Below are positions 1 through 64,000 of a DNA stretch of 64,000 bases, piece after piece. Origin of the DNA: Psammoneis japonica (taxonomy: Eukaryota); the NCBI GenBank assembly GCA_008632985.1, contig QPGO01000100.1, positions 1 to 64,000 on the forward strand. Direction: 5' to 3'. The notes under the pieces were generated by a model. It made no database searches. It was not told where the DNA came from and worked only from the letters and a program-made list of their open reading frames with translations. The position numbers were made by a program, and so were the translations under genes. How positions within the stretch are numbered: position 1 is the stretch's first letter; every line of letters begins with the position of its first letter.

Positions 1-1352
1 TGTGTGCCCGTATTAGTATCATCTTTTACTGTAGAAAGGTTTCCATTTTCTGACATGACAAATAACGATTGTGGGCTCTGGAAACCAAGCAATGGCCACC
101 GTTTGCCGACTCTTCCTAAAATCCACTTGTGATCATCTTTAGCTTCGTTCTTGTCACGTAAGGGATTAGTACCGTACACCTTTCCATTCTCGTCGGACGC
201 CAAACACTCTTGTCGAGCTTGGGATATCAATAGCACCACTCCAGGCTCGTTGGTGTTTTCAAGTTTCCACTCTTCGGCCTTTTTTCGAAGCGGAAAGCTC
301 GTTGTATAAATATCGGGACCACGTACGTATGGGCCTTCGGAACCAATGCGCTTTCCATCTCTATCACACAAGAGATAATAAGTTTGCCGATGTGCCGATT
401 CAAACTGCCAAATACAAGAGTCGTCAAAGAGAAACTTGGTGGTGCTGCTGGTTGAAAACTCGACTCCTTCATACTGAAGAATCCTACTGTGCCTAACGGA
501 TTCAATTACAACGCCATGATGTCCAGAAGGGGCTTCCTTTATACTCCAGAGAGAATTGTCGTATTCTTCTTCTGACGTGTAGACCTTGCCTGCTTTGTTG
601 GAACAGAGAAATTTTTCACCGTGTGCATAAGGTGATATGCGCACGTGGCCACTGTCCGTCTTGGCAATCCGCCATGCTTCCCATCCCTTGTAATTTTTAT
701 TCATGGAAAGATTGCCAAGTATATCGCATCTGATGCGTAAATCAAGAGAAGGAGACGTGATAAAGCAAAGTTCACCACTATTGAACGACACGCGCCAAGT
801 TTCGTTTGGTCCGCCGGTGGGTTGGTCCGTAGTACGGATCGTATTGCTGTCCGGATCACAGACCAATGTCCTGCCAGACATGGCCGATATAAAATAAATC
901 CCACCACTCTGTGCGTCTTTTACAGCCCACTTGTCGAGCATCTCAAAATGATTCTTTGCCGAGTAAACATTGCCCTTGTCGTCAGAGCAAAAGTACCCGT
1001 CATGTTTGGTAGACTGGAGAACAACCGTGCCGTCACTCTCGGGAATAAGGACAAACTCATCGTTGGCTGATCTGGTGTTTGATAGAAATGCCCCTCCCTT
1101 TGAAGTTGTGCATAGTGTCTTGTTGTTACACGAAAAGACACAGCGAATCGGTTGTTCAGTGCAAGGAAAGTCCATGACTATGCGCCGAACAAAGCTAGAA
1201 ACGCATTCCACAGTCTGGTCCTGGTTGTCAACCTTGACTACAGTGACATCTTCTTTCTCTTCCACAGCGATTAGATCCTCTTGCTGCTTCCTAAGTCTAC
1301 TTGCATCGGGAGGCATGGTGTTTGGCTCGATCGAAATGTTCTGATCCTCCAT
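1..1352 (-). CDS. Fascin-like / beta-trefoil repeat protein, 3' end beyond the window
   Basis: Absent from the ORF track because no stop falls inside the window. Hand translation from ATG 1352 stays open to position 1 (MEDQNISIEP...). Repeated ~40-aa units such as LQSTKHDGYFCSDDKGNVYS..DKWAV, ISPYAHGEKFLCSNKAGKVYT..SLWSI and ISQARQECLASDENGKVYG..HKWIL resemble fascin-type beta-trefoil subdomains. Confidence 0.75.
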   Translation of the reverse strand, partial: MEDQNISIEPNTMPPDASRLRKQQEDLIAVEEKEDVTVVKVDNQDQTVECVSSFVRRIVMDFPCTEQPIRCVFSCNNKTLCTTSKGGAFLSNTRSANDEFVLIPESDGTVVLQSTKHDGYFCSDDKGNVYSAKNHFEMLDKWAVKDAQSGGIYFISAMSGRTLVCDPDSNTIRTTDQPTGGPNETWRVSFNSGELCFITSPSLDLRIRCDILGNLSMNKNYKGWEAWRIAKTDSGHVRISPYAHGEKFLCSNKAGKVYTSEEEYDNSLWSIKEAPSGHHGVVIESVRHSRILQYEGVEFSTSSTTKFLFDDSCIWQFESAHRQTYYLLCDRDGKRIGSEGPYVRGPDIYTTSFPLRKKAEEWKLENTNEPGVVLLISQARQECLASDENGKVYGTNPLRDKNEAKDDHKWILGRVGKRWPLLGFQSPQSLFVMSENGNLSTVKDDTNTGT

Positions 1353-1659
1353 GTTTGTTCGGAAGACATGTTGATGTNTGCGTTGGATGCGAAAAAGTGA
1401 GACAAAATTTTGATCATCAACTCCGACGTCCGTTGAGTCGTATGAAATTTATTCATATTTTAATATTATATATGATGTAATCTTGTATGTACAGTAGTAA
1501 GTACGTAGCGTACGTCATCATCCCTGCGCTCGCTCTCTGTGAAGAGAAAAATAAGAGCTCGACCAAATGTTCCTCACATTTTTTTCATTTTCGTGTTCTT
1601 TGTTCCTCACTTTTTTCCGGCACTTTCGCTCCCGACGCCATGGCACAACTGCGTCGACA

Positions 1660-2938
1660 ATGAGAAGGTCAAGCGCTTCTTGCAACGCTCTATCAGCGTT
1701 AGGAGGTAAAAGCGTCGATACACGAGTAGTTCCTCCCAAGCGACAGCTTCTTTCCGTTTGTGAATCGTCGCCATGCTTATATCACGAAGGACTACTGTTG
1801 GAGCCCACGTCACTGTTTCTTCAAAACAACGAAAAACTGCACTTGCCTTCCGAACGACTTGATGAATATTTGCAGAGTATTCCTAGAGTCGCTTCTCGCT
1901 CGGAAGAGGTGTTGAATCAGAAACAAAAGATTTGTTGGAGAATGACAAAGTTCGATGCTTGAATGTACTTCAAGGAGAAATTGCTCATGCGACTCGTAAA
2001 GAAGCAGACGTCTTGTGCAGTGCTGAAGCGACGACATGTCATATTGTAGCGTTATACAGTAATTCTGCTTCGCCTTTACAAAACACTTTGCCATTGGCAA
2101 GCCTGACCCATGTTGACAAGGTGGGATACGATGCTTGTTTACAACGAATGGTACAGGAACACATCAAACATCATAATGCGGATAGCGGTGACGACAATTT
2201 CGGCTTTTTCTATGATGAGGAAAGCGAGGAAGGAACAGAAAACTTTGTGCCGTTAACTGACGTATCTTCTGATGAACCTACAAGGAACGAATCGCCTTCT
2301 ACAGCGGAAGCGGTGCCATTGATTGAAATCGAAATCCATATGCTCGGAGGTTTTCTTGATGACAATGGCAAGTCTCAAGAGCTCTCGACTTCCCTACTCC
2401 TTGCGTTTTCCAAACTTGCAAAGAGATTTGAGGACACGGTCAAGATGAAGATCGTAACTGCTGCCATTTCATGCATGAATTCTTGCGCGGAAACCTTTTC
2501 TCCTCTTGGCCGAGGCCTTGGAATAGATGTTCGAACGGGACATGTCTTTACGGTAAACTCTGTTCCTTCGCAGCTGGCTGGACCTGCACTGCAAGTACGA
2601 TCTGCACGTATCTTTCGCTCCGACAGGCACCGCGAGGAGAAACTTCAAGTCATTCACCATTCCACCTCGAATGGCCAATTGTGTATTGAACCGTTCGATT
2701 ATGAACACTTTCATCAGCTCGATGCTCTTGCCAGACTGCCGGATAAAACATTGTTACAACTCACATCAACCTCACCAAATGTGGAAGGAGAGGGATTTTG
2801 CGAATCAATACGAAGCACAATTGGGTTCATCAGCGAGTGCCGAGCTGCGAAGTCTTTGGAACTCGCTGTGACGAGCCTCTTCTGTACCGACGAACCAAGA
2901 GTAACACTGCACTCAACGATTGGGCCTTGTGCACATGA
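1660..2938 (+). CDS. NTAN1: Protein N-terminal asparagine amidohydrolase (NTAN1-like)
   Basis: Motifs LNVLQGE, SAEATTCHIV, LTHVD, IHMLGGFLDD, GPALQVRSAR and LQLTSTSP. Apparent frameshifts near 1930 and 2850; the alternative frame ends VFGTRCDEPLLYRR...WALCT* at 2938. Confidence 0.8.
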
Positions 2939-3592
2939 TATCTGTACAGTGAAAGAATTCTCTTGCCTGTTTCCCCGTCCTATTAAAAAGAGGGCGAGTG
3001 GCCACCAATTTTGAATATCTGGAAGCTGAGGATTTTGCTACGAGACTCGGCAGTTTTGACATTTTTAATTTTCCATGCACATAAATGTAATCCGCGTCAT
3101 GATTATCTCGTGTCCAGAAAGCCATTAGCTGGCAGCTCAGTCGGACATACGAACGAAAGTTCGAAGAAAGGCCTTCGCTTGCTAGAGTGTTCCTGTGATT
3201 TGATGCGGCGTCAGAGCAACCTCTGCCTGAGCCACTCGAGGCATCGAAAAGTTCACACGAAGCAGCAAAACATGTACTGTTAGATGCGGTACATATTATT
3301 CTAGAAGAAGTTGAAAACAATGATAGAGACAGACATACTGTAGGAAGATGATAGCTAGAGAGCATAGTAGCACAGACGGGCTCAGAGCTGGCTTGGCTGG
3401 GCTGGATGGGTTTTTGGTGTGGCATAGTAGCACACGAGACCACTTCCGATGATAACCCCGCTGAGATACCGTACTCCGTACTGGTATTTATTCAGCGATG
3501 AGCTTGTTGACTTTCGACAGATATCTAGTCTAATAGCAGGGCCCTACATCACACCAAACACCAAGAAGAGGACAAAGAGAAAACAAAACAGC

Positions 3593-5082
3593 ATGCCATT
3601 TCTCATTGTTGAGAACCATGAGGGTGAACGTGGACGACTTGAAGTGTCTGAGGATGCAACACTTTCTGATGTGCGCGAACAGATTGTTCGGGAAGTGGAA
3701 CACGACTTTGTTCCAGGAGAGGACTTAACTTTTACTTCCGAGACGATGATGACTCTGAAGACGAAAGGCTGGTCCGGATCTTTCGAGACCACGAGAGGAA
3801 ATACAAGGCTTTGGATTTCAAAAAGAAAAATCTGACGCTGTTGGGAGCCAAGCGACGCAAGTTGGATGAAGTCAGCGATGATTCGACCCAGGTTGCGGCT
3901 GCAATCAAGGTTGAAAACAACGAAGTGGCACCACTCGGCGGAAAACAAACGGCAACAGTCACTTCACATGAAGAGCAGGATAGCTCTGTCTTTTATGCCG
4001 GAGATGGCGTTGATGCGGATGATGACACTGAAGAAGCAAAGATCAAGGACGAATTTGAAAATGAAACTCCCGATACTACTGTTGCTGGTGGCGGAGACGT
4101 AAAAGTCAAGGATGAATTCGAAGAGCGAAAGAAGCAGCGCAAAGCATTGTACAAGCGATACCAAGACAAACTCTTGCTGCATCGCCACGATCCTATGAGC
4201 ATTCCAAGATTGGGCGGAGGTGTGCAAGATACATTTGTACGCCCAAGAAAGAAGCATCCCAACGTTTTTGACGCACGAGGCAGCTTGAAAAGCACCTACC
4301 CAGTTCCAAAGTTCGTGGACGTTGAAGAGTTTGATGTCACTAAGAAAGACTCCATGCTTCCCTTCACCTACACATGCTACAGTTCCTTGTGGCAACCCAA
4401 TGGTCCCAAATACGCTGGGCAGCCTAGAGCAGCTTTGGACGCCATTCCAAAATACTTTGAGGAGAGCGGTGAACCGTTTCCTGTCTTCATGAAACGCAGC
4501 TTGACCGAAGGAGATGCTGACAACGAGGGTCCATTGATAGGCTGGGAGTATGTGGGCAACTACAAGGTTACAAACATTCTTGACGAGGATGATAAGTTCT
4601 GGGAAAGCGCTCGTAACTTTTCGAATGCCAGCAAGAAGGAGATAGCGAAGAAGCATTGTGAATCTACCAGATATGGTCGTGAAAGATTGGCTCATTGGCG
4701 AGCCAGACTAATGGATGAACTTGAAAAGGATCCCAGTCCAGCAGCTCCTCAACACCTTGTTGAAAGACGCTGCCCAACTGAGATGGAGAGAAACGAGAAA
4801 CGACCGCCCATGGCAGCACGAGCACGAGCTTTGGGATTTCAACCCAACATGGACAATGAGGAGTTGTCAAAGCTGCTGGTCGAGTTGGATGAATTCCATG
4901 TGCAAGTTCCGGTTGCTTTTGACGAATATGATGAACGTATTTATGAATATTGCAACGGGTTTTCAGAGTCTAAATTCTCGCGGAAAAACGGAAACGGCGG
5001 ACAACTTCGTCCGGGCGAAGAACCGGCCAAGGCTGTGGATTGGTACAATTTTGCGGAGACGAAAGGCTTGATTACCTATTGA
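3593..5082 (+). CDS. Hypothetical protein: possible ubiquitin-like N-terminus, acidic linker, DUF6697-like region
   Basis: ORF 3811-5082 plus upstream MPFLIVEN...DATLSDVREQI joined by a frameshift. Basic NLS-like KRRK. The PFPVF...GWEYVGNY motif resembles DUF6697 (from memory). Confidence 0.55.
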
Positions 5083-5481
5083 GAACGTAGTGTGTTTATT
5101 TGCAGTGAGTTTGTTTTCTGGATTAATCTTAGCTCAATACTGCAGAGCTTCGTTCTCGAAAATGTATGTACGAGCAAGGTCGTGCAGCGTGTAGCCCATT
5201 TTTTTCGTCGGGGTTCAACCTCAAAACATAATACTCGCATCGTACACCAGCATGTAAAGTCCGCCGCCATGTGGCAGCCGCACTTCCCTGCAATCGCGAA
5301 TGAAATAGGTTGTGGAGTAGGAAAAACAACTAGAGTGATAAAACCAACACATTATAAGCAGCATGCATATTAATTTAAAAGCATTTAGAAACTTCATGCA
5401 GTTTGCCGCACTCCGTAAGCAGTCGTGATTCTTGGAACGACGAGTTTTCTAGCCATGCATGGACGGGCGTCGCCATTCCAG

Positions 5482-15620
<10,139 letters not shown>

Positions 15621-15837
15621 GGTGTTCCAAGAAAAAATGGATTTCTCAATCGCAGACCGCAGAGGGGTAAGGGAAACCCGGATGTCCGGATGTACGTCAG
15701 TCTGACCGCGCACCGTTGCGCACGAGAGCAGTCCACGAGCTTCGAGCTCTTATCTTTTTTTCGTTTTTTCAACGGTCGGCGTTGCAAATCAAAATGGCGG
15801 TGTTCAGAGTTACTCTGCTGTCTGGCTTGTTCTCACC

Positions 15838-17159
15838 ATGTCATTGAAACAATATCGGTATAGACTCGGGGATAAAAGGCCGAGGAACAGTAGAAAAGGC
15901 AGTATCTGGATTCCAAAGACATTAGTTTGGAGTTTTTTCATATTTTTCTTTCTGCTTTTCTTATGGTGGGAATGCCGATTGTTTCCCAGAACTTACAAAA
16001 ATTCGTCAGCAGACACCGGTCAAAATACAAATGTCAGATCACTATCCTCACAGTCATCGACAGATCAAGTTGTTGGTTATCTATTAAATTTGGCTCGAAT
16101 GCCTACCAAGGAACTCAAGGAAGCCTTGTATGATCGTGATGAATTTTTTATTTCAGAAATGACAAAGAAAGCGTCGTGTCCCGCGTTTATAAAAAGCAGC
16201 AAAGCTTGGCCCAAGTGGTTACCACCGAAACGGCAATCGAATGCGTCGAAATTGTTTAAAAATCAAATCACGCAAGGACTCGACAGCAAGGATAATGTGA
16301 CGGCTGTGCTTTGGTATGATCATGTCAGCAAGGCGGGTGGAACGTCCTTTTGCGACCTGGCAAACAAGAACTTGCCCCGACGACGCATACCCCTTTATCA
16401 TTGCATGCCTTCCGATGGAGGAAAGAAGGATGGTCGAGTGGGACTATGGTCCAATGACAAGCTCGTCAATTATATTGAAAGCACGTCACACTTGCTCGTG
16501 ACGAATGAATGGCATCCCTTTGATGAATCAAAGTTTGATTTGGAAACGTTGCAACTCGTCTTTGTCACTACCATTCGAAATCCATTGGATCGATTGTTAT
16601 CTTCGTATCGGTTTTGGGCAGTCAGACCCAATCCAGAGAATCCCATTTCGTTTGATAAATGGTTGGAGCGCAAACATTACCACTCGCGAAGCGCTAACGT
16701 ACCCGATTGGGGAATTGCACAGCACGTTGGAAATTACAATTTTGTCACTTGGAAGTTTAGCAATGGCACCATGCCACTCCTGACACGGTCCTTTCCACGA
16801 GAGCAAGAAAATCGACCGCCGGCTGAAAGCCTGTTGCAACACAATAACGAAACTCCGTGGCGACGGCCCTTTGAAACTGCGATTCGAACACTCTCCAATT
16901 TGATTTGGTGCTTCCCATGGAGGATCTCAATCAGTACCCACAACCCCTTGTCGATACACTGGGATGGACGAAGCAAGTCGGATCCATACATGTCGTGTCA
17001 CAGGGTACGATTGCAAACAGCAATGCCGAGGAGTTTTTCGACAAGAACCATTACGAGATTTTGTGGGAAGCCAATCGATTCGACATGATTTTGTACTACT
17101 GGGTCAAGGCTACCTATTTGATACGAATTCATTGTGCAGACGTATTGGAAGGCATATAG
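15838..17159 (+). CDS. Type II membrane (Golgi) sulfotransferase
   Basis: N-terminal TM segment. PAPS-binding motifs HVSKAGGTSF and TTIRNPLDRLLSSY. A frameshift near 16900 joins the ORF ending at 17159. Confidence 0.8.
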
Positions 17160-17259
17160 AACATCCTCTAGAGGCAGGAGTAACAGCATAAGCTCATTAG
17201 CAGGAAGATTGTCTATCTGGAAGCATCAGTGTCGTTTCAACGATAGCTCCTTCATTCGT

Positions 17260-18827
17260 TCAGTCTAGCTTTAGGTCTCGCATGACAACCAGTCGTCTTG
17301 TCAGTGCAATTGTCGCGGCAACAAGTACGACTGCCCCCGCCAGACTAAATGTAACCGCGGGTCCAAAACGACGGTACAGCTCACCCATGAGGAGCGGAGC
17401 TATCACTCGTCCCACGGTATTAATTGCCCCGTCAAGCCCCATCACGGCGCCACGACGATTGGGTGGAACACACCGCAATAACATGGTAGGTATTGTCGGA
17501 CCGTACAGAGGGACTCCACAGTAGTAAAGGCCTGCTGCACATAGCGCAAACATTGGCTTTGAAAAAATAGCCAAAAAGTTGGTGCACGATGCTCCCAAAG
17601 CAAAGAGCCCAGTACTAATGGCGGACAGTCCAGCAACACAGGTCCTTACAGGCCCCAGCGTCTTGACGAGTCGGCCTGTCGTTGTCGCACTGACTACAAA
17701 ACTGATGCAGGCAAACACAGTGTATCCAAGTCCAATACTTTTGGCATCCAGGCCCAAATTGTCACGCATTAATTGGGAAAAGAAGGCGTGAAAGGTAGAA
17801 TCGCCCACATTGAACAAGAAGGAGACGACGCAAATTGTAGCGACACCAGCCCACAGCCGTTGTCCCACTGGACACGGTTCCGTGGATGACGACGAGACAT
17901 TGGGCTTTTGTACTTTCTTGCTACCACTGTCCCGTTCCACAACAACTTTGTCTTCCGAAATGCCCAATCCGACCAGAGCAGCCGCCGCCAAGGAGGCTGC
18001 CGCGGAAATGGAAATGACAAAGGCAAGCGAAGACGATGCCGACATGGACGAATTCACAGCTTCTTCGGTTCCTCTCAAGACATGTTTTCGCGCATCAAAA
18101 GCTAATCCACCAAAGAGGGGACCAACGATAAACGCCATGGTGGATGCGGCATCCCTTAGCGCCAAATACCGTGGTAACTTCCCTTCGGCTTCGCCCACAT
18201 CTGCCAAGTATGCCTTGGAGACGGGAGACGATCCTGCAAAGCAACCAGTCAAGACTCTGGACAAGAGGAACACAATCAGAGATTTGCGAGTCGAAATCAC
18301 ATAGGCTTGTGCAATCAAGCCCAAACCACTCCCCATGAGAGAGGCACACATGACGGGTTTACGCCCAATTCTAGAATTGTCGGACAACTGCGGCCATACA
18401 AAGAGTCCCAACAGCATCCCAAGCGGATAAGCAGAGGTTAAAGAGCCGAACGATGCGCCCACTTTTAAATCAAAATGCTGTCCCAGTGCAGGAGTAATGG
18501 GCCCTGCCATTGTAAAGCCCAAGAGGTTCAAAAGGCCGATGCCAACACGGCAGCCACGGAGAGTTTGCGACGACGCTTGATTTGTTCTGGCGTCTGAGCA
18601 ACCGTTTCGTCGTCGTTACTGCCTCCACTCATTGTAAGCAAGCTTGTTCTTGACGTCCTTTTTAATTCGGAGTTGTTCGATAACGGATCGTAATAGGCAG
18701 GTTTGTTGTGACGAAAGCGCTGTTCTCGCAAGACGGTTGGTGTTGCACCTCGTGAAGGTAATGCAGACCAAGCTAGAGACACTGGAGCAGCAAGCAGGCC
18801 TAGTAGGAGGCCGTTGCCACAACGCAT
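17260..18827 (-). CDS. MFS transporter (TetA/DHA1-like), probably plastid-targeted
   Basis: Multi-TM MFS pattern with SDxxxxGRKP, SRVLTG..AGS, KAYLAD and RRGAVMG. The upstream ORF 18528-18827 supplies a signal peptide and VSLA|WSALP transit start, joined by a frameshift at ~18530. Confidence 0.85.
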
Positions 18828-19496
18828 TAGAAATTAATGAGCTCTCCAGGAGGATAGTAACAACCACACTCTAGAGAGTAGAGGCAGTCAATGTAAGAGC
18901 ACAATGAGAGGGGTTGCAGGTTGCAGTTGCAATGAGCGGACTGATGAGTGATGAGCGATGATCGAAGCACCCAAACGAGTGAGATTATCTGCTTGTCCGA
19001 TGAATCCGACACGGGTGTGAACCAACAATCTTCAACACGGATCTTTGGTGGGGAAGGAAGTGCGAAAGGGGATGGATGGGGCCAAGGATTTGTAAATCCT
19101 TGCGGCTAGAGTAGATGTGTGTAGACTGCGTGCAAAACTCTCTAACTGGCACCAAATGTCAAGTGCGCAAACAAAGTGTGAAGTGCGATGAGGCTGTGGG
19201 AGAGGTCCCTGCTCTCTGCCACCAGCTGCCAAGCTTGATGCGTTGCGTCTGCAAGCACAATCAAGCACTGGTAACACTCTTGTGATTCTGGATCTGTTCA
19301 TGGTTGATGTGAATAGTTTGCATGTGCAATGGATGCAGAATCCTCCATCGTTGGAGTTCACAGATTGTTTTTGCCTCTGTCGCCCGCTGCCGCCGAGCGC
19401 GCGCTGCGCGCACGACTGATTGACAGCCCTACCGCCCATCAAGGATACCATGCAAATCCTCCCTCTCTTTGTCTTCGCATTTTTCTGCGGGGGGCG

Positions 19497-21394
19497 ATGG
19501 GAAAAACAATGACGGCGTCAAATTGTGTTGCTGCTCTAAAGGCAGCAGTACTTGTATTTCTTTGTCAACCACGGAAATTGGTTTTGGGTGATGATAAAGA
19601 CAGAGCTCATAAAAAGACTCCGACTTGCACTGATCATAAGGAATGCGAAAACCGCGACGATGAATGTAGTCTCTGGTTTGCTCCTTCCACAATTCCCGGT
19701 GCTGGGATGGGCATGTTTGCGGGCACAAATTTTAAGCGCAAGCAGGATATGATGGATCAAGGTGATATTGTTATTCCGATTGTGGATATTACATACCATC
19801 AGGAACACCGCTTAGACTACTTTTTGTGGGATGAATACACTTGGAGCGCAGAAACACTCTTTATGGAAAACGAAGGCCTCGATATCAACAGCGCATCACC
19901 GGGTTTTGGATCAGCCGCAAATAGTGTACTGGACCTTGTCAATGTAGAAGAACATTACCCCACTCAGATTAGAGGCTCTGTAGGTCTGCATCGATCCAAA
20001 GACCCGGGCGCAGGTGCGTTCACATACTATCACAACCGACGATCGACTGCCAAAAAGAACATTGAAGCCGGGCAAGAGTTGTTTGTTTCTTATGGGAGGG
20101 ATTGGTTTGAGACTCGTGAACGTCATTTAGGCGCTGTGCCCCTTACAGGAGACTATGCCTGGGCCAATGTTGTGGTTCAAAAGTTCAAGCAGCTAGAGCA
20201 GAAACTAAACAACACCGCAATGCCCCGTCATGTCTTGGATGCTCTGTGGGATCAGTTTCTACTCAACAAACCAACCAATCAATCTCGTACACTAAATGCG
20301 CTACCCAGTGATCCCGAGGAATTGTTGAGAGTCAAGGAAGTAGGCGTCATGAAGTATAGAGGGAAAAAGCTTCGGTTTCGTTGGACTTCTTGAGAGCCAA
20401 TGGGACATGTGCTTCAAACCTGCGCGTCGGCGAATCCAAAATACCTCAGGCCGGTCGTGGTGCTTTTGCAGGACGACCCTTTAAGGAAGGCGACGTTGTG
20501 GCACCCGTGCCTCTTATTCATCTTGTTGAGGGTAGACAGCAGATGGAGATGTACAAGCTAGAAAAGCATAAGAGAAAGAATGACTACGTGGTCAAGAATC
20601 GTACCAAGCCGGTGGGACAGCAGTTACTGATGAATTACTGTTTCAGTCATCCAGAGTCGACGGTGTTTCTTTGTCCCTATGGATTGCAGACTGGCTTTGT
20701 CAATCACGATTTCAAGAATTACAACATCAAACTTCGCTGGGGTGACGAGCAGAAAACCAGTCATGACAACGCCTGGCTCAACAAGTCGTTACACGATTTG
20801 AAAATACACAACAGTGCCGTACTAGCATTTGAATTTGTTGCAACACGATCGATTAAGGAGGGAGAGGAAATTCTCCTGAACTACGGAGCCGAATGGGAAG
20901 AAGCGTGGAAAACTCATGTGAAGCACTGGAAGCCGCAAGAGAACGCTACCACATACAAGTCGTCTAGGGAATACAATGAAGATAAGGAGTCACCGCTCAA
21001 GACGACATTCGATGAGCTAGAAGAGAAATACCCTGATAATGTGAAATTGAAGTGCCATTCAATCTTTTTCGAACAGAAGGTGTGGAAACGGATAGTAGCT
21101 TCAGGACGGAGCCTGGACTCCTACATTTCTGAGGTCAAGGACGACGAGTACGTTGCTTGTGACGTTACGGCAAGATATCAGAATCGGGACAAGTCGCATT
21201 ACTTGTATACCGCCATTCACGAAGATAATGAAGAAGGGAAGGAAGCCATTCGAGTAGAAGATTTACCTCGAGAGGCATTCATATTCATTGACGAAGTCTT
21301 CACGACAGACTTACATTTGAAGAACGCGTTTCGGCACGAAGCTAGAATACCGGATGAGATGCTGCCAAATCACTGGAGAAACCTAAAGAGTTAA
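19497..21394 (+). CDS. Double SET-domain protein, copy 1
   Basis: SET1: APSTIPGAGMGMFAG...IEAGQELFVSYG. SET2: SKIPQAGRGAFA...FVNH...IKEGEEILLNYG. Hydrophobic N-terminus. Frameshift near 20370. Confidence 0.85.
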
Positions 21395-22536
21395 TAGGAA
21401 GTGTAAACGTGACTTATCTATACGTTCTTTCCTATGACACTTCCCGTCCTGTAGCTTGAACCCCTCAGTGTTGGAGCTGTTTCGTTTGCTAAGCCCTGCT
21501 GCTGATGAAATGCAGCCAGAGTCCTCATCTCTGAAATCCCTGTGCTGAGAACTGCCCTCAATTTCTCCAGTTTGACTCTGTCTTCTCTTGTTGGCTGATG
21601 CACACATTGCAGCCTGCTCAGATGCTTTTGCCACCCTGGTGGTGCAGAGACTGTAGCTGTTTTGTCATGAAGCCCCAGCCAACTGCACTTGAGGAAAATG
21701 ATGAAAAAGGTTGGCTGGTGTGAGCTGCACCCCTCACCTCCTGGTGGGTGTTGCCCTGCACACCAATCAGTGCAAAATTGTGTGAGAGCAGCTCAGAGGT
21801 GCCTTGACCACCAGCATGGCACCAAGCAGAACTGCATTGTCAGCTGCTCAAGACCTCTGCTGGGCTTGCAAAACTAACCTGGCTGGCCTGGCACTGCCCC
21901 AGAGGAGCACACAGTGCACCAAGCTTCTTTCTGCCACAGCACATGATTGGCACACAAAGAAAGGGACATGCCAGGTGGGACAAAAAGCTGGGCCAAGCCA
22001 TCACAGAAAAGACTGACTGCGCCATCTGCAAAGTGCATGTGGTGTTCTAAGGACCATGAGCAACAACCCCAGCCAAAGATGAAGTGCTTGGCCATGACAT
22101 CTTGAACCCATTTTTTTGACATTGCCACACAATTTTCCTCATGTCCCTGCACTGACATGATCATTGCTCGAGTGCTTGTCTCAACCATCACATTGTTTTT
22201 CATTTTGTTGACAATGTTCAGAGATCAAAGAAGCTGCAGAAAGCAATGTTGGACAAACTTTTGCACAGATGACAGGTCGTCATTTTGCTGCATTGCAGCC
22301 AAATCAAAAAGCCATTGTGCGGCATTGAGAAACCACCTGCTGCAGCAACAACGGGCTTTGGGGAGTCCCATTTTTTTTCATGGTGTCACAACAGGGGGCG
22401 GTGGTGTGTGGGGCTCACTTCCTGGGCTTTCAGCTTCCCCGCATGGCCCCAAACATGCTGGTGATGTGCACACACATTTTCTCACCATGCCACCACAGCA
22501 AAACACACAGCTGTGCCTTGCAGAGTTCTTGTGTGA

Positions 22537-23030
22537 GGAGGCCCAATTTCTTCCAAGACCACCTTGTTCTTGCAGCTTTGTGGTCCTTTGCAGCAGCGCC
22601 CAGGCCTTGGGCACAAAAAGCATGGGGTTTTTGCTGCTGACTTCAAACTCAATTTTGAGCGCACACTCTCTCTTTTGTGATGCAGGCACAGCTGAGAACA
22701 AGCAAGGAGCAGCAGTGCACACACCTTCTTCTTTTTAAAATTGAAAAGTCAACCAAAGCATTTTCCAGGTGGTTGCACCAGCACCTCTCCATCCCACAAT
22801 GGCTTTGCATGCCGACACAACTCCTCCACGAGGAAGTCACATCAGACTTGTTGAAAAACCAAAATGTCAAGTGTGATGTCAGCCTGTGGCATGTCATTTT
22901 GGTGTGATGAATGCACACACATCCACAACCTCAATTGCTCATTTCAAGAAGAAGTCACAACAGTTTCAACAGGTTTTGTTAAAACCAGCTGATGGCAGCA
23001 TTTGCAATGAGTTGACTCAAGGTGGCATTC
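22537..23030 (+). repeat. Diverged dispersed direct repeat, copy A (copy B ~25491-25945)
   Basis: Shared colinear blocks: gtttttgctgctgac.tcaaa.tcaattt, ggagcagc..cacaccttctt, tgaaaagtca, gacacaactcc, ttgttgaaaaa and aaaccagctgatg.cagca. Confidence 0.75.
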
Positions 23031-24342
23031 AGGAGCACCTGCAAGCTGCCAGTGCACAAAAACAACACACCACCAATGCTGTTGTCATGGCTGCATCTCA
23101 AGAGCTGAGCACACTGGCAGGCCAACACAGCCTGTCCACAAATGAACACAGAGCACATTGCAAAAGTCAGTCACTGCGTGGGATTTAAAAAGCTGGGCTG
23201 CTGCCCTTTGGCATGGAAACTCATGAAATGGGCCAAAAAGTCTCCTGCAAATTTGAGAGGAGTTGATGGATCCCTTGACTGTGACAAGGCTGTCTGGCGG
23301 CACTGACTCTTGTCTCTTTTTGGAGACAAATGAGTGCATTTTGATGGAACTCAAACTGCTTTTCAACATCAGCTGCCTGCCCTCAGCCCCTGCATGTGTT
23401 TCTGCACATGCTCTTGTGCTGATGTCACCCTTCTCAGATGGCATTTTGCTGAGTCTCTGACCATGACCACTCTGGCCATTTCTGCCAATGGCGCACTCTT
23501 GTTTCAGTGTGTTGAGCAGTGCTTCTGTGTGGAAAATGATGTTGATCTTTTTTGCAAATTTCCACAGACTCAGGAAATTTCCCACCTGGATTCCAGCACA
23601 AATTCTGTGTGCTTTAGAAACCATCACCAATGAATGCTTTGTCAAATCACCAAGCTGCTTGCACCCATGCCCATCTGTCCTCAATGCCCTTCTTTGTTTT
23701 CCTGTCAGCCTCAAATCAAGTCCTTTGCTCCATTTGGCAAAAGTGCCACCTCTGTTGTGGCACCAATGAATGTGAGTGTGAGTCCTTCTTTAGCACCAAT
23801 TGACAGTTTTTCATTTGTGCACACATTGGCATTTCTGTGCAAAAGATCTGCTGTGGTTTCCATGTGTGAAAAATGTTTTTCCAATGACCGACTCAGTCAC
23901 ATCATCATCAAGCACTCCCATTTCTTATCTCCCAGTTCTGGACAACCCTTCCCTTGTTGGTTGCCGGCAAATCATGTCATGCTCCCCCCTGCTCCACAAA
24001 GTGATCTTTCTGCCATTTTTGCATTTCTTGGAGGCATGAAAGTGGACTCCTTTTTGATGAGCGCCAGCTGTTGGTTTGGCAATCATGTTTTTGCTGCTTT
24101 TAAACAAAGCTCAGAAAGCAGCTGTCATTTGCCATTGTGGCACAGCAGCCACATCTCCAGCAAAAACCACAGTGCACTGGCATCTCTCTCAAACTTTCCT
24201 TTGCCTTTTGTTGCTGGTGGGGTGCTGACTGTCAATGAGTGCAACTTGAATTTGTCAGACACACCCTCCTCTTGCAGGTGGAACCACCACACAGAGAAGC
24301 TGCAGCAGAGCTGGCTGCAAAGTGGGCAAACCATGCCTCTCT

Positions 24343-24433
24343 GAGTTGGCCCTGCTCTTTGGCTTCATCTGCAACTTCCCACACTGGAGAGTTGGCCCTG
24401 CTCTTTGGCTTTGTCTGCAACTTTCCAGCTGGA
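24343..24433. repeat. Two-copy ~46-bp tandem duplication
   Basis: gagttggccctgctctttggctt(ca/tg)tctgcaactt at 24343 and 24389. Confidence 0.85.
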
Positions 24434-25234
24434 CACACAATCCACAACAAACAACAAACCAAAAAAGTGCAAAGTCTGTGCTGGCTCTCAATTGCAAATG
24501 GCTTGTGTTCATGTTTTTTTGTCATTGGAAATGTCCACCCTCATTTGTGGCTTTGTTTTGCACTGGGTCGTGCTGGCACTGCATGAGCAAGTCTGCAAGG
24601 GCTTTGGCTGGCCCACTCTCCACAGATTTGAGGGGGCTCCAGGCTCTCACAGATGGATTTTTCTGCTGCTGCCATGCTGCAGGGCCTGGAGCTGGGGGTT
24701 CCACATGTTCAAGTGTCTCTGCTGGCAGCTCTTTCAAGCATTTGTGGTCAGGTCATTTGAGCCGCATTGAAGCAGCAACAACCCCCTGCATTGAGGTGGT
24801 GTCAAGTCTCCATGCAGCAATGATGATGCCATTCTCATGCATTGTCAAGAGCTTTGTTCAGCGCTGCCTCATCACACACCTGTCATCAGAGGTTTTTCTG
24901 AAAAATGTTGCCCATGTGATGCAGCCAATTTGGTTGAGAACCAAGCAGATGCAAAGACACAGCTGAAAGACCAGTGCTTGGAGACAGACATGATTGTCTT
25001 CCAGTCTGATGACAGAGGAGACATCGCCTCTGTAAACAATGAAGATTTGGTGGCTTTTCAGATCCCCACTGGAACTCACAGACACTTGCAACCATTTCAT
25101 GTGGCATGCTGTGTCTTCTGCACTGGTCACAAAATTGATGAACGGTGGTGTTTCTCCATGACCGACTCCTCCTTGTCACATCAAGATGTCTGAAAACATT
25201 GAGTCTTGGCAACTCACAGTGTCTCATTTGCTCC

Positions 25235-25484
25235 CATGGATGCCATGACCCAAGTCACTGGAGACACCCCACAGAATGTTCTGCTCATTGAACGACATTA
25301 ATTTCAAGCCTGCTAAATGATCAGGCATGTGCAGTCAGGAGTCATTTCAAGACAAATCAAGATTAGAATTGAGCCCAATCCTGTTCCTTTTCTTTCATTT
25401 TTCTCCCTGCATGTCGTTGCATTTTACAGCAAACACATCACACCCAAAACCTCAATGACACGCTCAAGTCACCATGATGCGCCT
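25235..25484 (+). repeat. Mutated copy of the 5' upstream region and start codon of the gene at 31575 (twin ~31335-31585)
   Basis: Shared blocks acaccccacagaatg, ggagtcatttc, gacaaatcaagattagaatt.agcccaatcctgttcc and caccatgatgcgcct. Confidence 0.9.
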
Positions 25485-25490
25485 GGGCAT

Positions 25491-25945
25491 GGAGGCTTGA
25501 CTTTTTCAAAACCAGCACATGTTGTCCTGTTGTGGCTCCATCCATTGCCCCGAGCAGCAGGCAATGAGCAAAGAAAGTGTGAAGTTTTTGCTGCTGACCT
25601 CAAATTCAATTTCACCTGCATGCTCTCTCTCTTTCTGCAGCACCAAAAACAAAGAGGAGCAGCTGTTCACACCTTCTTGACAAATGAAAAGTCAGTTTTC
25701 TAGTCAGCTGTGCCAGCACTTCCATCCCTTGATGGCTTGACACACTGACACAACTCCAGGGAGTTGCCTCAAATTTGTTGAAAAATTAAAATGTGTGAAG
25801 CAAAGCTGTTGGCTTCAACAAAACTTTGTTGAAGCTGTGCAGTTTCAACAAAATTTGTTTGAACCAATGCACAGTTTCAACAGCTTCTTCTGAAACCAGC
25901 TGATGTCAGCACCTCCAATGAATTGCTTCAAAGTGGTGTGCAGTG
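25491..25945 (+). repeat. Diverged dispersed direct repeat, copy B (copy A ~22537-23030)
   Basis: Same colinear blocks as copy A. Confidence 0.75.
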
Positions 25946-27130
25946 CCCCTGCTGCTGTGAGCTGTGAGTGACCAAAGCATGCCATTGCCAATGCTGTTGC
26001 CATGGTGACATCTCAAGACATGATGTCACTGGTCAGCTGCCCAGAGATCTGGCTGCTCACAGGAGAGGATGTTTTTGTCTCATGTTGTTTGTTCCTCTCA
26101 AACACTTCTTCTGTTGCATTTTGCTTTGGCTTGATCACCCTTTCATCCAACCAGTCAACCCAGCTGAAACTGAGCATTTTTCTCCAGTGTGATGCATTTG
26201 CCAGTTCAGATGTCCGCACCATGTCTTGTTTTTCTGGGTTGGAGTTGGAGCACAAAAGCCGTGTTGTCATGCCCATCTGCATCGTTGTCACACCAAGGGA
26301 ATCCCGCCATCCCATTTTTTGGAAGATGACATCACCCAGCATTTGGGCAGTGGCTTGAAGGCAAATCTGCACAAAGGTGCACTCATTTGTTTTGACAATT
26401 CAAAATGCCCCCTTCCACCACCACCTGCCAAGGGCTGCAGCAACGCCAATGCAACGCACAGCACATTGTGCACTGACCTCTGATTGCTTGCCCACGCTTC
26501 AGGATTTGAAACAAAAGCCATTGGGTCAGGCCGAATCCTTTGCCAATCCTGTCTCAAGTGTGCTCATGACAAAGACACTCGACAGACCCTCCACCCAAGG
26601 AACTCTGGAAATGTGTGCTGCAAGTTGTCTCTTCACAATGATCATCATCAAAACAATCATCCCAGCAAGGTCACAAGAGACAACCTTGTCAACCCCAAAC
26701 CATGAAATCCATTGATTCTGAAGGCGCCTGTGTTCCATCCACATCAAGTGCAGCCAGTTTGGGTGTCATTTTGTTTGTGGCAATGGCTGCTGTGTTGTCA
26801 CGAGAGCCACATGTGCTTCATCTTCCCAAGGAAACAACTGCAAAGGTGTGACACCCTGGTTCATTGGAGATCATCAGAAGCTGCAATGCAGTGGTTGTTG
26901 CTGTTGTTGTCATTCATTTTGCCATTGAATTTCACTCATGTCATTCTTTTAAATTTGAAAGTCAAACTTGAATGTGTTTTGACAATGCAAGGCATTTGCA
27001 CATTTCACATGAGGAATTTTGCCATCTGTTTGCATTGATGATTTGTTCCAAAGCAACATGAATTTAAAAATGTTTTGTGGTCAATTCTTTGTGCTGTGAC
27101 AATCAAACCTCTTTGCTTTTGATGATTTAG

Positions 27131-27191
27131 ATTTCAACTTGGTTTTTGCTTTTTCCACACCATTTCAACTTGGTTTTTGCCTTTTCCACCC
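27131..27191. repeat. Two-copy 31-bp tandem duplication
   Basis: atttcaacttggtttttgc.ttttccac at 27131 and 27162. Confidence 0.85.
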
Positions 27192-27448
27192 CGTTTGTGC
27201 ATCACCACATGTGTGCTGGTGTCATGTCTGTGCCCCAGTCATCTCCACATGTGCGCTCCTTTCTCTTTGCATCTCACTTTTTCCCAAATTCTGTGCATGT
27301 TTCTCTGCTGCATTTTCAGCACTTTTTCTGCATGCGCATCTGCACATTTCACAGTGCAGTGCACCTTCTCCCCAAAATCCATTTGACCAGTTCATGCGCT
27401 GTTGCGATTCACACACTTTCTGCATGAACCATCAACTGATCACCAGCC

Positions 27449-28063
27449 ATGGTGGCCAGCAACTTCACCCCATCAGCAGACGAGGTTAACCCCAATCCCT
27501 TGTTCATCTTTGCTGATGATGTCAATTTTGCTGACACAGAATGTTTTGCACCAGTGGTTTTGGAATGGAGCTGTTTGGGCCCAAGCTCAAGAACACAACC
27601 GCCACATGTGCATCCAAAGCAGTTTGTGGAGAGAACAAATTGGCCACCCTCTCCAGATTTTCTTGCACTTCCCTTCCTTTGCCACAAGCCTGAGCTTCAT
27701 CATGTTCCATGTGTCACTGAAGTCATCCACACCAACAACAATGTTGGGAAAGCTCTCAGATGTCCCGACATTTGGCCCCACATCATGACTCATGGTTGGT
27801 TGATGAAGAAATCCCACCAGAACAAAGGTGAGCAGGTTCCTTGGCATCAAAATTTGGAGGATGCTCTTTGTTTCTGCACCCTGCCAGGAGAGACAGAACA
27901 TGATGAAGAGGAGCACCATTGTGACTTTCGCTGCAACACAAAGGTGATGGCAGGGTTCACACGCCAGATCATTGCTGGTGAGGACCTCAACAATCCTGTC
28001 TCAGGCAAGCCTTGTTTCCATTTTTTATGTTGCAAAAGTCTCCAAGATCTGATTGATGACTGA
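27449..28063 (+). pseudogene. Hypermutated coding-like relic of unknown identity
   Basis: 204-codon frame with protein-like composition (LFIFADDVNFADTECFAPVVLEW...). It lies where the Gypsy RNase H would be expected, but on the opposite strand. Confidence 0.3.
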
Positions 28064-28199
28064 GCACATGACCTGCACGGTGCATGCTTTGTTGTCAAAA
28101 TGGTCATGCGTTGTGTCCTCTGCAAACCCCAAGACAGGAGCTGTCGGTTCATGCAGATCTTTTGTGAAGTCACCGCCCAAAAGGAGTGGCACATTTTTG

Positions 28200-31036
28200 T
28201 CAATGGCAGGTCATGGCACCCAAGAACGAATGCAATTGTGCAGCAGCATTCTGTGGAGGTTGCATGTGAAGGATGGCTTCAACCTTTTTCTTCCATGGCT
28301 TGACTCCATTTGGTGCAAGCCAATGCCCTAAAAATCTGTTTCCTGTGCACACCATTTGCATTTCAATGGATTCACTTTTGAGCCATTCTCCGTGAGCCAA
28401 TGTGCAAATGCAATGCTTTGTTGAGACAAGAGAGACAGGAATCAAACTCAGCATCAAAGGCACCAACATCATCAACAAAAGTTTTGACATCCAAGCCATG
28501 TAAAATCTTTTCAATGACGCATTGCACAATGTCTGGCCAGAGCCAGTTTTTTGGCCCCGCAGCCACACGACAGCATTGAAATTTGCTGCAGGGAGCTGCA
28601 ATTGTTGCTGGCTCCTTGCTTTTTCTCTCCAACTCCAGATCACAGCAGAACACAGTGAGGTCAATCTTGGTAAAGAGCTTTTGCATCCTGCTCTTTGTTG
28701 TGGCACATCTTGAATCATTGGGAGAGGACAGACTTTGCACTTGAGCATCTCACTAAATTCGCAAAAATTGAACACCCCCACTGCACTCAGTTGTCTTTCT
28801 TTGGCATGACAAAAGCACCTGCTGCCTGTTCCGCAGGTCCACATGGTCACAGTCATGCTCCAAGTTCCACCAAATGCTGCAACTCTTTCTTGAATGCTTC
28901 TTCATCAACTTGAGGAACAGCAAATGGTTTTGAGCAACAAGGCACAGCATTTTCATCCACTGTCAGGTGCACCTTTTCATGAGGACTGTGGCCTGGTGTT
29001 CCATCAAACAAGGTTGAGTGTTTCTCCAATGCCACCACCAGTGGCTCATTCTTTTGTAATCCAAATTTTTGACAACTTCCAAAGGATCCGTGGCTTCACA
29101 CTTGGCATCCAAAATGTGGCTGTCACATCCATCGTTGCACCCATGATCTGATTTGTCCTTGCAATCATCATCAAATTCATCCATTTGATCCAGAGCAATG
29201 CACCAATTGCAGGACTTGGACCAATGACGAGGTTCTTTCATTGGAATCACATGGTCTGACCAACACAGAGTCCTGGTGTTGCAGTTCAAATGGAGTCCAA
29301 TCTTGTCTAAGAAATCTTGACCCAAAACAATGTCGCGCACACATGGAGCATTGAAAATGTGAGCCACACAGCCATCCACTCCTCTCATCTTGTCAAACTC
29401 TGGTGACACAACATCACTTAGAGTCGCCCATTGACCTGACTGAAAAGGACCTGGCATTGTTTGAAAGGCTCAAACTCCATGCTCATCTGTTGATGGAGCT
29501 GCTCCATGGGGTAAAACTTGAGACAAAATCACAGTGTGAGAGCCACTGGAGTCAAGTGAAACATGCGTTGCACAATTTGACTCATGACACTGAATTAATC
29601 TGGCAACAAGTGGAGCAGACAGCACCAATGCGGTTTGCGAAACTTGCGAGTTCATTTTGGGGAGAGGAGTGTCACATTCAAACACGTCTTGATCAAACAC
29701 GTCCCTCTCATCATTCATGTGATTTTTTGCAGTGTCTTCAAATTCAGTGGGTGACAATTAATTGGGATTTCCAAAACAATCAAAAGCAAACATTTCAGGT
29801 CAAACACATTTGTTTTCACAATCCACAAACAATGCTTCACACATGGGCAATTGGGGGTGGAGCATTCAGCTCCTTCTTCTCAGAGCTGCTGAGGAAACTG
29901 CCCATCTGGCTGAAGCCTTGCCACTCCTCTTTGACATGGAGGGCCTTGTTGGATCATGTCAAAATGGTGTGCATCACCACAAGGAGCTTTTCTCGAGCCT
30001 GGTTGTCACTCACATCTGCTTGTGCAGCACAGCCAATTGTCTGTCCTTGACCACCACAGTGGTTGTCATTGTCATTGCAACAGTGCTGGCCACCACCACC
30101 TTGGTTGCCATTGTCATTGTTGTTGTTGTTGTTGCAATTGCTGCAACGGGTGCTGCAACCTCCTTGGCTCTGGTTTTTGCAACCACCGCCGCCGCAGCAT
30201 CCACTGCCACCTCAACCACCACCACAGCCTCCTTGATGGTGACCTCCACCTTGACCTCCTCCACAATGGCCTCCACCACAACTGCCACAGTTTTGAGGCC
30301 CACAACAGTTGGGATTGTTTGGATTTTCATGACACTGGGCCCAAGCATGCCTTCCCCTTGATGCCATGGGGCCAGACATGGATCGTCAGACTTGGGTTGG
30401 CTCTTTCCACCATGCTTGTCATTGTCACCCTTTTTGTCACTGGAGTTTCCTCCATTGTCCTCACTGCACTTGCATTGCTTTCCTGTTGTCTTGATCATTG
30501 GCAAACACCTTCTCGTTGCTCGCGCAGGTCTTGGTGTCCACCACGGAATCTTTGACAAGATTTTTGCCCACACAAATGCAAGGCTGCTGCCATGCCAGTG
30601 GAAAAGCACAAAAGATTGTGCTCTTTTGCTCCTCCTCAGCAAGTTCAGGAACAGCGCCAGGCAAATGGTCATCAAAAGAACAAAAAAGAGTTTCCGTGCG
30701 GTCAACATGATGTGTGCCTCCGATTCCACAGACTGAGGTTTCTTGCAAGTGTGGGCAAACAAATCTTCATGGCATCCCAAGCTGTTGGCTTCACACAGCA
30801 CAAATGACAGGCCGCCATTGTTTGATTGAACTGTGCTGCTGCTGTTCGTTGGTTCTGAGGGACCCCAGCAGCAACATTTTGCCACTTCGACTCTGCCATG
30901 CCCTGCAGGCAATCCTCAAAAGAGCACTCCTGAAGAAGCTCAGAATCAACAAATTCAGTCTTGTGTTCAATGCAAGCCTTCCATCTCCAAGGCTTCTTGA
31001 TGCATGTCTGGGAACTTCCAACGGTCCCTTGAACAT
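28200..31036 (-). mobile_element. Degenerate Ty3/Gypsy LTR-retrotransposon gag-protease-RT fragment, truncated at both ends
   Basis: Gag: FEDCLQGMAESKWQN, KKPQSV, LPG..PEL, FPLAWQQ, a knuckle-like DDPC..WH...HAWAQC..NPNNPN and a Gly-rich tail. Protease: SLDSSGSHT and [37 protein letters not shown] and [22 protein letters not shown]. There is no integrase between protease and RT, which is the Gypsy order. No RNase H, integrase or LTR was recognised. Confidence 0.9.
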
Positions 31037-31574
31037 CTTAATGCGTTAGTTAACATGCATGTGTCAGAGAGCTAGAGAGCTAGCTGGTAGACAGAGCAAG
31101 CAGAGCGACGCGCGCGAGGGCACACTCGGACATATAGCACATGTCCCTATTTCATTCAGTGGTGTTTCGCCATGATCCCCCCTTGTCCACGTCAAGATGT
31201 ACATAATGTCTACTAGAGTAGAGTGTCTCACACGTAGGTCATTGTACTGAAAATAAACACGTCATCTAAGTAAGTCTCGGTACTGTAACTTTGTCCTCTA
31301 TTGTTCATACTGTACATAGTGTCTACTGTCAGTCTATGGTACATACTGCGACCCACGTGGTTGGAACACCCCACAGAATGCTCTGCTGGTTGAACGAATT
31401 TTTAATTAAGCCTACTCAATGATTAGTACTGAGTGTGCAAATGAGGAGTCATTTCCCGACAAATCAAGATTAGAATTAAGCCCAATCCTGTTCCCTTCCC
31501 CCGTTCCCATATCGTGTTTATTTCAACAGTAAATACATCATACTGTACCACCTCGATGACATAATCAAGACACC

Positions 31575-34500
31575 ATGATGCGCCTATCAATCATCATTGC
31601 GTCCTTCACCTCTGTAGTTGGTGCAAATAATGAGGGCATGGCTATATTTGGCAACGGAAGTAGCGATCCTCCAGGATACGCTCATTGGGACGGGGATGGA
31701 TTTTCTTCTCAGGGAAGTATGAGAGACTCTACTGACGGAAGGTGGCGAATCATTCAAGGCGCCTACGCGCCCACAAGAGATGAGGCTATTGTGATTGGAG
31801 TTTCAGCCGATGAAGTGGTCACGGCCCAAATGTATTCGGAAGGACGGTGGAATGATCTTCCATTTTCGCCATTGGATGACAAGGCAGAAAACTCCTGGTC
31901 GTTTGGCTTTGATGTTCGATACGAGTCTCAGAGCGGAAATGCGCTAGTTGTGTGGCACGAGGGAAGCAGGGACACGATCCTGTACTCAACGTGGGATGGA
32001 GCGAAATGGAGTCCGCCCCAACGAATTGACACGCCTGTGCGTGGCGGTGAGCACAGCGAAGTCAACCTGGAGGCGAGCCCGGTAACTAACGAGATGGTAC
32101 TTATTGCTGGAGTCATATCAGAAAGTGATTACTGTATCGTTTGGGACGGAACAAGTTGGAGTAATGGTATCGACTTGGAAAACAAGGGCACTGGCAATTT
32201 GAGAAACATAGGTGTGGCTTATGAGCAGAACAGAGGCCGAGCAATGGTCATTTATGGCGACGGGCAAGCTTCGCTGCCGTACCAAATCTGGGATGGTCAT
32301 AAATGGCGGAAAGGGTACGCTTCAGCACCTAGTGACATTCACAAAAGAGTCCTACACGTCACAATAGGGGCAGATCCATCTAGCAATCGCATTGCGGTGG
32401 GGGTCACGTCAGATTCAGACCATGCCTTCTGGGTCGGCGTTTGGGATGGAAACAACGGTTTTGGATCAGTACAACGAGTCGCATCTGGATCATCCGCAGA
32501 AGATTACCACGGTATTGCCGTCGCATTTGAGGGGATCTCTGGACATGCGATTGCCACTTATGCACAGAACAGTGATGCGGTCCGCTACCGAACATGGTCA
32601 TCAACGTCAGGTTGGTCAGACGAGAATGACGGTCCAGATCTCGGGGCCGAACCAAACTCAATGATGCTCTATTCGGCTCATGGGAGCAATGAGATAATGT
32701 TGGCAGTCCAGAACAATAATCAAGAAGCCTCTTTTTGTTCTTGGAGTGCCGGGGGCTGGGGTAAACTAAGTAAGATGAGCCTTGACACTGGGGAACGCCA
32801 CAACAAGAACCAGCCCTACCTCTTCATGTGGAAGCCGATTGCCGGTACAATAGATCCGACCCCATTACCAACAAGTCAGCCAACTCCTCCGCCAACACCA
32901 TTTCCAAGCCCCCCTCCAACACCTCCACCCACTCAAATGGGGCCTACGCCATCGCCAACGTACTCTCCCACAGAAAAGCCAACGGTTTGTGTCGACGATC
33001 CAGAAGGTTGGTATGATCCAGACGGCGAGATCTATAATTGTCCTTGGTATGGTTTAGATGACAATTGCAATCAATACGGAGATCTATTTGAAAACTTTGG
33101 AGTCACTGCGAATGAGGCTTGTTGCGCAGTAAGTGCAATATCGGCTTTATTCTCTCTCGTATCCTAGCGTGGATTAGAATTGGCTAACCGTTTCTATTTC
33201 GTATTCGTGTTAGTGCGACGGCGGAAAACTTCTGTCGATTGATGAGATTACCCTATCCCCAACACCTCAACCAACAGATCGACCTACTATAACCCCGACA
33301 AAAGATCCAACTAACGGACCCACAGATTACCCAACGCCATTCCCTACCTCATCTCCTTCATTGAAGCCGACTCTTATGCCTACGGAACTCCCGACGGAAC
33401 CTCCAACTCTAGAGCCTTGGACTCCGCAGCCAACTCCAAAGCCGACGGGCCCACCAACGCCACCTCCTTCGACGAATCCGACTCGTTTACCTACGCCATC
33501 ACCGACAGGTAGGCCCACCCGGCCACCGACGCAAGATCCGACGGTCAGGCCTACTGCTACCGTTACTTCATCGCCAACTGACATGCCGACGAGAAGTTTC
33601 ACGGCAGAACCTACACGCAAACCAACAGGTTCGCCAACAAGAGGCCCCGCTTCGGTGCTAATCTCAGATTACAGACTGCCACCAACTGATTTGAGCAACG
33701 AAACGGACCCGATAAATTCACTAAGTAAATCGATGGGCACTGGGAAACCCTGTTCGACCAACCAGCAGTGCAAGTCATCCACTTGTCGAAACGGTGTGTG
33801 TATGGCTTCGTCGGCGTGCTACCCAATCAAGCACAAATTTGCTAAAGCATTTGACGAGCACAGTGTCAATATCGTCTTTGTTGCATCGGCATTTAACTCG
33901 GTCGGTCATAAAGAATGGAAATCCAAGGCCAACTCGACCTATGAATTCATGCAAATTTACAACATGTTTGCCAAAGAGATCGACGAACTAAACATATTCT
34001 TGGTGGATCCTCCTTCACTGGATAGATCTTTTTGCCAACTCGGTTGTGCAGGCATCGATCGTCTGTTGTGCTGTGACACTACCCGAGCTCACGCATTGGC
34101 AAGCAAATGCTTCCCTGTCGGCTCGAATCTCCAAACTCTTGTCGTTCACAACTCCGGTCAGTACGGTGGAGCCGGTTACCCTTCGGCAAACATTGCCACC
34201 GTGTCAACCCATCCAGCAGCCCCTCTAGTATTGGTACATGAGCTTGGTCACTCGTTATTTGAACTGGCTGACGAGTATTCGTACGGAGGTGGCACAGACA
34301 TTGAACCGAATTGTGCTGCTAGTGAAGCTTGCTCCAAATGGTCAGATCTCATGGGGCCCGAAAACACACCAGAAGGCTACGATCCGGTTCAATGCATTCC
34401 TGGATGTAGAAACAACAACTACTTTGTCGGAGCACAAACATTCATGAACGTTTTGTCGTATCCGGTTGGATCTGTCAATGAAAGGTTCACCTGTTGCACT

Positions 34501-35097
34501 TACTTGGCCTTGACGAAGCAGTTCCCGTCCTACTGTCAGGTTTTTGATACCTCGCCAGATTATCTTCTGAACTATTGCAAGAATAACGATTACCAGAATT
34601 ATGGAAAGTCAAATTATGAAATGGAGGGAATCTTGGCCATTCCTGGATATGTAAACAAGGACAGCAAAGATGCCAAGTACGCACACGTGTCAGAACCAGT
34701 CTTGGTGACAATTACGCAAAAGGTGAAACGATCCGGCAGAGTCGTGTTTCGTACAAAGAAACCTACTCCATTGAAGTCAGGAATGTTCCCTAGGTCTCAG
34801 ATCAACGGTGATTTTCCCAATCCCAGGGCCGCAGCTAAGAAAGGCGTAAATTCCTTGTTGAAGGTCATGGTAGTTTACCGAGGCACCCGACAAAAAGATA
34901 CCCTGTTCTTTTCGCAAAACACAACGATTCAAATCCCGCTGCCCGAGCCTGGCGACACAGAATCACAAGATGAACCCCCTATGGTCTCGGAAAAATCAGA
35001 CGCTGTGGAGCTGGTCTTGGATACCAAGGGGCGAGACATTGAATCCATTCGCGTAAAGCCCGTTGAAACAAAAAGGACTGCGGTTCAAGGAAGATAA
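31575..35097 (+). CDS. Secreted mosaic protein: WDG-repeat domain, PT linkers, Cys-rich modules and an M64-like metallopeptidase
   Basis: Signal peptide and repeated (V/I)WDGxxW strands. Intron 33129-33213 (GTAAGT..TAG) joins EACCA|CDGG in frame. HNSGQYGGAG and HELGHSLFELADEY match the M64 (IgA peptidase) pattern. Confidence 0.8.
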
Positions 35098-35537
35098 GGC
35101 TGCCATCCTCGAAACGGTTGATAAAATGGCATCCCGTGGCTTTCTTGTTCAACGTACAACCCACAAAACAAAATCCTAACAAGCTTTCCATTTTATGCGC
35201 TCCTTCCGCCCCGAGATCTCGTTTCGACAAAATGTCGCAAAGCCGTCGGTTGGACGATTCTCTCGAAACACAATCACCGCCCTCTTTTTTGAAAAGCAGA
35301 TTCAACAAACTGTCTATAGTCGACCATCGTCGCTGAAACCGCCTTAAGTAGACACTTTCACACTTTCACACTTTCAACTTGCATGGTGCAGGTTACCTTC
35401 CAAATCTGCGTTGAAAAAGTGAGACATTGCTTGAACCTTGAACCCCTGCTGATTCTCGCGGCCTGCGCGCCCGCGCAGCGCTCGGCCATTCGCGCGTTAT
35501 ATATTTTTGCGCTTTTAGTAGTGCTTTTAGCGAGACG

Positions 35538-37328
35538 ATGACGGGGCCCCAGCGGCTTGTCGTTCTTACCGCAGTAGTCCTTGCATGTTGTTGCCATCCA
35601 AGCATTGAACAGACACATGATGATGAATGTAGTCTCTGGTTTGCACCTTCCACAATTCCTGGAGCTGGAATGGGCGTGTTTGCGGGCACAAATTTTTCAT
35701 GGAAGCAAGAGATTATGGAGAAAGGCGATGTCGTTATTCCAATAGTAGACATTTTCGCCCATCAGGAAGGTCGAATGGACCATTTCTTGCTCAACGAGTA
35801 CAGTTGGCACGCTATACCCCTCCTAATGGAAAACGAAGGCTTGGAAGTCATTGGCATGTCACCGGGCCTCGGTTCGGCGCTCAATTGTATTCTCGATTTA
35901 GTCAATGTGAAGGAATACCCACCAACTCAAATAAACGGTTCTGTTGGTCTGCATCGATCCAGAGATCCAGGGGCAGGGGCTTTTTCGTATTACCACAACC
36001 GACGCTCGATTGCCACCACGGACATCACTGCAGGACAAGAATTGTTTGTGGACTATGGAGTTGCATGGTTTGAATCTCGCGAGCAAGAGTTAGGTGCCCT
36101 GCCTCTGGCGAAAAACTATGAACTGGCAGGCTCTACCAGAATCGTCCAGAATTTCCGTCGTCTTCTTGACACGCTATGGGAATACTTAGTGCCTAGCACA
36201 TCAACCAACCAATCGAGAAGAGTGAATGCAATTTCAAACGATCCCGAAGAACTGTCGCGTGTGAAGGAAGCGAGCACCAGGAAGTATAGAAGGGAACAAG
36301 CAACAGTGTCTATGGACTACTTGAGAGAAAATGGCATGTGCGTTTCAAATCTACTTGTCGGCGAATCGAGAATACCTCAAGCAGGTCGTGGTGCTTTTGC
36401 AGGCCGAGCCTTTCAAGAGGGAGACGTGGTGGCGCCGATGCCTCTGATTCACCTTGTGGACGGCAGACTACAGATGGAGATGTACCAGGTCGAAAAGCAC
36501 AAAACGGAGAATTTCTTTGCCTTGAGGAATCGAACGAATCTGGTAGGACACCAGCTGATGATGAACTACTGTTTTGGTCATCCAGAATCCACCGTGTTTC
36601 TTTGTCCCTATGGATTGCGAACAAGCTTTGTCAATCACGATTTCAACAATTACAATGTCAAGATTCGTTGGGGCGATGAACAGAGAACCAGTCACAATTT
36701 TGCATGGCTTAAACAGTCACTGAAGAAATTGCGAATGCAAAAGAGTGCCGTATTAGCGTTTGAGTTGGTTGCAACACGACCAATCAAAGAGGGAGAAGAA
36801 GTTCTTTTGAATTATGGTGCTGAATGGGAAGAAGCGTGGAGGACGCATGTGCAAAATTGGCAAGCACAAGAGAACTCTACCAACTACAAGTCGTCTCGAG
36901 AGTACAACGAGGATAAGAAGTCGCCGCTCAAAACGGCGTTTGACGAGCTAGAAGATAAATATCCCGAGAATGTGAAATTGAAATGCCATTCCATCTTTCT
37001 CGACAGCAAGGTGTGGAAACGACTGGTGGCTCGAGGGCAGGACTTGGATTCCTACATTGCCAAATCGGAGGAGAACAAGTACGTTTCATGTGACATTACA
37101 GCAAGGTACCAGAGTGAGGACAAGTCTCATTACTTGTACACGGCAGTTTCTCAGGAAGATGAAGCGAAAGATCCCATTCGCATGGCCGATTTACCCCGAG
37201 AAGCGTTTGTCTTTATTGATGAGGTCTTCACGACCGACCTTTATCTTAAGAACGCATTTCGTCACGAGGCAATCATACCGGATGAGATGATACCGAATCA
37301 CTGGCGAAACCTCAAGCGAAAAGGCTAA
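35538..37328 (+). CDS. Double SET-domain protein, copy 2
   Basis: Intact 596-aa ORF, colinear paralogue of 19497-21394, with a signal-peptide-like N-terminus LVVLTAVVLACCC. Confidence 0.9.
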   Translation: MTGPQRLVVLTAVVLACCCHPSIEQTHDDECSLWFAPSTIPGAGMGVFAGTNFSWKQEIMEKGDVVIPIVDIFAHQEGRMDHFLLNEYSWHAIPLLMENEGLEVIGMSPGLGSALNCILDLVNVKEYPPTQINGSVGLHRSRDPGAGAFSYYHNRRSIATTDITAGQELFVDYGVAWFESREQELGALPLAKNYELAGSTRIVQNFRRLLDTLWEYLVPSTSTNQSRRVNAISNDPEELSRVKEASTRKYRREQATVSMDYLRENGMCVSNLLVGESRIPQAGRGAFAGRAFQEGDVVAPMPLIHLVDGRLQMEMYQVEKHKTENFFALRNRTNLVGHQLMMNYCFGHPESTVFLCPYGLRTSFVNHDFNNYNVKIRWGDEQRTSHNFAWLKQSLKKLRMQKSAVLAFELVATRPIKEGEEVLLNYGAEWEEAWRTHVQNWQAQENSTNYKSSREYNEDKKSPLKTAFDELEDKYPENVKLKCHSIFLDSKVWKRLVARGQDLDSYIAKSEENKYVSCDITARYQSEDKSHYLYTAVSQEDEAKDPIRMADLPREAFVFIDEVFTTDLYLKNAFRHEAIIPDEMIPNHWRNLKRKG

Positions 37329-37425
37329 GCAAGGGAAGCAGAATGGATTAATTTACACAACCGCAGGAGATCATCGGACGGAGCTTCAAAAGCGAACATC
37401 TTTGTACATCATACATGAGTCTTCC

Positions 37426-38430
37426 TCAGTAATTTTTGCTGGGTCTGTATCGCATGTTGCTATTAGCACTGCGACCTGATGCCATACCTCGGTTGCTACC
37501 GGTCGCAACAACGGGACGTCTCGGTGCTCCTGCGCTCGACTTCTTCTTAACTGTCTTTGGACCTCCATGCCTTCGCTTGGATTGAGCCCTGTTATCTTCT
37601 TCCAGAAAGGTTCCCAATAGTAATGAGAAAAGCAAAGAGAACAACCCCACAACCAAGGCTAATATTCCTTGCCACGACAAACCCGCATTTTCATTTATAT
37701 TCACACTGTGTCTCCGTTGGAAAATGTACGAATCGACCCGGCTCACCATACTTCGTGTCCGCCGCTTGGACTGTTTCAAGCCAAATTGCTTCATAATCAA
37801 CACACGGTGATTAGTTCCGTCATAAGACGGCGCCAAGAACTCGTCCAGAGCACCTAATTCGACAAAGCCATGTTGCATGGATCCGTCACTTCCTCGAGGG
37901 GGTGAAAGCACGATAACATATGTGTTGTAGTTGCCGTCCTTATCGGGCCCTTCGAATTGATTTCCTTTCTGTACTTCTTTGTACCTCTGCCGGTGCTATA
38001 GTTACGAAGGGGTGACTTGTCGACTTGCACAAAATTGCCATCTCCGTCCACCTTGATTGTTTCGGATTTGAACAACTGCTTTCGTGCCACCGTAAGAGAC
38101 GAGGTGCCTCTTCTTCCGTTTGGTGTGATTGCCAGAGTGCATTCGTGTGCATCGCAATTTATCCGAATCGATGCTAAAAGGTTTTTTATGGATCAAAAGA
38201 ATAAAAGAAAGAGCATAAAAGGTGAATCAACGATCAAATGAAGCAACGATACTCGATTCCAAACACAACATACCGTGATGATATCTCAGGTGTAGATACC
38301 CAAAAAGGATCATGCATAACTCGCAAAACAAGTGTAGTAGGATACCTTTGTGGACGTTTTAGCATTTTTCCATGCACGCACAATCGGTGCATCCATATGG
38401 ATTGCTCTTCCCGACCCGTCTGCATGGGAG
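37426..38430 (-). CDS. Hypothetical protein with a C-terminal TM helix (5' end uncertain)
   Basis: Overlapping ORFs 37854-38090 and 37426-37911, with TM segment WQGILALVVGLFSLLFSLLLG. Probable intron ~38175-38273. Confidence 0.45.
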
Positions 38431-38518
38431 TAGGATGACGATGCGATTGGCAAGTCGTCTTTGCGAGAAAATCGCGCAAACATTTGAAATTGTTTTCTGC
38501 TCTTCTGGGATGTGACTT

Positions 38519-38560
38519 GAAAAACAAAAACAAACAAACAAACAAACAAACAAACAAAAC
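38519..38560. repeat. (AAAC)n microsatellite
   Basis: aaaacaaaaacaaacaaacaaacaaacaaacaaacaaaac. Confidence 0.9.
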
Positions 38561-38966
38561 TGATACACAGCAATCCAGAGGAAACAACGATCTGTGTTAT
38601 GGAAAGTTAGAAGACGACGCAACCCCGTTAGTTCGTTTGTAACAGCTTGCACCTGCTTCAACGACATGATCTCATCATGCGACGCGACGCGTCCGGCGTC
38701 CGCGAAGAAAAAGCGCGGGAAGCGAAAGCCGTAGGGAATCTCGTGTTTTCCACGATTGCTCACTTACGTCATTCCGTTACTGCAACTAACGTAAAACAAT
38801 CCAGAAGGAGTGAGAAACGTGCTATGCAGGATTCCATAAAGGATTCCATAAGCAAGGCGGAACCTCACTTTTTCGCACGACAAAAGTCGCACGGGACAAC
38901 CAAGGGACCCCAACTTGCTCACAATTTGAGAGAAAAAAGCACAACTGAAAAAAAAACGTACAAGAA

Positions 38967-39658
38967 ATGGGATGTACCGAATCTGTACCAGTTCACACTG
39001 AATTTGATGTACCGTCAACATGGACAAGACCATGCCGTCATTGGGTGCCGACTTTAACGCCGGCCCGTCGGATGAAAGGATAGACTTGGTTGTTAGAGAG
39101 AAACTATTCTCGTGGAGCGGCGATGATTACAGAATAATGACACAAGGGCGACGCCCACTTGGAGCCGACCTGAGAATTCAAGGAAAGGTGTTTGCTTTTC
39201 GGGACCAAATGGTTCTAATGGATAGGAACAAGACTACCGTAGCAGTGATTTTGAGAAAGTTTGAGCCCATCGGACAGCAATTCAAGATATACTCCACAAA
39301 ACCACTGTACCCTGGTCAAACACCGTCAAAGAGAAAATACAAGGACTACAAGCTCTATATACATTGAAAAGTGGACCGCGTTCCTTTCTCGCTGGTACAG
39401 AAAGTTACATTTGACAATGAGACAAGTCCGTCTATTACAATTACGCGCGTCGGTTCCCTGTGGTGGCCCAAGCAACGTGTCGTCAAGTACCGTGGCAAAA
39501 CTGCTGCAATGATGGATGGAGGGAATTGGGGAGGAAACTGGAACTCATATCTCGTTTCCGTGAATCCTGGATTTGATCCGTGCTTGATGGTTTGCCTCAC
39601 TGCGATTTGCGACGAAATGGACGAAAGGGAGCGCGAGAGCCGAAACAACGATTACTAA
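38967..39658 (+). CDS. LURP1/Tubby-C-like (scramblase-fold) protein with an in-frame TGA
   Basis: Motifs LVVREKLFSWSGDDYRI, IQGKVFAFRDQMVLMD and YLVSVNPGFDPCLMVCL. Likely start MGCTES (acylation motif) at 38967 via a frameshift. TGA at 39365-39367 is in frame with the downstream ORF. Confidence 0.7.
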
Positions 39659-40579
39659 TATAAATTGTTACGATATTACAAATAGTACAGAAACAATAGA
39701 GGATAGAGTGCTGACGATCATTTGGCACCAAAATTTCGGCTTTCAGCGTTCTTCGGGAAAAAGTGTAGCAACGACCTAATTTGAACATGGTGTTCGGAGA
39801 TCGAATCTGTAGACGAAGCGCAGACAAACGGTCATTGAGAAGGAGAAATTTCCAATAGTACAAAATGGAAAGAGATAAAACATTATGCCGACGAAACGAC
39901 AAATCAAAGTTAATTGCAGTTCTCACCTCCCTGCTCCAGGACACGAGAAGATCCATCATCGTTTGTTCGGGTAAGGTATGGATTAGCTCGAGATGCGTAG
40001 GTTTCTCTGATCGCTTCCTGAGTTTCAGACCACAACATAAATTGTAAACGGGGTTCAATTTTGCGTGGTTATGTGCGACTGCTGCCACCATCGAGTAAAA
40101 CGTCAGAATCGCGTCTTTCTAGTGCTGGCGATGATTGAGGCTCTTGTCGTCGTCTCTTTAGGGCCCCGATTAGCTCGCGGCGCTTCCTGAGGCAGATCGA
40201 TCCGCCTACAACAGTCAGAAACAGAAGCATTGCAGAATATGAATAGTGATCTTCTCTGCCTTTTGGGCAGAAACGGGAATTTTGGGCGCAGGCCAAGCAA
40301 TGCCGCTTTCGCTTTATGTCAGTGACTTTTTATGCTGCCGTCTCAGTCTAATAACTGGTGCGTCCGGTCCTACGAAGCCAAATGATTGATGCCGATAGAC
40401 GAAAAGTGATTGAATTAAACCTGAGATAAACCGATGTGCTTTGTCAAAGTTTTATCGCTTATGAATTGAAAACGTGCGTTTCACACCTATTGGCATCCTT
40501 AACAGTCATCAAGACCCCAAACACGGAGTCTTTCCCGGTGCCCATTTTACTCAAACTGCATAGGGATGTGCCTCAGTCC

Positions 40580-41282
40580 TCATGGTCGGAGCTTCTTTAC
40601 TCCGTGCGCAATATCCAGATCCAAACCCTCATCCGCTTTCACGTCGAGCGTTGTGCCTCCAACCGTTAGCTTCAAGAGGAGTACACCACGTCGGTCTCCA
40701 ATTACCAGAGCTGTTCCATTACGTTCCTTTCCTTTCACCTCGATAAAGGAACGAATACCCTGGGTTGGTCGTCCACCGTCCACAACTATTGTCGATGGAC
40801 GACGAGAGAGAATGTTTCCCATTTCAACGATTCACCACCGCCAAGAAGCTTGAGCGCTTCTTCGTCATTCGAAAGAGTCTTTTCAGCAGAAACGCGAAGA
40901 CGATTCAGCAAGTGCTCGTCGACGTCACTGTCGTCGGATTCATTGTCAAAAGATAGCGGTTTCTTTAGGTCTGGCGAAAATGGTTCCTTCAAGGCATTCA
41001 CTGTGTCTTGAAGCATGGACTGTGTTGCGGCATTTCGTCTTTGAAACTTTTTGGTATTTTCTCGCTCCTTTGCCTTGTCCTGTTTGTCATCTTTCTGAAA
41101 GAGTCCCATGGCCTTGTCAAACAAGGACTCTTGTTGTCGGTTGATTTGGAGAGATATAATGCCTGTGATGGCGCCGCTCTGTGTGTGACTCTGGTGGCCA
41201 CATGTGGGGTGAACGCGAGCGACGCAGCCAGCATCACGGAGAATGCGGCGAAGAAAATGGCAGCTGTGTGTTGTTGATTCAT
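40580..41282 (-). CDS. Hypothetical plastid-targeted protein
   Basis: MNQQHTAAIFFAAFSVMLAASLA|FTP gives a signal peptide plus ASAFAP-type motif. It continues through ORFs 40786-41124 and 40580-40822 via frameshifts. Confidence 0.6.
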
Positions 41283-41560
41283 TGTAGAATAGATTGATTT
41301 ACGATTTATGAGAAGAGAGAGCGCAAAAGCTGAAGGAACGGTAAAGAAACGATCAGAGCAGATGGATCGTGTCAATGCGTGTCGCGGTGTCAAAAAACAT
41401 CTCTCCGACATTTCAAAATTTATTTTCATGTATGAATAAGCTTCAAATCTGTCGTGACTGGAAACAACGACTCGTGACTCATCGATCCATCCGTCCGTCC
41501 TCCGTGCGGGATGATTTTTCAGGTTCTCAGCTTTCAGTCGCATTCCATAGTTCACCGACC

Positions 41561-42873
41561 ATGGCGTCAAACAACAATACTCCACCACAACGGTCCTTCG
41601 TGTCAAGAGACCACGTCATGTAGAACCTGTATCCCTCTTATGTGTTGATTTGGAACGAAAGAGAAAGAGGCAACGACACGATGAGCAAGAACTTCTCGAT
41701 GGGATGCAGCACCTTATGCACCATTCGACCTATGTTTCAGCACAGCAACAGCGACACGCCAGCAGTAGTACAGTCACTTGGAAATTAATGACTAATGAAG
41801 TCGACTCGAAAGAAAATGTTCGCTACGTTGATGCTCTTCTAGGCAATGATGATGGAGATAAAGATGAAGAAGAAGATGATATGCCCAAAACAAAGCGACG
41901 ACGTTTAGCTTTGACGCTTTTGCAGGATTCACACGACAAGTCGACAGAAGCAGCTCCAAAACCAAGTCCATCGCCCAAAAAGCAAAACATCATATTGGAT
42001 CCCTTATCTCGTTTAGTTGACGATAGCTTGAAACAGGTTTTTACAGGTGGCGTTACAATTGCTCAGCACTTGGACTTTATCGCTCAAGACCCGAGGTTGT
42101 CTGCTGCAGGTGCTCTCAGCAAAAATCAAGATTGGTTAGCTTGGAGTACTCAAACAGGTGGCACCATCTTGCATGCGGCTGTGCTGCTAGATGACAAGGA
42201 AAATACCCAGCGCATTCTGTCTCTGGAGGCATCATCACAAAGTGCCGTCCTGGACGCGGTGGATGGAGACGGCAAGACCCCACTCGAGGTTGCAACATCG
42301 GTGGGGCACGACCGCGTTGCCGAATTACTAGAATCCCAATTGACTGCAGCCAACAACAGTGAAGAAGATGAAGACTTTGTCTATGACATGTTTTGCATTC
42401 AAGACAACACTACCACCCAGGCGAGGCCAGCGGTGAAGCGGACGAGACCAAAGAAATACTCGATGCAACCCCCCTGGCGGAACTTCGTGGCGGAATTGGA
42501 TATTGGAATGAGGAGGGAGAGTTGGTACTGGAAGCCTTGCCAGAAAAGTATGGGTCGGACGACGAAGAAGAGAACGATGAGGACGTCGATTCCAATTGCG
42601 AGGATTACGCGGGAAATGATTACCCCGACGAACAGGCATGGCCGGATGATGACGACGACGACACTTTTGGAGAACACGATAACAACTTTCGCAACCGTCC
42701 GATTGACTTGGGCAGAATGGAGCACTTCATGCGCCTCTGCAGCATGCACAGGCTCCGACGACGAGTACTATGAAGACATTAGTGCTCATTATGATCTCTA
42801 CGAATCAACTGCACAACCGGATAGAGTCTACGCCTATGACTACGAGTTGGACGGGGATTCCGATGGCGTCTAG
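41561..42873 (+). CDS. IWR1: Iwr1-like RNA polymerase II import factor with an ankyrin-repeat insert
   Basis: N-terminal VLRVKRPRHVEP..L.VDLERKRKR, then DFVYDMF and DEDVDSNCEDYAGNDYPDE. Ankyrin repeats GGTILHAAV...DGDGKTPLEVA..VGHDRVAELL. Several frameshifts. Confidence 0.7.
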
Positions 42874-43172
42874 AGCTATGATTGACATGGTTTAACTTCA
42901 AAAACTAAGAAATGAGTTCGTCAGGCACTGTAGTTGAACGGAATTCCAACTTGAAACTTTGGCACGGAGTCGCTGAATGACGTGTCAGTCCTTTTACTTT
43001 CGTTCGAATTCTCAGATTCCCTCCGCACTTTTGTCGCGACGATGACCAGCTGCATCGGCAGTTGGATGGATTGATCGCTTTAGCTTGTTCTGTGTTTTCA
43101 TAAGAAGCCGTTATTCCTTGTAGATGCAATCTTCCTTCTTATCTTTGACATTCTTTTTTCAATAATTTGAAA

Positions 43173-45201
43173 ATGACAAGAAGTAGCGCGGAAGATGCTC
43201 TCCGATTGTTGGAGAACACCGATAATAGCACCTTTGCCAACACGACGAATACTACGGTGTTTGATGAGGCCGAAGAAATCCATGAATTCGATGCATATGC
43301 CTCCTTATTTCTCAACGTTACAATTATTGGTTGCCTCTTGTTGGCATATTATGTCAGACTCCATCGAATTTACTATTTGCCAGAGAGTGCTGGTGCGCTG
43401 TTGGTGGGTGTTGTATGTGGAGGTATTGCACGACTTACGACCGACAATACAAAGTTGCTGGAGTTTGTAAGTGGAAACATCCCTGTCTGGATCCTGAGGA
43501 AAGTCACGTTGATTGATTCTAACTATCTGGTTGTGACTGTCGCGTTTTCTTGAACTACTGTTCCTGTAGTCACCCGAGCTCTTTTTCTTATACTGTTGCC
43601 ACCCATTATTTTCGGTGAGGACGAATGATCGTTTGATCTTGGATCGAGAATGAAGTTTAAAGCATGTCACTAATTTTTTCTTTTACTGGGGTTCTTGTAG
43701 AGGCTGGGTATAGTCTAAAGCGAAAGCATTTCTTTGAAAACATTGTGAGTTAAAGTATTCTTCAGTGATGTCGGAATCCAGCTAAGTGCTTCACTTAATA
43801 CTCTCTTTTCATATCGAACCAATCGTATTACAGGGCGCCATTACACTTTATGCATGTTTGGAACGATGATATCGACTTTCTGGTCGGAGGGCTTTCGTTT
43901 TACGCGGCCAAGTTTGGTCTTATTAGAGATATCGATGGTCAAAATCCCATGGAGGCCCTCCTTTTGGAGCGCTGGTAAGCGATTCTGGGCCGTCAGACTT
44001 GTGTGCACTTGAGCATTTCAATTTACTCTTTGTTTACACTGCTTTTCTGTGCATTTCATGACGTTTTTGTTAAAATAGATATCCGCGGTGGATCCAGTCG
44101 CAACGCTCTCCATCATGGGAAGTGCCGAGTTGCAGTGCGATCAACTCTTGTACAGTTTGGTGTTTGGCGAAAGTGTGCTGAACGATGCAATTGCTATTGT
44201 GCTCTTTAAGACATTTTTCAAGTATTACAACCCCGATGGCCCCGATTGGAGTGAATCTGAAATCCCTTCAGCGCTCATGTCCTTTGTCACTGTCTCGCTA
44301 CTTTCCATCTTGGTGGGTGTAGGGCTGGGTTTGGTTTCCTCCTTTATCTACAAGCATACGTCACTCTCTGATTTTCCAACCCTGGAAACGTCACTACTCT
44401 TTTGTTTCTGCTATTTGTGCTACTCAACGGCTGAGGCGATCGAATTGTCAGGGATTATGGCCTTATTCTTCAATGGGATCGTCTTGTCTCATTACAACTC
44501 TTACAATCTGAGTGAAGAGGCCCACGTTGCGTCGGAACAGATTTTTGCGACTCTTGCCACTGTCACGGAAACGGTTGTGTTTCTATACATGGGATGGGCG
44601 TATTATGGGGCGCTTTGCAAGCTTTGATGTCTGGTTCAGTCTTTTGGCTCTGCTTTTTTGCCTATTGGGACGAGCTATCAACATTTTTCCACTGTCCTGG
44701 ATAGCAAACCGATGTCGCAGAGGACACAATAGAATCCCTTTCAAGATGCAGTGTGTCCTGTGGTTTGCTGGACTTCGCGGGGCTATCGCCTTTGCACTGG
44801 CAGAAAACATGCCGGGTCCAAACGCCGACATCTACGCCACAACAACATTGTTCATTTGTATATTCACAACAGTTGTCTGTGGTGGCTTCACGGAACGAAT
44901 GTTATCGCGCTTTGGAATGAAGCGCGGCAGTAACCAATCGGATGACACTGAATTCGATGAAGATGATGAGGGCCTTGTGTCTGTCATTGCCAGCTATCCG
45001 CGGGTGCATGAAGCAAGGACATATGCGTATCAGGGTCTAAAGAAGATGTGGAAGGATTTTGATAGCGATTATTTGAAGCGATACTTTGGTGGTAGCTCGC
45101 GCGTTCAATCTGCAAGTCAGCGGCAGTCTATTGGGCATGATACAGGCAATCTGGGAAATTACGAACTCACATATCCTCAGGAGGAAGAAGACGAGGACTA
45201 G
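43173..45201 (+). CDS. CPA1 Na+/H+ exchanger (NHE8/NHX-like), multi-intron
   Basis: Motifs YYLPES, LLPPIIF, VDPVATLSI, LVFGESVLNDAIAIVL, LSGIMALFF and FAGLRGAIAFALA. Confidence 0.93.
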
Positions 45202-45331
45202 AGCGGGTTTGCGAAGTCATAGATGTACAGTTTTGAATAGCGCACCAAGCACAGTTTTTCACGGTTTCTTCTAATTTATTCATTTGCGCTGTTCCTTTGC
45301 GGTGCGCCCGAACCTTCCTGTGTCCCTTCTT

Positions 45332-46363
45332 CTAGTTAGCTTCTTGGAAATAAGAAATGGTTGTCGCCAAGGCTGTTTCGTATGGTGTTGCCTCCACCCG
45401 GAATGCCTTTGTGAAATCTGAATCATCAACAGTGTAATCCTCGACCCACCATGGCAACATTTCCTTCATTTCGGAAAGTATTCCATCACCAAACAGTTTG
45501 TCGAAAACACCGACGACAGAAAGCATGAACGGTGACAGAACGGAAACGCTTGAGCTCGCCTTGTCTTTTCCATTCACTTGGGAAGAAACGTCATAGGCAA
45601 TGTCGCGCAGACTCTTTCCATGTGCTACATGAGGACACACCCAGAACTTGTCGTATGCTTCTTCGTTGATAGAGGCGAGATAGAGAGCATTGGAAAAGTC
45701 TGGTACAAAGCAGGCATCATGAATGACGCTTGCGGAACCGATTGCCATTGGTTTCTTGCCCTGAACAAGGTTTCCAAAAAAGATATCTCCGAGTGCACTA
45801 GCCTTTGTGGCACGAGGTCCAAAGAAGTCTGAGCCCCCAACAACTGTGAGTAGGCTGGGATACTTTTCCATGTGTTCTTTGAACTTGTCATGCATGATCG
45901 CTCGAACACCGAACTTGCTATCCAAGGACGGCTCCACTCGCTTGGACGACGATGAAATGTCGATGCCAGGTCCATAAGCGTATAGATCGTCGCAAAATAC
46001 AAGCTTGCTTTTTGTTGCAGCAGTAGCTTCCAGCAAACTATCCACCAGCTTTGGCCAGTGCTCGGACCAGTACTTTGCTTGGTATTTTGCAAACCCAATG
46101 GTACAGAAGACTATAGACGCGTCGCGACATCTTTCCACCGCCTCGTCAACATTCTCGGCATTGCCCTTGACAACTTCAACATTCGGTAACTTCGATAGAT
46201 AGACGGCGATTGACGACGAATCATTTTCTTGATCAGGAGTCGGAGGTCCAGATCGTGATACAGCCGTGATCTTCCAACTCGGTTCCTTTTCAACCAGTTG
46301 CTCGATCAGGCTTGCTCCGATAGCGCCGGTAGCGCCAAACACAACAATGTGTTTCGAGGTCAT
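45332..46363 (-). CDS. NAD-dependent epimerase/dehydratase (atypical SDR)
   Basis: GATGAIG Rossmann motif, LVFCDDLYAYGP and SDFFGP. Intronless 343 aa. Confidence 0.85.
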   Translation of the reverse strand: MTSKHIVVFGATGAIGASLIEQLVEKEPSWKITAVSRSGPPTPDQENDSSSIAVYLSKLPNVEVVKGNAENVDEAVERCRDASIVFCTIGFAKYQAKYWSEHWPKLVDSLLEATAATKSKLVFCDDLYAYGPGIDISSSSKRVEPSLDSKFGVRAIMHDKFKEHMEKYPSLLTVVGGSDFFGPRATKASALGDIFFGNLVQGKKPMAIGSASVIHDACFVPDFSNALYLASINEEAYDKFWVCPHVAHGKSLRDIAYDVSSQVNGKDKASSSVSVLSPFMLSVVGVFDKLFGDGILSEMKEMLPWWVEDYTVDDSDFTKAFRVEATPYETALATTISYFQEAN

Positions 46364-46806
46364 TTGTTCTTGATGTTCTTTGTCGACCGATTGTTTTTCA
46401 GTTTATGACTCATCATCTGTTTGGCCATACTGTAGTCTCTATGATGAACATCGAAGAAGCTTCTCATCGCGAGAAGAGAAGGATGTTGCAGTTTCTGTGC
46501 ACAAATTTCTAAATTGGTGGACACGACTGATTGGTGGCGTTCTATAACATAAATAAATATTAGATTCCATATAAATATCATTGCTTTACTATCGTAGTTT
46601 GTGAGGTCTGTTTCTAAGAAGGATATATTTTCATTATATCATCATACATGAGTATTATTTTCCTCCATTGACTGACTCAGCACTTCAAGCCTCACACCCA
46701 AAACGTCTCCACGGCACAATAAAAAAAGCCTTTTCCAAAGAGCGGGAGACTATGGTACCAAATTTTGTTTTCGGTGCTGCGGCTGGATCCAAAGGAAGGA
46801 ACGGTG

Positions 46807-48468
46807 ATGGGTCGTTGCGCCTTGGTTAAGTGGAGCATTCTTCCGCTCTTTTTCGCGGGGCATGCTGTGACAAGCTTTGTCCCCTCATTTCGATTTCTGA
46901 GACCTGCCAATGGATGCATCAACCAGCTTGGTGGTATTTCTAGCGCTTCCGCCAGCCCAACTGGAATTTTGAAGTCGACACAGTATCAAGATGACAACGT
47001 AGTGCAAGAGGCAAACACAGTCCAGACTGTTGAGCCTGCAGTGTTTGAATGGTCAAAGCAGTGGTATCCTCTCCGCCCGTTATCTTGTTTGGAGGACGTT
47101 GCGAACGAGCCAATTCCCGTCCAGCTGCTTGGGCGGAATTTGGTTCTGTGGAAAACGGCAACGACCAATGGCGATGAGCAACAATGGTCTGTCATGGAGG
47201 ACGAGTGTCCGCACAGAAGGGCTCCTTTGTCGACTGGCAAGGTGGTGGGCGGAAGCAAACTCATGTGCCGCTTCCACGGTTGGGAGTTCGGAGTGGACGG
47301 CTCGTGCGAGAATATCCCCATGTTTACCGGCGAAAAGGAGAATCTAAACGCTCTTGTTGAGAAGGACGCCTTTTGCGTCAAATCGTATCCTACTCGAGAG
47401 GCCGGAGGTCTTTTGTGGGTCTATCTGGGTGCGGACACATCGCAGCAGGCTCTTCCGGAAATTCCACAATCGTCAATAGTTCCAAAAGATGTGGAGTCAA
47501 ATGCAGATTGGCTCATTCAGTTCTTTCCCATCACGTACATGTCAATGGTTGAAAATTCCTTCGATCCGGCGCACGCACCTTTCATTCACGAAGGTATCAA
47601 GGAGTATTCGGGGGGCAAGTATGCTCCAGAGGGTGCAGCACCAATGCAGCAATACCGGCTGTGTGAAAACACAACAATTACGACAGACGGGTTCTCGCTG
47701 GAGCACACCCCATACCAAAAAAGCCTGGATCCAAGTACTACTGTCATTCGTCAATTCGCGCCTCCGTCTCTTCAAAAGACAGTGATGCCGTTCTTTAGCA
47801 TTTATCTCTACTTTGTGCCTACCGGACCCCGCGAAACCATGGTCCTATCCCTGTTTCCCATGCCATCGTTCAAGTGGACAAAGTTCCTCCCGTCAAAATT
47901 TAGGGCTGCAATGATGGACATGATTCATTTTTGGTTCATTACAAGTGCAGGAAATCGACGATTCTTCCTTCAAGATACTGTCACCATGCAGGGTCAGGAT
48001 ACAAACAAACTTCAGCAGACTGGTTTCAACATGAAGGAAGTAGTTTCCGACATGGCTCCAACTCCCGCTGACTTTGGGATTAATGTTTTCCAGAGATGGG
48101 TGCGCAAGTTTGGTCGAGGAGGCCCCTTTAGTGACTCAATAGCTGTGGTTCCTATCGATTCCCTCCAAAGTCCGCAACCAAAGTCAATGTGGGAACTGCA
48201 CGGGAAGCACTGTCCAAAGTGCAAACGTTCCTTGACTAGGCTTGAAAAGATGCAAGGTCGATCGAGTAAAGCTGCAAGTCTAGCTCTGCTGGGCAGCAGT
48301 ATTGCTGCAATTGTGAATTCTGCGGTGGGCCGGAAGCTCACCCTACCCCTGGCAGGCGTTTTCGTTTCTCTTGTATTGCGCTCTTTAGAAGCAGTAGCGA
48401 AAAAGGCCCGCGCGAGAATTCACAAGTCTCTCGGTTACTCTCATATTTCCGACGTTTATGCTTACTGA
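46807..48468 (+). CDS. Plastid Rieske non-heme oxygenase (PAO/TIC55/PTC52 family)
   Basis: Signal peptide plus VTS|FVP. Rieske motif CPHR...CRFHGW, Fe site ENSFDPAHAPFIH, and C-terminal HGKHCPKC followed by TM segments. Confidence 0.88.
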   Translation: MGRCALVKWSILPLFFAGHAVTSFVPSFRFLRPANGCINQLGGISSASASPTGILKSTQYQDDNVVQEANTVQTVEPAVFEWSKQWYPLRPLSCLEDVANEPIPVQLLGRNLVLWKTATTNGDEQQWSVMEDECPHRRAPLSTGKVVGGSKLMCRFHGWEFGVDGSCENIPMFTGEKENLNALVEKDAFCVKSYPTREAGGLLWVYLGADTSQQALPEIPQSSIVPKDVESNADWLIQFFPITYMSMVENSFDPAHAPFIHEGIKEYSGGKYAPEGAAPMQQYRLCENTTITTDGFSLEHTPYQKSLDPSTTVIRQFAPPSLQKTVMPFFSIYLYFVPTGPRETMVLSLFPMPSFKWTKFLPSKFRAAMMDMIHFWFITSAGNRRFFLQDTVTMQGQDTNKLQQTGFNMKEVVSDMAPTPADFGINVFQRWVRKFGRGGPFSDSIAVVPIDSLQSPQPKSMWELHGKHCPKCKRSLTRLEKMQGRSSKAASLALLGSSIAAIVNSAVGRKLTLPLAGVFVSLVLRSLEAVAKKARARIHKSLGYSHISDVYAY

Positions 48469-48731
48469 TAATTTTTCTTTCAGCATTTTTCAGTCAGCAG
48501 AAGTTAAGATAGAGAATGCCGGATGGTGCTATTGAATGGTGCTTCAGCGAACAAGGACATCTGTCGTCATGCTCTAACGGGAAGTTATTTATTGCATTCG
48601 CTCAAGAGAGAGAAGGACCAACAATTCACGTCCATGTAAGTCGTTCTATCAATGTAGCATTTAAGTCTAAGATGTACTGCCCCCGATGAAAAGCATACAT
48701 ACAACAATCCAGCCGATCGCAAAGGGCGGTA

Positions 48732-50520
48732 TCAATTTGAGTCTTTGTCTTCGTCTTCTGACCATGAAAAGATATCTTCAACAAGATCATGAGCAAGAGC
48801 ATCCATCACTGGCCGGCCGCCCTTGTTCATTAAGGTACTGATTCGACTCCGAGATACGGCGCAAATCATGTTGTGCCCAACTGGAAGATGAAGGCGGTTA
48901 TCATTAGGAACAGCAAAGGCTGATACGACACGCCGGGACTCTACAGGTTCACCTCTTTCTCGTAACTCAACCAGCGAATGGATTCGCTTTTCTTCCTGCG
49001 GCTCGTCTTTTTCGTCTTCCTCTATGCTGTTTCCGTTGCTGGTTTCTTCTGTCACTTCTGAATCGTCCCCAGATCGTTGTATGAAGGACTTTGCCCGTTC
49101 TGACAAAGCGTTACTTGTTGAAACTAGAGAGAAACGTTTGGTCCCATTGCTTGAGGCGGTGCTGGATCGCCTGCCTCGCCATGGCAATGGAACGCCAAGC
49201 GGGATCTCGCTACGAATGTCCACAAAGACTTTTTTCCAACCCAAAGAGTCCAAGGCGGTCGACATTTGTGCTAGTTCATCTTCATGCTCCTAGTATGCAT
49301 TCACGGAGAAGTGTGACGATGAGGCCATTAGACTACAATTCGAGACAGCAACGTTTGATCACGACGATATGCACTCACCTCATCGACGAAAAGCTGATGA
49401 CCGTGCTCTCCTTCACTGGGATCATGACGAGGCGTGTGTAGCGTGGCAATAATGAGACCGTTGTCATCCACCAGGACTCGGTCTTCCCCGGCATCCTCGT
49501 CTTGTACAAAGTAATGCGGATATGTGCTATTGTGGTTCAAAAAGGCAGCCGTTTCGGGTGGCACTGGGAAATCGGTCCCATAGACATTGGCATACGCCAC
49601 CCGATGACGAAACCTTCCAAGTGGCTCCAAGAATTCTTTCGATGTGGCCATGGTCTTCATTAAGTCGTTTAATCGGAATCTATAAATCACAAGCATATAC
49701 GGATCATACTGATTAGAGGAGTGAAAGCCACAACACAAACCAGAGAGTCCAAAGGGCAAACTTACAAATCATGCCCCGTTGTTCCCAACGCCTTGGCAAC
49801 ACCAATTTCAGCCGTCCGTGGTAATGGGACGTACGTGTGTCGGGAGATTCCCAGGTGCGGCGATGCTGTCGTGTAGAAAACATTAAAGGATAGTCGATAC
49901 TTTTCATCCAACACGTCGTGGTGAGCTAGTTTCGCAATGGCATATCTGCTGTATATCCCACCCAAGGAATTACCAACCATAGAAATGGTTACATTGTGTA
50001 CTCCGCTTTCTGTAATGCGCTTTGCCATTTCTTGTCGAATAATGTCAATCATTTCCTGCGCCAGTCGCTCACCCCCCTTTTCTACACCGTCGTTGGTTTT
50101 TTGTTCATTGCAGACCGCCGCGTGCACCACCAAATCTGCTCTTGACATCGAGTCGTTTTGTCGCTTTTTGATGCGTTCTCCAAAGAGCTGCATGATAGTT
50201 TGTAAGTACGACAAGTCCTGAATAATCCAAGCTGTTGTGAGTAAGTTTTCTCACACGAAAACAAGAAGCTCAGCTACTGCTACTCACCTTGGAACAACCA
50301 CGGTGTCCATGAACGAGAAAGCAGAAATGAGTGACTGTTGGATTCTGAACTACGGTAGGTTCAAGCTTGAACGACCCATCTGTGCATCATGCTTTCCATG
50401 CGTTTCTTCAATATCAAAGGGAGGAGCTAACGTATCCCACCACTTTTTTGTCGACGATCTCGGGTCCTCGTCATTTTCTTTTGGAGCCGCTTGTTCTTTT
50501 TCTTGTTGCAAATTGTTCAT
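48732..50520 (-). CDS. DUF676 putative serine esterase/lipase (multi-intron; start may be further upstream)
   Basis: HFCFLVHGHRG, GVEKGGERLA, nucleophile elbow GNSLGG, TTASPHLG and RVAYAN..TDFPVP. Confidence 0.85.
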
Positions 50521-51191
50521 TTCTTCCGATAGCAGTAATTTGCGTTTGGCTGTCGTTAGAATCGTTTGAAAGCCCCGAACTTCAGAAGTTACGTACGAGA
50601 ACAAGAGCAAAGAATCAAACACGTCACTGCAGTCGTTGTCACTGACAAAAGCATAACAGAATTATTCCAAAAGAACTTGCTCCCAAAGAACAAAAGAGCT
50701 CTCGGACATGTAGTATCTGTCAGTCAGTCACTCGCTCACGTTCAATCTCTGCTCTACGATAAGCAAAGACAGACTCAAAGACACAAGTGCGTTTGCAATG
50801 TTGCAGCACTTGCTCCCTCCGCAACCGCCACACCCTACTGGTATTCCTGACGACCCCCGCTGTCGTGTCTTCTCACATCTCACATTGCCACTCTCGTGTT
50901 GACACGAGAGTGCATAGAGGGGCAGAAAGTGCGAGTGTTTGCTTGCCTGTCCGCAAGTTTGGGTGTTTCGTTCCCCGTGCGCTTGCTCGCAAATACGACA
51001 GGCAGACAACGGGACACATTCAGAATCAACCCAACACACACACCCGATACACTGACAAGACAACCTTGCTCAGGGGTGCGCTCGATCGCTCCTCTCTGCT
51101 TCTCGCTCTCTGTCATGAACACTCAACAACGCCGGTAAAAGCACAAAGGACAGCAGAAAAGGTGCTGCTGTACCATACTTGTACAACCGAG

Positions 51192-53201
51192 ATGGCTGAT
51201 AGTGATAACAACAACATTTTGGTGCCCTTTTGGTTGCTCGAGAAATGTCAACAATTGACCAGAAATCAAAGCGCGCTTGAGGAACTGGACTTGACTGGAA
51301 ATCACGATATCGGGAACAACCTTGCTGTGACTGTGTCGTTGTTTCTGCGAGACAACACTACGCTCGAGCATTTGTTGCTTTCCGACTGCGGAATTCATGA
51401 CGAGGGAAGCATTGCGATTTTCGAAATGATTGCATCCAACAAATCCATCCGAACTCTAGATATTGGGTTAAACTATTGCACTGTATCAAGCATGATAGTT
51501 CTGTCAAGAACGCTTTCCTGTAATCGTACTCTAGTTGAACTAAACTTGGAGAACAACGAGTTAGAGGACGATGGTACTCAAGAGCTAGTTCGAGGATTAC
51601 TTAATAATCGGACGCTTAAAATCCTAAACATTGGTACAAATCATCTTGGCACGGTCGGAGTTGCAGCTGTTTGCGAGCTTTTGAAGCAATCGCAATCTCT
51701 GCGCGAGGTGTTGCTTCATGAGAATCTCCTGGGCGACGAAAGCGCTGGCCTGATTATAAAGGCCATAGCTTCCAACAAAGGATCCGCGCTCGAAATTCTG
51801 AGTCTTGGAAGAAATGAAATTCAGCCAGAGGGCGCAAAAATTATTGGTGAGATGCTAGCCTTGACTGAACTAAAGGAATTGTATCTGCACGACAATTCCA
51901 TTGGGGCGGAAGGGGTTCGGCTCTTTTGCAAGGGCATTGTTGATTGCCAAAAAGTATGTGCTTTGAAACTACTTCATTTGCAAAAGAATGGGATCGGCAA
52001 CGATGGTGCTCAAGCTTTGGGCAAAATGCTGAAATCAACAAATCAGAGGATAGCCGAGCTCCACTTGCAAAACAATGAAATCGGGCCCGACGGTGCCAAG
52101 GAACTAGCTCGAACGCTCCAACCACCGGATCTGTGCTCAGATGAACTTGGTGAAGAGGGAACCATGGCAACAGACGCCGCTCTACAGCAATTACAATCAC
52201 TCGGAGGCAACGTCAATAGCGTTGACGACGCAATCCAAGAGAATGAAAGTAGTAGTCTTGAGTATTTGGATTTGGGCGAAAACCACATCGGTAATGCAGG
52301 AGCCGTTTTCTTTGAAGCGGCGCTCGCAAAGACCAAACGCCTGCGAAAACTGTTTCTCTACCAGAATGGCATTGGCCCAAATGGCAGTGCAGCAATCGCC
52401 AGAGGACTTGCAAGAAACAAAGGGTCGCTCCGCACAATCTCGCTTGCAGACAACCACATTGGACCTCTGGCAGCGGAAGCATTTGGATTGTCGTTTCATT
52501 CCAGCAATGTAAACCTGAAAGAGCTGAATCTTGAAGACAATGGCATTGGCGAGCGTGGCGCGGAGCTCATGGCAAATGGCCTTGCGACATGCGACAAGTG
52601 CAGCCTGGAAATTCTTGACATTGACTCCAACGGCATTGGAAACTCTGGTGCTGCTGCTTTTGGAAGAGTGCTCTCCTCTAGAGCTACCGAAGAACTACAC
52701 ACACTGTTTGTTAATTCCAATAATATGAATGAAATCGGTATCGCTGAGCTATTGGAGTCGGGGCAAAGTGACAAGGGGACGTTGTGTTTGAATCTCAGTG
52801 GCAACCGCATCCGTGGTGAGTTCAATAGGATTGTAGAAATATTCAAGACGAAGCTCAGGGTAAAGACCTTGAATCTAGAGAGTTGTTTCGAGAGCGAAGA
52901 AGCCAAAGCGTCCCTTATTCAACAAGGACTTCAGCACAATTATTTTATCGAAAATCTCCACTTGGACGAGATACAAGACAAAGCCGTTGAAAAAGAGATG
53001 GATCTTTATCTACGTCTTAACAAGGTCGGTAGAAGACTGCTGAAGATGAATGCGCACGCTGCGGTATGGGCGATTCTTTTGTCAAAGGTTTCGGCCGATC
53101 ATGACATGCTGTATTATTTCCTTCGCGAAAAGCCTGACTTGTGCAGCTATTCCGGTCACGAAACTATATCTCGAACACCTTGGAAAAGGCGTCGCTGCTG
53201 A
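51192..53201 (+). CDS. RNI-like leucine-rich repeat protein (NLRC3-like LRR)
   Basis: Many ~28-aa LxxLxLxxNxIGxxG repeats. The C-terminus YLRLNKVGRRLL..W..LL...LYYFLREKP is typical of diatom LRR families. Confidence 0.9.
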   Translation: MADSDNNNILVPFWLLEKCQQLTRNQSALEELDLTGNHDIGNNLAVTVSLFLRDNTTLEHLLLSDCGIHDEGSIAIFEMIASNKSIRTLDIGLNYCTVSSMIVLSRTLSCNRTLVELNLENNELEDDGTQELVRGLLNNRTLKILNIGTNHLGTVGVAAVCELLKQSQSLREVLLHENLLGDESAGLIIKAIASNKGSALEILSLGRNEIQPEGAKIIGEMLALTELKELYLHDNSIGAEGVRLFCKGIVDCQKVCALKLLHLQKNGIGNDGAQALGKMLKSTNQRIAELHLQNNEIGPDGAKELARTLQPPDLCSDELGEEGTMATDAALQQLQSLGGNVNSVDDAIQENESSSLEYLDLGENHIGNAGAVFFEAALAKTKRLRKLFLYQNGIGPNGSAAIARGLARNKGSLRTISLADNHIGPLAAEAFGLSFHSSNVNLKELNLEDNGIGERGAELMANGLATCDKCSLEILDIDSNGIGNSGAAAFGRVLSSRATEELHTLFVNSNNMNEIGIAELLESGQSDKGTLCLNLSGNRIRGEFNRIVEIFKTKLRVKTLNLESCFESEEAKASLIQQGLQHNYFIENLHLDEIQDKAVEKEMDLYLRLNKVGRRLLKMNAHAAVWAILLSKVSADHDMLYYFLREKPDLCSYSGHETISRTPWKRRRC

Positions 53202-53269
53202 ATTCGTTTCGTGGGAGACATTGAGCGGCGGGTTGGCAGACGAAACGAGTTCGGTTGCTTTGAACGGCC

Positions 53270-55047
53270 TTACCAAAATGGGGGATTATCCTCATTTAGT
53301 TTGGGGCTACCTTTGCAAGGGAACTTACTGGGCTTGTCGCTGAAGTGACATGAAAACGAAGGCTTCGGGGAACAGCACCCCACACCGACTGACGAACCAA
53401 GAAGTTGGGATGTGCAGTTGTCCTCCACATACCATTCTCCCATTTGTTTCAAGAAGAGTAATTTATTAGTCCGGTTTGTCGTCCAACTCATGTGGAAAAT
53501 ATACGGATCTTTCTCCCCACGGAAGAAAGAATTCATCCATTGATCAGGATTCGCATGGTAGTGGTATCCACAGGGAAAACCGTCGCTATTGCGACTTATA
53601 ACCTTGACAACGCAGCCCGTAAAGAGACGAGTGTTCCGTGATGATTGCAGTCAAAGCTTGCTGGTGACTCCTTGTTTCTAATATTAAATCACCAGCCAGC
53701 ATGAGGGAAGTGAAAAGGAACTGTGTTCGAGAATTGTGTCTCACAAAATAGAATCCAGAGTTGGCGAGTAAGGAGCAAAACGCGGCAGTCGCGATCCATC
53801 GTCTTGGAAGTAGATATCAAAGTCGTCCTTGGCACTTTGAAAAAATGGAATAGGATCACGAAACCATACAACGTCGACATCTTGAAACAGTATATCGTAT
53901 CCTAGCATGCTAATCATCTGTACGCAATAGACCTTGGCCACCATCATGCTGCGAATGTCGCGTCGCCATACACAGCTGCTGCTTGAGTTGGAGCCCGCCC
54001 AAAGATCTGTGTTAAACAAGACGGAAAATAGTTAAGGGGCTTCGCTCTTCGCAGATTTCAACCTACAGCTGCATCGCTGGCTGTACTCACGCTTTCATCA
54101 TAGAATACTGTCATTCCGAGGCTTTCGGCAACTTTCTTTGTCTCGCTATCCGTCGCGAATACGAGGACTCTTTCGACTACCGAGATACCATGCGCTTCTG
54201 CCGAGCACGCAAAATTGACCAGTAAATCTGACTGCCCATAGTTACACACCATCACTATAACTGTATTGTTGTGAGCGACCTTTTGTGCCTTGACCTTGAG
54301 TTTCTTCATCATGTCTGGCAGCGTTGCAAAGTATGTTTCCAGCATGCCCCAATTGCTTTGTGTGTGCTTGCTTGTTGGTGGTGCAAAGTCGTTGGTTCCA
54401 TCTATTTGGTGCCCACGACTCGTCAATCGAAGGGGTTGGCTTCGATCCAATGGTCCTTTCCTCTCCTTTGATGTCCGCATCCAATTTTGGATGTGAAACG
54501 ACGGATACTGTGGCACAAGAGCTATGCATTGTCTACTGGAAATCGGATCGGTCAAGATGACATTCATCACATCACAATTTGACGTTGCCTCTTCTGCTGA
54601 GAGCAATGGAATCTTTTGACCGTTTTGAGTAGCTTCAACCTTTTTCAATTTCGGTATTGCGTTGGATTGTTTATAAATCAGGAGAACATCCTTAGATCCG
54701 CCTTGAGCCTCTTTTGTTTCGATAGGGACTCCGAGGTCGAATGCCTGAGTAAAGTTAAACTTATTGATTCTTGCCATTCCAACTGCATAATTTCTGACTG
54801 TGGAAGGAAATCTTCTCATTGCTTCTGGCTGTTGACGATGTTTGATGCTTCCTAGCAGCTCGTAATCGCCTGAGGTATGGCAGATATCATCCACATTTAT
54901 GCAAACATTATGCAGAGTCAAAAGTGATCCTGCCATGAAGGATATAGCACACAGTCCCACCAACAAAAGGTAGTAGAACAGTCCTCCAGTGGTCGATGAG
55001 GGCTTCTTGCGGATCCTGCCGCCGCTAACCATGTTGCTTGACGCCAT
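53270..55047 (-). CDS. Nucleotide-diphospho-sugar transferase (GT77-like), type II membrane
   Basis: N-terminal TM segment, VLVFATD, LGYDILFQDVDVVWFRDP (DxD) and YIFHMSWT. Intron near 54010-54090 plus frameshifts. Confidence 0.85.
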
Positions 55048-55358
55048 GGTGGGGGCAGATAAATGGAAGAAAAAATCAAAAAGAGAAAAGTGAGAATCTG
55101 ATGTAGTTTCCTGTGCTTCACCGATCATTCGCGCGAAGCGCGCATGCATAAGATCTCATAGTCAAAGCTCACGCGCCTAAACCTCTTTCGCAACAGCGCA
55201 TACCGGGGCACGGGGCACCGGCTTCAACCATCGCATCACAATGATGGCGAGAAAAAGCGCCGGCGCCGGTTATAAGCTGCTTTAACAACTGTCTCTGCAC
55301 TTGCTCAGTTCAAAACATTACCACAAGTCCATAAGTTCATGAGAAGAACTCGGTAATC

Positions 55359-57675
55359 ATGGTGCTGCCTCCGATTGAAACTGTCCCGGTGATTTTGATG
55401 CGCTTTACAGAAAAGGCCACCCCCGAACTCATCGCCCTCGTCAAGGAACGCCTCAGTTTAGGTGGTATCATTGTCGTTTCCGACGAACGCACCACAACCA
55501 AAGGAGTCACAACGTGTACTCTTGGCTTGACGACGTCACAGCAAGAAGTAGAAGCCGAAGCGCAGCAGTTTCATTTCATGAAGAAAACGTCGGATACCAA
55601 CGCGATTGAGTATTATACCGTCAAGTCGCGCTTACGCTTTTCTGGAAAACCCGCAACCACCTTACACGAGCGTGATTCGCACGGTATTTTCACTCCCAAT
55701 GATTGGGCGATACTTGTGCGAAGATTATTGAGCAACATTACGGTTCTGCCCGAGGGAGATACGTCCACCAATTTGTCGCTCATGCTGTTTGACACGGATC
55801 CCGCCAAGATCAAACGACGAATCTTTGTGTCCAAGCGTGATTTATATCTGCGTGAACATTATCAACAAGTCACACTCGAAATGACATTGAGAGGGAAGGG
55901 ATATGTCGATGTCATTGCACCCGTGCATATTCCCAAGTGTCGTGATTCGATTCTGGCAGAAACCATGAAGCTGCGCAACTTTGTCCCGCCTGTCGATGCG
56001 ATCGGAGCCTATTATGGCAAACAGGTGGCGTTTTACTTTGCGTGGATGGGATTTCTGACCAAATGGCTGTTGTTTCCGGGGTTGCTTGGTATTTTCATGT
56101 ATGCGTCTCGGATCTATCGTGGAGACAATATTGACAATGATGAGTTGACGCCCTTTTATGGACTCGTCACCTTTGTGTGGGGAGTCTTGTTTATCAAGTT
56201 TTGGCAACGCCACGAAAACAGACTCTCGTACTGGTGGGGAACGCTGACGCTCAGTGCCTATGAGAAGCAAAAGTTCTTTGCCAGGCGTCCGGAATTTCAT
56301 GGTGTCTTGCGCAAGTCGCCCGTGACGGGATCCACCGAAACGTATTATCCAGAAAAGAGACGGCAGTTGCAATATGTCATTAGTGGAACCATCACGGCTC
56401 TCTTGTTGGGTGTGGCGTTTAGTGTCATGATTATGAGCTTGAATCTACAGGGCTACATTCGACCAAAAGATGATCCAGAACGATGGACCGACGAGCATCC
56501 GCACCCCTTTTACTATCCCTATCTGTCCATTCTCGCCGAGGAAGGCAATCTTTTTGATGCAGCGTCACAGTGGAGATGTTATGTTCCCGTTATTCTGCAC
56601 TCTCTTTGTATTCTTGCCATGAATACAATGTACCGAAGCGTAAGTGATGGTTCATGGTGACGTTCCTTGTGTTTCTGGACGCGATCATTGACTCACCACA
56701 TTTTGTTATCCACTGACTTGTCATTCGCAGATTGCAGAATCTCTGACCGAATGGGAGAACCACGAAACCGAACAAGAATACCAAAACGCTATGATTTTGA
56801 AGCGTTTCCTCTTTGAGGCATTCGATTGTTATGTTGCTCTGTTTTACTTGGCGTTTTATGAACGCGACGTTCATCGGCTACGAGCCGAACTTGTGAGCGT
56901 CTTTTACATTGATACCTTTCGTCGTGTGCTGATTGAATGCATCCTTCCCATGGTGTGGCAAAAACTCTTTATTGGAAAACGACAAGCAGAAACGAATGGA
57001 CCCGTGATGGATTACAAGAAAAACGATGACGCGGCTGCACAAGAGTATGCTCCTCTCACGTTCGAAGCGGATCGTGACGAGTATGAACAGTTTGACGACT
57101 ACATGGAGGTTGTCATTGAGTTGGGCTATGTCACGTTGTTTGCTTCAGCCTATCCCCTCGCCTCTCTGATTGCCATTGGTGCCAATCTCGTTGAGATTCG
57201 AGCCGACTGTTTCAAGCTGACCCGCATTTGCCAACGACCGCAAGCCGTCCGAGCCGATGGATTGGGCATGTGGAAGCAATTGGTTTCGTGCATTGTTTGG
57301 ATGTCGGCATTGACGAATTGCTTGATTTTTGGTTTCACGTCGAGACAGTTGATGCAGTACATGCCAGACTTTTACCATGAAGATGAACTCGGTCACTTGC
57401 GTTTGGTGCCGGGCAAGGGATGGATTATTGTTTTCATCATTTTTGGATTGGAACGCGTCTTGGTTGTGATTGGTCTATTGATTCATCACATTGTCCCCGA
57501 TATTCCAGAAGACATTGTGATTGAATTGGAACGGCGACAACACATAAGATTTGAAGCGCAAAAAGAAATGCGAGTGTCAGAGTCGCTCTTGAAAGCGAGG
57601 AAGAAACGCACGTCAATGTATTCGGACGACAATATTATTCCAGAGGAAAACAATTCAAAGCTGAAAGAGACATGA
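55359..57675 (+). CDS. Anoctamin/TMEM16 channel or scramblase
   Basis: YYGKQVAFYFAW, FWQR, WENH, FDDYMEVVIELGYVTLFASAYPLA and EIRAD.FKL. Intron ~56640-56730. Confidence 0.93.
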
Positions 57676-57910
57676 AAAGCATAGCTACATTCACTTGAAC
57701 TTAACAGTACCTTATATGAGTTATAACAATACGATTGCCGCTAGCAATGGTCGGGCAATTAATTACAATGCACAAATAACAAAAATCGTATTTACAAGTT
57801 TGGGTCTCGTTTTTCATCTGCGCCACCACGACGTTGATGGACTTGCAGTTGCATCTTGTGGAGAAGTCACGTGCGGTTCGGCAAACTCAATAGCGTTGTA
57901 ACGTCCATCT

Positions 57911-58874
57911 TCACTGCTGCTGGGGAGTTAAACTCTGCGTTTCGGCCGTGTCAAAGAGTTTGATGTACCGTTTCTCATTTCCTTTTCCGTCGCAAAATTT
58001 CTTCACAACCACCCCAGCAAAAATCAGCACGAGAAAAACTCCAGGGATAGGATAAATGGTTGGAAAAGAACCACCACAGTGAAAGTCTCTAGGCGGTTTT
58101 GAAGACAATTGACAAACCATCTCGTCGATCCAATCGCTGGCCGAGCTGACACGGGCATTGACACCAGGAAACACCGATCGGCACATCCGATACCCCACGA
58201 CACCAATCCCACCAACAAGTCATTGTTGTTGTTGTGATTGGGAATCACAATGGGACCACCGCTGTCGTAGGCACAACCGTCACGATCATTGTCGGGAGTC
58301 ACAAAGGTACACAAATGACTCGAGACGATACGGCCGTTTCCAAAGGTCTCGTTCCGCTTGACACTTTTCGCTGCGCTACACTTTTCATTCGAAATGCAAG
58401 TCAATTGAGCTTGTTGCAACACGTCGGTCTCTTGTTGGTGCCTGGTTGTAGAGTACCAAGTCCCATGGCAATCACGTCTTGTCCTCGAGACGGAATGTTA
58501 GGATTGCGATTCATTGGGATGGGCGGTATCGACGACATGCCGTCGAGTTGAAGAATGGTAAAGTCATTCCGAAACTCATCGTCACCCAAGCGTTGAAACT
58601 CGGGGTGGCGCACAGATTTCATCACTTTGAATTCTTGATATTCTTGTTTATAAGAATCATCATAATAGTACGTGCCGACATGAAGTTTGACATGTTTTGA
58701 CGTTGGTTTGCAGTGTCCAGCGGTAAGCACAATGTCGGGAGCAATCAAAGCACCGCCGCATTCTCGATCCAGAGACGAAAAGTACGGATAGCGTTGTGGG
58801 TCAGCGTCTGTGCCATGGACAATTGCGCCACAGTTTGGAAGCCACCACAAGAGTAAAAGAGGCGTTATTCTCAT
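57911..58874 (-). CDS. Trypsin-like (S1) serine protease with a C-terminal TM segment
   Basis: Signal peptide, IVHG N-terminus, LTAGHC, NDFTIL, CAYDSGGP and LVSWGIGCA. Two frameshifts. Confidence 0.88.
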
Positions 58875-59329
58875 GGTTCGAACAACAATAAGACAGGGTT
58901 GACACAACGTTGTTATTGAAGCAAACAGAAAAGTGTCAGCTTGAGCCAAGTGCCGATCGTCGATGTCACCCGAACTTTTCAAAATTTGTCCCAGTTAGCC
59001 TGTCCTTTCTTCACCCATTATTACCTGTCAAAAATCATTGATTCTTTATGGTTTTTTCAAAAGAACATGGATTTACGGGAGGACACTCTAAAATGCGAGG
59101 AAAACGTCTTTTTGGCTTTGCCTTTCCGTTTACACGTCACATGCAATTGACGTCATTCTCTCTTTGAGTCGATGTGATCAAAAAGGTCTCATCGCGTGTT
59201 CGATTTCGCGCGCTTTTTGCATTTTCACCTGTCTGACGACTCACAACTTTCTCACAACAATGCGATGACTTGCGAGTGAAAGATCCGCATTCAATTCACA
59301 TCATCCACAAGAGATTGGTCACACCAACC

Positions 59330-61047
59330 ATGAGCAGCAACTTTACCAAACCCGACGACTTTCTCGTCGAGGGTTTGGAAGAGATCCAGCCGGCCTATGC
59401 CGAATTCAAGGGGAAGATGTACGCCGGCATGTTGCCGTCCGACAACAACGGCCGTACCGGCATGACCATGTTTTGGATGTTTCAACCCGATACTCAGAAA
59501 ATCGAAAAGAGCATTGTACTGTGGCTCAATGGTGGTCCCGGTTGTTCGTCGTTCAATTGTGGAGTCATGATGGAGCATTCGCCCGTGACGCAGCCTCTCC
59601 ACGATGCGGGGTATTGTTGTCTGAAACCGACGCCCGAGTTGAGCGTCAATCCGCACACGTGGACGCGTGCAACCACTATGCTGTATGTGGAACATCCCAT
59701 TGGAACGGGCTTTTCGTATGGACATCCCTATCCAAATAACGAGCGAGAAGCATCGGCAGATTTGGATGCATTTCTGCAGAACTTTTACAAGGTCTTTACG
59801 GATCTGCAAGACCACGACTTTTATGTCGTTGGGGAGTCTTATGCCGGCATGTTTGTCCCGTCCATCTCCAGGTACATTCATCGTGCCAACCAACAAGGTG
59901 ATAAGGATCGTATTCCAGTCCCTCTCAAGGGCGCGGCACTCGGTAACGGGTGGATTGAACCCAAGATTCAAGGCCCCGCAACAATCGATTACTCGTGGTG
60001 GCACGGACTGATTGACAACCTACGCGCGATGCCCTTCATACAGAATGGGACAGTTGCATGGAATATTTCAAGAGTGGCGTTACCGATACCACAGAGCCTC
60101 CTCCTTTTCATGCCTTTAATGTACAAGATGATTGTGGCATCATGTGGGGTATCCTGGAGGCCGCAGGTAATCCCAATGCTTACGATATCACAACGTGGGA
60201 TCCCAATGTCGATCAAATCACCTTTACGTCCGAAGCCTTTTTCAACGATCCCATTGTCAAGAAGGCGCTTCATGTCGATGAAGTTGCGTTTGATCATTTC
60301 TGGCATGGCTGTCAAGCGGGATCGGGTCGTCGTCGCTTCTTGTCTGCTGCTAGTAGTACTTTGCCGGATCAACGCATTCGCAAGCTGTACATGGACAATG
60401 ATCGTCCAATTTCGGTTGTGCCGTACATTGCTGAACTCCTCGAGGACGATATTCCCGTTCTTGTTTACAATGGCGATCGCGACATGACCACCAACATGGT
60501 TGGAACGGAGCTTTGCTTGAATGAGATGGAGTGGAGCGGAAAGGACGAATGGTTGGATGCGCCCAGGGGGCTTTGGAAAGTGGACGACTATCCTGCCGGA
60601 TGGGCCAAGGAATACAAGAGTCTCACGTTTGCCGTTGTATACAACAGTGGTCACATGGTAAGTTATGATGGCGTTTGAATGGGCGAAGCGCTTGCTATGC
60701 TCACTCTCGACACGGATTATGCTTTCTAACACTTTGGAATTTCGCATTACCAACAGGTCCCTTACAATGCTCCAACCAGTGCTTATGATCTCCTTACAAG
60801 GTTCATGACTCAAAAGAGCTTCATTGATGCCGAGGCTCCCCAGATTCGGGCGGATCCGGTGCGTCCAATCGCCCCTTTCCCCGTTGTTGACCCCGGCCAC
60901 AAGCCACGAGCCATGACGACGAGCACCAAGTACGCAATGGTCGATTTCCTTCCTGTCCTTATTGCGGTTTTGGTTGGCTTTTTCTTGGGAGCACTCTTTC
61001 GCGGGCGTGGCAGCCCTCGAAGGGGATACGAGGTTGTCCCAGAGTGA
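59330..61047 (+). CDS. Serine carboxypeptidase S10 (KEX1-like, C-terminal TM)
   Basis: WLNGGPGCSS, GESYAG, YNGDRD and SGHM|VP with intron ~60658-60756. Frameshift near 60020. Confidence 0.92.
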
Positions 61048-62109
61048 GACTACCAAGTGAAAGCTAGCTAGTTATGCAGTAGAAGTGTTGGGGGGTTAGA
61101 TTAAAAATGTTTACTTAATTGTACTACAGACAGTGGTGACTGATTCCTGAGCTATAACGCAGGATCGCTGAGCCTACGTTTACCTTGTTGGTGCTGACTT
61201 CAACAAATGTAGCTGACAAGTCACAATTATTGCGTTCCAGCGATGTTGCTCTACCTCTGGTAGGCCCTCTAGCTAGTAGGAGCATGTACTTATACTCTCT
61301 ACTCTTTCTAGAAGTAGCTACTAAGCTCTCTCTACTAGCCACTCTAGCTAGAGTACCGTGGAGCTAAGCAGGGATGAGTTGGATGCTCCGAATTCTAGAA
61401 TGATGACGGTTGATTGGCAGTTATTGGCTTTCGCGCGACCCGTGGGATACTCTCTACTTGCTACTAGCTAGCTACTCTAGCCGCTAAGAGAGCGAACAGC
61501 CGTCGTTCCGGATTCAGGGGCGTAGATTTTTGTTTTTGGAGATGACAAAGTGTCGACCCGCATTGGCCTTCTTTGAGCTGTTCTTCATTGTTGACATTAA
61601 TTGAAGACACAGACATTGCTTTTAGGAGTGGGCCTTTGGTTTGGCAAGAAACGGAGTTGTTGTTGTGCAGAAATCAAAGCAAACACGGGTCTTTTTGCTG
61701 TGGCGTTGCCTTTTCTGAGCAGCAAAACCCATGCTCTGATGTTTGTTCATTTGTGTCACCTCCTCTGATGATGACCATTGCTGTCATCTGTGTGCAGTGT
61801 GTTTGATCTGTGGTGAGAAATGTCACACTGTCACGTTGACTGGGAAATGCCGCAAAATGGGAAATTTTCATTGCCCACATTTTGATGCATGCATTCATTC
61901 AATGCACCTCCTTTGTTGCTTCCCTTTGATGGTGTCTCTTTGTTGTAGACACAAAAACATCCTCTGTCTTTGATGTGCTGTCTGTGTGATTTGTGGTGAG
62001 AAATGTCAGTCACACTCGTGTGTGGTCTCGTGCCAGCATTTTGTGGCTAAGACCGACCCATGCTGCTTTGATGTTTGTTCATTCATTTCACCTCTTTGCT
62101 CACACTTCT

Positions 62110-62208
62110 TTGATCTAATCTCTTCTTCACTTGTGAAAAAATTGCATTGCTTTGCGCTTGATCCAATCTCTTCTTCACTTGTGAATGGATTGCATTGCCT
62201 TGCACTTG
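62110..62208. repeat. Two-copy 48-bp tandem duplication
   Basis: ttgatc(t/c)aatctcttcttcacttgtgaa...attgcattgc.ttgc(g/a)c at 62110 and 62158. Confidence 0.85.
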
Positions 62209-62399
62209 CGTTTTGGTGGGGTCATCCTCATCACATTGGCACAGGACATCCCATCAAGGAGCTGCCCTCTGCCATTGCATCTGACAATGACAACCTGTGC
62301 TGTGCCAGTGGCATGCAACAGCCAAAAAACATGGTGGTGGATGACCCAATGTGATGGCATCTCATCACACGTTGGCTTTGTGGTGCCAGGAACATTGGC

Positions 62400-63500
62400 T
62401 CTGTGTCCAGAGTGTGCAAATCCTGAGAGAAAATGTTGTTGTCTGATGATGACAGAGGAGGAGACAACTTGTGAAAGCAGTTCTGTGCCAACACCCATTT
62501 GGAGGGCACAGTCCAAAGCTTTCTTTGTGTGGTGCTGAGCTGGGACTTTTGTTGTTCGACCCAATCACTTGACATGAATGTGTCCTCCACTGAAGAATTG
62601 CCAAGCACTCTGCTTGGCCCTGCCCTGGGGTCAAGCAGCATCTTTGCTGTTGGTGAACTCAGCCACAAACAACCCACCGACAATGGCATCAAGAGCAGCC
62701 AACACGTTCTTGCTTTGTGAGCACATGATTTAGTTCAGCACAAGCCAGAGCTGTCACATGTGCCTGATGCCATTGCTGGGGTGGTGCTCACAGTGGAAAA
62801 TCCACGCGCATCAGCAGCAGCCCTTCCAAGCAGATTTGACAAAGCGTTCAAGGAAGTGCTGGAAATCAAATGCATCACATGCAACATCCTGTGCAATGCC
62901 TCGTTTGACAACACTCCAAAGGATGATGACAGAGATGCTCTTTTTCTCAAGGTGAATCTTTTCAGGCAGGACAACATGAAGTTGGTGTGTGGTCTGGAAG
63001 AGGATTCTGTCAGTTGCTTGCATGAGGAGACAAACAAGCCATTGTTCATGTTTGAGAACACCACAGCAGTGGACAATGCTCAGGCTGGAGGAAATTCTTT
63101 CACAGTGCAGGTCAAGGACAGTGCAACTGGGTTTCAAAGCTGGTCTTTTGTGTGAAACTGGGTTTCAAAGCTGGGCCTTTGTCCACGTGGGCATCCTGGA
63201 AGAGGAGGAATTCCCTTGGATCTCAGAGCTGCCAGGCTGCACAGATGAGAAGGACACTCACTGCATCCTGTCCAAAATGCCTGCCTGCAAGTTTTGGATT
63301 GGTCACTTTTCACCACATGTGCATGGTGTGCCAAACAGACCATTTGAAAGTGAAAATGACATGGCTGTCACATTGGGAGGCTTGTGTTGATGGTGAGCTC
63401 TGCTTCGGAGCATTGGCCACTCCCAGTGCTTGGGGACACCATGGCTTGTCAAACTCCTTGACAGTTGGCAGATGGCTTCTGCAGCAGATTCACACATTTC
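62400..63500 (+). pseudogene. Hypermutated coding-like relic of unknown identity
   Basis: Protein-like stretches such as PDAIAGVVLTVENPRASAAALPSRFDKAFKEVLEI...GLEEDSV..LFMFENT, broken by TGA stops and frameshifts. Confidence 0.35.
63125..63183. repeat. Two-copy 31-bp tandem duplication
   Basis: aactgggtttcaaagctgg at 63125 and 63156. Confidence 0.85.
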
Positions 63501-64000
63501 AGTCCCTTGTTTGCACTGCATCTTTGTGCTGCATCAGAAAGCATCAACCTGGCAACAATTTGTGAATGTGCACTTCGCAAAGAGTGCTTTGAGATGGGCA
63601 AATCCAAAATTCCAATCCCCATGATGGACATTTTTGTCCTTGAAGCTAGAATGTGTTTGAATGCAATGTGATGCTGCAGGTGATTTACATGTGAGACATG
63701 AAGAAGCTTTGGGTCATTTCATGCTTTTTCATTGCGCCAGCAGTCGTGAAAGTTCGAACAAACCTTGTCACAGTTAAGCACCTGCATTTTCTTGCAAAAT
63801 GTGAAATGAAGGTTGTCGAAAACTGCATCTTCACAGGGTGCACCTGCCAGAAAGGAAAATGTTTTTGCCATTTCAGGACCAAGAGGCATTTAACTGCACG
63901 GCAGCTTTCAAATGTTGGAGCGCATCAGACAAGAACTTTTGTGCTGAATTTTGCATTCTGTCACAATGAACTACAAACAAAATTGTCAGTGCCACTGTGA

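Follow-up and report, generated by a model that had tools for sequence, protein, structure and literature searches.

A dead, compound relic of transposable elements (TEs) in a raphid pennate diatom has lost nearly all of its TpA steps and most of its CpG steps, and carries TpG and CpA in their place. The window, meaning the whole stretch of 64,000 nucleotides that was analysed, holds this relic as an island of 9,548 bp between normal host sequence. The losses arose by mutation, in particular contexts and on both strands, and they are sharply confined. The relic was probably rewritten after it entered the genome, by two context-specific transition processes that acted within the island only. 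The features used in the argument are as follows.

20,381 to 21,394, plus strand: host ORF with a SET domain (Pfam SET, 1.4e-08), untouched, with its end about 100 bp short of island 1 on the left.
21,491 to 31,038, no strand: island 1, a compound TE relic whose CG and TA steps became TG or CA (composition, change points, contigs of the public run X1).
22,519 to 23,124, plus strand: first copy of a direct repeat of about 600 bp, paired with 25,473 to 26,039.
25,215 to 25,485, plus strand: mutated copy of the start codon of the ORF at 31,575 to 33,167 together with the sequence immediately upstream (similarity to 31,315 to 31,586).
25,473 to 26,039, plus strand: second copy of the direct repeat, paired with 22,519 to 23,124.
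28,200 to 29,640, minus strand: broken Ty3/gypsy pol relic with frameshifts and in-frame stops (phmmer relatives, tblastn mapping).
About 29,640 to 29,090, minus strand: aspartic protease part of the pol relic.
About 29,070 to 28,200, minus strand: reverse transcriptase (RT) part of the pol relic.
31,315 to 31,586, plus strand: unmutated counterpart of 25,215 to 25,485, normal in TA and CG, about 280 bp outside island 1.
About 61,560 to 64,000, continuing past the end of the window, no strand: island 2, with the same erasure of CG and TA (composition, change points).

Island 1 contains 32 TA where 366.6 would be expected at flank rates (binomial P 7e-116), and 90 CG where 537.5 would be expected (binomial P 3e-131). 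The ratios of observed to expected counts (O/E) are 0.05 for TA, 0.17 for CG, 1.83 for TG and 1.85 for CA, compared with 0.56, 0.98, 1.18 and 1.16 in the rest of the window; AA is not depleted (1.24 in the island, 1.14 in the rest). Sliding 1-kb windows show no overlap between island and flanks: the highest island values (n=35) are 0.094 for TA and 0.28 for CG, and the lowest flank values (n=200) are 0.34 and 0.72. All nine full 1-kb bins from 22,001 to 31,000 have a TA O/E of 0.00 to 0.09, with TG and CA each at 1.67 to 2.01. Maximum-likelihood change points place the edges at 21,490/21,497 and at 31,019/31,022, with a precision of about 10 to 40 bp, and the first TA outside on the right is at 31,039. 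TA and CG density is normal right up to 21,490, and the unaffected SET-domain ORF, about 100 bp from the left edge, shows how abruptly the process ends. Both dinucleotides are at normal density in host ORFs lying 100 bp and 540 bp from the edges. A first-pass annotation of this DNA had described a CG- and TA-poor, TG- and CA-rich block with sharp edges, and that description was confirmed down to its hand counts (0 CG and 1 TA at 21,661 to 21,960; 15 CG and 12 TA at 20,401 to 20,700).

Pyrimidine-purine (YR) steps make up 24.05% of island 1, 24.78% of island 2 and 24.10% of the remaining sequence, whereas CG plus TA come to 1.28%, 1.53% and 9.47%, and TG plus CA to 22.8%, 23.2% and 14.6%, respectively. 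Since the YR share is constant and the loss of CG and TA equals the gain of TG and CA, the steps were converted one for one. GC content is 47.3% in the island and 47.8% in the rest of the window. Island 2, which is absent from the list of the first-pass annotation, matches island 1 (CG O/E 0.21, TA O/E 0.05); no homology between the two was detected, and no Pfam family scored above threshold in island 2.

The broken Ty3/gypsy protease and RT bear out the earlier view of the block as degenerate TE DNA in a diatom. The pol relic has 150 relatives at E<=1e-3 (phmmer, best 3e-13). The long ones bear RVP, RVT_1, RT_RNaseH and rve, the full pol order, and the relic itself reads protease then RT on the minus strand, as expected for Ty3/gypsy. 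No match to RNase H or integrase was found in island 1, even at E<=5, and none was detected downstream of the RT. For LTRs with a target-site duplication, no repeat pair was found to bracket the pol relic, either in the raw sequence or after YR collapse, in which all YR steps are merged into one symbol. The sole repeat pair (22,519 to 23,124 and 25,473 to 26,039) sits beside the pol relic; its identity is 65.0% over 529 nt raw and 70.7% over 621 nt YR-collapsed, and it possibly represents the LTRs of a small non-autonomous element. The pol relic is multicopy in X1, with a summed depth of up to about 1,200 compared with about 60 in the flanks. Island 1 as a whole combines multicopy and low-copy parts in a mosaic, and the erasure is equal throughout.

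The protease-RT relic was compared with its relatives over 224 conserved columns. Conserved Tyr is kept in 0 of 14 columns (replaced by 7 Cys, 1 His, 3 Phe, and 1 each of Arg, Ser and Gln), while non-Tyr residues are kept in 138 of 200 (Fisher P 2e-7). Conserved Arg is kept in 2 of 10, with 2 Gln, 2 Cys, 1 His, 1 stop, 1 Lys and 1 Ser in the others (P 0.003). The ancestral states rest on distant relatives, 25-55% identical, and on one 270-bp paralog, and the 57 single-base changes inferable in the relic (13 of them transversions) are amino-acid-changing ones in conserved columns only, with the neighbouring base read from the relic itself. Sixteen of the 19 A>G changes follow T and three follow A, and 8 of the 10 T>C changes precede A. 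This puts 24 of 29 such changes at TpA, compared with a share of 18.5% of A sites after T in the relatives (P 1e-13). G>A follows C in 9 of 11 cases and C>T precedes G in 3 of 4, or 12 of 15 at CpG. Both strands are affected: Tyr goes to Cys (A>G in the sense strand) and to His (A>G in the antisense strand), in the relic and in database relatives.

The paralogous copies at 25,215 to 25,485 and 31,315 to 31,586 are 74.6% identical raw and 80.6% YR-collapsed. Eighteen TA of the outside copy correspond in the island copy to 5 TG, 7 CA and 1 TA kept, compared with 140 of 233 non-TA dinucleotides kept. In X1, 34 in-block differences between the window and sister copies are listed, of 252 in all, and 19 of those listed are YR-type. 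Among them, sister copies have 8 CG and 2 TA where the window reads TG or CA, and 3 TG or CA where the window keeps CG; 3 pairs are TG/CA swaps. The 78 metagenome relatives of the family, retrieved by intact-motif patterns and thus biased to unmutated copies, have a TA O/E of 0.43-1.00 and a CG O/E of 0.27-1.40, and 0 of their 1,143 1-kb windows fall below a TA O/E of 0.3. The signature arises by mutation and is not native composition. The constant YR share, the paralog, the losses of Tyr and Arg and the normal relatives all agree with the earlier proposal that CG and TA were both turned into TG and CA by transitions and were not inherited that way.

One alternative concerns when the mutations were made: retrotransposon RNA or cDNA may have been hyper-edited, by an ADAR-like enzyme or by a deaminase on cDNA, and the mutated copy then inserted. 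Insertion of an already mutated copy would make the signature stop exactly at the inserted DNA, which agrees with edges sharp to about 10-40 bp and host sequence untouched 100-500 bp off, and the RT-bearing part does come from a multicopy family. Editing before integration nevertheless seems unlikely: both strands are hit, where edits to sense RNA or a single cDNA strand would be one-sided; multicopy and low-copy parts of the mosaic are equally erased; and the island copy of the host gene's upstream region and start codon is mutated too. In addition, according to the available part of a preprint on Bigelowiella natans, the same signature accrues there in place, in integrated DNA, over generations (Mettrop et al., bioRxiv 10.64898/2026.01.13.699255). 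The sharp edges, taken by themselves, fit editing before integration as well as they fit targeting in place.

A second alternative concerns the chemistry at TpA, which may not be adenine deamination at all. Pol eta-like synthesis at WA is one candidate, and a misread or misrepaired base modification at TpA is another (5-hydroxymethyluracil or a base J-type modification on T, or N6-methyladenine). The WA motif includes TA, and dinoflagellate 5-hydroxymethyluracil favours TpA. Pol eta errors at WA, however, include many transversions and hit AA as well, and in the island AA is not depleted relative to the rest of the window, A>G falls far more often after T than after A, and A>T and A>C together number 4 compared with the 19 A>G. 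We regard this alternative as improbable. The first-pass annotation had proposed A>G changes focused on TpA and had set down beforehand that TA>TG/CA far in excess of AA>AG would favour a deaminase over Pol eta; this is the outcome that was found.

The surviving TA steps point to a preference for the 3' neighbour. TTAA holds thirteen of the 41, whereas elsewhere in the window it holds 88 of 1,993 (odds ratio 10, P 3e-8), and no TA is left in the islands in the contexts ATAN, GTAT, CTAT and GTAC, which account for 959 sites in the rest of the window. Since survival centres on TTAA, TAY appears to be the preferred target. With host-gene tetranucleotide frequencies standing in for the ancestral TE composition, the rule for the TpA arm would be TAY > TAG > TAA (3' preference T~C>G>A). 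Context matters strongly for TA and weakly for CG. ADAT2/3 substrates have G, C or A at position 35, and the 3' preference seen here mismatches them.

Both losses share one domain, the same edges and the same end product, and a single deaminase that hits A and C at the self-complementary YR steps TpA and CpG could make them one process. Tyr and Arg losses are both present in three database relatives (P0189, P0197 and P0234), and the available part of the preprint refers to ADAT2 enzymes for which deamination of A as well as C in DNA is claimed. Other evidence makes a single enzyme distinctly improbable. Three related reverse transcriptases from public data (P0164, P0184 and P0259) have lost all conserved Tyr but keep Arg in 5/5, 5/5 and 17/18 columns; the listed differences show sister copies keeping CG four times as often as TA (8 versus 2); the two steps differ in context dependence; and the B. 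natans spectrum, as given in the available preprint text, is 230/231 A>G or T>C (10.64898/2026.01.13.699255). Since TpA loss occurs without CpG loss in those three relatives and sister copies retain CG more often, the two arms look separable. The earlier label of dual hypermutation stands in that both dinucleotides were converted; as the name of one process it is doubtful.

Suppression of CpG and UpA with an excess of TG and CA is a known RNA-virus pattern, as far as the available sources describe it, but the idea that this family is natively low in CpG and TpA, or under selection against a nuclease site, with nothing mutated, is contradicted and scarcely credible: the pol gene is broken, conserved Tyr and Arg of the catalytic core are replaced exactly along the TA>TG/CA and CG>TG/CA paths, the fetched relatives have normal TA and CG, and a TA O/E of 0.05 is far under the lowest of the 78 (0.43).

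The sequence itself was checked against X1, a single public run. The X1 contigs hold 0.97 of the sampled words of the stretch, and the pieces listed (20,000-27,649, 27,995-29,230 and 29,652-33,000) include both edges of island 1, with a depth of 58-71, equal to the flanks, and 0-7 differing letters each. X1 is possibly the sample from which the window was assembled, and thus supports the sequence without being independent. Long-read assemblies can contain systematic miscalls where bases are modified, and the platform of X1 is not on record, but an assembly, polishing or base-calling artefact is very hard to believe when k-mer contigs with a depth like that of the flanks cross both edges, the changes form a coherent pattern in the protein, and the same Tyr-to-Cys/His signature appears in predicted proteins of four separate sources (NCBI, JGI, ENA and Logan).

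The likeliest account is a rewriting of the island by two arms, both of which would have acted in place on TE debris comprising at least one Ty3/gypsy relic, the direct-repeat pair of about 600 bp and low-copy debris. The first arm turns TpA into TpG or CpA, that is, A>G on either strand, and is near saturation, with about 9% of the flank TA density left. It prefers TAY, works more slowly at TAG and nearly spares TAA, leaving survivors mostly in TTAA, and it is the same kind of process as in the B. natans mutation-accumulation lines. Such an arm has no power to create stops; proteins are lost as every Tyr becomes Cys or His and as Ile, Leu and Val codons are altered. The second arm turns CpG into TpG or CpA, with about 17% left, and adds changes of Arg to stop, Cys, His or Gln. 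It would most simply be deamination of 5-methylcytosine in a TE that was presumably CpG-methylated.

For the TpA arm our favoured guess, held at a little under even confidence, is a TadA/ADAT2-like adenine deaminase that works on DNA and is directed to TE chromatin. More tentatively, and on balance with some doubt, a TadA/ADAT2-derived deaminase may provide a DNA-level, adenine-editing genome defence common to the SAR clade, or at least to diatoms and chlorarachniophytes. The enzyme would be guided to transposon or viral chromatin and would deaminate the A of 5'-TAY-3' on both strands until TpA was gone. Tyrosine would be erased with no stop made, independently of CpG methylation and alongside it, and the Tyr-free reverse transcriptases in NCBI, JGI, ENA and Logan would mark its activity in many uncultured hosts.

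For targeted A-to-G hypermutation of invading DNA there is so far one earlier report, in one unrelated alga, as far as the available literature goes. The saturation of a diatom retrotransposon, together with matching Tyr-to-Cys/His changes in relatives from the environment, suggests a widespread eukaryotic process of genome defence or mutation and not the quirk of a single species. The 3' rule, with TAY most mutable and TTAA nearly immune, gives a specificity by which candidate deaminases can be judged. Diatoms such as Phaeodactylum can be transformed, so the question is experimentally approachable if model diatoms share such islands. Annotation is affected as well: stop codons disappear with TpA, and dead TEs in consequence give long spurious ORFs (31 ORFs of at least 100 aa were counted here), and these enter databases along with Tyr-free 'proteins'.

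Among known systems, APOBEC3 and ADAR in animals also inactivate retroelements through deaminase-made clusters of transitions. They act on one cDNA strand or on RNA and leave one-sided G>A or A>G changes, far from a 95% loss of one dinucleotide; in the island the changes fall on both strands and extend to non-retroelement DNA. The available part of the B. natans preprint states that ADARs prefer a 5' U (10.64898/2026.01.13.699255).

Repeat-induced point mutation (RIP) of ascomycete fungi likewise hypermutates limited domains by transitions, destroys repeated or mobile DNA and produces a sharp-edged dinucleotide footprint. RIP makes C>T changes, chiefly at CpA, and generates TpA (RIPCAL, in its available part), whereas the island has TpA erased and GC kept; its TpA O/E of 0.05, CpA O/E of 1.85 and GC of 47.3% versus 47.8% are not the fungal signature. 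The 270-bp homolog 280 bp outside the island is, unlike under RIP, untouched.

Decay of CpG driven by 5-methylcytosine shares the conversion of CpG to TpG or CpA and a CpG O/E of about 0.2 only inside TEs. Its footprint is present here (CG O/E 0.17 versus 0.98, 12/15 G>A or C>T at CpG, 6/10 Arg to Cys, Gln, His or stop), and CpG-context methylation of a diatom retrotransposon has been reported in P. tricornutum (PMC2806351, in its available part). Such decay explains the CG arm only and is powerless to remove TpA.

The closest system is B. natans. The first-pass annotation knew of no published description, but the 2026 preprint, itself unreviewed, describes A>G/T>C hypermutation, at TpA only, in integrated viral DNA (10.64898/2026.01.13.699255). 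According to its available text, 231 single-nucleotide mutations were found in two viral regions of the lines, all but one of them A>G/T>C, and every one of these fell at TpA. The rate was about 1000-fold above background, in some lines only; an ADAT2-type deaminase is proposed. Its footprint cut-offs, for clustered 1-kb windows, are Rho_TpA <=0.43 together with Rho_CpA+TpG >=1.52, and the TpA-poor coding sequences found there are enriched for RT and DDE domains. The same loss of TpA with gain of CpA and TpG is seen in all nine 1-kb bins from 22,001 to 31,000, and the AT>GC changes at TpA are the same in kind (24/29 inferred changes, 12/18 paralog TA, Tyr kept in 0/14). Island 1 has a gypsy relic inside and adjacent host genes spared, which is confinement of the B. 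natans type. The two systems thus share conversion of TpA to TpG or CpA on both strands, regional limits, a restriction to foreign or mobile DNA and a lasting footprint in which RT sequences figure. They differ in host, here a diatom (Stramenopila) and there a chlorarachniophyte (Rhizaria), and in target, here an island of LTR-retrotransposon relics and there a giant-virus insert (NCLDV/virophage). The TA O/E is 0.05 here, near saturation, compared with 0.45 in the B. natans NCLDV region. CpG loss accompanies TpA loss here, and the 3' rule TAY > TAG > TAA applies; the available preprint text has no mention of CpG and is silent on flanking context and TTAA. The kind of process is thus already in print, and what is new is the diatom host, the TE target, the added loss of CpG and the 3'-context rule.

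The block from 21,491 to 31,038 of the Psammoneis japonica contig, called island 1 here, has lost nearly all of its CG and TA dinucleotides. This erased block, pointed out in a first-pass annotation made from the sequence alone, is genuine, and its depletion is extreme. From 22 to 31 kb, the observed/expected ratio (O/E) of CG per 1-kb bin drops from about 1.0 to 0.07-0.26 and that of TA from about 0.55 to 0.00-0.09, and the ratios of TG and CA each climb to 1.7-2.0. At the flank rate 366.6 TA and 537.5 CG would be expected over 21,491-31,038; 32 TA (P 7e-116) and 90 CG (P 3e-131) are found. The earlier hand counts were exact, with 0 CG and 1 TA at 21,661-21,960 and 15 CG and 12 TA at 20,401-20,700. 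The O/E ranges of 1-kb windows do not overlap for either dinucleotide: flank minima are 0.34 for TA and 0.72 for CG (n=200), and island maxima are 0.094 and 0.28 (n=35). By change-point fitting, the edges lie at 21,490/21,497 and 31,019/31,022, and host genes 100-540 bp from these edges are unaffected. A second island, absent from the first-pass list, begins near the end of the window. The features of the two islands are as follows.

Features of the two erased islands
21,491-31,038: island 1
~29,640-29,090, minus strand: protease of the relic, found by tblastn in several frames
~29,070-28,200, minus strand: reverse transcriptase of the relic, found by tblastn in several frames
22,519-23,124 and 25,473-26,039: direct-repeat pair of ~600 bp within island 1
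25,215-25,485: copy of the region directly upstream of ORF 31,575, start codon included; the ORF lies outside the island
~61,560 to the window end (61,560-64,000): island 2, CG O/E 0.21, TA O/E 0.05

Island 2 has internal repeats of 31-35 nt at 61,732-62,094, and it shows no homology to island 1 beyond one 21-nt match (E 0.039). Immediately beyond the right edge of island 1 (31,071-31,090) there is a GCTAG-rich word of 21 nt, which recurs in inverted form immediately before the left edge of island 2 (61,461-61,481). With a 19/21 match at E 0.039, the pair is too weak to count as a shared island terminus. The window has one N, at position 1,378.

The sequence of the island is not an assembly quirk. 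Run X1, a public sequencing run whose contigs were searched for the window's words, holds 0.97 of the sampled words of the stretch. The X1 contig pieces listed span 20,000-27,649, 27,995-29,230 and 29,652-33,000, with 0-7 differing letters each and depths of 58-71, equal to the flanks. X1, for which no sequencing platform is recorded, is perhaps the source sample, and it supports the sequence rather than replicating it independently. Summed X1 depth reaches 146-1,212 at 27.4-30 kb and 23.0-24.3 kb versus ~60 in the flanks, so these parts are multicopy, and the remainder of island 1 is near single copy at 85% likeness. No RNA data set was listed among the public runs that carry the stretch.

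The genes flanking island 1 are eukaryotic and intron-poor; they include an mTOR ORF of 2,191 aa and genes with serine carboxypeptidase, MFS, SET, Rieske and anoctamin domains. For the carboxypeptidase, every one of the best named relatives is from a raphid pennate diatom (Fistulifera, Mayamaea, Seminavis, Amphora, Cylindrotheca and Nitzschia, 46-82% identity), so the host is a diatom, as the first-pass annotation had assumed, and not Bigelowiella. Two SET-domain paralogs, at 20,381-21,394 and 35,538-37,328, share ~76% nucleotide identity over their 3' parts, and one of the two ORFs stops 100 bp short of the left edge of island 1. A histone-methyltransferase-type gene adjoining a silenced-looking island is probably a coincidence. 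At 20,117-20,515, the X1 contig over that SET gene differs from the window at 6 places in 400 bp versus 1 in the next 2.9 kb, which suggests that allelic or strain variation is concentrated in the gene.

The relic in island 1, a broken protease-reverse transcriptase on the minus strand, was recovered by phmmer alone. Pfam, for which the relic is too mutated, gave nothing above threshold in 40 island ORFs or in any of the six X-read frames of both islands. The X-read translation of 27,701-28,972 (minus strand), searched with phmmer against 1.84 billion representatives, returned 150 relatives (best E 3e-13), and the long ones are Ty3/gypsy polyproteins with RVP, RVT_1, RT_RNaseH, Integrase_H2C2 and rve domains. 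Weak tblastn matches to RNase H and integrase in island 1 were at chance level, and no LTR pair bracketing the pol relic was found, raw or with pyrimidine-purine (YR) steps collapsed. When the relic served as query in a word-indexed protein search, at the 'shorter' and 'near' length settings, nothing matched at E<=1e-3, so a same-family protein from the host species was not recovered. Island 1 is a compound transposable-element (TE) relic. The stretch 21,400-31,100 holds 31 ORFs of at least 100 aa and 46 stop-to-stop frames of at least 90 aa on both strands; these long ORFs are abundant because TAA and TAG are nearly absent, and they are a trap for gene callers.

Base composition points to a one-for-one conversion. 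The YR share is 24.05% in island 1, 24.78% in island 2 and 24.10% in the other 52 kb; CG+TA make up 1.28% and 1.53% of the islands versus 9.47% elsewhere, and TG+CA 22.8% and 23.2% versus 14.6%. This exchange within the YR class fits transitions at CG and TA. GC content is almost level (47.3% vs 47.8%), and AA is still common, with an O/E of 1.24 in the island versus 1.14.

The relic was then compared column by column with its relatives, using 224 columns in which at least 8 relatives were present and at least 60% agreed. None of the 14 columns with conserved Tyr retains it; they now read Cys (7, TGY), His (1, CAT), Phe (3), Arg, Ser and Gln (1 each). Conserved Arg is kept in 2 of 10, the others being Gln (2, CAA and CAG), Cys (2, TGC), His (1, CAT), a stop (1, TGA), Lys (1) and Ser (1). 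Of the 200 columns with other residues, 138 retain theirs (Fisher P 2e-7 for Tyr, 0.003 for Arg). Altogether 140 columns are unchanged, 57 have a single-base change, 19 have two or more changes and 8 are ambiguous.

Single-base changes in the relic, by type and context
A>G: 19 total, 16 after T
T>C: 10 total, 8 before A
G>A: 11 total, 9 after C
C>T: 4 total, 3 before G
Transversions: 13 total

The A>G and T>C changes fall at TpA in 24 of 29 cases, against an 18.5% share of A after T in the relatives' DNA (P 1e-13), and the G>A and C>T changes fall at CpG in 12 of 15, against 22.1% (P 3e-6). The first-pass annotation had proposed tabulating A>G by its 5' neighbor; A>G is far more frequent behind T (16) than behind A (3), and a WA-type polymerase error is disfavored by this. 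On the sense strand, A>G apparently outnumbers T>C, and G>A outnumbers C>T. This imbalance was set aside as one of ascertainment, since the column method is blind to T>C and C>T at third positions, where they are synonymous.

Repeats within the window show the same conversion. In a paralog pair of 270 bp, the copy outside the island is unmutated and has 18 TA; at these places the island copy has 5 TG, 7 CA, 1 TA and 5 other, and other dinucleotides are kept at 140 of 233 positions. Once YR steps are collapsed, the direct repeats go from 65.0% identity over 529 nt to 70.7% over 621 nt, and the paralog fragment goes from 74.6% over 248 nt to 80.6% over 283 nt. Equally TpA-poor family members, a possibility raised at first pass, were not seen: the 78 related metagenome loci fetched are ordinary, with TA O/E of 0.43-1.00 and CG O/E of 0.27-1.40. 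None of the 78 is partly mutated and 0 of 1,143 1-kb windows has a TA O/E below 0.3, figures from which the rarity of mutated copies cannot be read, as the fetch patterns favor intact motifs. The gypsy family is thus not natively TA-free, and the signature comes from mutation and not from native composition.

Other copies or alleles in X1 differ from the window mostly by transitions, at 176 of 249 places. Among 34 in-block difference rows inspected, of 252 in all, 19 are of YR type: 8 have CG in the copy and TG/CA in the window, 2 have TA in the copy and TG/CA in the window, 3 have TG/CA in the copy and CG still in the window, and there are 3 pairs of TG<->CA swaps. The other 15 are 9 transversions and 6 other transitions. 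The swaps imply that copies were struck independently, starting from a TA or CG ancestor, and the 8:2 ratio in the listed rows suggests that conversion of TpA (the TA arm) is more complete than that of CpG (the CG arm) in all copies.

The few TA that survive follow a 3'-context rule. Of the 41 left in both islands, 13 are in TTAA, a motif that accounts for 88 of the 1,993 TA elsewhere in the window (odds ratio 10, P 3e-8); CTAA/TTAG (14) and GTAA/TTAC (7) follow. No TA remains in ATAA, ATAT, ATAG, ATAC, GTAT, CTAT or GTAC, which have 959 sites in the rest. Read per strand, the A of T-A-N is most mutable when N is T or C, less so when it is G and least when it is A, a ranking that is firmer than the numbers because the baseline is host-gene tetranucleotide usage and not the ancestral TE. 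TA lasts only where both strands are poor targets, which explains the TTAA survivors. Survival of CG is far less variable, with ratios of 0.04-0.47 and GCGC at the top. The residual TA are also clustered, with 7 of the 32 in island 1 lying in 25,000-25,800, the 0.8-kb part in which the host-like paralog fragment is found; weaker targeting or a younger age of this part may be the reason.

The column test was then run on the relatives from the database search, 150 in number; 90 of them cover 4 or more columns of conserved Tyr. Seventy of these keep more than 70% of Tyr, 14 are intermediate and 6 keep at most 25%.

Conserved residues kept in the six Tyr-poor relatives
P0259: TpA only; Tyr 0/19, 18 now Cys/His; Arg 17/18
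P0184: TpA only; Tyr 0/5; Arg 5/5
P0164: TpA only; Tyr 0/6; Arg 5/5
P0189: dual; Tyr 1/7; Arg 1/5
P0197: dual; Tyr 2/10; Arg 4/7
P0234: dual; Tyr 1/5; Arg 2/4

These public gypsy reverse transcriptases have Cys or His in place of conserved Tyr, with Arg lost in some and kept in others, and they resemble footprints that the same process would have left in other hosts. The three TpA-only proteins, plus the shorter Tyr-free P0176, come from NCBI, JGI, ENA and Logan records; a source look-up of the three themselves gave NCBI, JGI and ENA records, and the DNA encoding P0259 was absent from viral_contigs. Changing TA to TG or CA can remove TAA and TAG and never yields a stop, so the reading frames of TpA-only victims remain uninterrupted and are predicted as proteins. 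In the relic, the stops trace to the CpG arm, as where CGA became TGA at 28,789. The first-pass annotation had described a dual pattern; both conversions stand, and a reading of them as one process is doubtful, since the TpA-only relatives keep their Arg. That TpA can be lost while CpG stays speaks for a CG arm with a process of its own, for which deamination of 5mC is the simplest account. The two arms thus look separable, and a single enzyme behind both is ranked lower.

The transitions are context-specific, fall on both strands and are confined to TE DNA. The process would act in place, after entry into the genome: the mosaic island is equally erased throughout, host-like fragment included, both strands are struck (Tyr to Cys and Tyr to His), and accrual in place is seen in Bigelowiella natans. 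Editing before integration is ranked lower. For the TpA arm, adenine deamination by a TadA/ADAT2-type enzyme is the candidate we put forward, tentatively and at somewhat less than an even chance. In tRNA, the A34 on which these enzymes naturally act is, as far as is known, always preceded by U33, and the bacterial TadA motif is U-A-C-G, which fits TA and TAC. ADAT2/3 substrates have G, C or A at position 35, a usage that agrees poorly with the T~C>G>A order. A modification of the T or A base at TpA is ranked below deamination.

Among known systems, fungal-type RIP is ruled out, as it creates TA and the islands here erase it. The closest case is a preprint on B. natans, in whose mutation-accumulation lines 231 of 302 nuclear SNMs fell in integrated NCLDV and virophage regions, all but one of them A>G or T>C and all of those at TpA, at a rate of ~6e-7 versus 3.5e-10 elsewhere (10.64898/2026.01.13.699255). 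That genome has 124 clusters poor in TpA and rich in CpA+TpG, its TpA-poor CDS are enriched for RT and DDE domains, and a DNA adenine deaminase resembling ADAT2 is what the authors suggest (10.64898/2026.01.13.699255). The second process postulated at first pass is therefore real, and its kind is already in print; the pattern was largely read correctly and the first-pass remark on novelty is outdated. The preprint text does not contain 'CpG', 'diatom', 'trinucleotide', 'flanking', 'context', 'neighbo-' or 'TTAA' (10.64898/2026.01.13.699255). No report of TpA erasure in diatoms was found in the literature searched, whose coverage leaves out most subscription journals. As in B. natans, P0259, P0184 and P0164 have lost TpA and not CpG. 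What is new here is the diatom host, retrotransposons as a saturated target, the co-occurring CpG arm, the 3'-neighbor rule and the footprints in environmental relatives. The islands are a variant of a very recently described kind of process, and they offer concrete handles for follow-up.

Follow-up and report, generated by a model that had tools for sequence, protein, structure and literature searches.

In the 64,000 nucleotides of contig QPGO01000100.1 from Psammoneis japonica that were analysed here (the window), two old copies of one gene upstream region have had different fates. The copy that lies within a bounded block nearly devoid of TA and CG has lost most of its own TA sites, mainly to CA and TG, and the copy just outside the block has kept them. 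The explanation that we find probable is that transitions at TpA and CpG were introduced in place over the whole block after the duplication, and that position in the block decided what was hit. Native sequence would in that case have been rewritten where it stood, with location in a bounded block selecting the target, and the two copies would form a natural before-and-after pair, in which an odd composition can be read site by site as the trace of a mutational process.

Results

A table of dinucleotides per kilobase sets two stretches of the window apart, one at about 21.5-31.0 kb and one from 61.6 kb to the window end. Counted in full 1-kb bins, the O/E of TA is 0.00-0.09 in these stretches vs 0.38-0.82 elsewhere, that of CG is 0.07-0.26 vs 0.77-1.22, and the mean of CA/TG is 1.75-1.88 vs 1.01-1.40. 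The first, block 1 (21497-31019, 9.5 kb, no strand assigned), has TA and CG nearly erased and CA/TG in excess, with overall O/E values of about 0.05 for TA, 0.17 for CG and 1.85 for CA+TG; block 2 (61561-64000, likewise without strand) bears the same signature and continues past the window end. From outside to inside the block, the frequency of TA falls from 0.0377 to 0.0034 and that of CG from 0.0566 to 0.0094, and CA+TG rises from 0.147 to 0.228. All pyrimidine-purine (YR) dinucleotides taken together make up a share of 0.2406 in block 1, 0.2477 in block 2 and 0.2410 outside. Since the total in block 1 is unchanged to within 0.0004, the loss of TA and CG equals the gain of CA and TG, and the composition is that of this genome's ordinary DNA in which TA and CG have gone to CA or TG by transitions alone. 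There is no strong CA/TG skew along the block, and both strands are affected.

The block edges were taken as likelihood change points computed on all pyrimidine-purine steps, which place the left edge of block 1 at 21490|21497 (support 21452-21511), its right edge at 31019|31022 (support 31001-31039) and the start of block 2 at 61559|61561 (support 61523-61658). The edges of block 1 are located to within 60 bases, and none of the three support intervals is longer than 135 bases. Change points computed separately on TA alone and on CG alone coincide within the support intervals at all three block ends. As to the content of the blocks, none of their 57 ORFs gave anything at or above the Pfam cut-off, a tblastn comparison of 22 window ORFs with both blocks found no coding remnants of window proteins (best E 0.041), and Rfam gave nothing at gathering score in 21000-32000. 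Tandem repeats are limited to four small arrays.

Much of block 1 occurs in further copies. When bins are called multi-copy or low-copy by contig depth at 80% likeness or more, 14 of 24 are multi-copy (depth 144-1545) and 10 are near single-copy, against a base of about 60-70, with the limit that old, independently decayed copies escape this criterion, as the repeats R1 and R2 within the block, described below, are only 65% identical. TA is retained equally in the two depth classes (12 of 936 YR steps at depth below 100 and 20 of 1357 at 100 or more, P 0.86), CG counts in the same classes are 29 and 60 (P 0.12), and low-copy bins remain as fully depleted as the multi-copy bins at distances of up to about 1.5 kb from the nearest of these. 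Other genomic copies of the block repeats differ from the window copy by about 502 transitions vs 199 transversions. At 28935-28936 and 28994-28995 other genomic copies (11 and 7 contigs) carry TG in place of the CA of the window and CA in place of its TG, and such swaps between dispersed repeat copies are the expectation if each repeat copy decayed separately. Each of the listed public-run contigs, with a depth of about 58-71, shows 0-3 differences from the block, which excludes faulty assembly or base calling as the source of the pattern. Runs X2 and X3 cover the block scarcely or not at all and are uninformative on expression.

The duplicated upstream region has its unmutated copy, the outside twin (31315-31585, plus strand), about 295 bases beyond the edge of block 1, where it comprises the upstream region and the first 11 bases of an intact ORF of 530 codons (31575-33167, plus strand) with a signal-peptide-like start. 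The mutated copy, the inside twin (25215-25484, plus strand), is a remnant of a gene 5' region that ends at base 11 of the former ORF and runs straight into repeat R2 without a reading frame. The two are true paralogues, with 74.6% identity over 248 bases by blastn within the window (E 1.4e-33). Their local alignment has 283 columns, made up of 204 identities, 29 transitions, 25 transversions and 25 gap columns, and as a measure of age there are 0.097 transversions per site. An extension of the alignment collapsed to purines and pyrimidines gave no significant homology beyond ORF base 11 (the score was reached by 21 of 500 shuffles), and a third copy upstream of R1 was not found (scores reached by 122 and 112 of 200 shuffles). 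With a contig depth of 72-77, the bins of the inside twin are low-copy at 80% likeness or more, and the only inverted repeat around it is one 24-base hairpin at 25814-25863.

In its 271 bases the outside twin has 19 TA and 8 CG (TA O/E 0.86), and the inside twin has 4 of each (TA O/E 0.19). This agrees with the initial annotation of this DNA, which held that the copy outside keeps its TA and CG sites and that only the copy in the block is mutated; all the individual changes that it listed are present in our alignment. At 18 outside TA the inside copy shows 8 CA, 4 TG, 1 CG and 1 TC, with 2 TA kept and 2 opposite gaps. Seen from the other side, 2 of the 4 inside TA are shared with the outside copy and 2 stand opposite AA/TC, none being opposite CA or TG. 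The asymmetry of TA vs CA/TG is thus 12:0 (12 of the 16 aligned outside TA; binomial P 0.0005). The 8 outside CG correspond to 3 CG, 1 CA, 1 TG, 2 AG and 1 TT; the count of CG vs CA/TG is 2:0, three of the eight differ by changes that include a transversion, and the CG evidence within the twin itself is thin.

A duplicated SET-domain gene with both copies outside the blocks (19624-21398 and 35580-37324, both on the plus strand) serves as a control. The two copies are 74.6% identical over 1730 aligned bases, and they bracket block 1 and the two genes after it. They differ by 0.115 transversions per site, and in them TA vs CA/TG is 17:12 (P 0.46) and CG 30:23. Set against this pair, with 17 TA changed and 32 kept, the twin with 12 changed and 2 kept is clearly different (Fisher P 0.0016). 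The asymmetry of losses that the initial annotation expected from a pairwise alignment is hence strong for TA, at 12:0 vs 17:12 in the control, and weaker for CG, at 2:0. Judged by the rate in the SET pair, ordinary divergence, on one lineage or the other, could account for about a quarter of the 12 twin differences.

The third comparison is between two paralogous repeats in block 1, both on the plus strand: R1 (22505-23124, or 22411-23124 as delimited for this pair) and R2 (25485-26039, or 25371-26039), the latter beginning at the end of the inside twin. They have 72 transversions in 650 sites (0.111) and almost no TA or CG left. CA stands opposite TG at 26 of their 111 CA/TG steps, vs 9 of 155 in the SET pair (P 3.6e-5); in the twin such swaps number 1 of 31, and other adjacent double transitions between R1 and R2 number only 1-8 per kind. 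A CA opposite a TG takes two adjacent transitions unless the ancestor was TA or CG, and the CA/TG of the block can thereby be recognised as derived without an outgroup. The swaps point to TA or CG ancestors, and CA/TG would then have arisen separately in each copy after the duplication. For the twin, internal arguments, which leave single sites unpolarised, likewise indicate that the change was a loss within the block. With 0.115, 0.097 and 0.111 transversions per site, the SET pair, the twin and the R pair look as if they stem from one duplication period.

Outside the window, the conserved core pattern of the twin matched neither metagenome nor viral contigs (0 each), and for the protein of the downstream gene 19 pattern matches in metagenome contigs were obtained, of which none was confirmed. 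This protein belongs to no Pfam family and its nearest relatives are at most 42% identical and bacterial or metagenomic, so they offer no orthologous upstream region. A contig depth of 195 in the bin 31025-31425 gives a hint of further, diverged copies.

The TA sites that survive in the blocks are strongly selected by their neighbours. Among the 43 in the two blocks, none (0/43) has the context R-TA-Y, 12 are mixed and 31 are Y-TA-R, vs 573, 1070 and 353 in the same classes outside the blocks (chi-square P 6.5e-19); Y-TA-R is the context that survives. Normalised to all pyrimidine-purine steps having the same flanks, TA survival is 0.68 for TTAA, 0.42 for CTAA/TTAG, 0.12 for GTAA/TTAC and 0.09 for CTAG, and 0.04 or less in all other contexts. 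This rule of R-TA-Y against Y-TA-R is a new lead from the present analysis. If the ancestral composition was like that outside, the TG share among the gains is 0.54-0.56 before Y and 0.41-0.47 before R, and this dependence on the 3' base fits an adenine that is targeted preferentially in T-A-Y on its own strand. The flanks have a weak effect on CG that runs counter to their effect on TA, with R-CG-Y surviving best (P 0.008), and the opposite preferences suggest two activities and not one. Among surviving CG we also observed that GCGC is enriched (18 of 116 inside vs 166 of 2933 outside) and that CCGG is nearly absent (1 inside vs 102 outside).

From the TA and CG sites left in the inside twin, the initial annotation had suggested that this segment may be a younger addition to the block. 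The twin does have the highest TA density in block 1 (4 vs 0.82 expected, Poisson P 0.0097), where no 270-base window reaches 4 TA without overlapping it. The survival rule, derived with the twin excluded, predicts however 2.26 retained sites among the 18 outside-copy TA, and 2 were observed. Both of these are Y-TA-R, a context in which 2 of 4 sites were kept vs 0 of 12 others (P 0.05), and the other two TA of the inside twin are new, having come about by transversion or indel in slow contexts. The context prediction per strand was right at 3 sites in the twin and wrong at 2. The context rule accounts for the surviving TA of the twin, and a younger age is not needed.

Discussion

The course of events that we propose starts with an old dispersed duplication, which would have given two copies of a gene upstream region together with its first 11 coding bases. 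One copy (25215-25484) would have ended up in a repeat-filled intergenic block, while the other (31315-31585) still heads an intact gene. After the duplication, TpA would have been changed to TpG or CpA, and CpG to TpG or CpA, on both strands and in place across the block, unique inserts being affected as much as repeats, and position in the block, not likeness to the twin, would have selected the copy that was mutated. The TpA half could come from an enzyme that deaminates adenine in DNA and whose recognition extends at least to R-T-A-Y, attacked fastest, as against Y-T-A-R, with TTAA nearly immune. The CpG half could be deamination of 5-methylcytosine in methylated repeat chromatin, and the block edges would then be the edges of a chromatin domain. 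As a more tentative idea, for which we claim less than even confidence, diatoms may carry a DNA adenine mutator guided by chromatin domains and similar to the one just described from a chlorarachniophyte, here driven to saturation and with a previously unreported footprint in which R-T-A-Y is fully erased and TTAA almost immune. As it would cover exactly the span of the CpG loss with the opposite flank preference, two activities would obey one domain signal.

Position is favoured over similarity as the factor that decides the target, given the untouched outside twin, the sharp TA and CG edges and the equal depletion of low-copy bins. The initial annotation had the mutagenesis follow the chromosomal domain and not homology pairing, unlike fungal RIP, and its first part is upheld by the asymmetry of the twin with only the in-block copy affected, by the sharp edges that TA and CG share, and by the depletion that is the same in low-copy and multi-copy DNA. 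The contrast with RIP is weaker. The twin is short (270 bases, roughly 80% identical) and old and is for that reason a weak test against homology-triggered targeting, as RIP requires duplications longer than this; and because the block is largely multi-copy repeat, targeting may have been nucleated at repeats and then spread over the DNA embedded between them. Targeting from repeats that covers a chromatin domain fits everything seen, and strict pairwise homology with leakage is less likely.

The latter would be a process triggered by homology as in RIP, where the repeats are recognised by pairing with copies at other loci and the mutator spills over into the low-copy DNA among them, the match with the outside twin being too short to take part. 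This is rather unlikely in our opinion, but it has the repeats on its side: 14 of the 24 bins of the block are multi-copy (depth 144-1545 vs a base of about 60-70), the copies elsewhere differ mainly by transitions (about 502 vs 199) and show CA/TG swaps, and in fungi RIP can leak into adjoining unique DNA. Such leakage would, on the other hand, have to deplete low-copy bins fully at about 1.5 kb from a multi-copy bin and then stop within 60 bases or less, and to do so with TA and CG edges that coincide at three block ends. The chemistry is moreover opposite to that of RIP.

The direction of change could also be turned around. The outside twin is situated in unusually TA-rich DNA, its 19 TA corresponding to the 93rd percentile of 528 non-ORF windows, and some of these TA may therefore be gains outside the block. 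The flank between the block 1 edge and the outside twin (31022-31314, no strand assigned) has a TA O/E of 1.11. In windows of 300 bases TA O/E is 1.0-1.22 at 31022-31350 and 1.24-1.52 at 61000-61559, whereas 1005 windows elsewhere have a mean of 0.55 and a 99th percentile of 0.93, only one of them reaching 1.07; two of the three block edges thus adjoin the most TA-rich DNA of the window. It is conceivable, if very improbable, that the inside copy is near the ancestor and that the outside copy gained its TA from CA/TG by RIP-like C-to-T changes in a TA-rich flank, as the twin with its flank and also the flank of block 2 (61000-61559, TA O/E 1.28, CA+TG O/E 0.83) might lead one to think. The outside twin still has a normal CA+TG O/E of 1.37, though, and its TA sites, with 5, 7 and 4 in the three context classes, have the neighbours of ordinary DNA. 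All TA sites of the ancestor would need to have been Y-TA-R, as is characteristic of mutated DNA, and the inside copy is TA-poor in the same way as 9.5 kb of unrelated neighbours. The pair within the block, finally, has derived CA/TG.

An origin from RNA, hyperedited at UA in the manner of ADAR and only then reverse-transcribed and inserted, would mean that the block was born mutated, and we rate it a shade below the reversed direction. A change of A to G with a preference for a 5' U or T does match ADAR as the Bigelowiella preprint describes it. A single segment is, however, affected on both strands (the twin has 8 CA and 4 TG, and CA/TG are balanced along the block), unrelated pieces such as the twin, the R repeats and the high-copy repeats lie within one pair of sharp edges, duplicates within the block have decayed independently, and the CG loss would be unaccounted for. 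That there was no mutagenesis, the odd composition of the block being that of foreign or selected DNA, or an artefact of assembly or base calling, can practically be dismissed, as nothing specific speaks for it apart from the lack of a protein domain that identifies the origin of the block, and it is contradicted by the site-for-site correspondence of TA to CA/TG against a native paralogue, by a YR total conserved to 0.0004 and by public-run contigs at about 60-70 depth that agree with the window.

The closest known system for the TpA half seems to be the TpA hypermutation of Bigelowiella natans, to which CpG decay has to be added. Mettrop et al. report in their preprint (bioRxiv 10.64898/2026.01.13.699255) that two viral inserts accumulated 231 mutations, of which 230 were A-to-G or T-to-C, all at TpA, and that the de novo mutation rate was raised roughly 1000-fold. 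The same preprint describes clusters of TpA-poor and CpA+TpG-rich windows in the B. natans genome, proposes DNA adenine deamination by an ADAT2-type deaminase, and itself draws the analogy to RIP (bioRxiv 10.64898/2026.01.13.699255). What is described there resembles the diatom block in the TpA-only changes to TpG or CpA on either strand, in the bounded nuclear regions and in the TpA-poor, CpA+TpG-rich footprint. There are differences as well. The Bigelowiella process was measured in mutation-accumulation lines and that of the diatom block is deduced from footprints alone. The reported targets in Bigelowiella are giant-virus and virophage inserts; the diatom block is repeat-filled and intergenic and carries no viral or transposon protein domain (0 of 57 ORFs at the Pfam cut-off and 14 of 24 bins multi-copy), and the inside twin is host-derived. 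The TpA loss is given as partial in Bigelowiella (Rho 0.45) and is near complete in the diatom block (O/E about 0.05). The main text of the preprint has 0 occurrences of the words CpG, context, trinucleotide and flanking, while the diatom block has a CG loss that spans the same DNA and a strong rule of R-TA-Y against Y-TA-R. The hosts differ too, Bigelowiella being a chlorarachniophyte and the present one a pennate-diatom-like stramenopile; the best named relatives of the serine carboxypeptidase encoded at 59330-60487 are from raphid pennate diatoms (Fistulifera 63%, Mayamaea 64% and Seminavis 56% identity). A protein atlas assigned a window protein no more narrowly than to the eukaryotes.

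With RIP the block has in common the transitions in a dinucleotide context, the association with repeats and a saturation that disables the sequence. RIP turns CpA into TpA and so raises TA, whereas the diatom block loses TA and has a CA+TG O/E of about 1.85. RIP also mutates both duplicates, and here only the in-block twin is mutated, with the caveat that this duplicate is short and old. It is a premeiotic process that needs pairing of duplicates and a DNMT4/RID enzyme. Diatom DNMT4 is described as related to the RIP enzyme RID, and loss of DNMT5a in Phaeodactylum is reported to remove methylation and derepress young transposons (PMC9998398). The decay of CpG by 5-methylcytosine deamination in methylated transposons resembles the CG half, being a change of CG to TG/CA that is limited to repeat-rich, presumably silent DNA. 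It would explain that half only, with methylation of the diatom block presumed, and the flank preference of the CG loss is weak and opposite to that of the TA loss. Amphioxus BjADAT2 is reported to deaminate both A and C in DNA, C in TCG and A in GAA (PMC10354150). An ADAT2-type enzyme would thus have the attraction that one family acts on both bases and that its preference for C in TCG is a CpG context, but the adenine context reported is GAA and not TA, and the activity described comes from experiments in E. coli and in vitro and not from a genomic footprint over a whole domain. In the literature searched we found no description of TpA erasure in diatoms.

The process is a variant of a very recently described kind, for which the twin is a useful natural control. 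The combination of an in/out, an out/out and an in/in pair is a simple design that can be repeated genome-wide, and the context rule, with R-TA-Y erased and TTAA spared, is a testable fingerprint of the enzyme that can be compared with the 231 de novo mutations reported for Bigelowiella. If the idea of a diatom mutator is true, TpA hypermutation would be an old genome defence across SAR groups. If it is common to diatoms and chlorarachniophytes, it would be a new class of eukaryotic genome defence, opposite to RIP in its direction and experimentally accessible in tractable algae.

Some further features of the window were noted. The neighbour of the ORF at 31575-33167, at 33376-35097, encodes an M64-type peptidase, and both have proline/threonine-rich linkers; the two genes may be of bacterial origin. 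The stretch 61000-61559, with its low CA+TG (O/E 0.83), is a mirror image of the block that follows it. CTAG is clustered at 61001-61500, with 12 occurrences in 500 bases vs a mean of 0.94 per 500 outside the blocks; the cluster is in AGCTAG/CTAGCT-like runs just before block 2, and a smaller group is found at 31072-31080, outside block 1.
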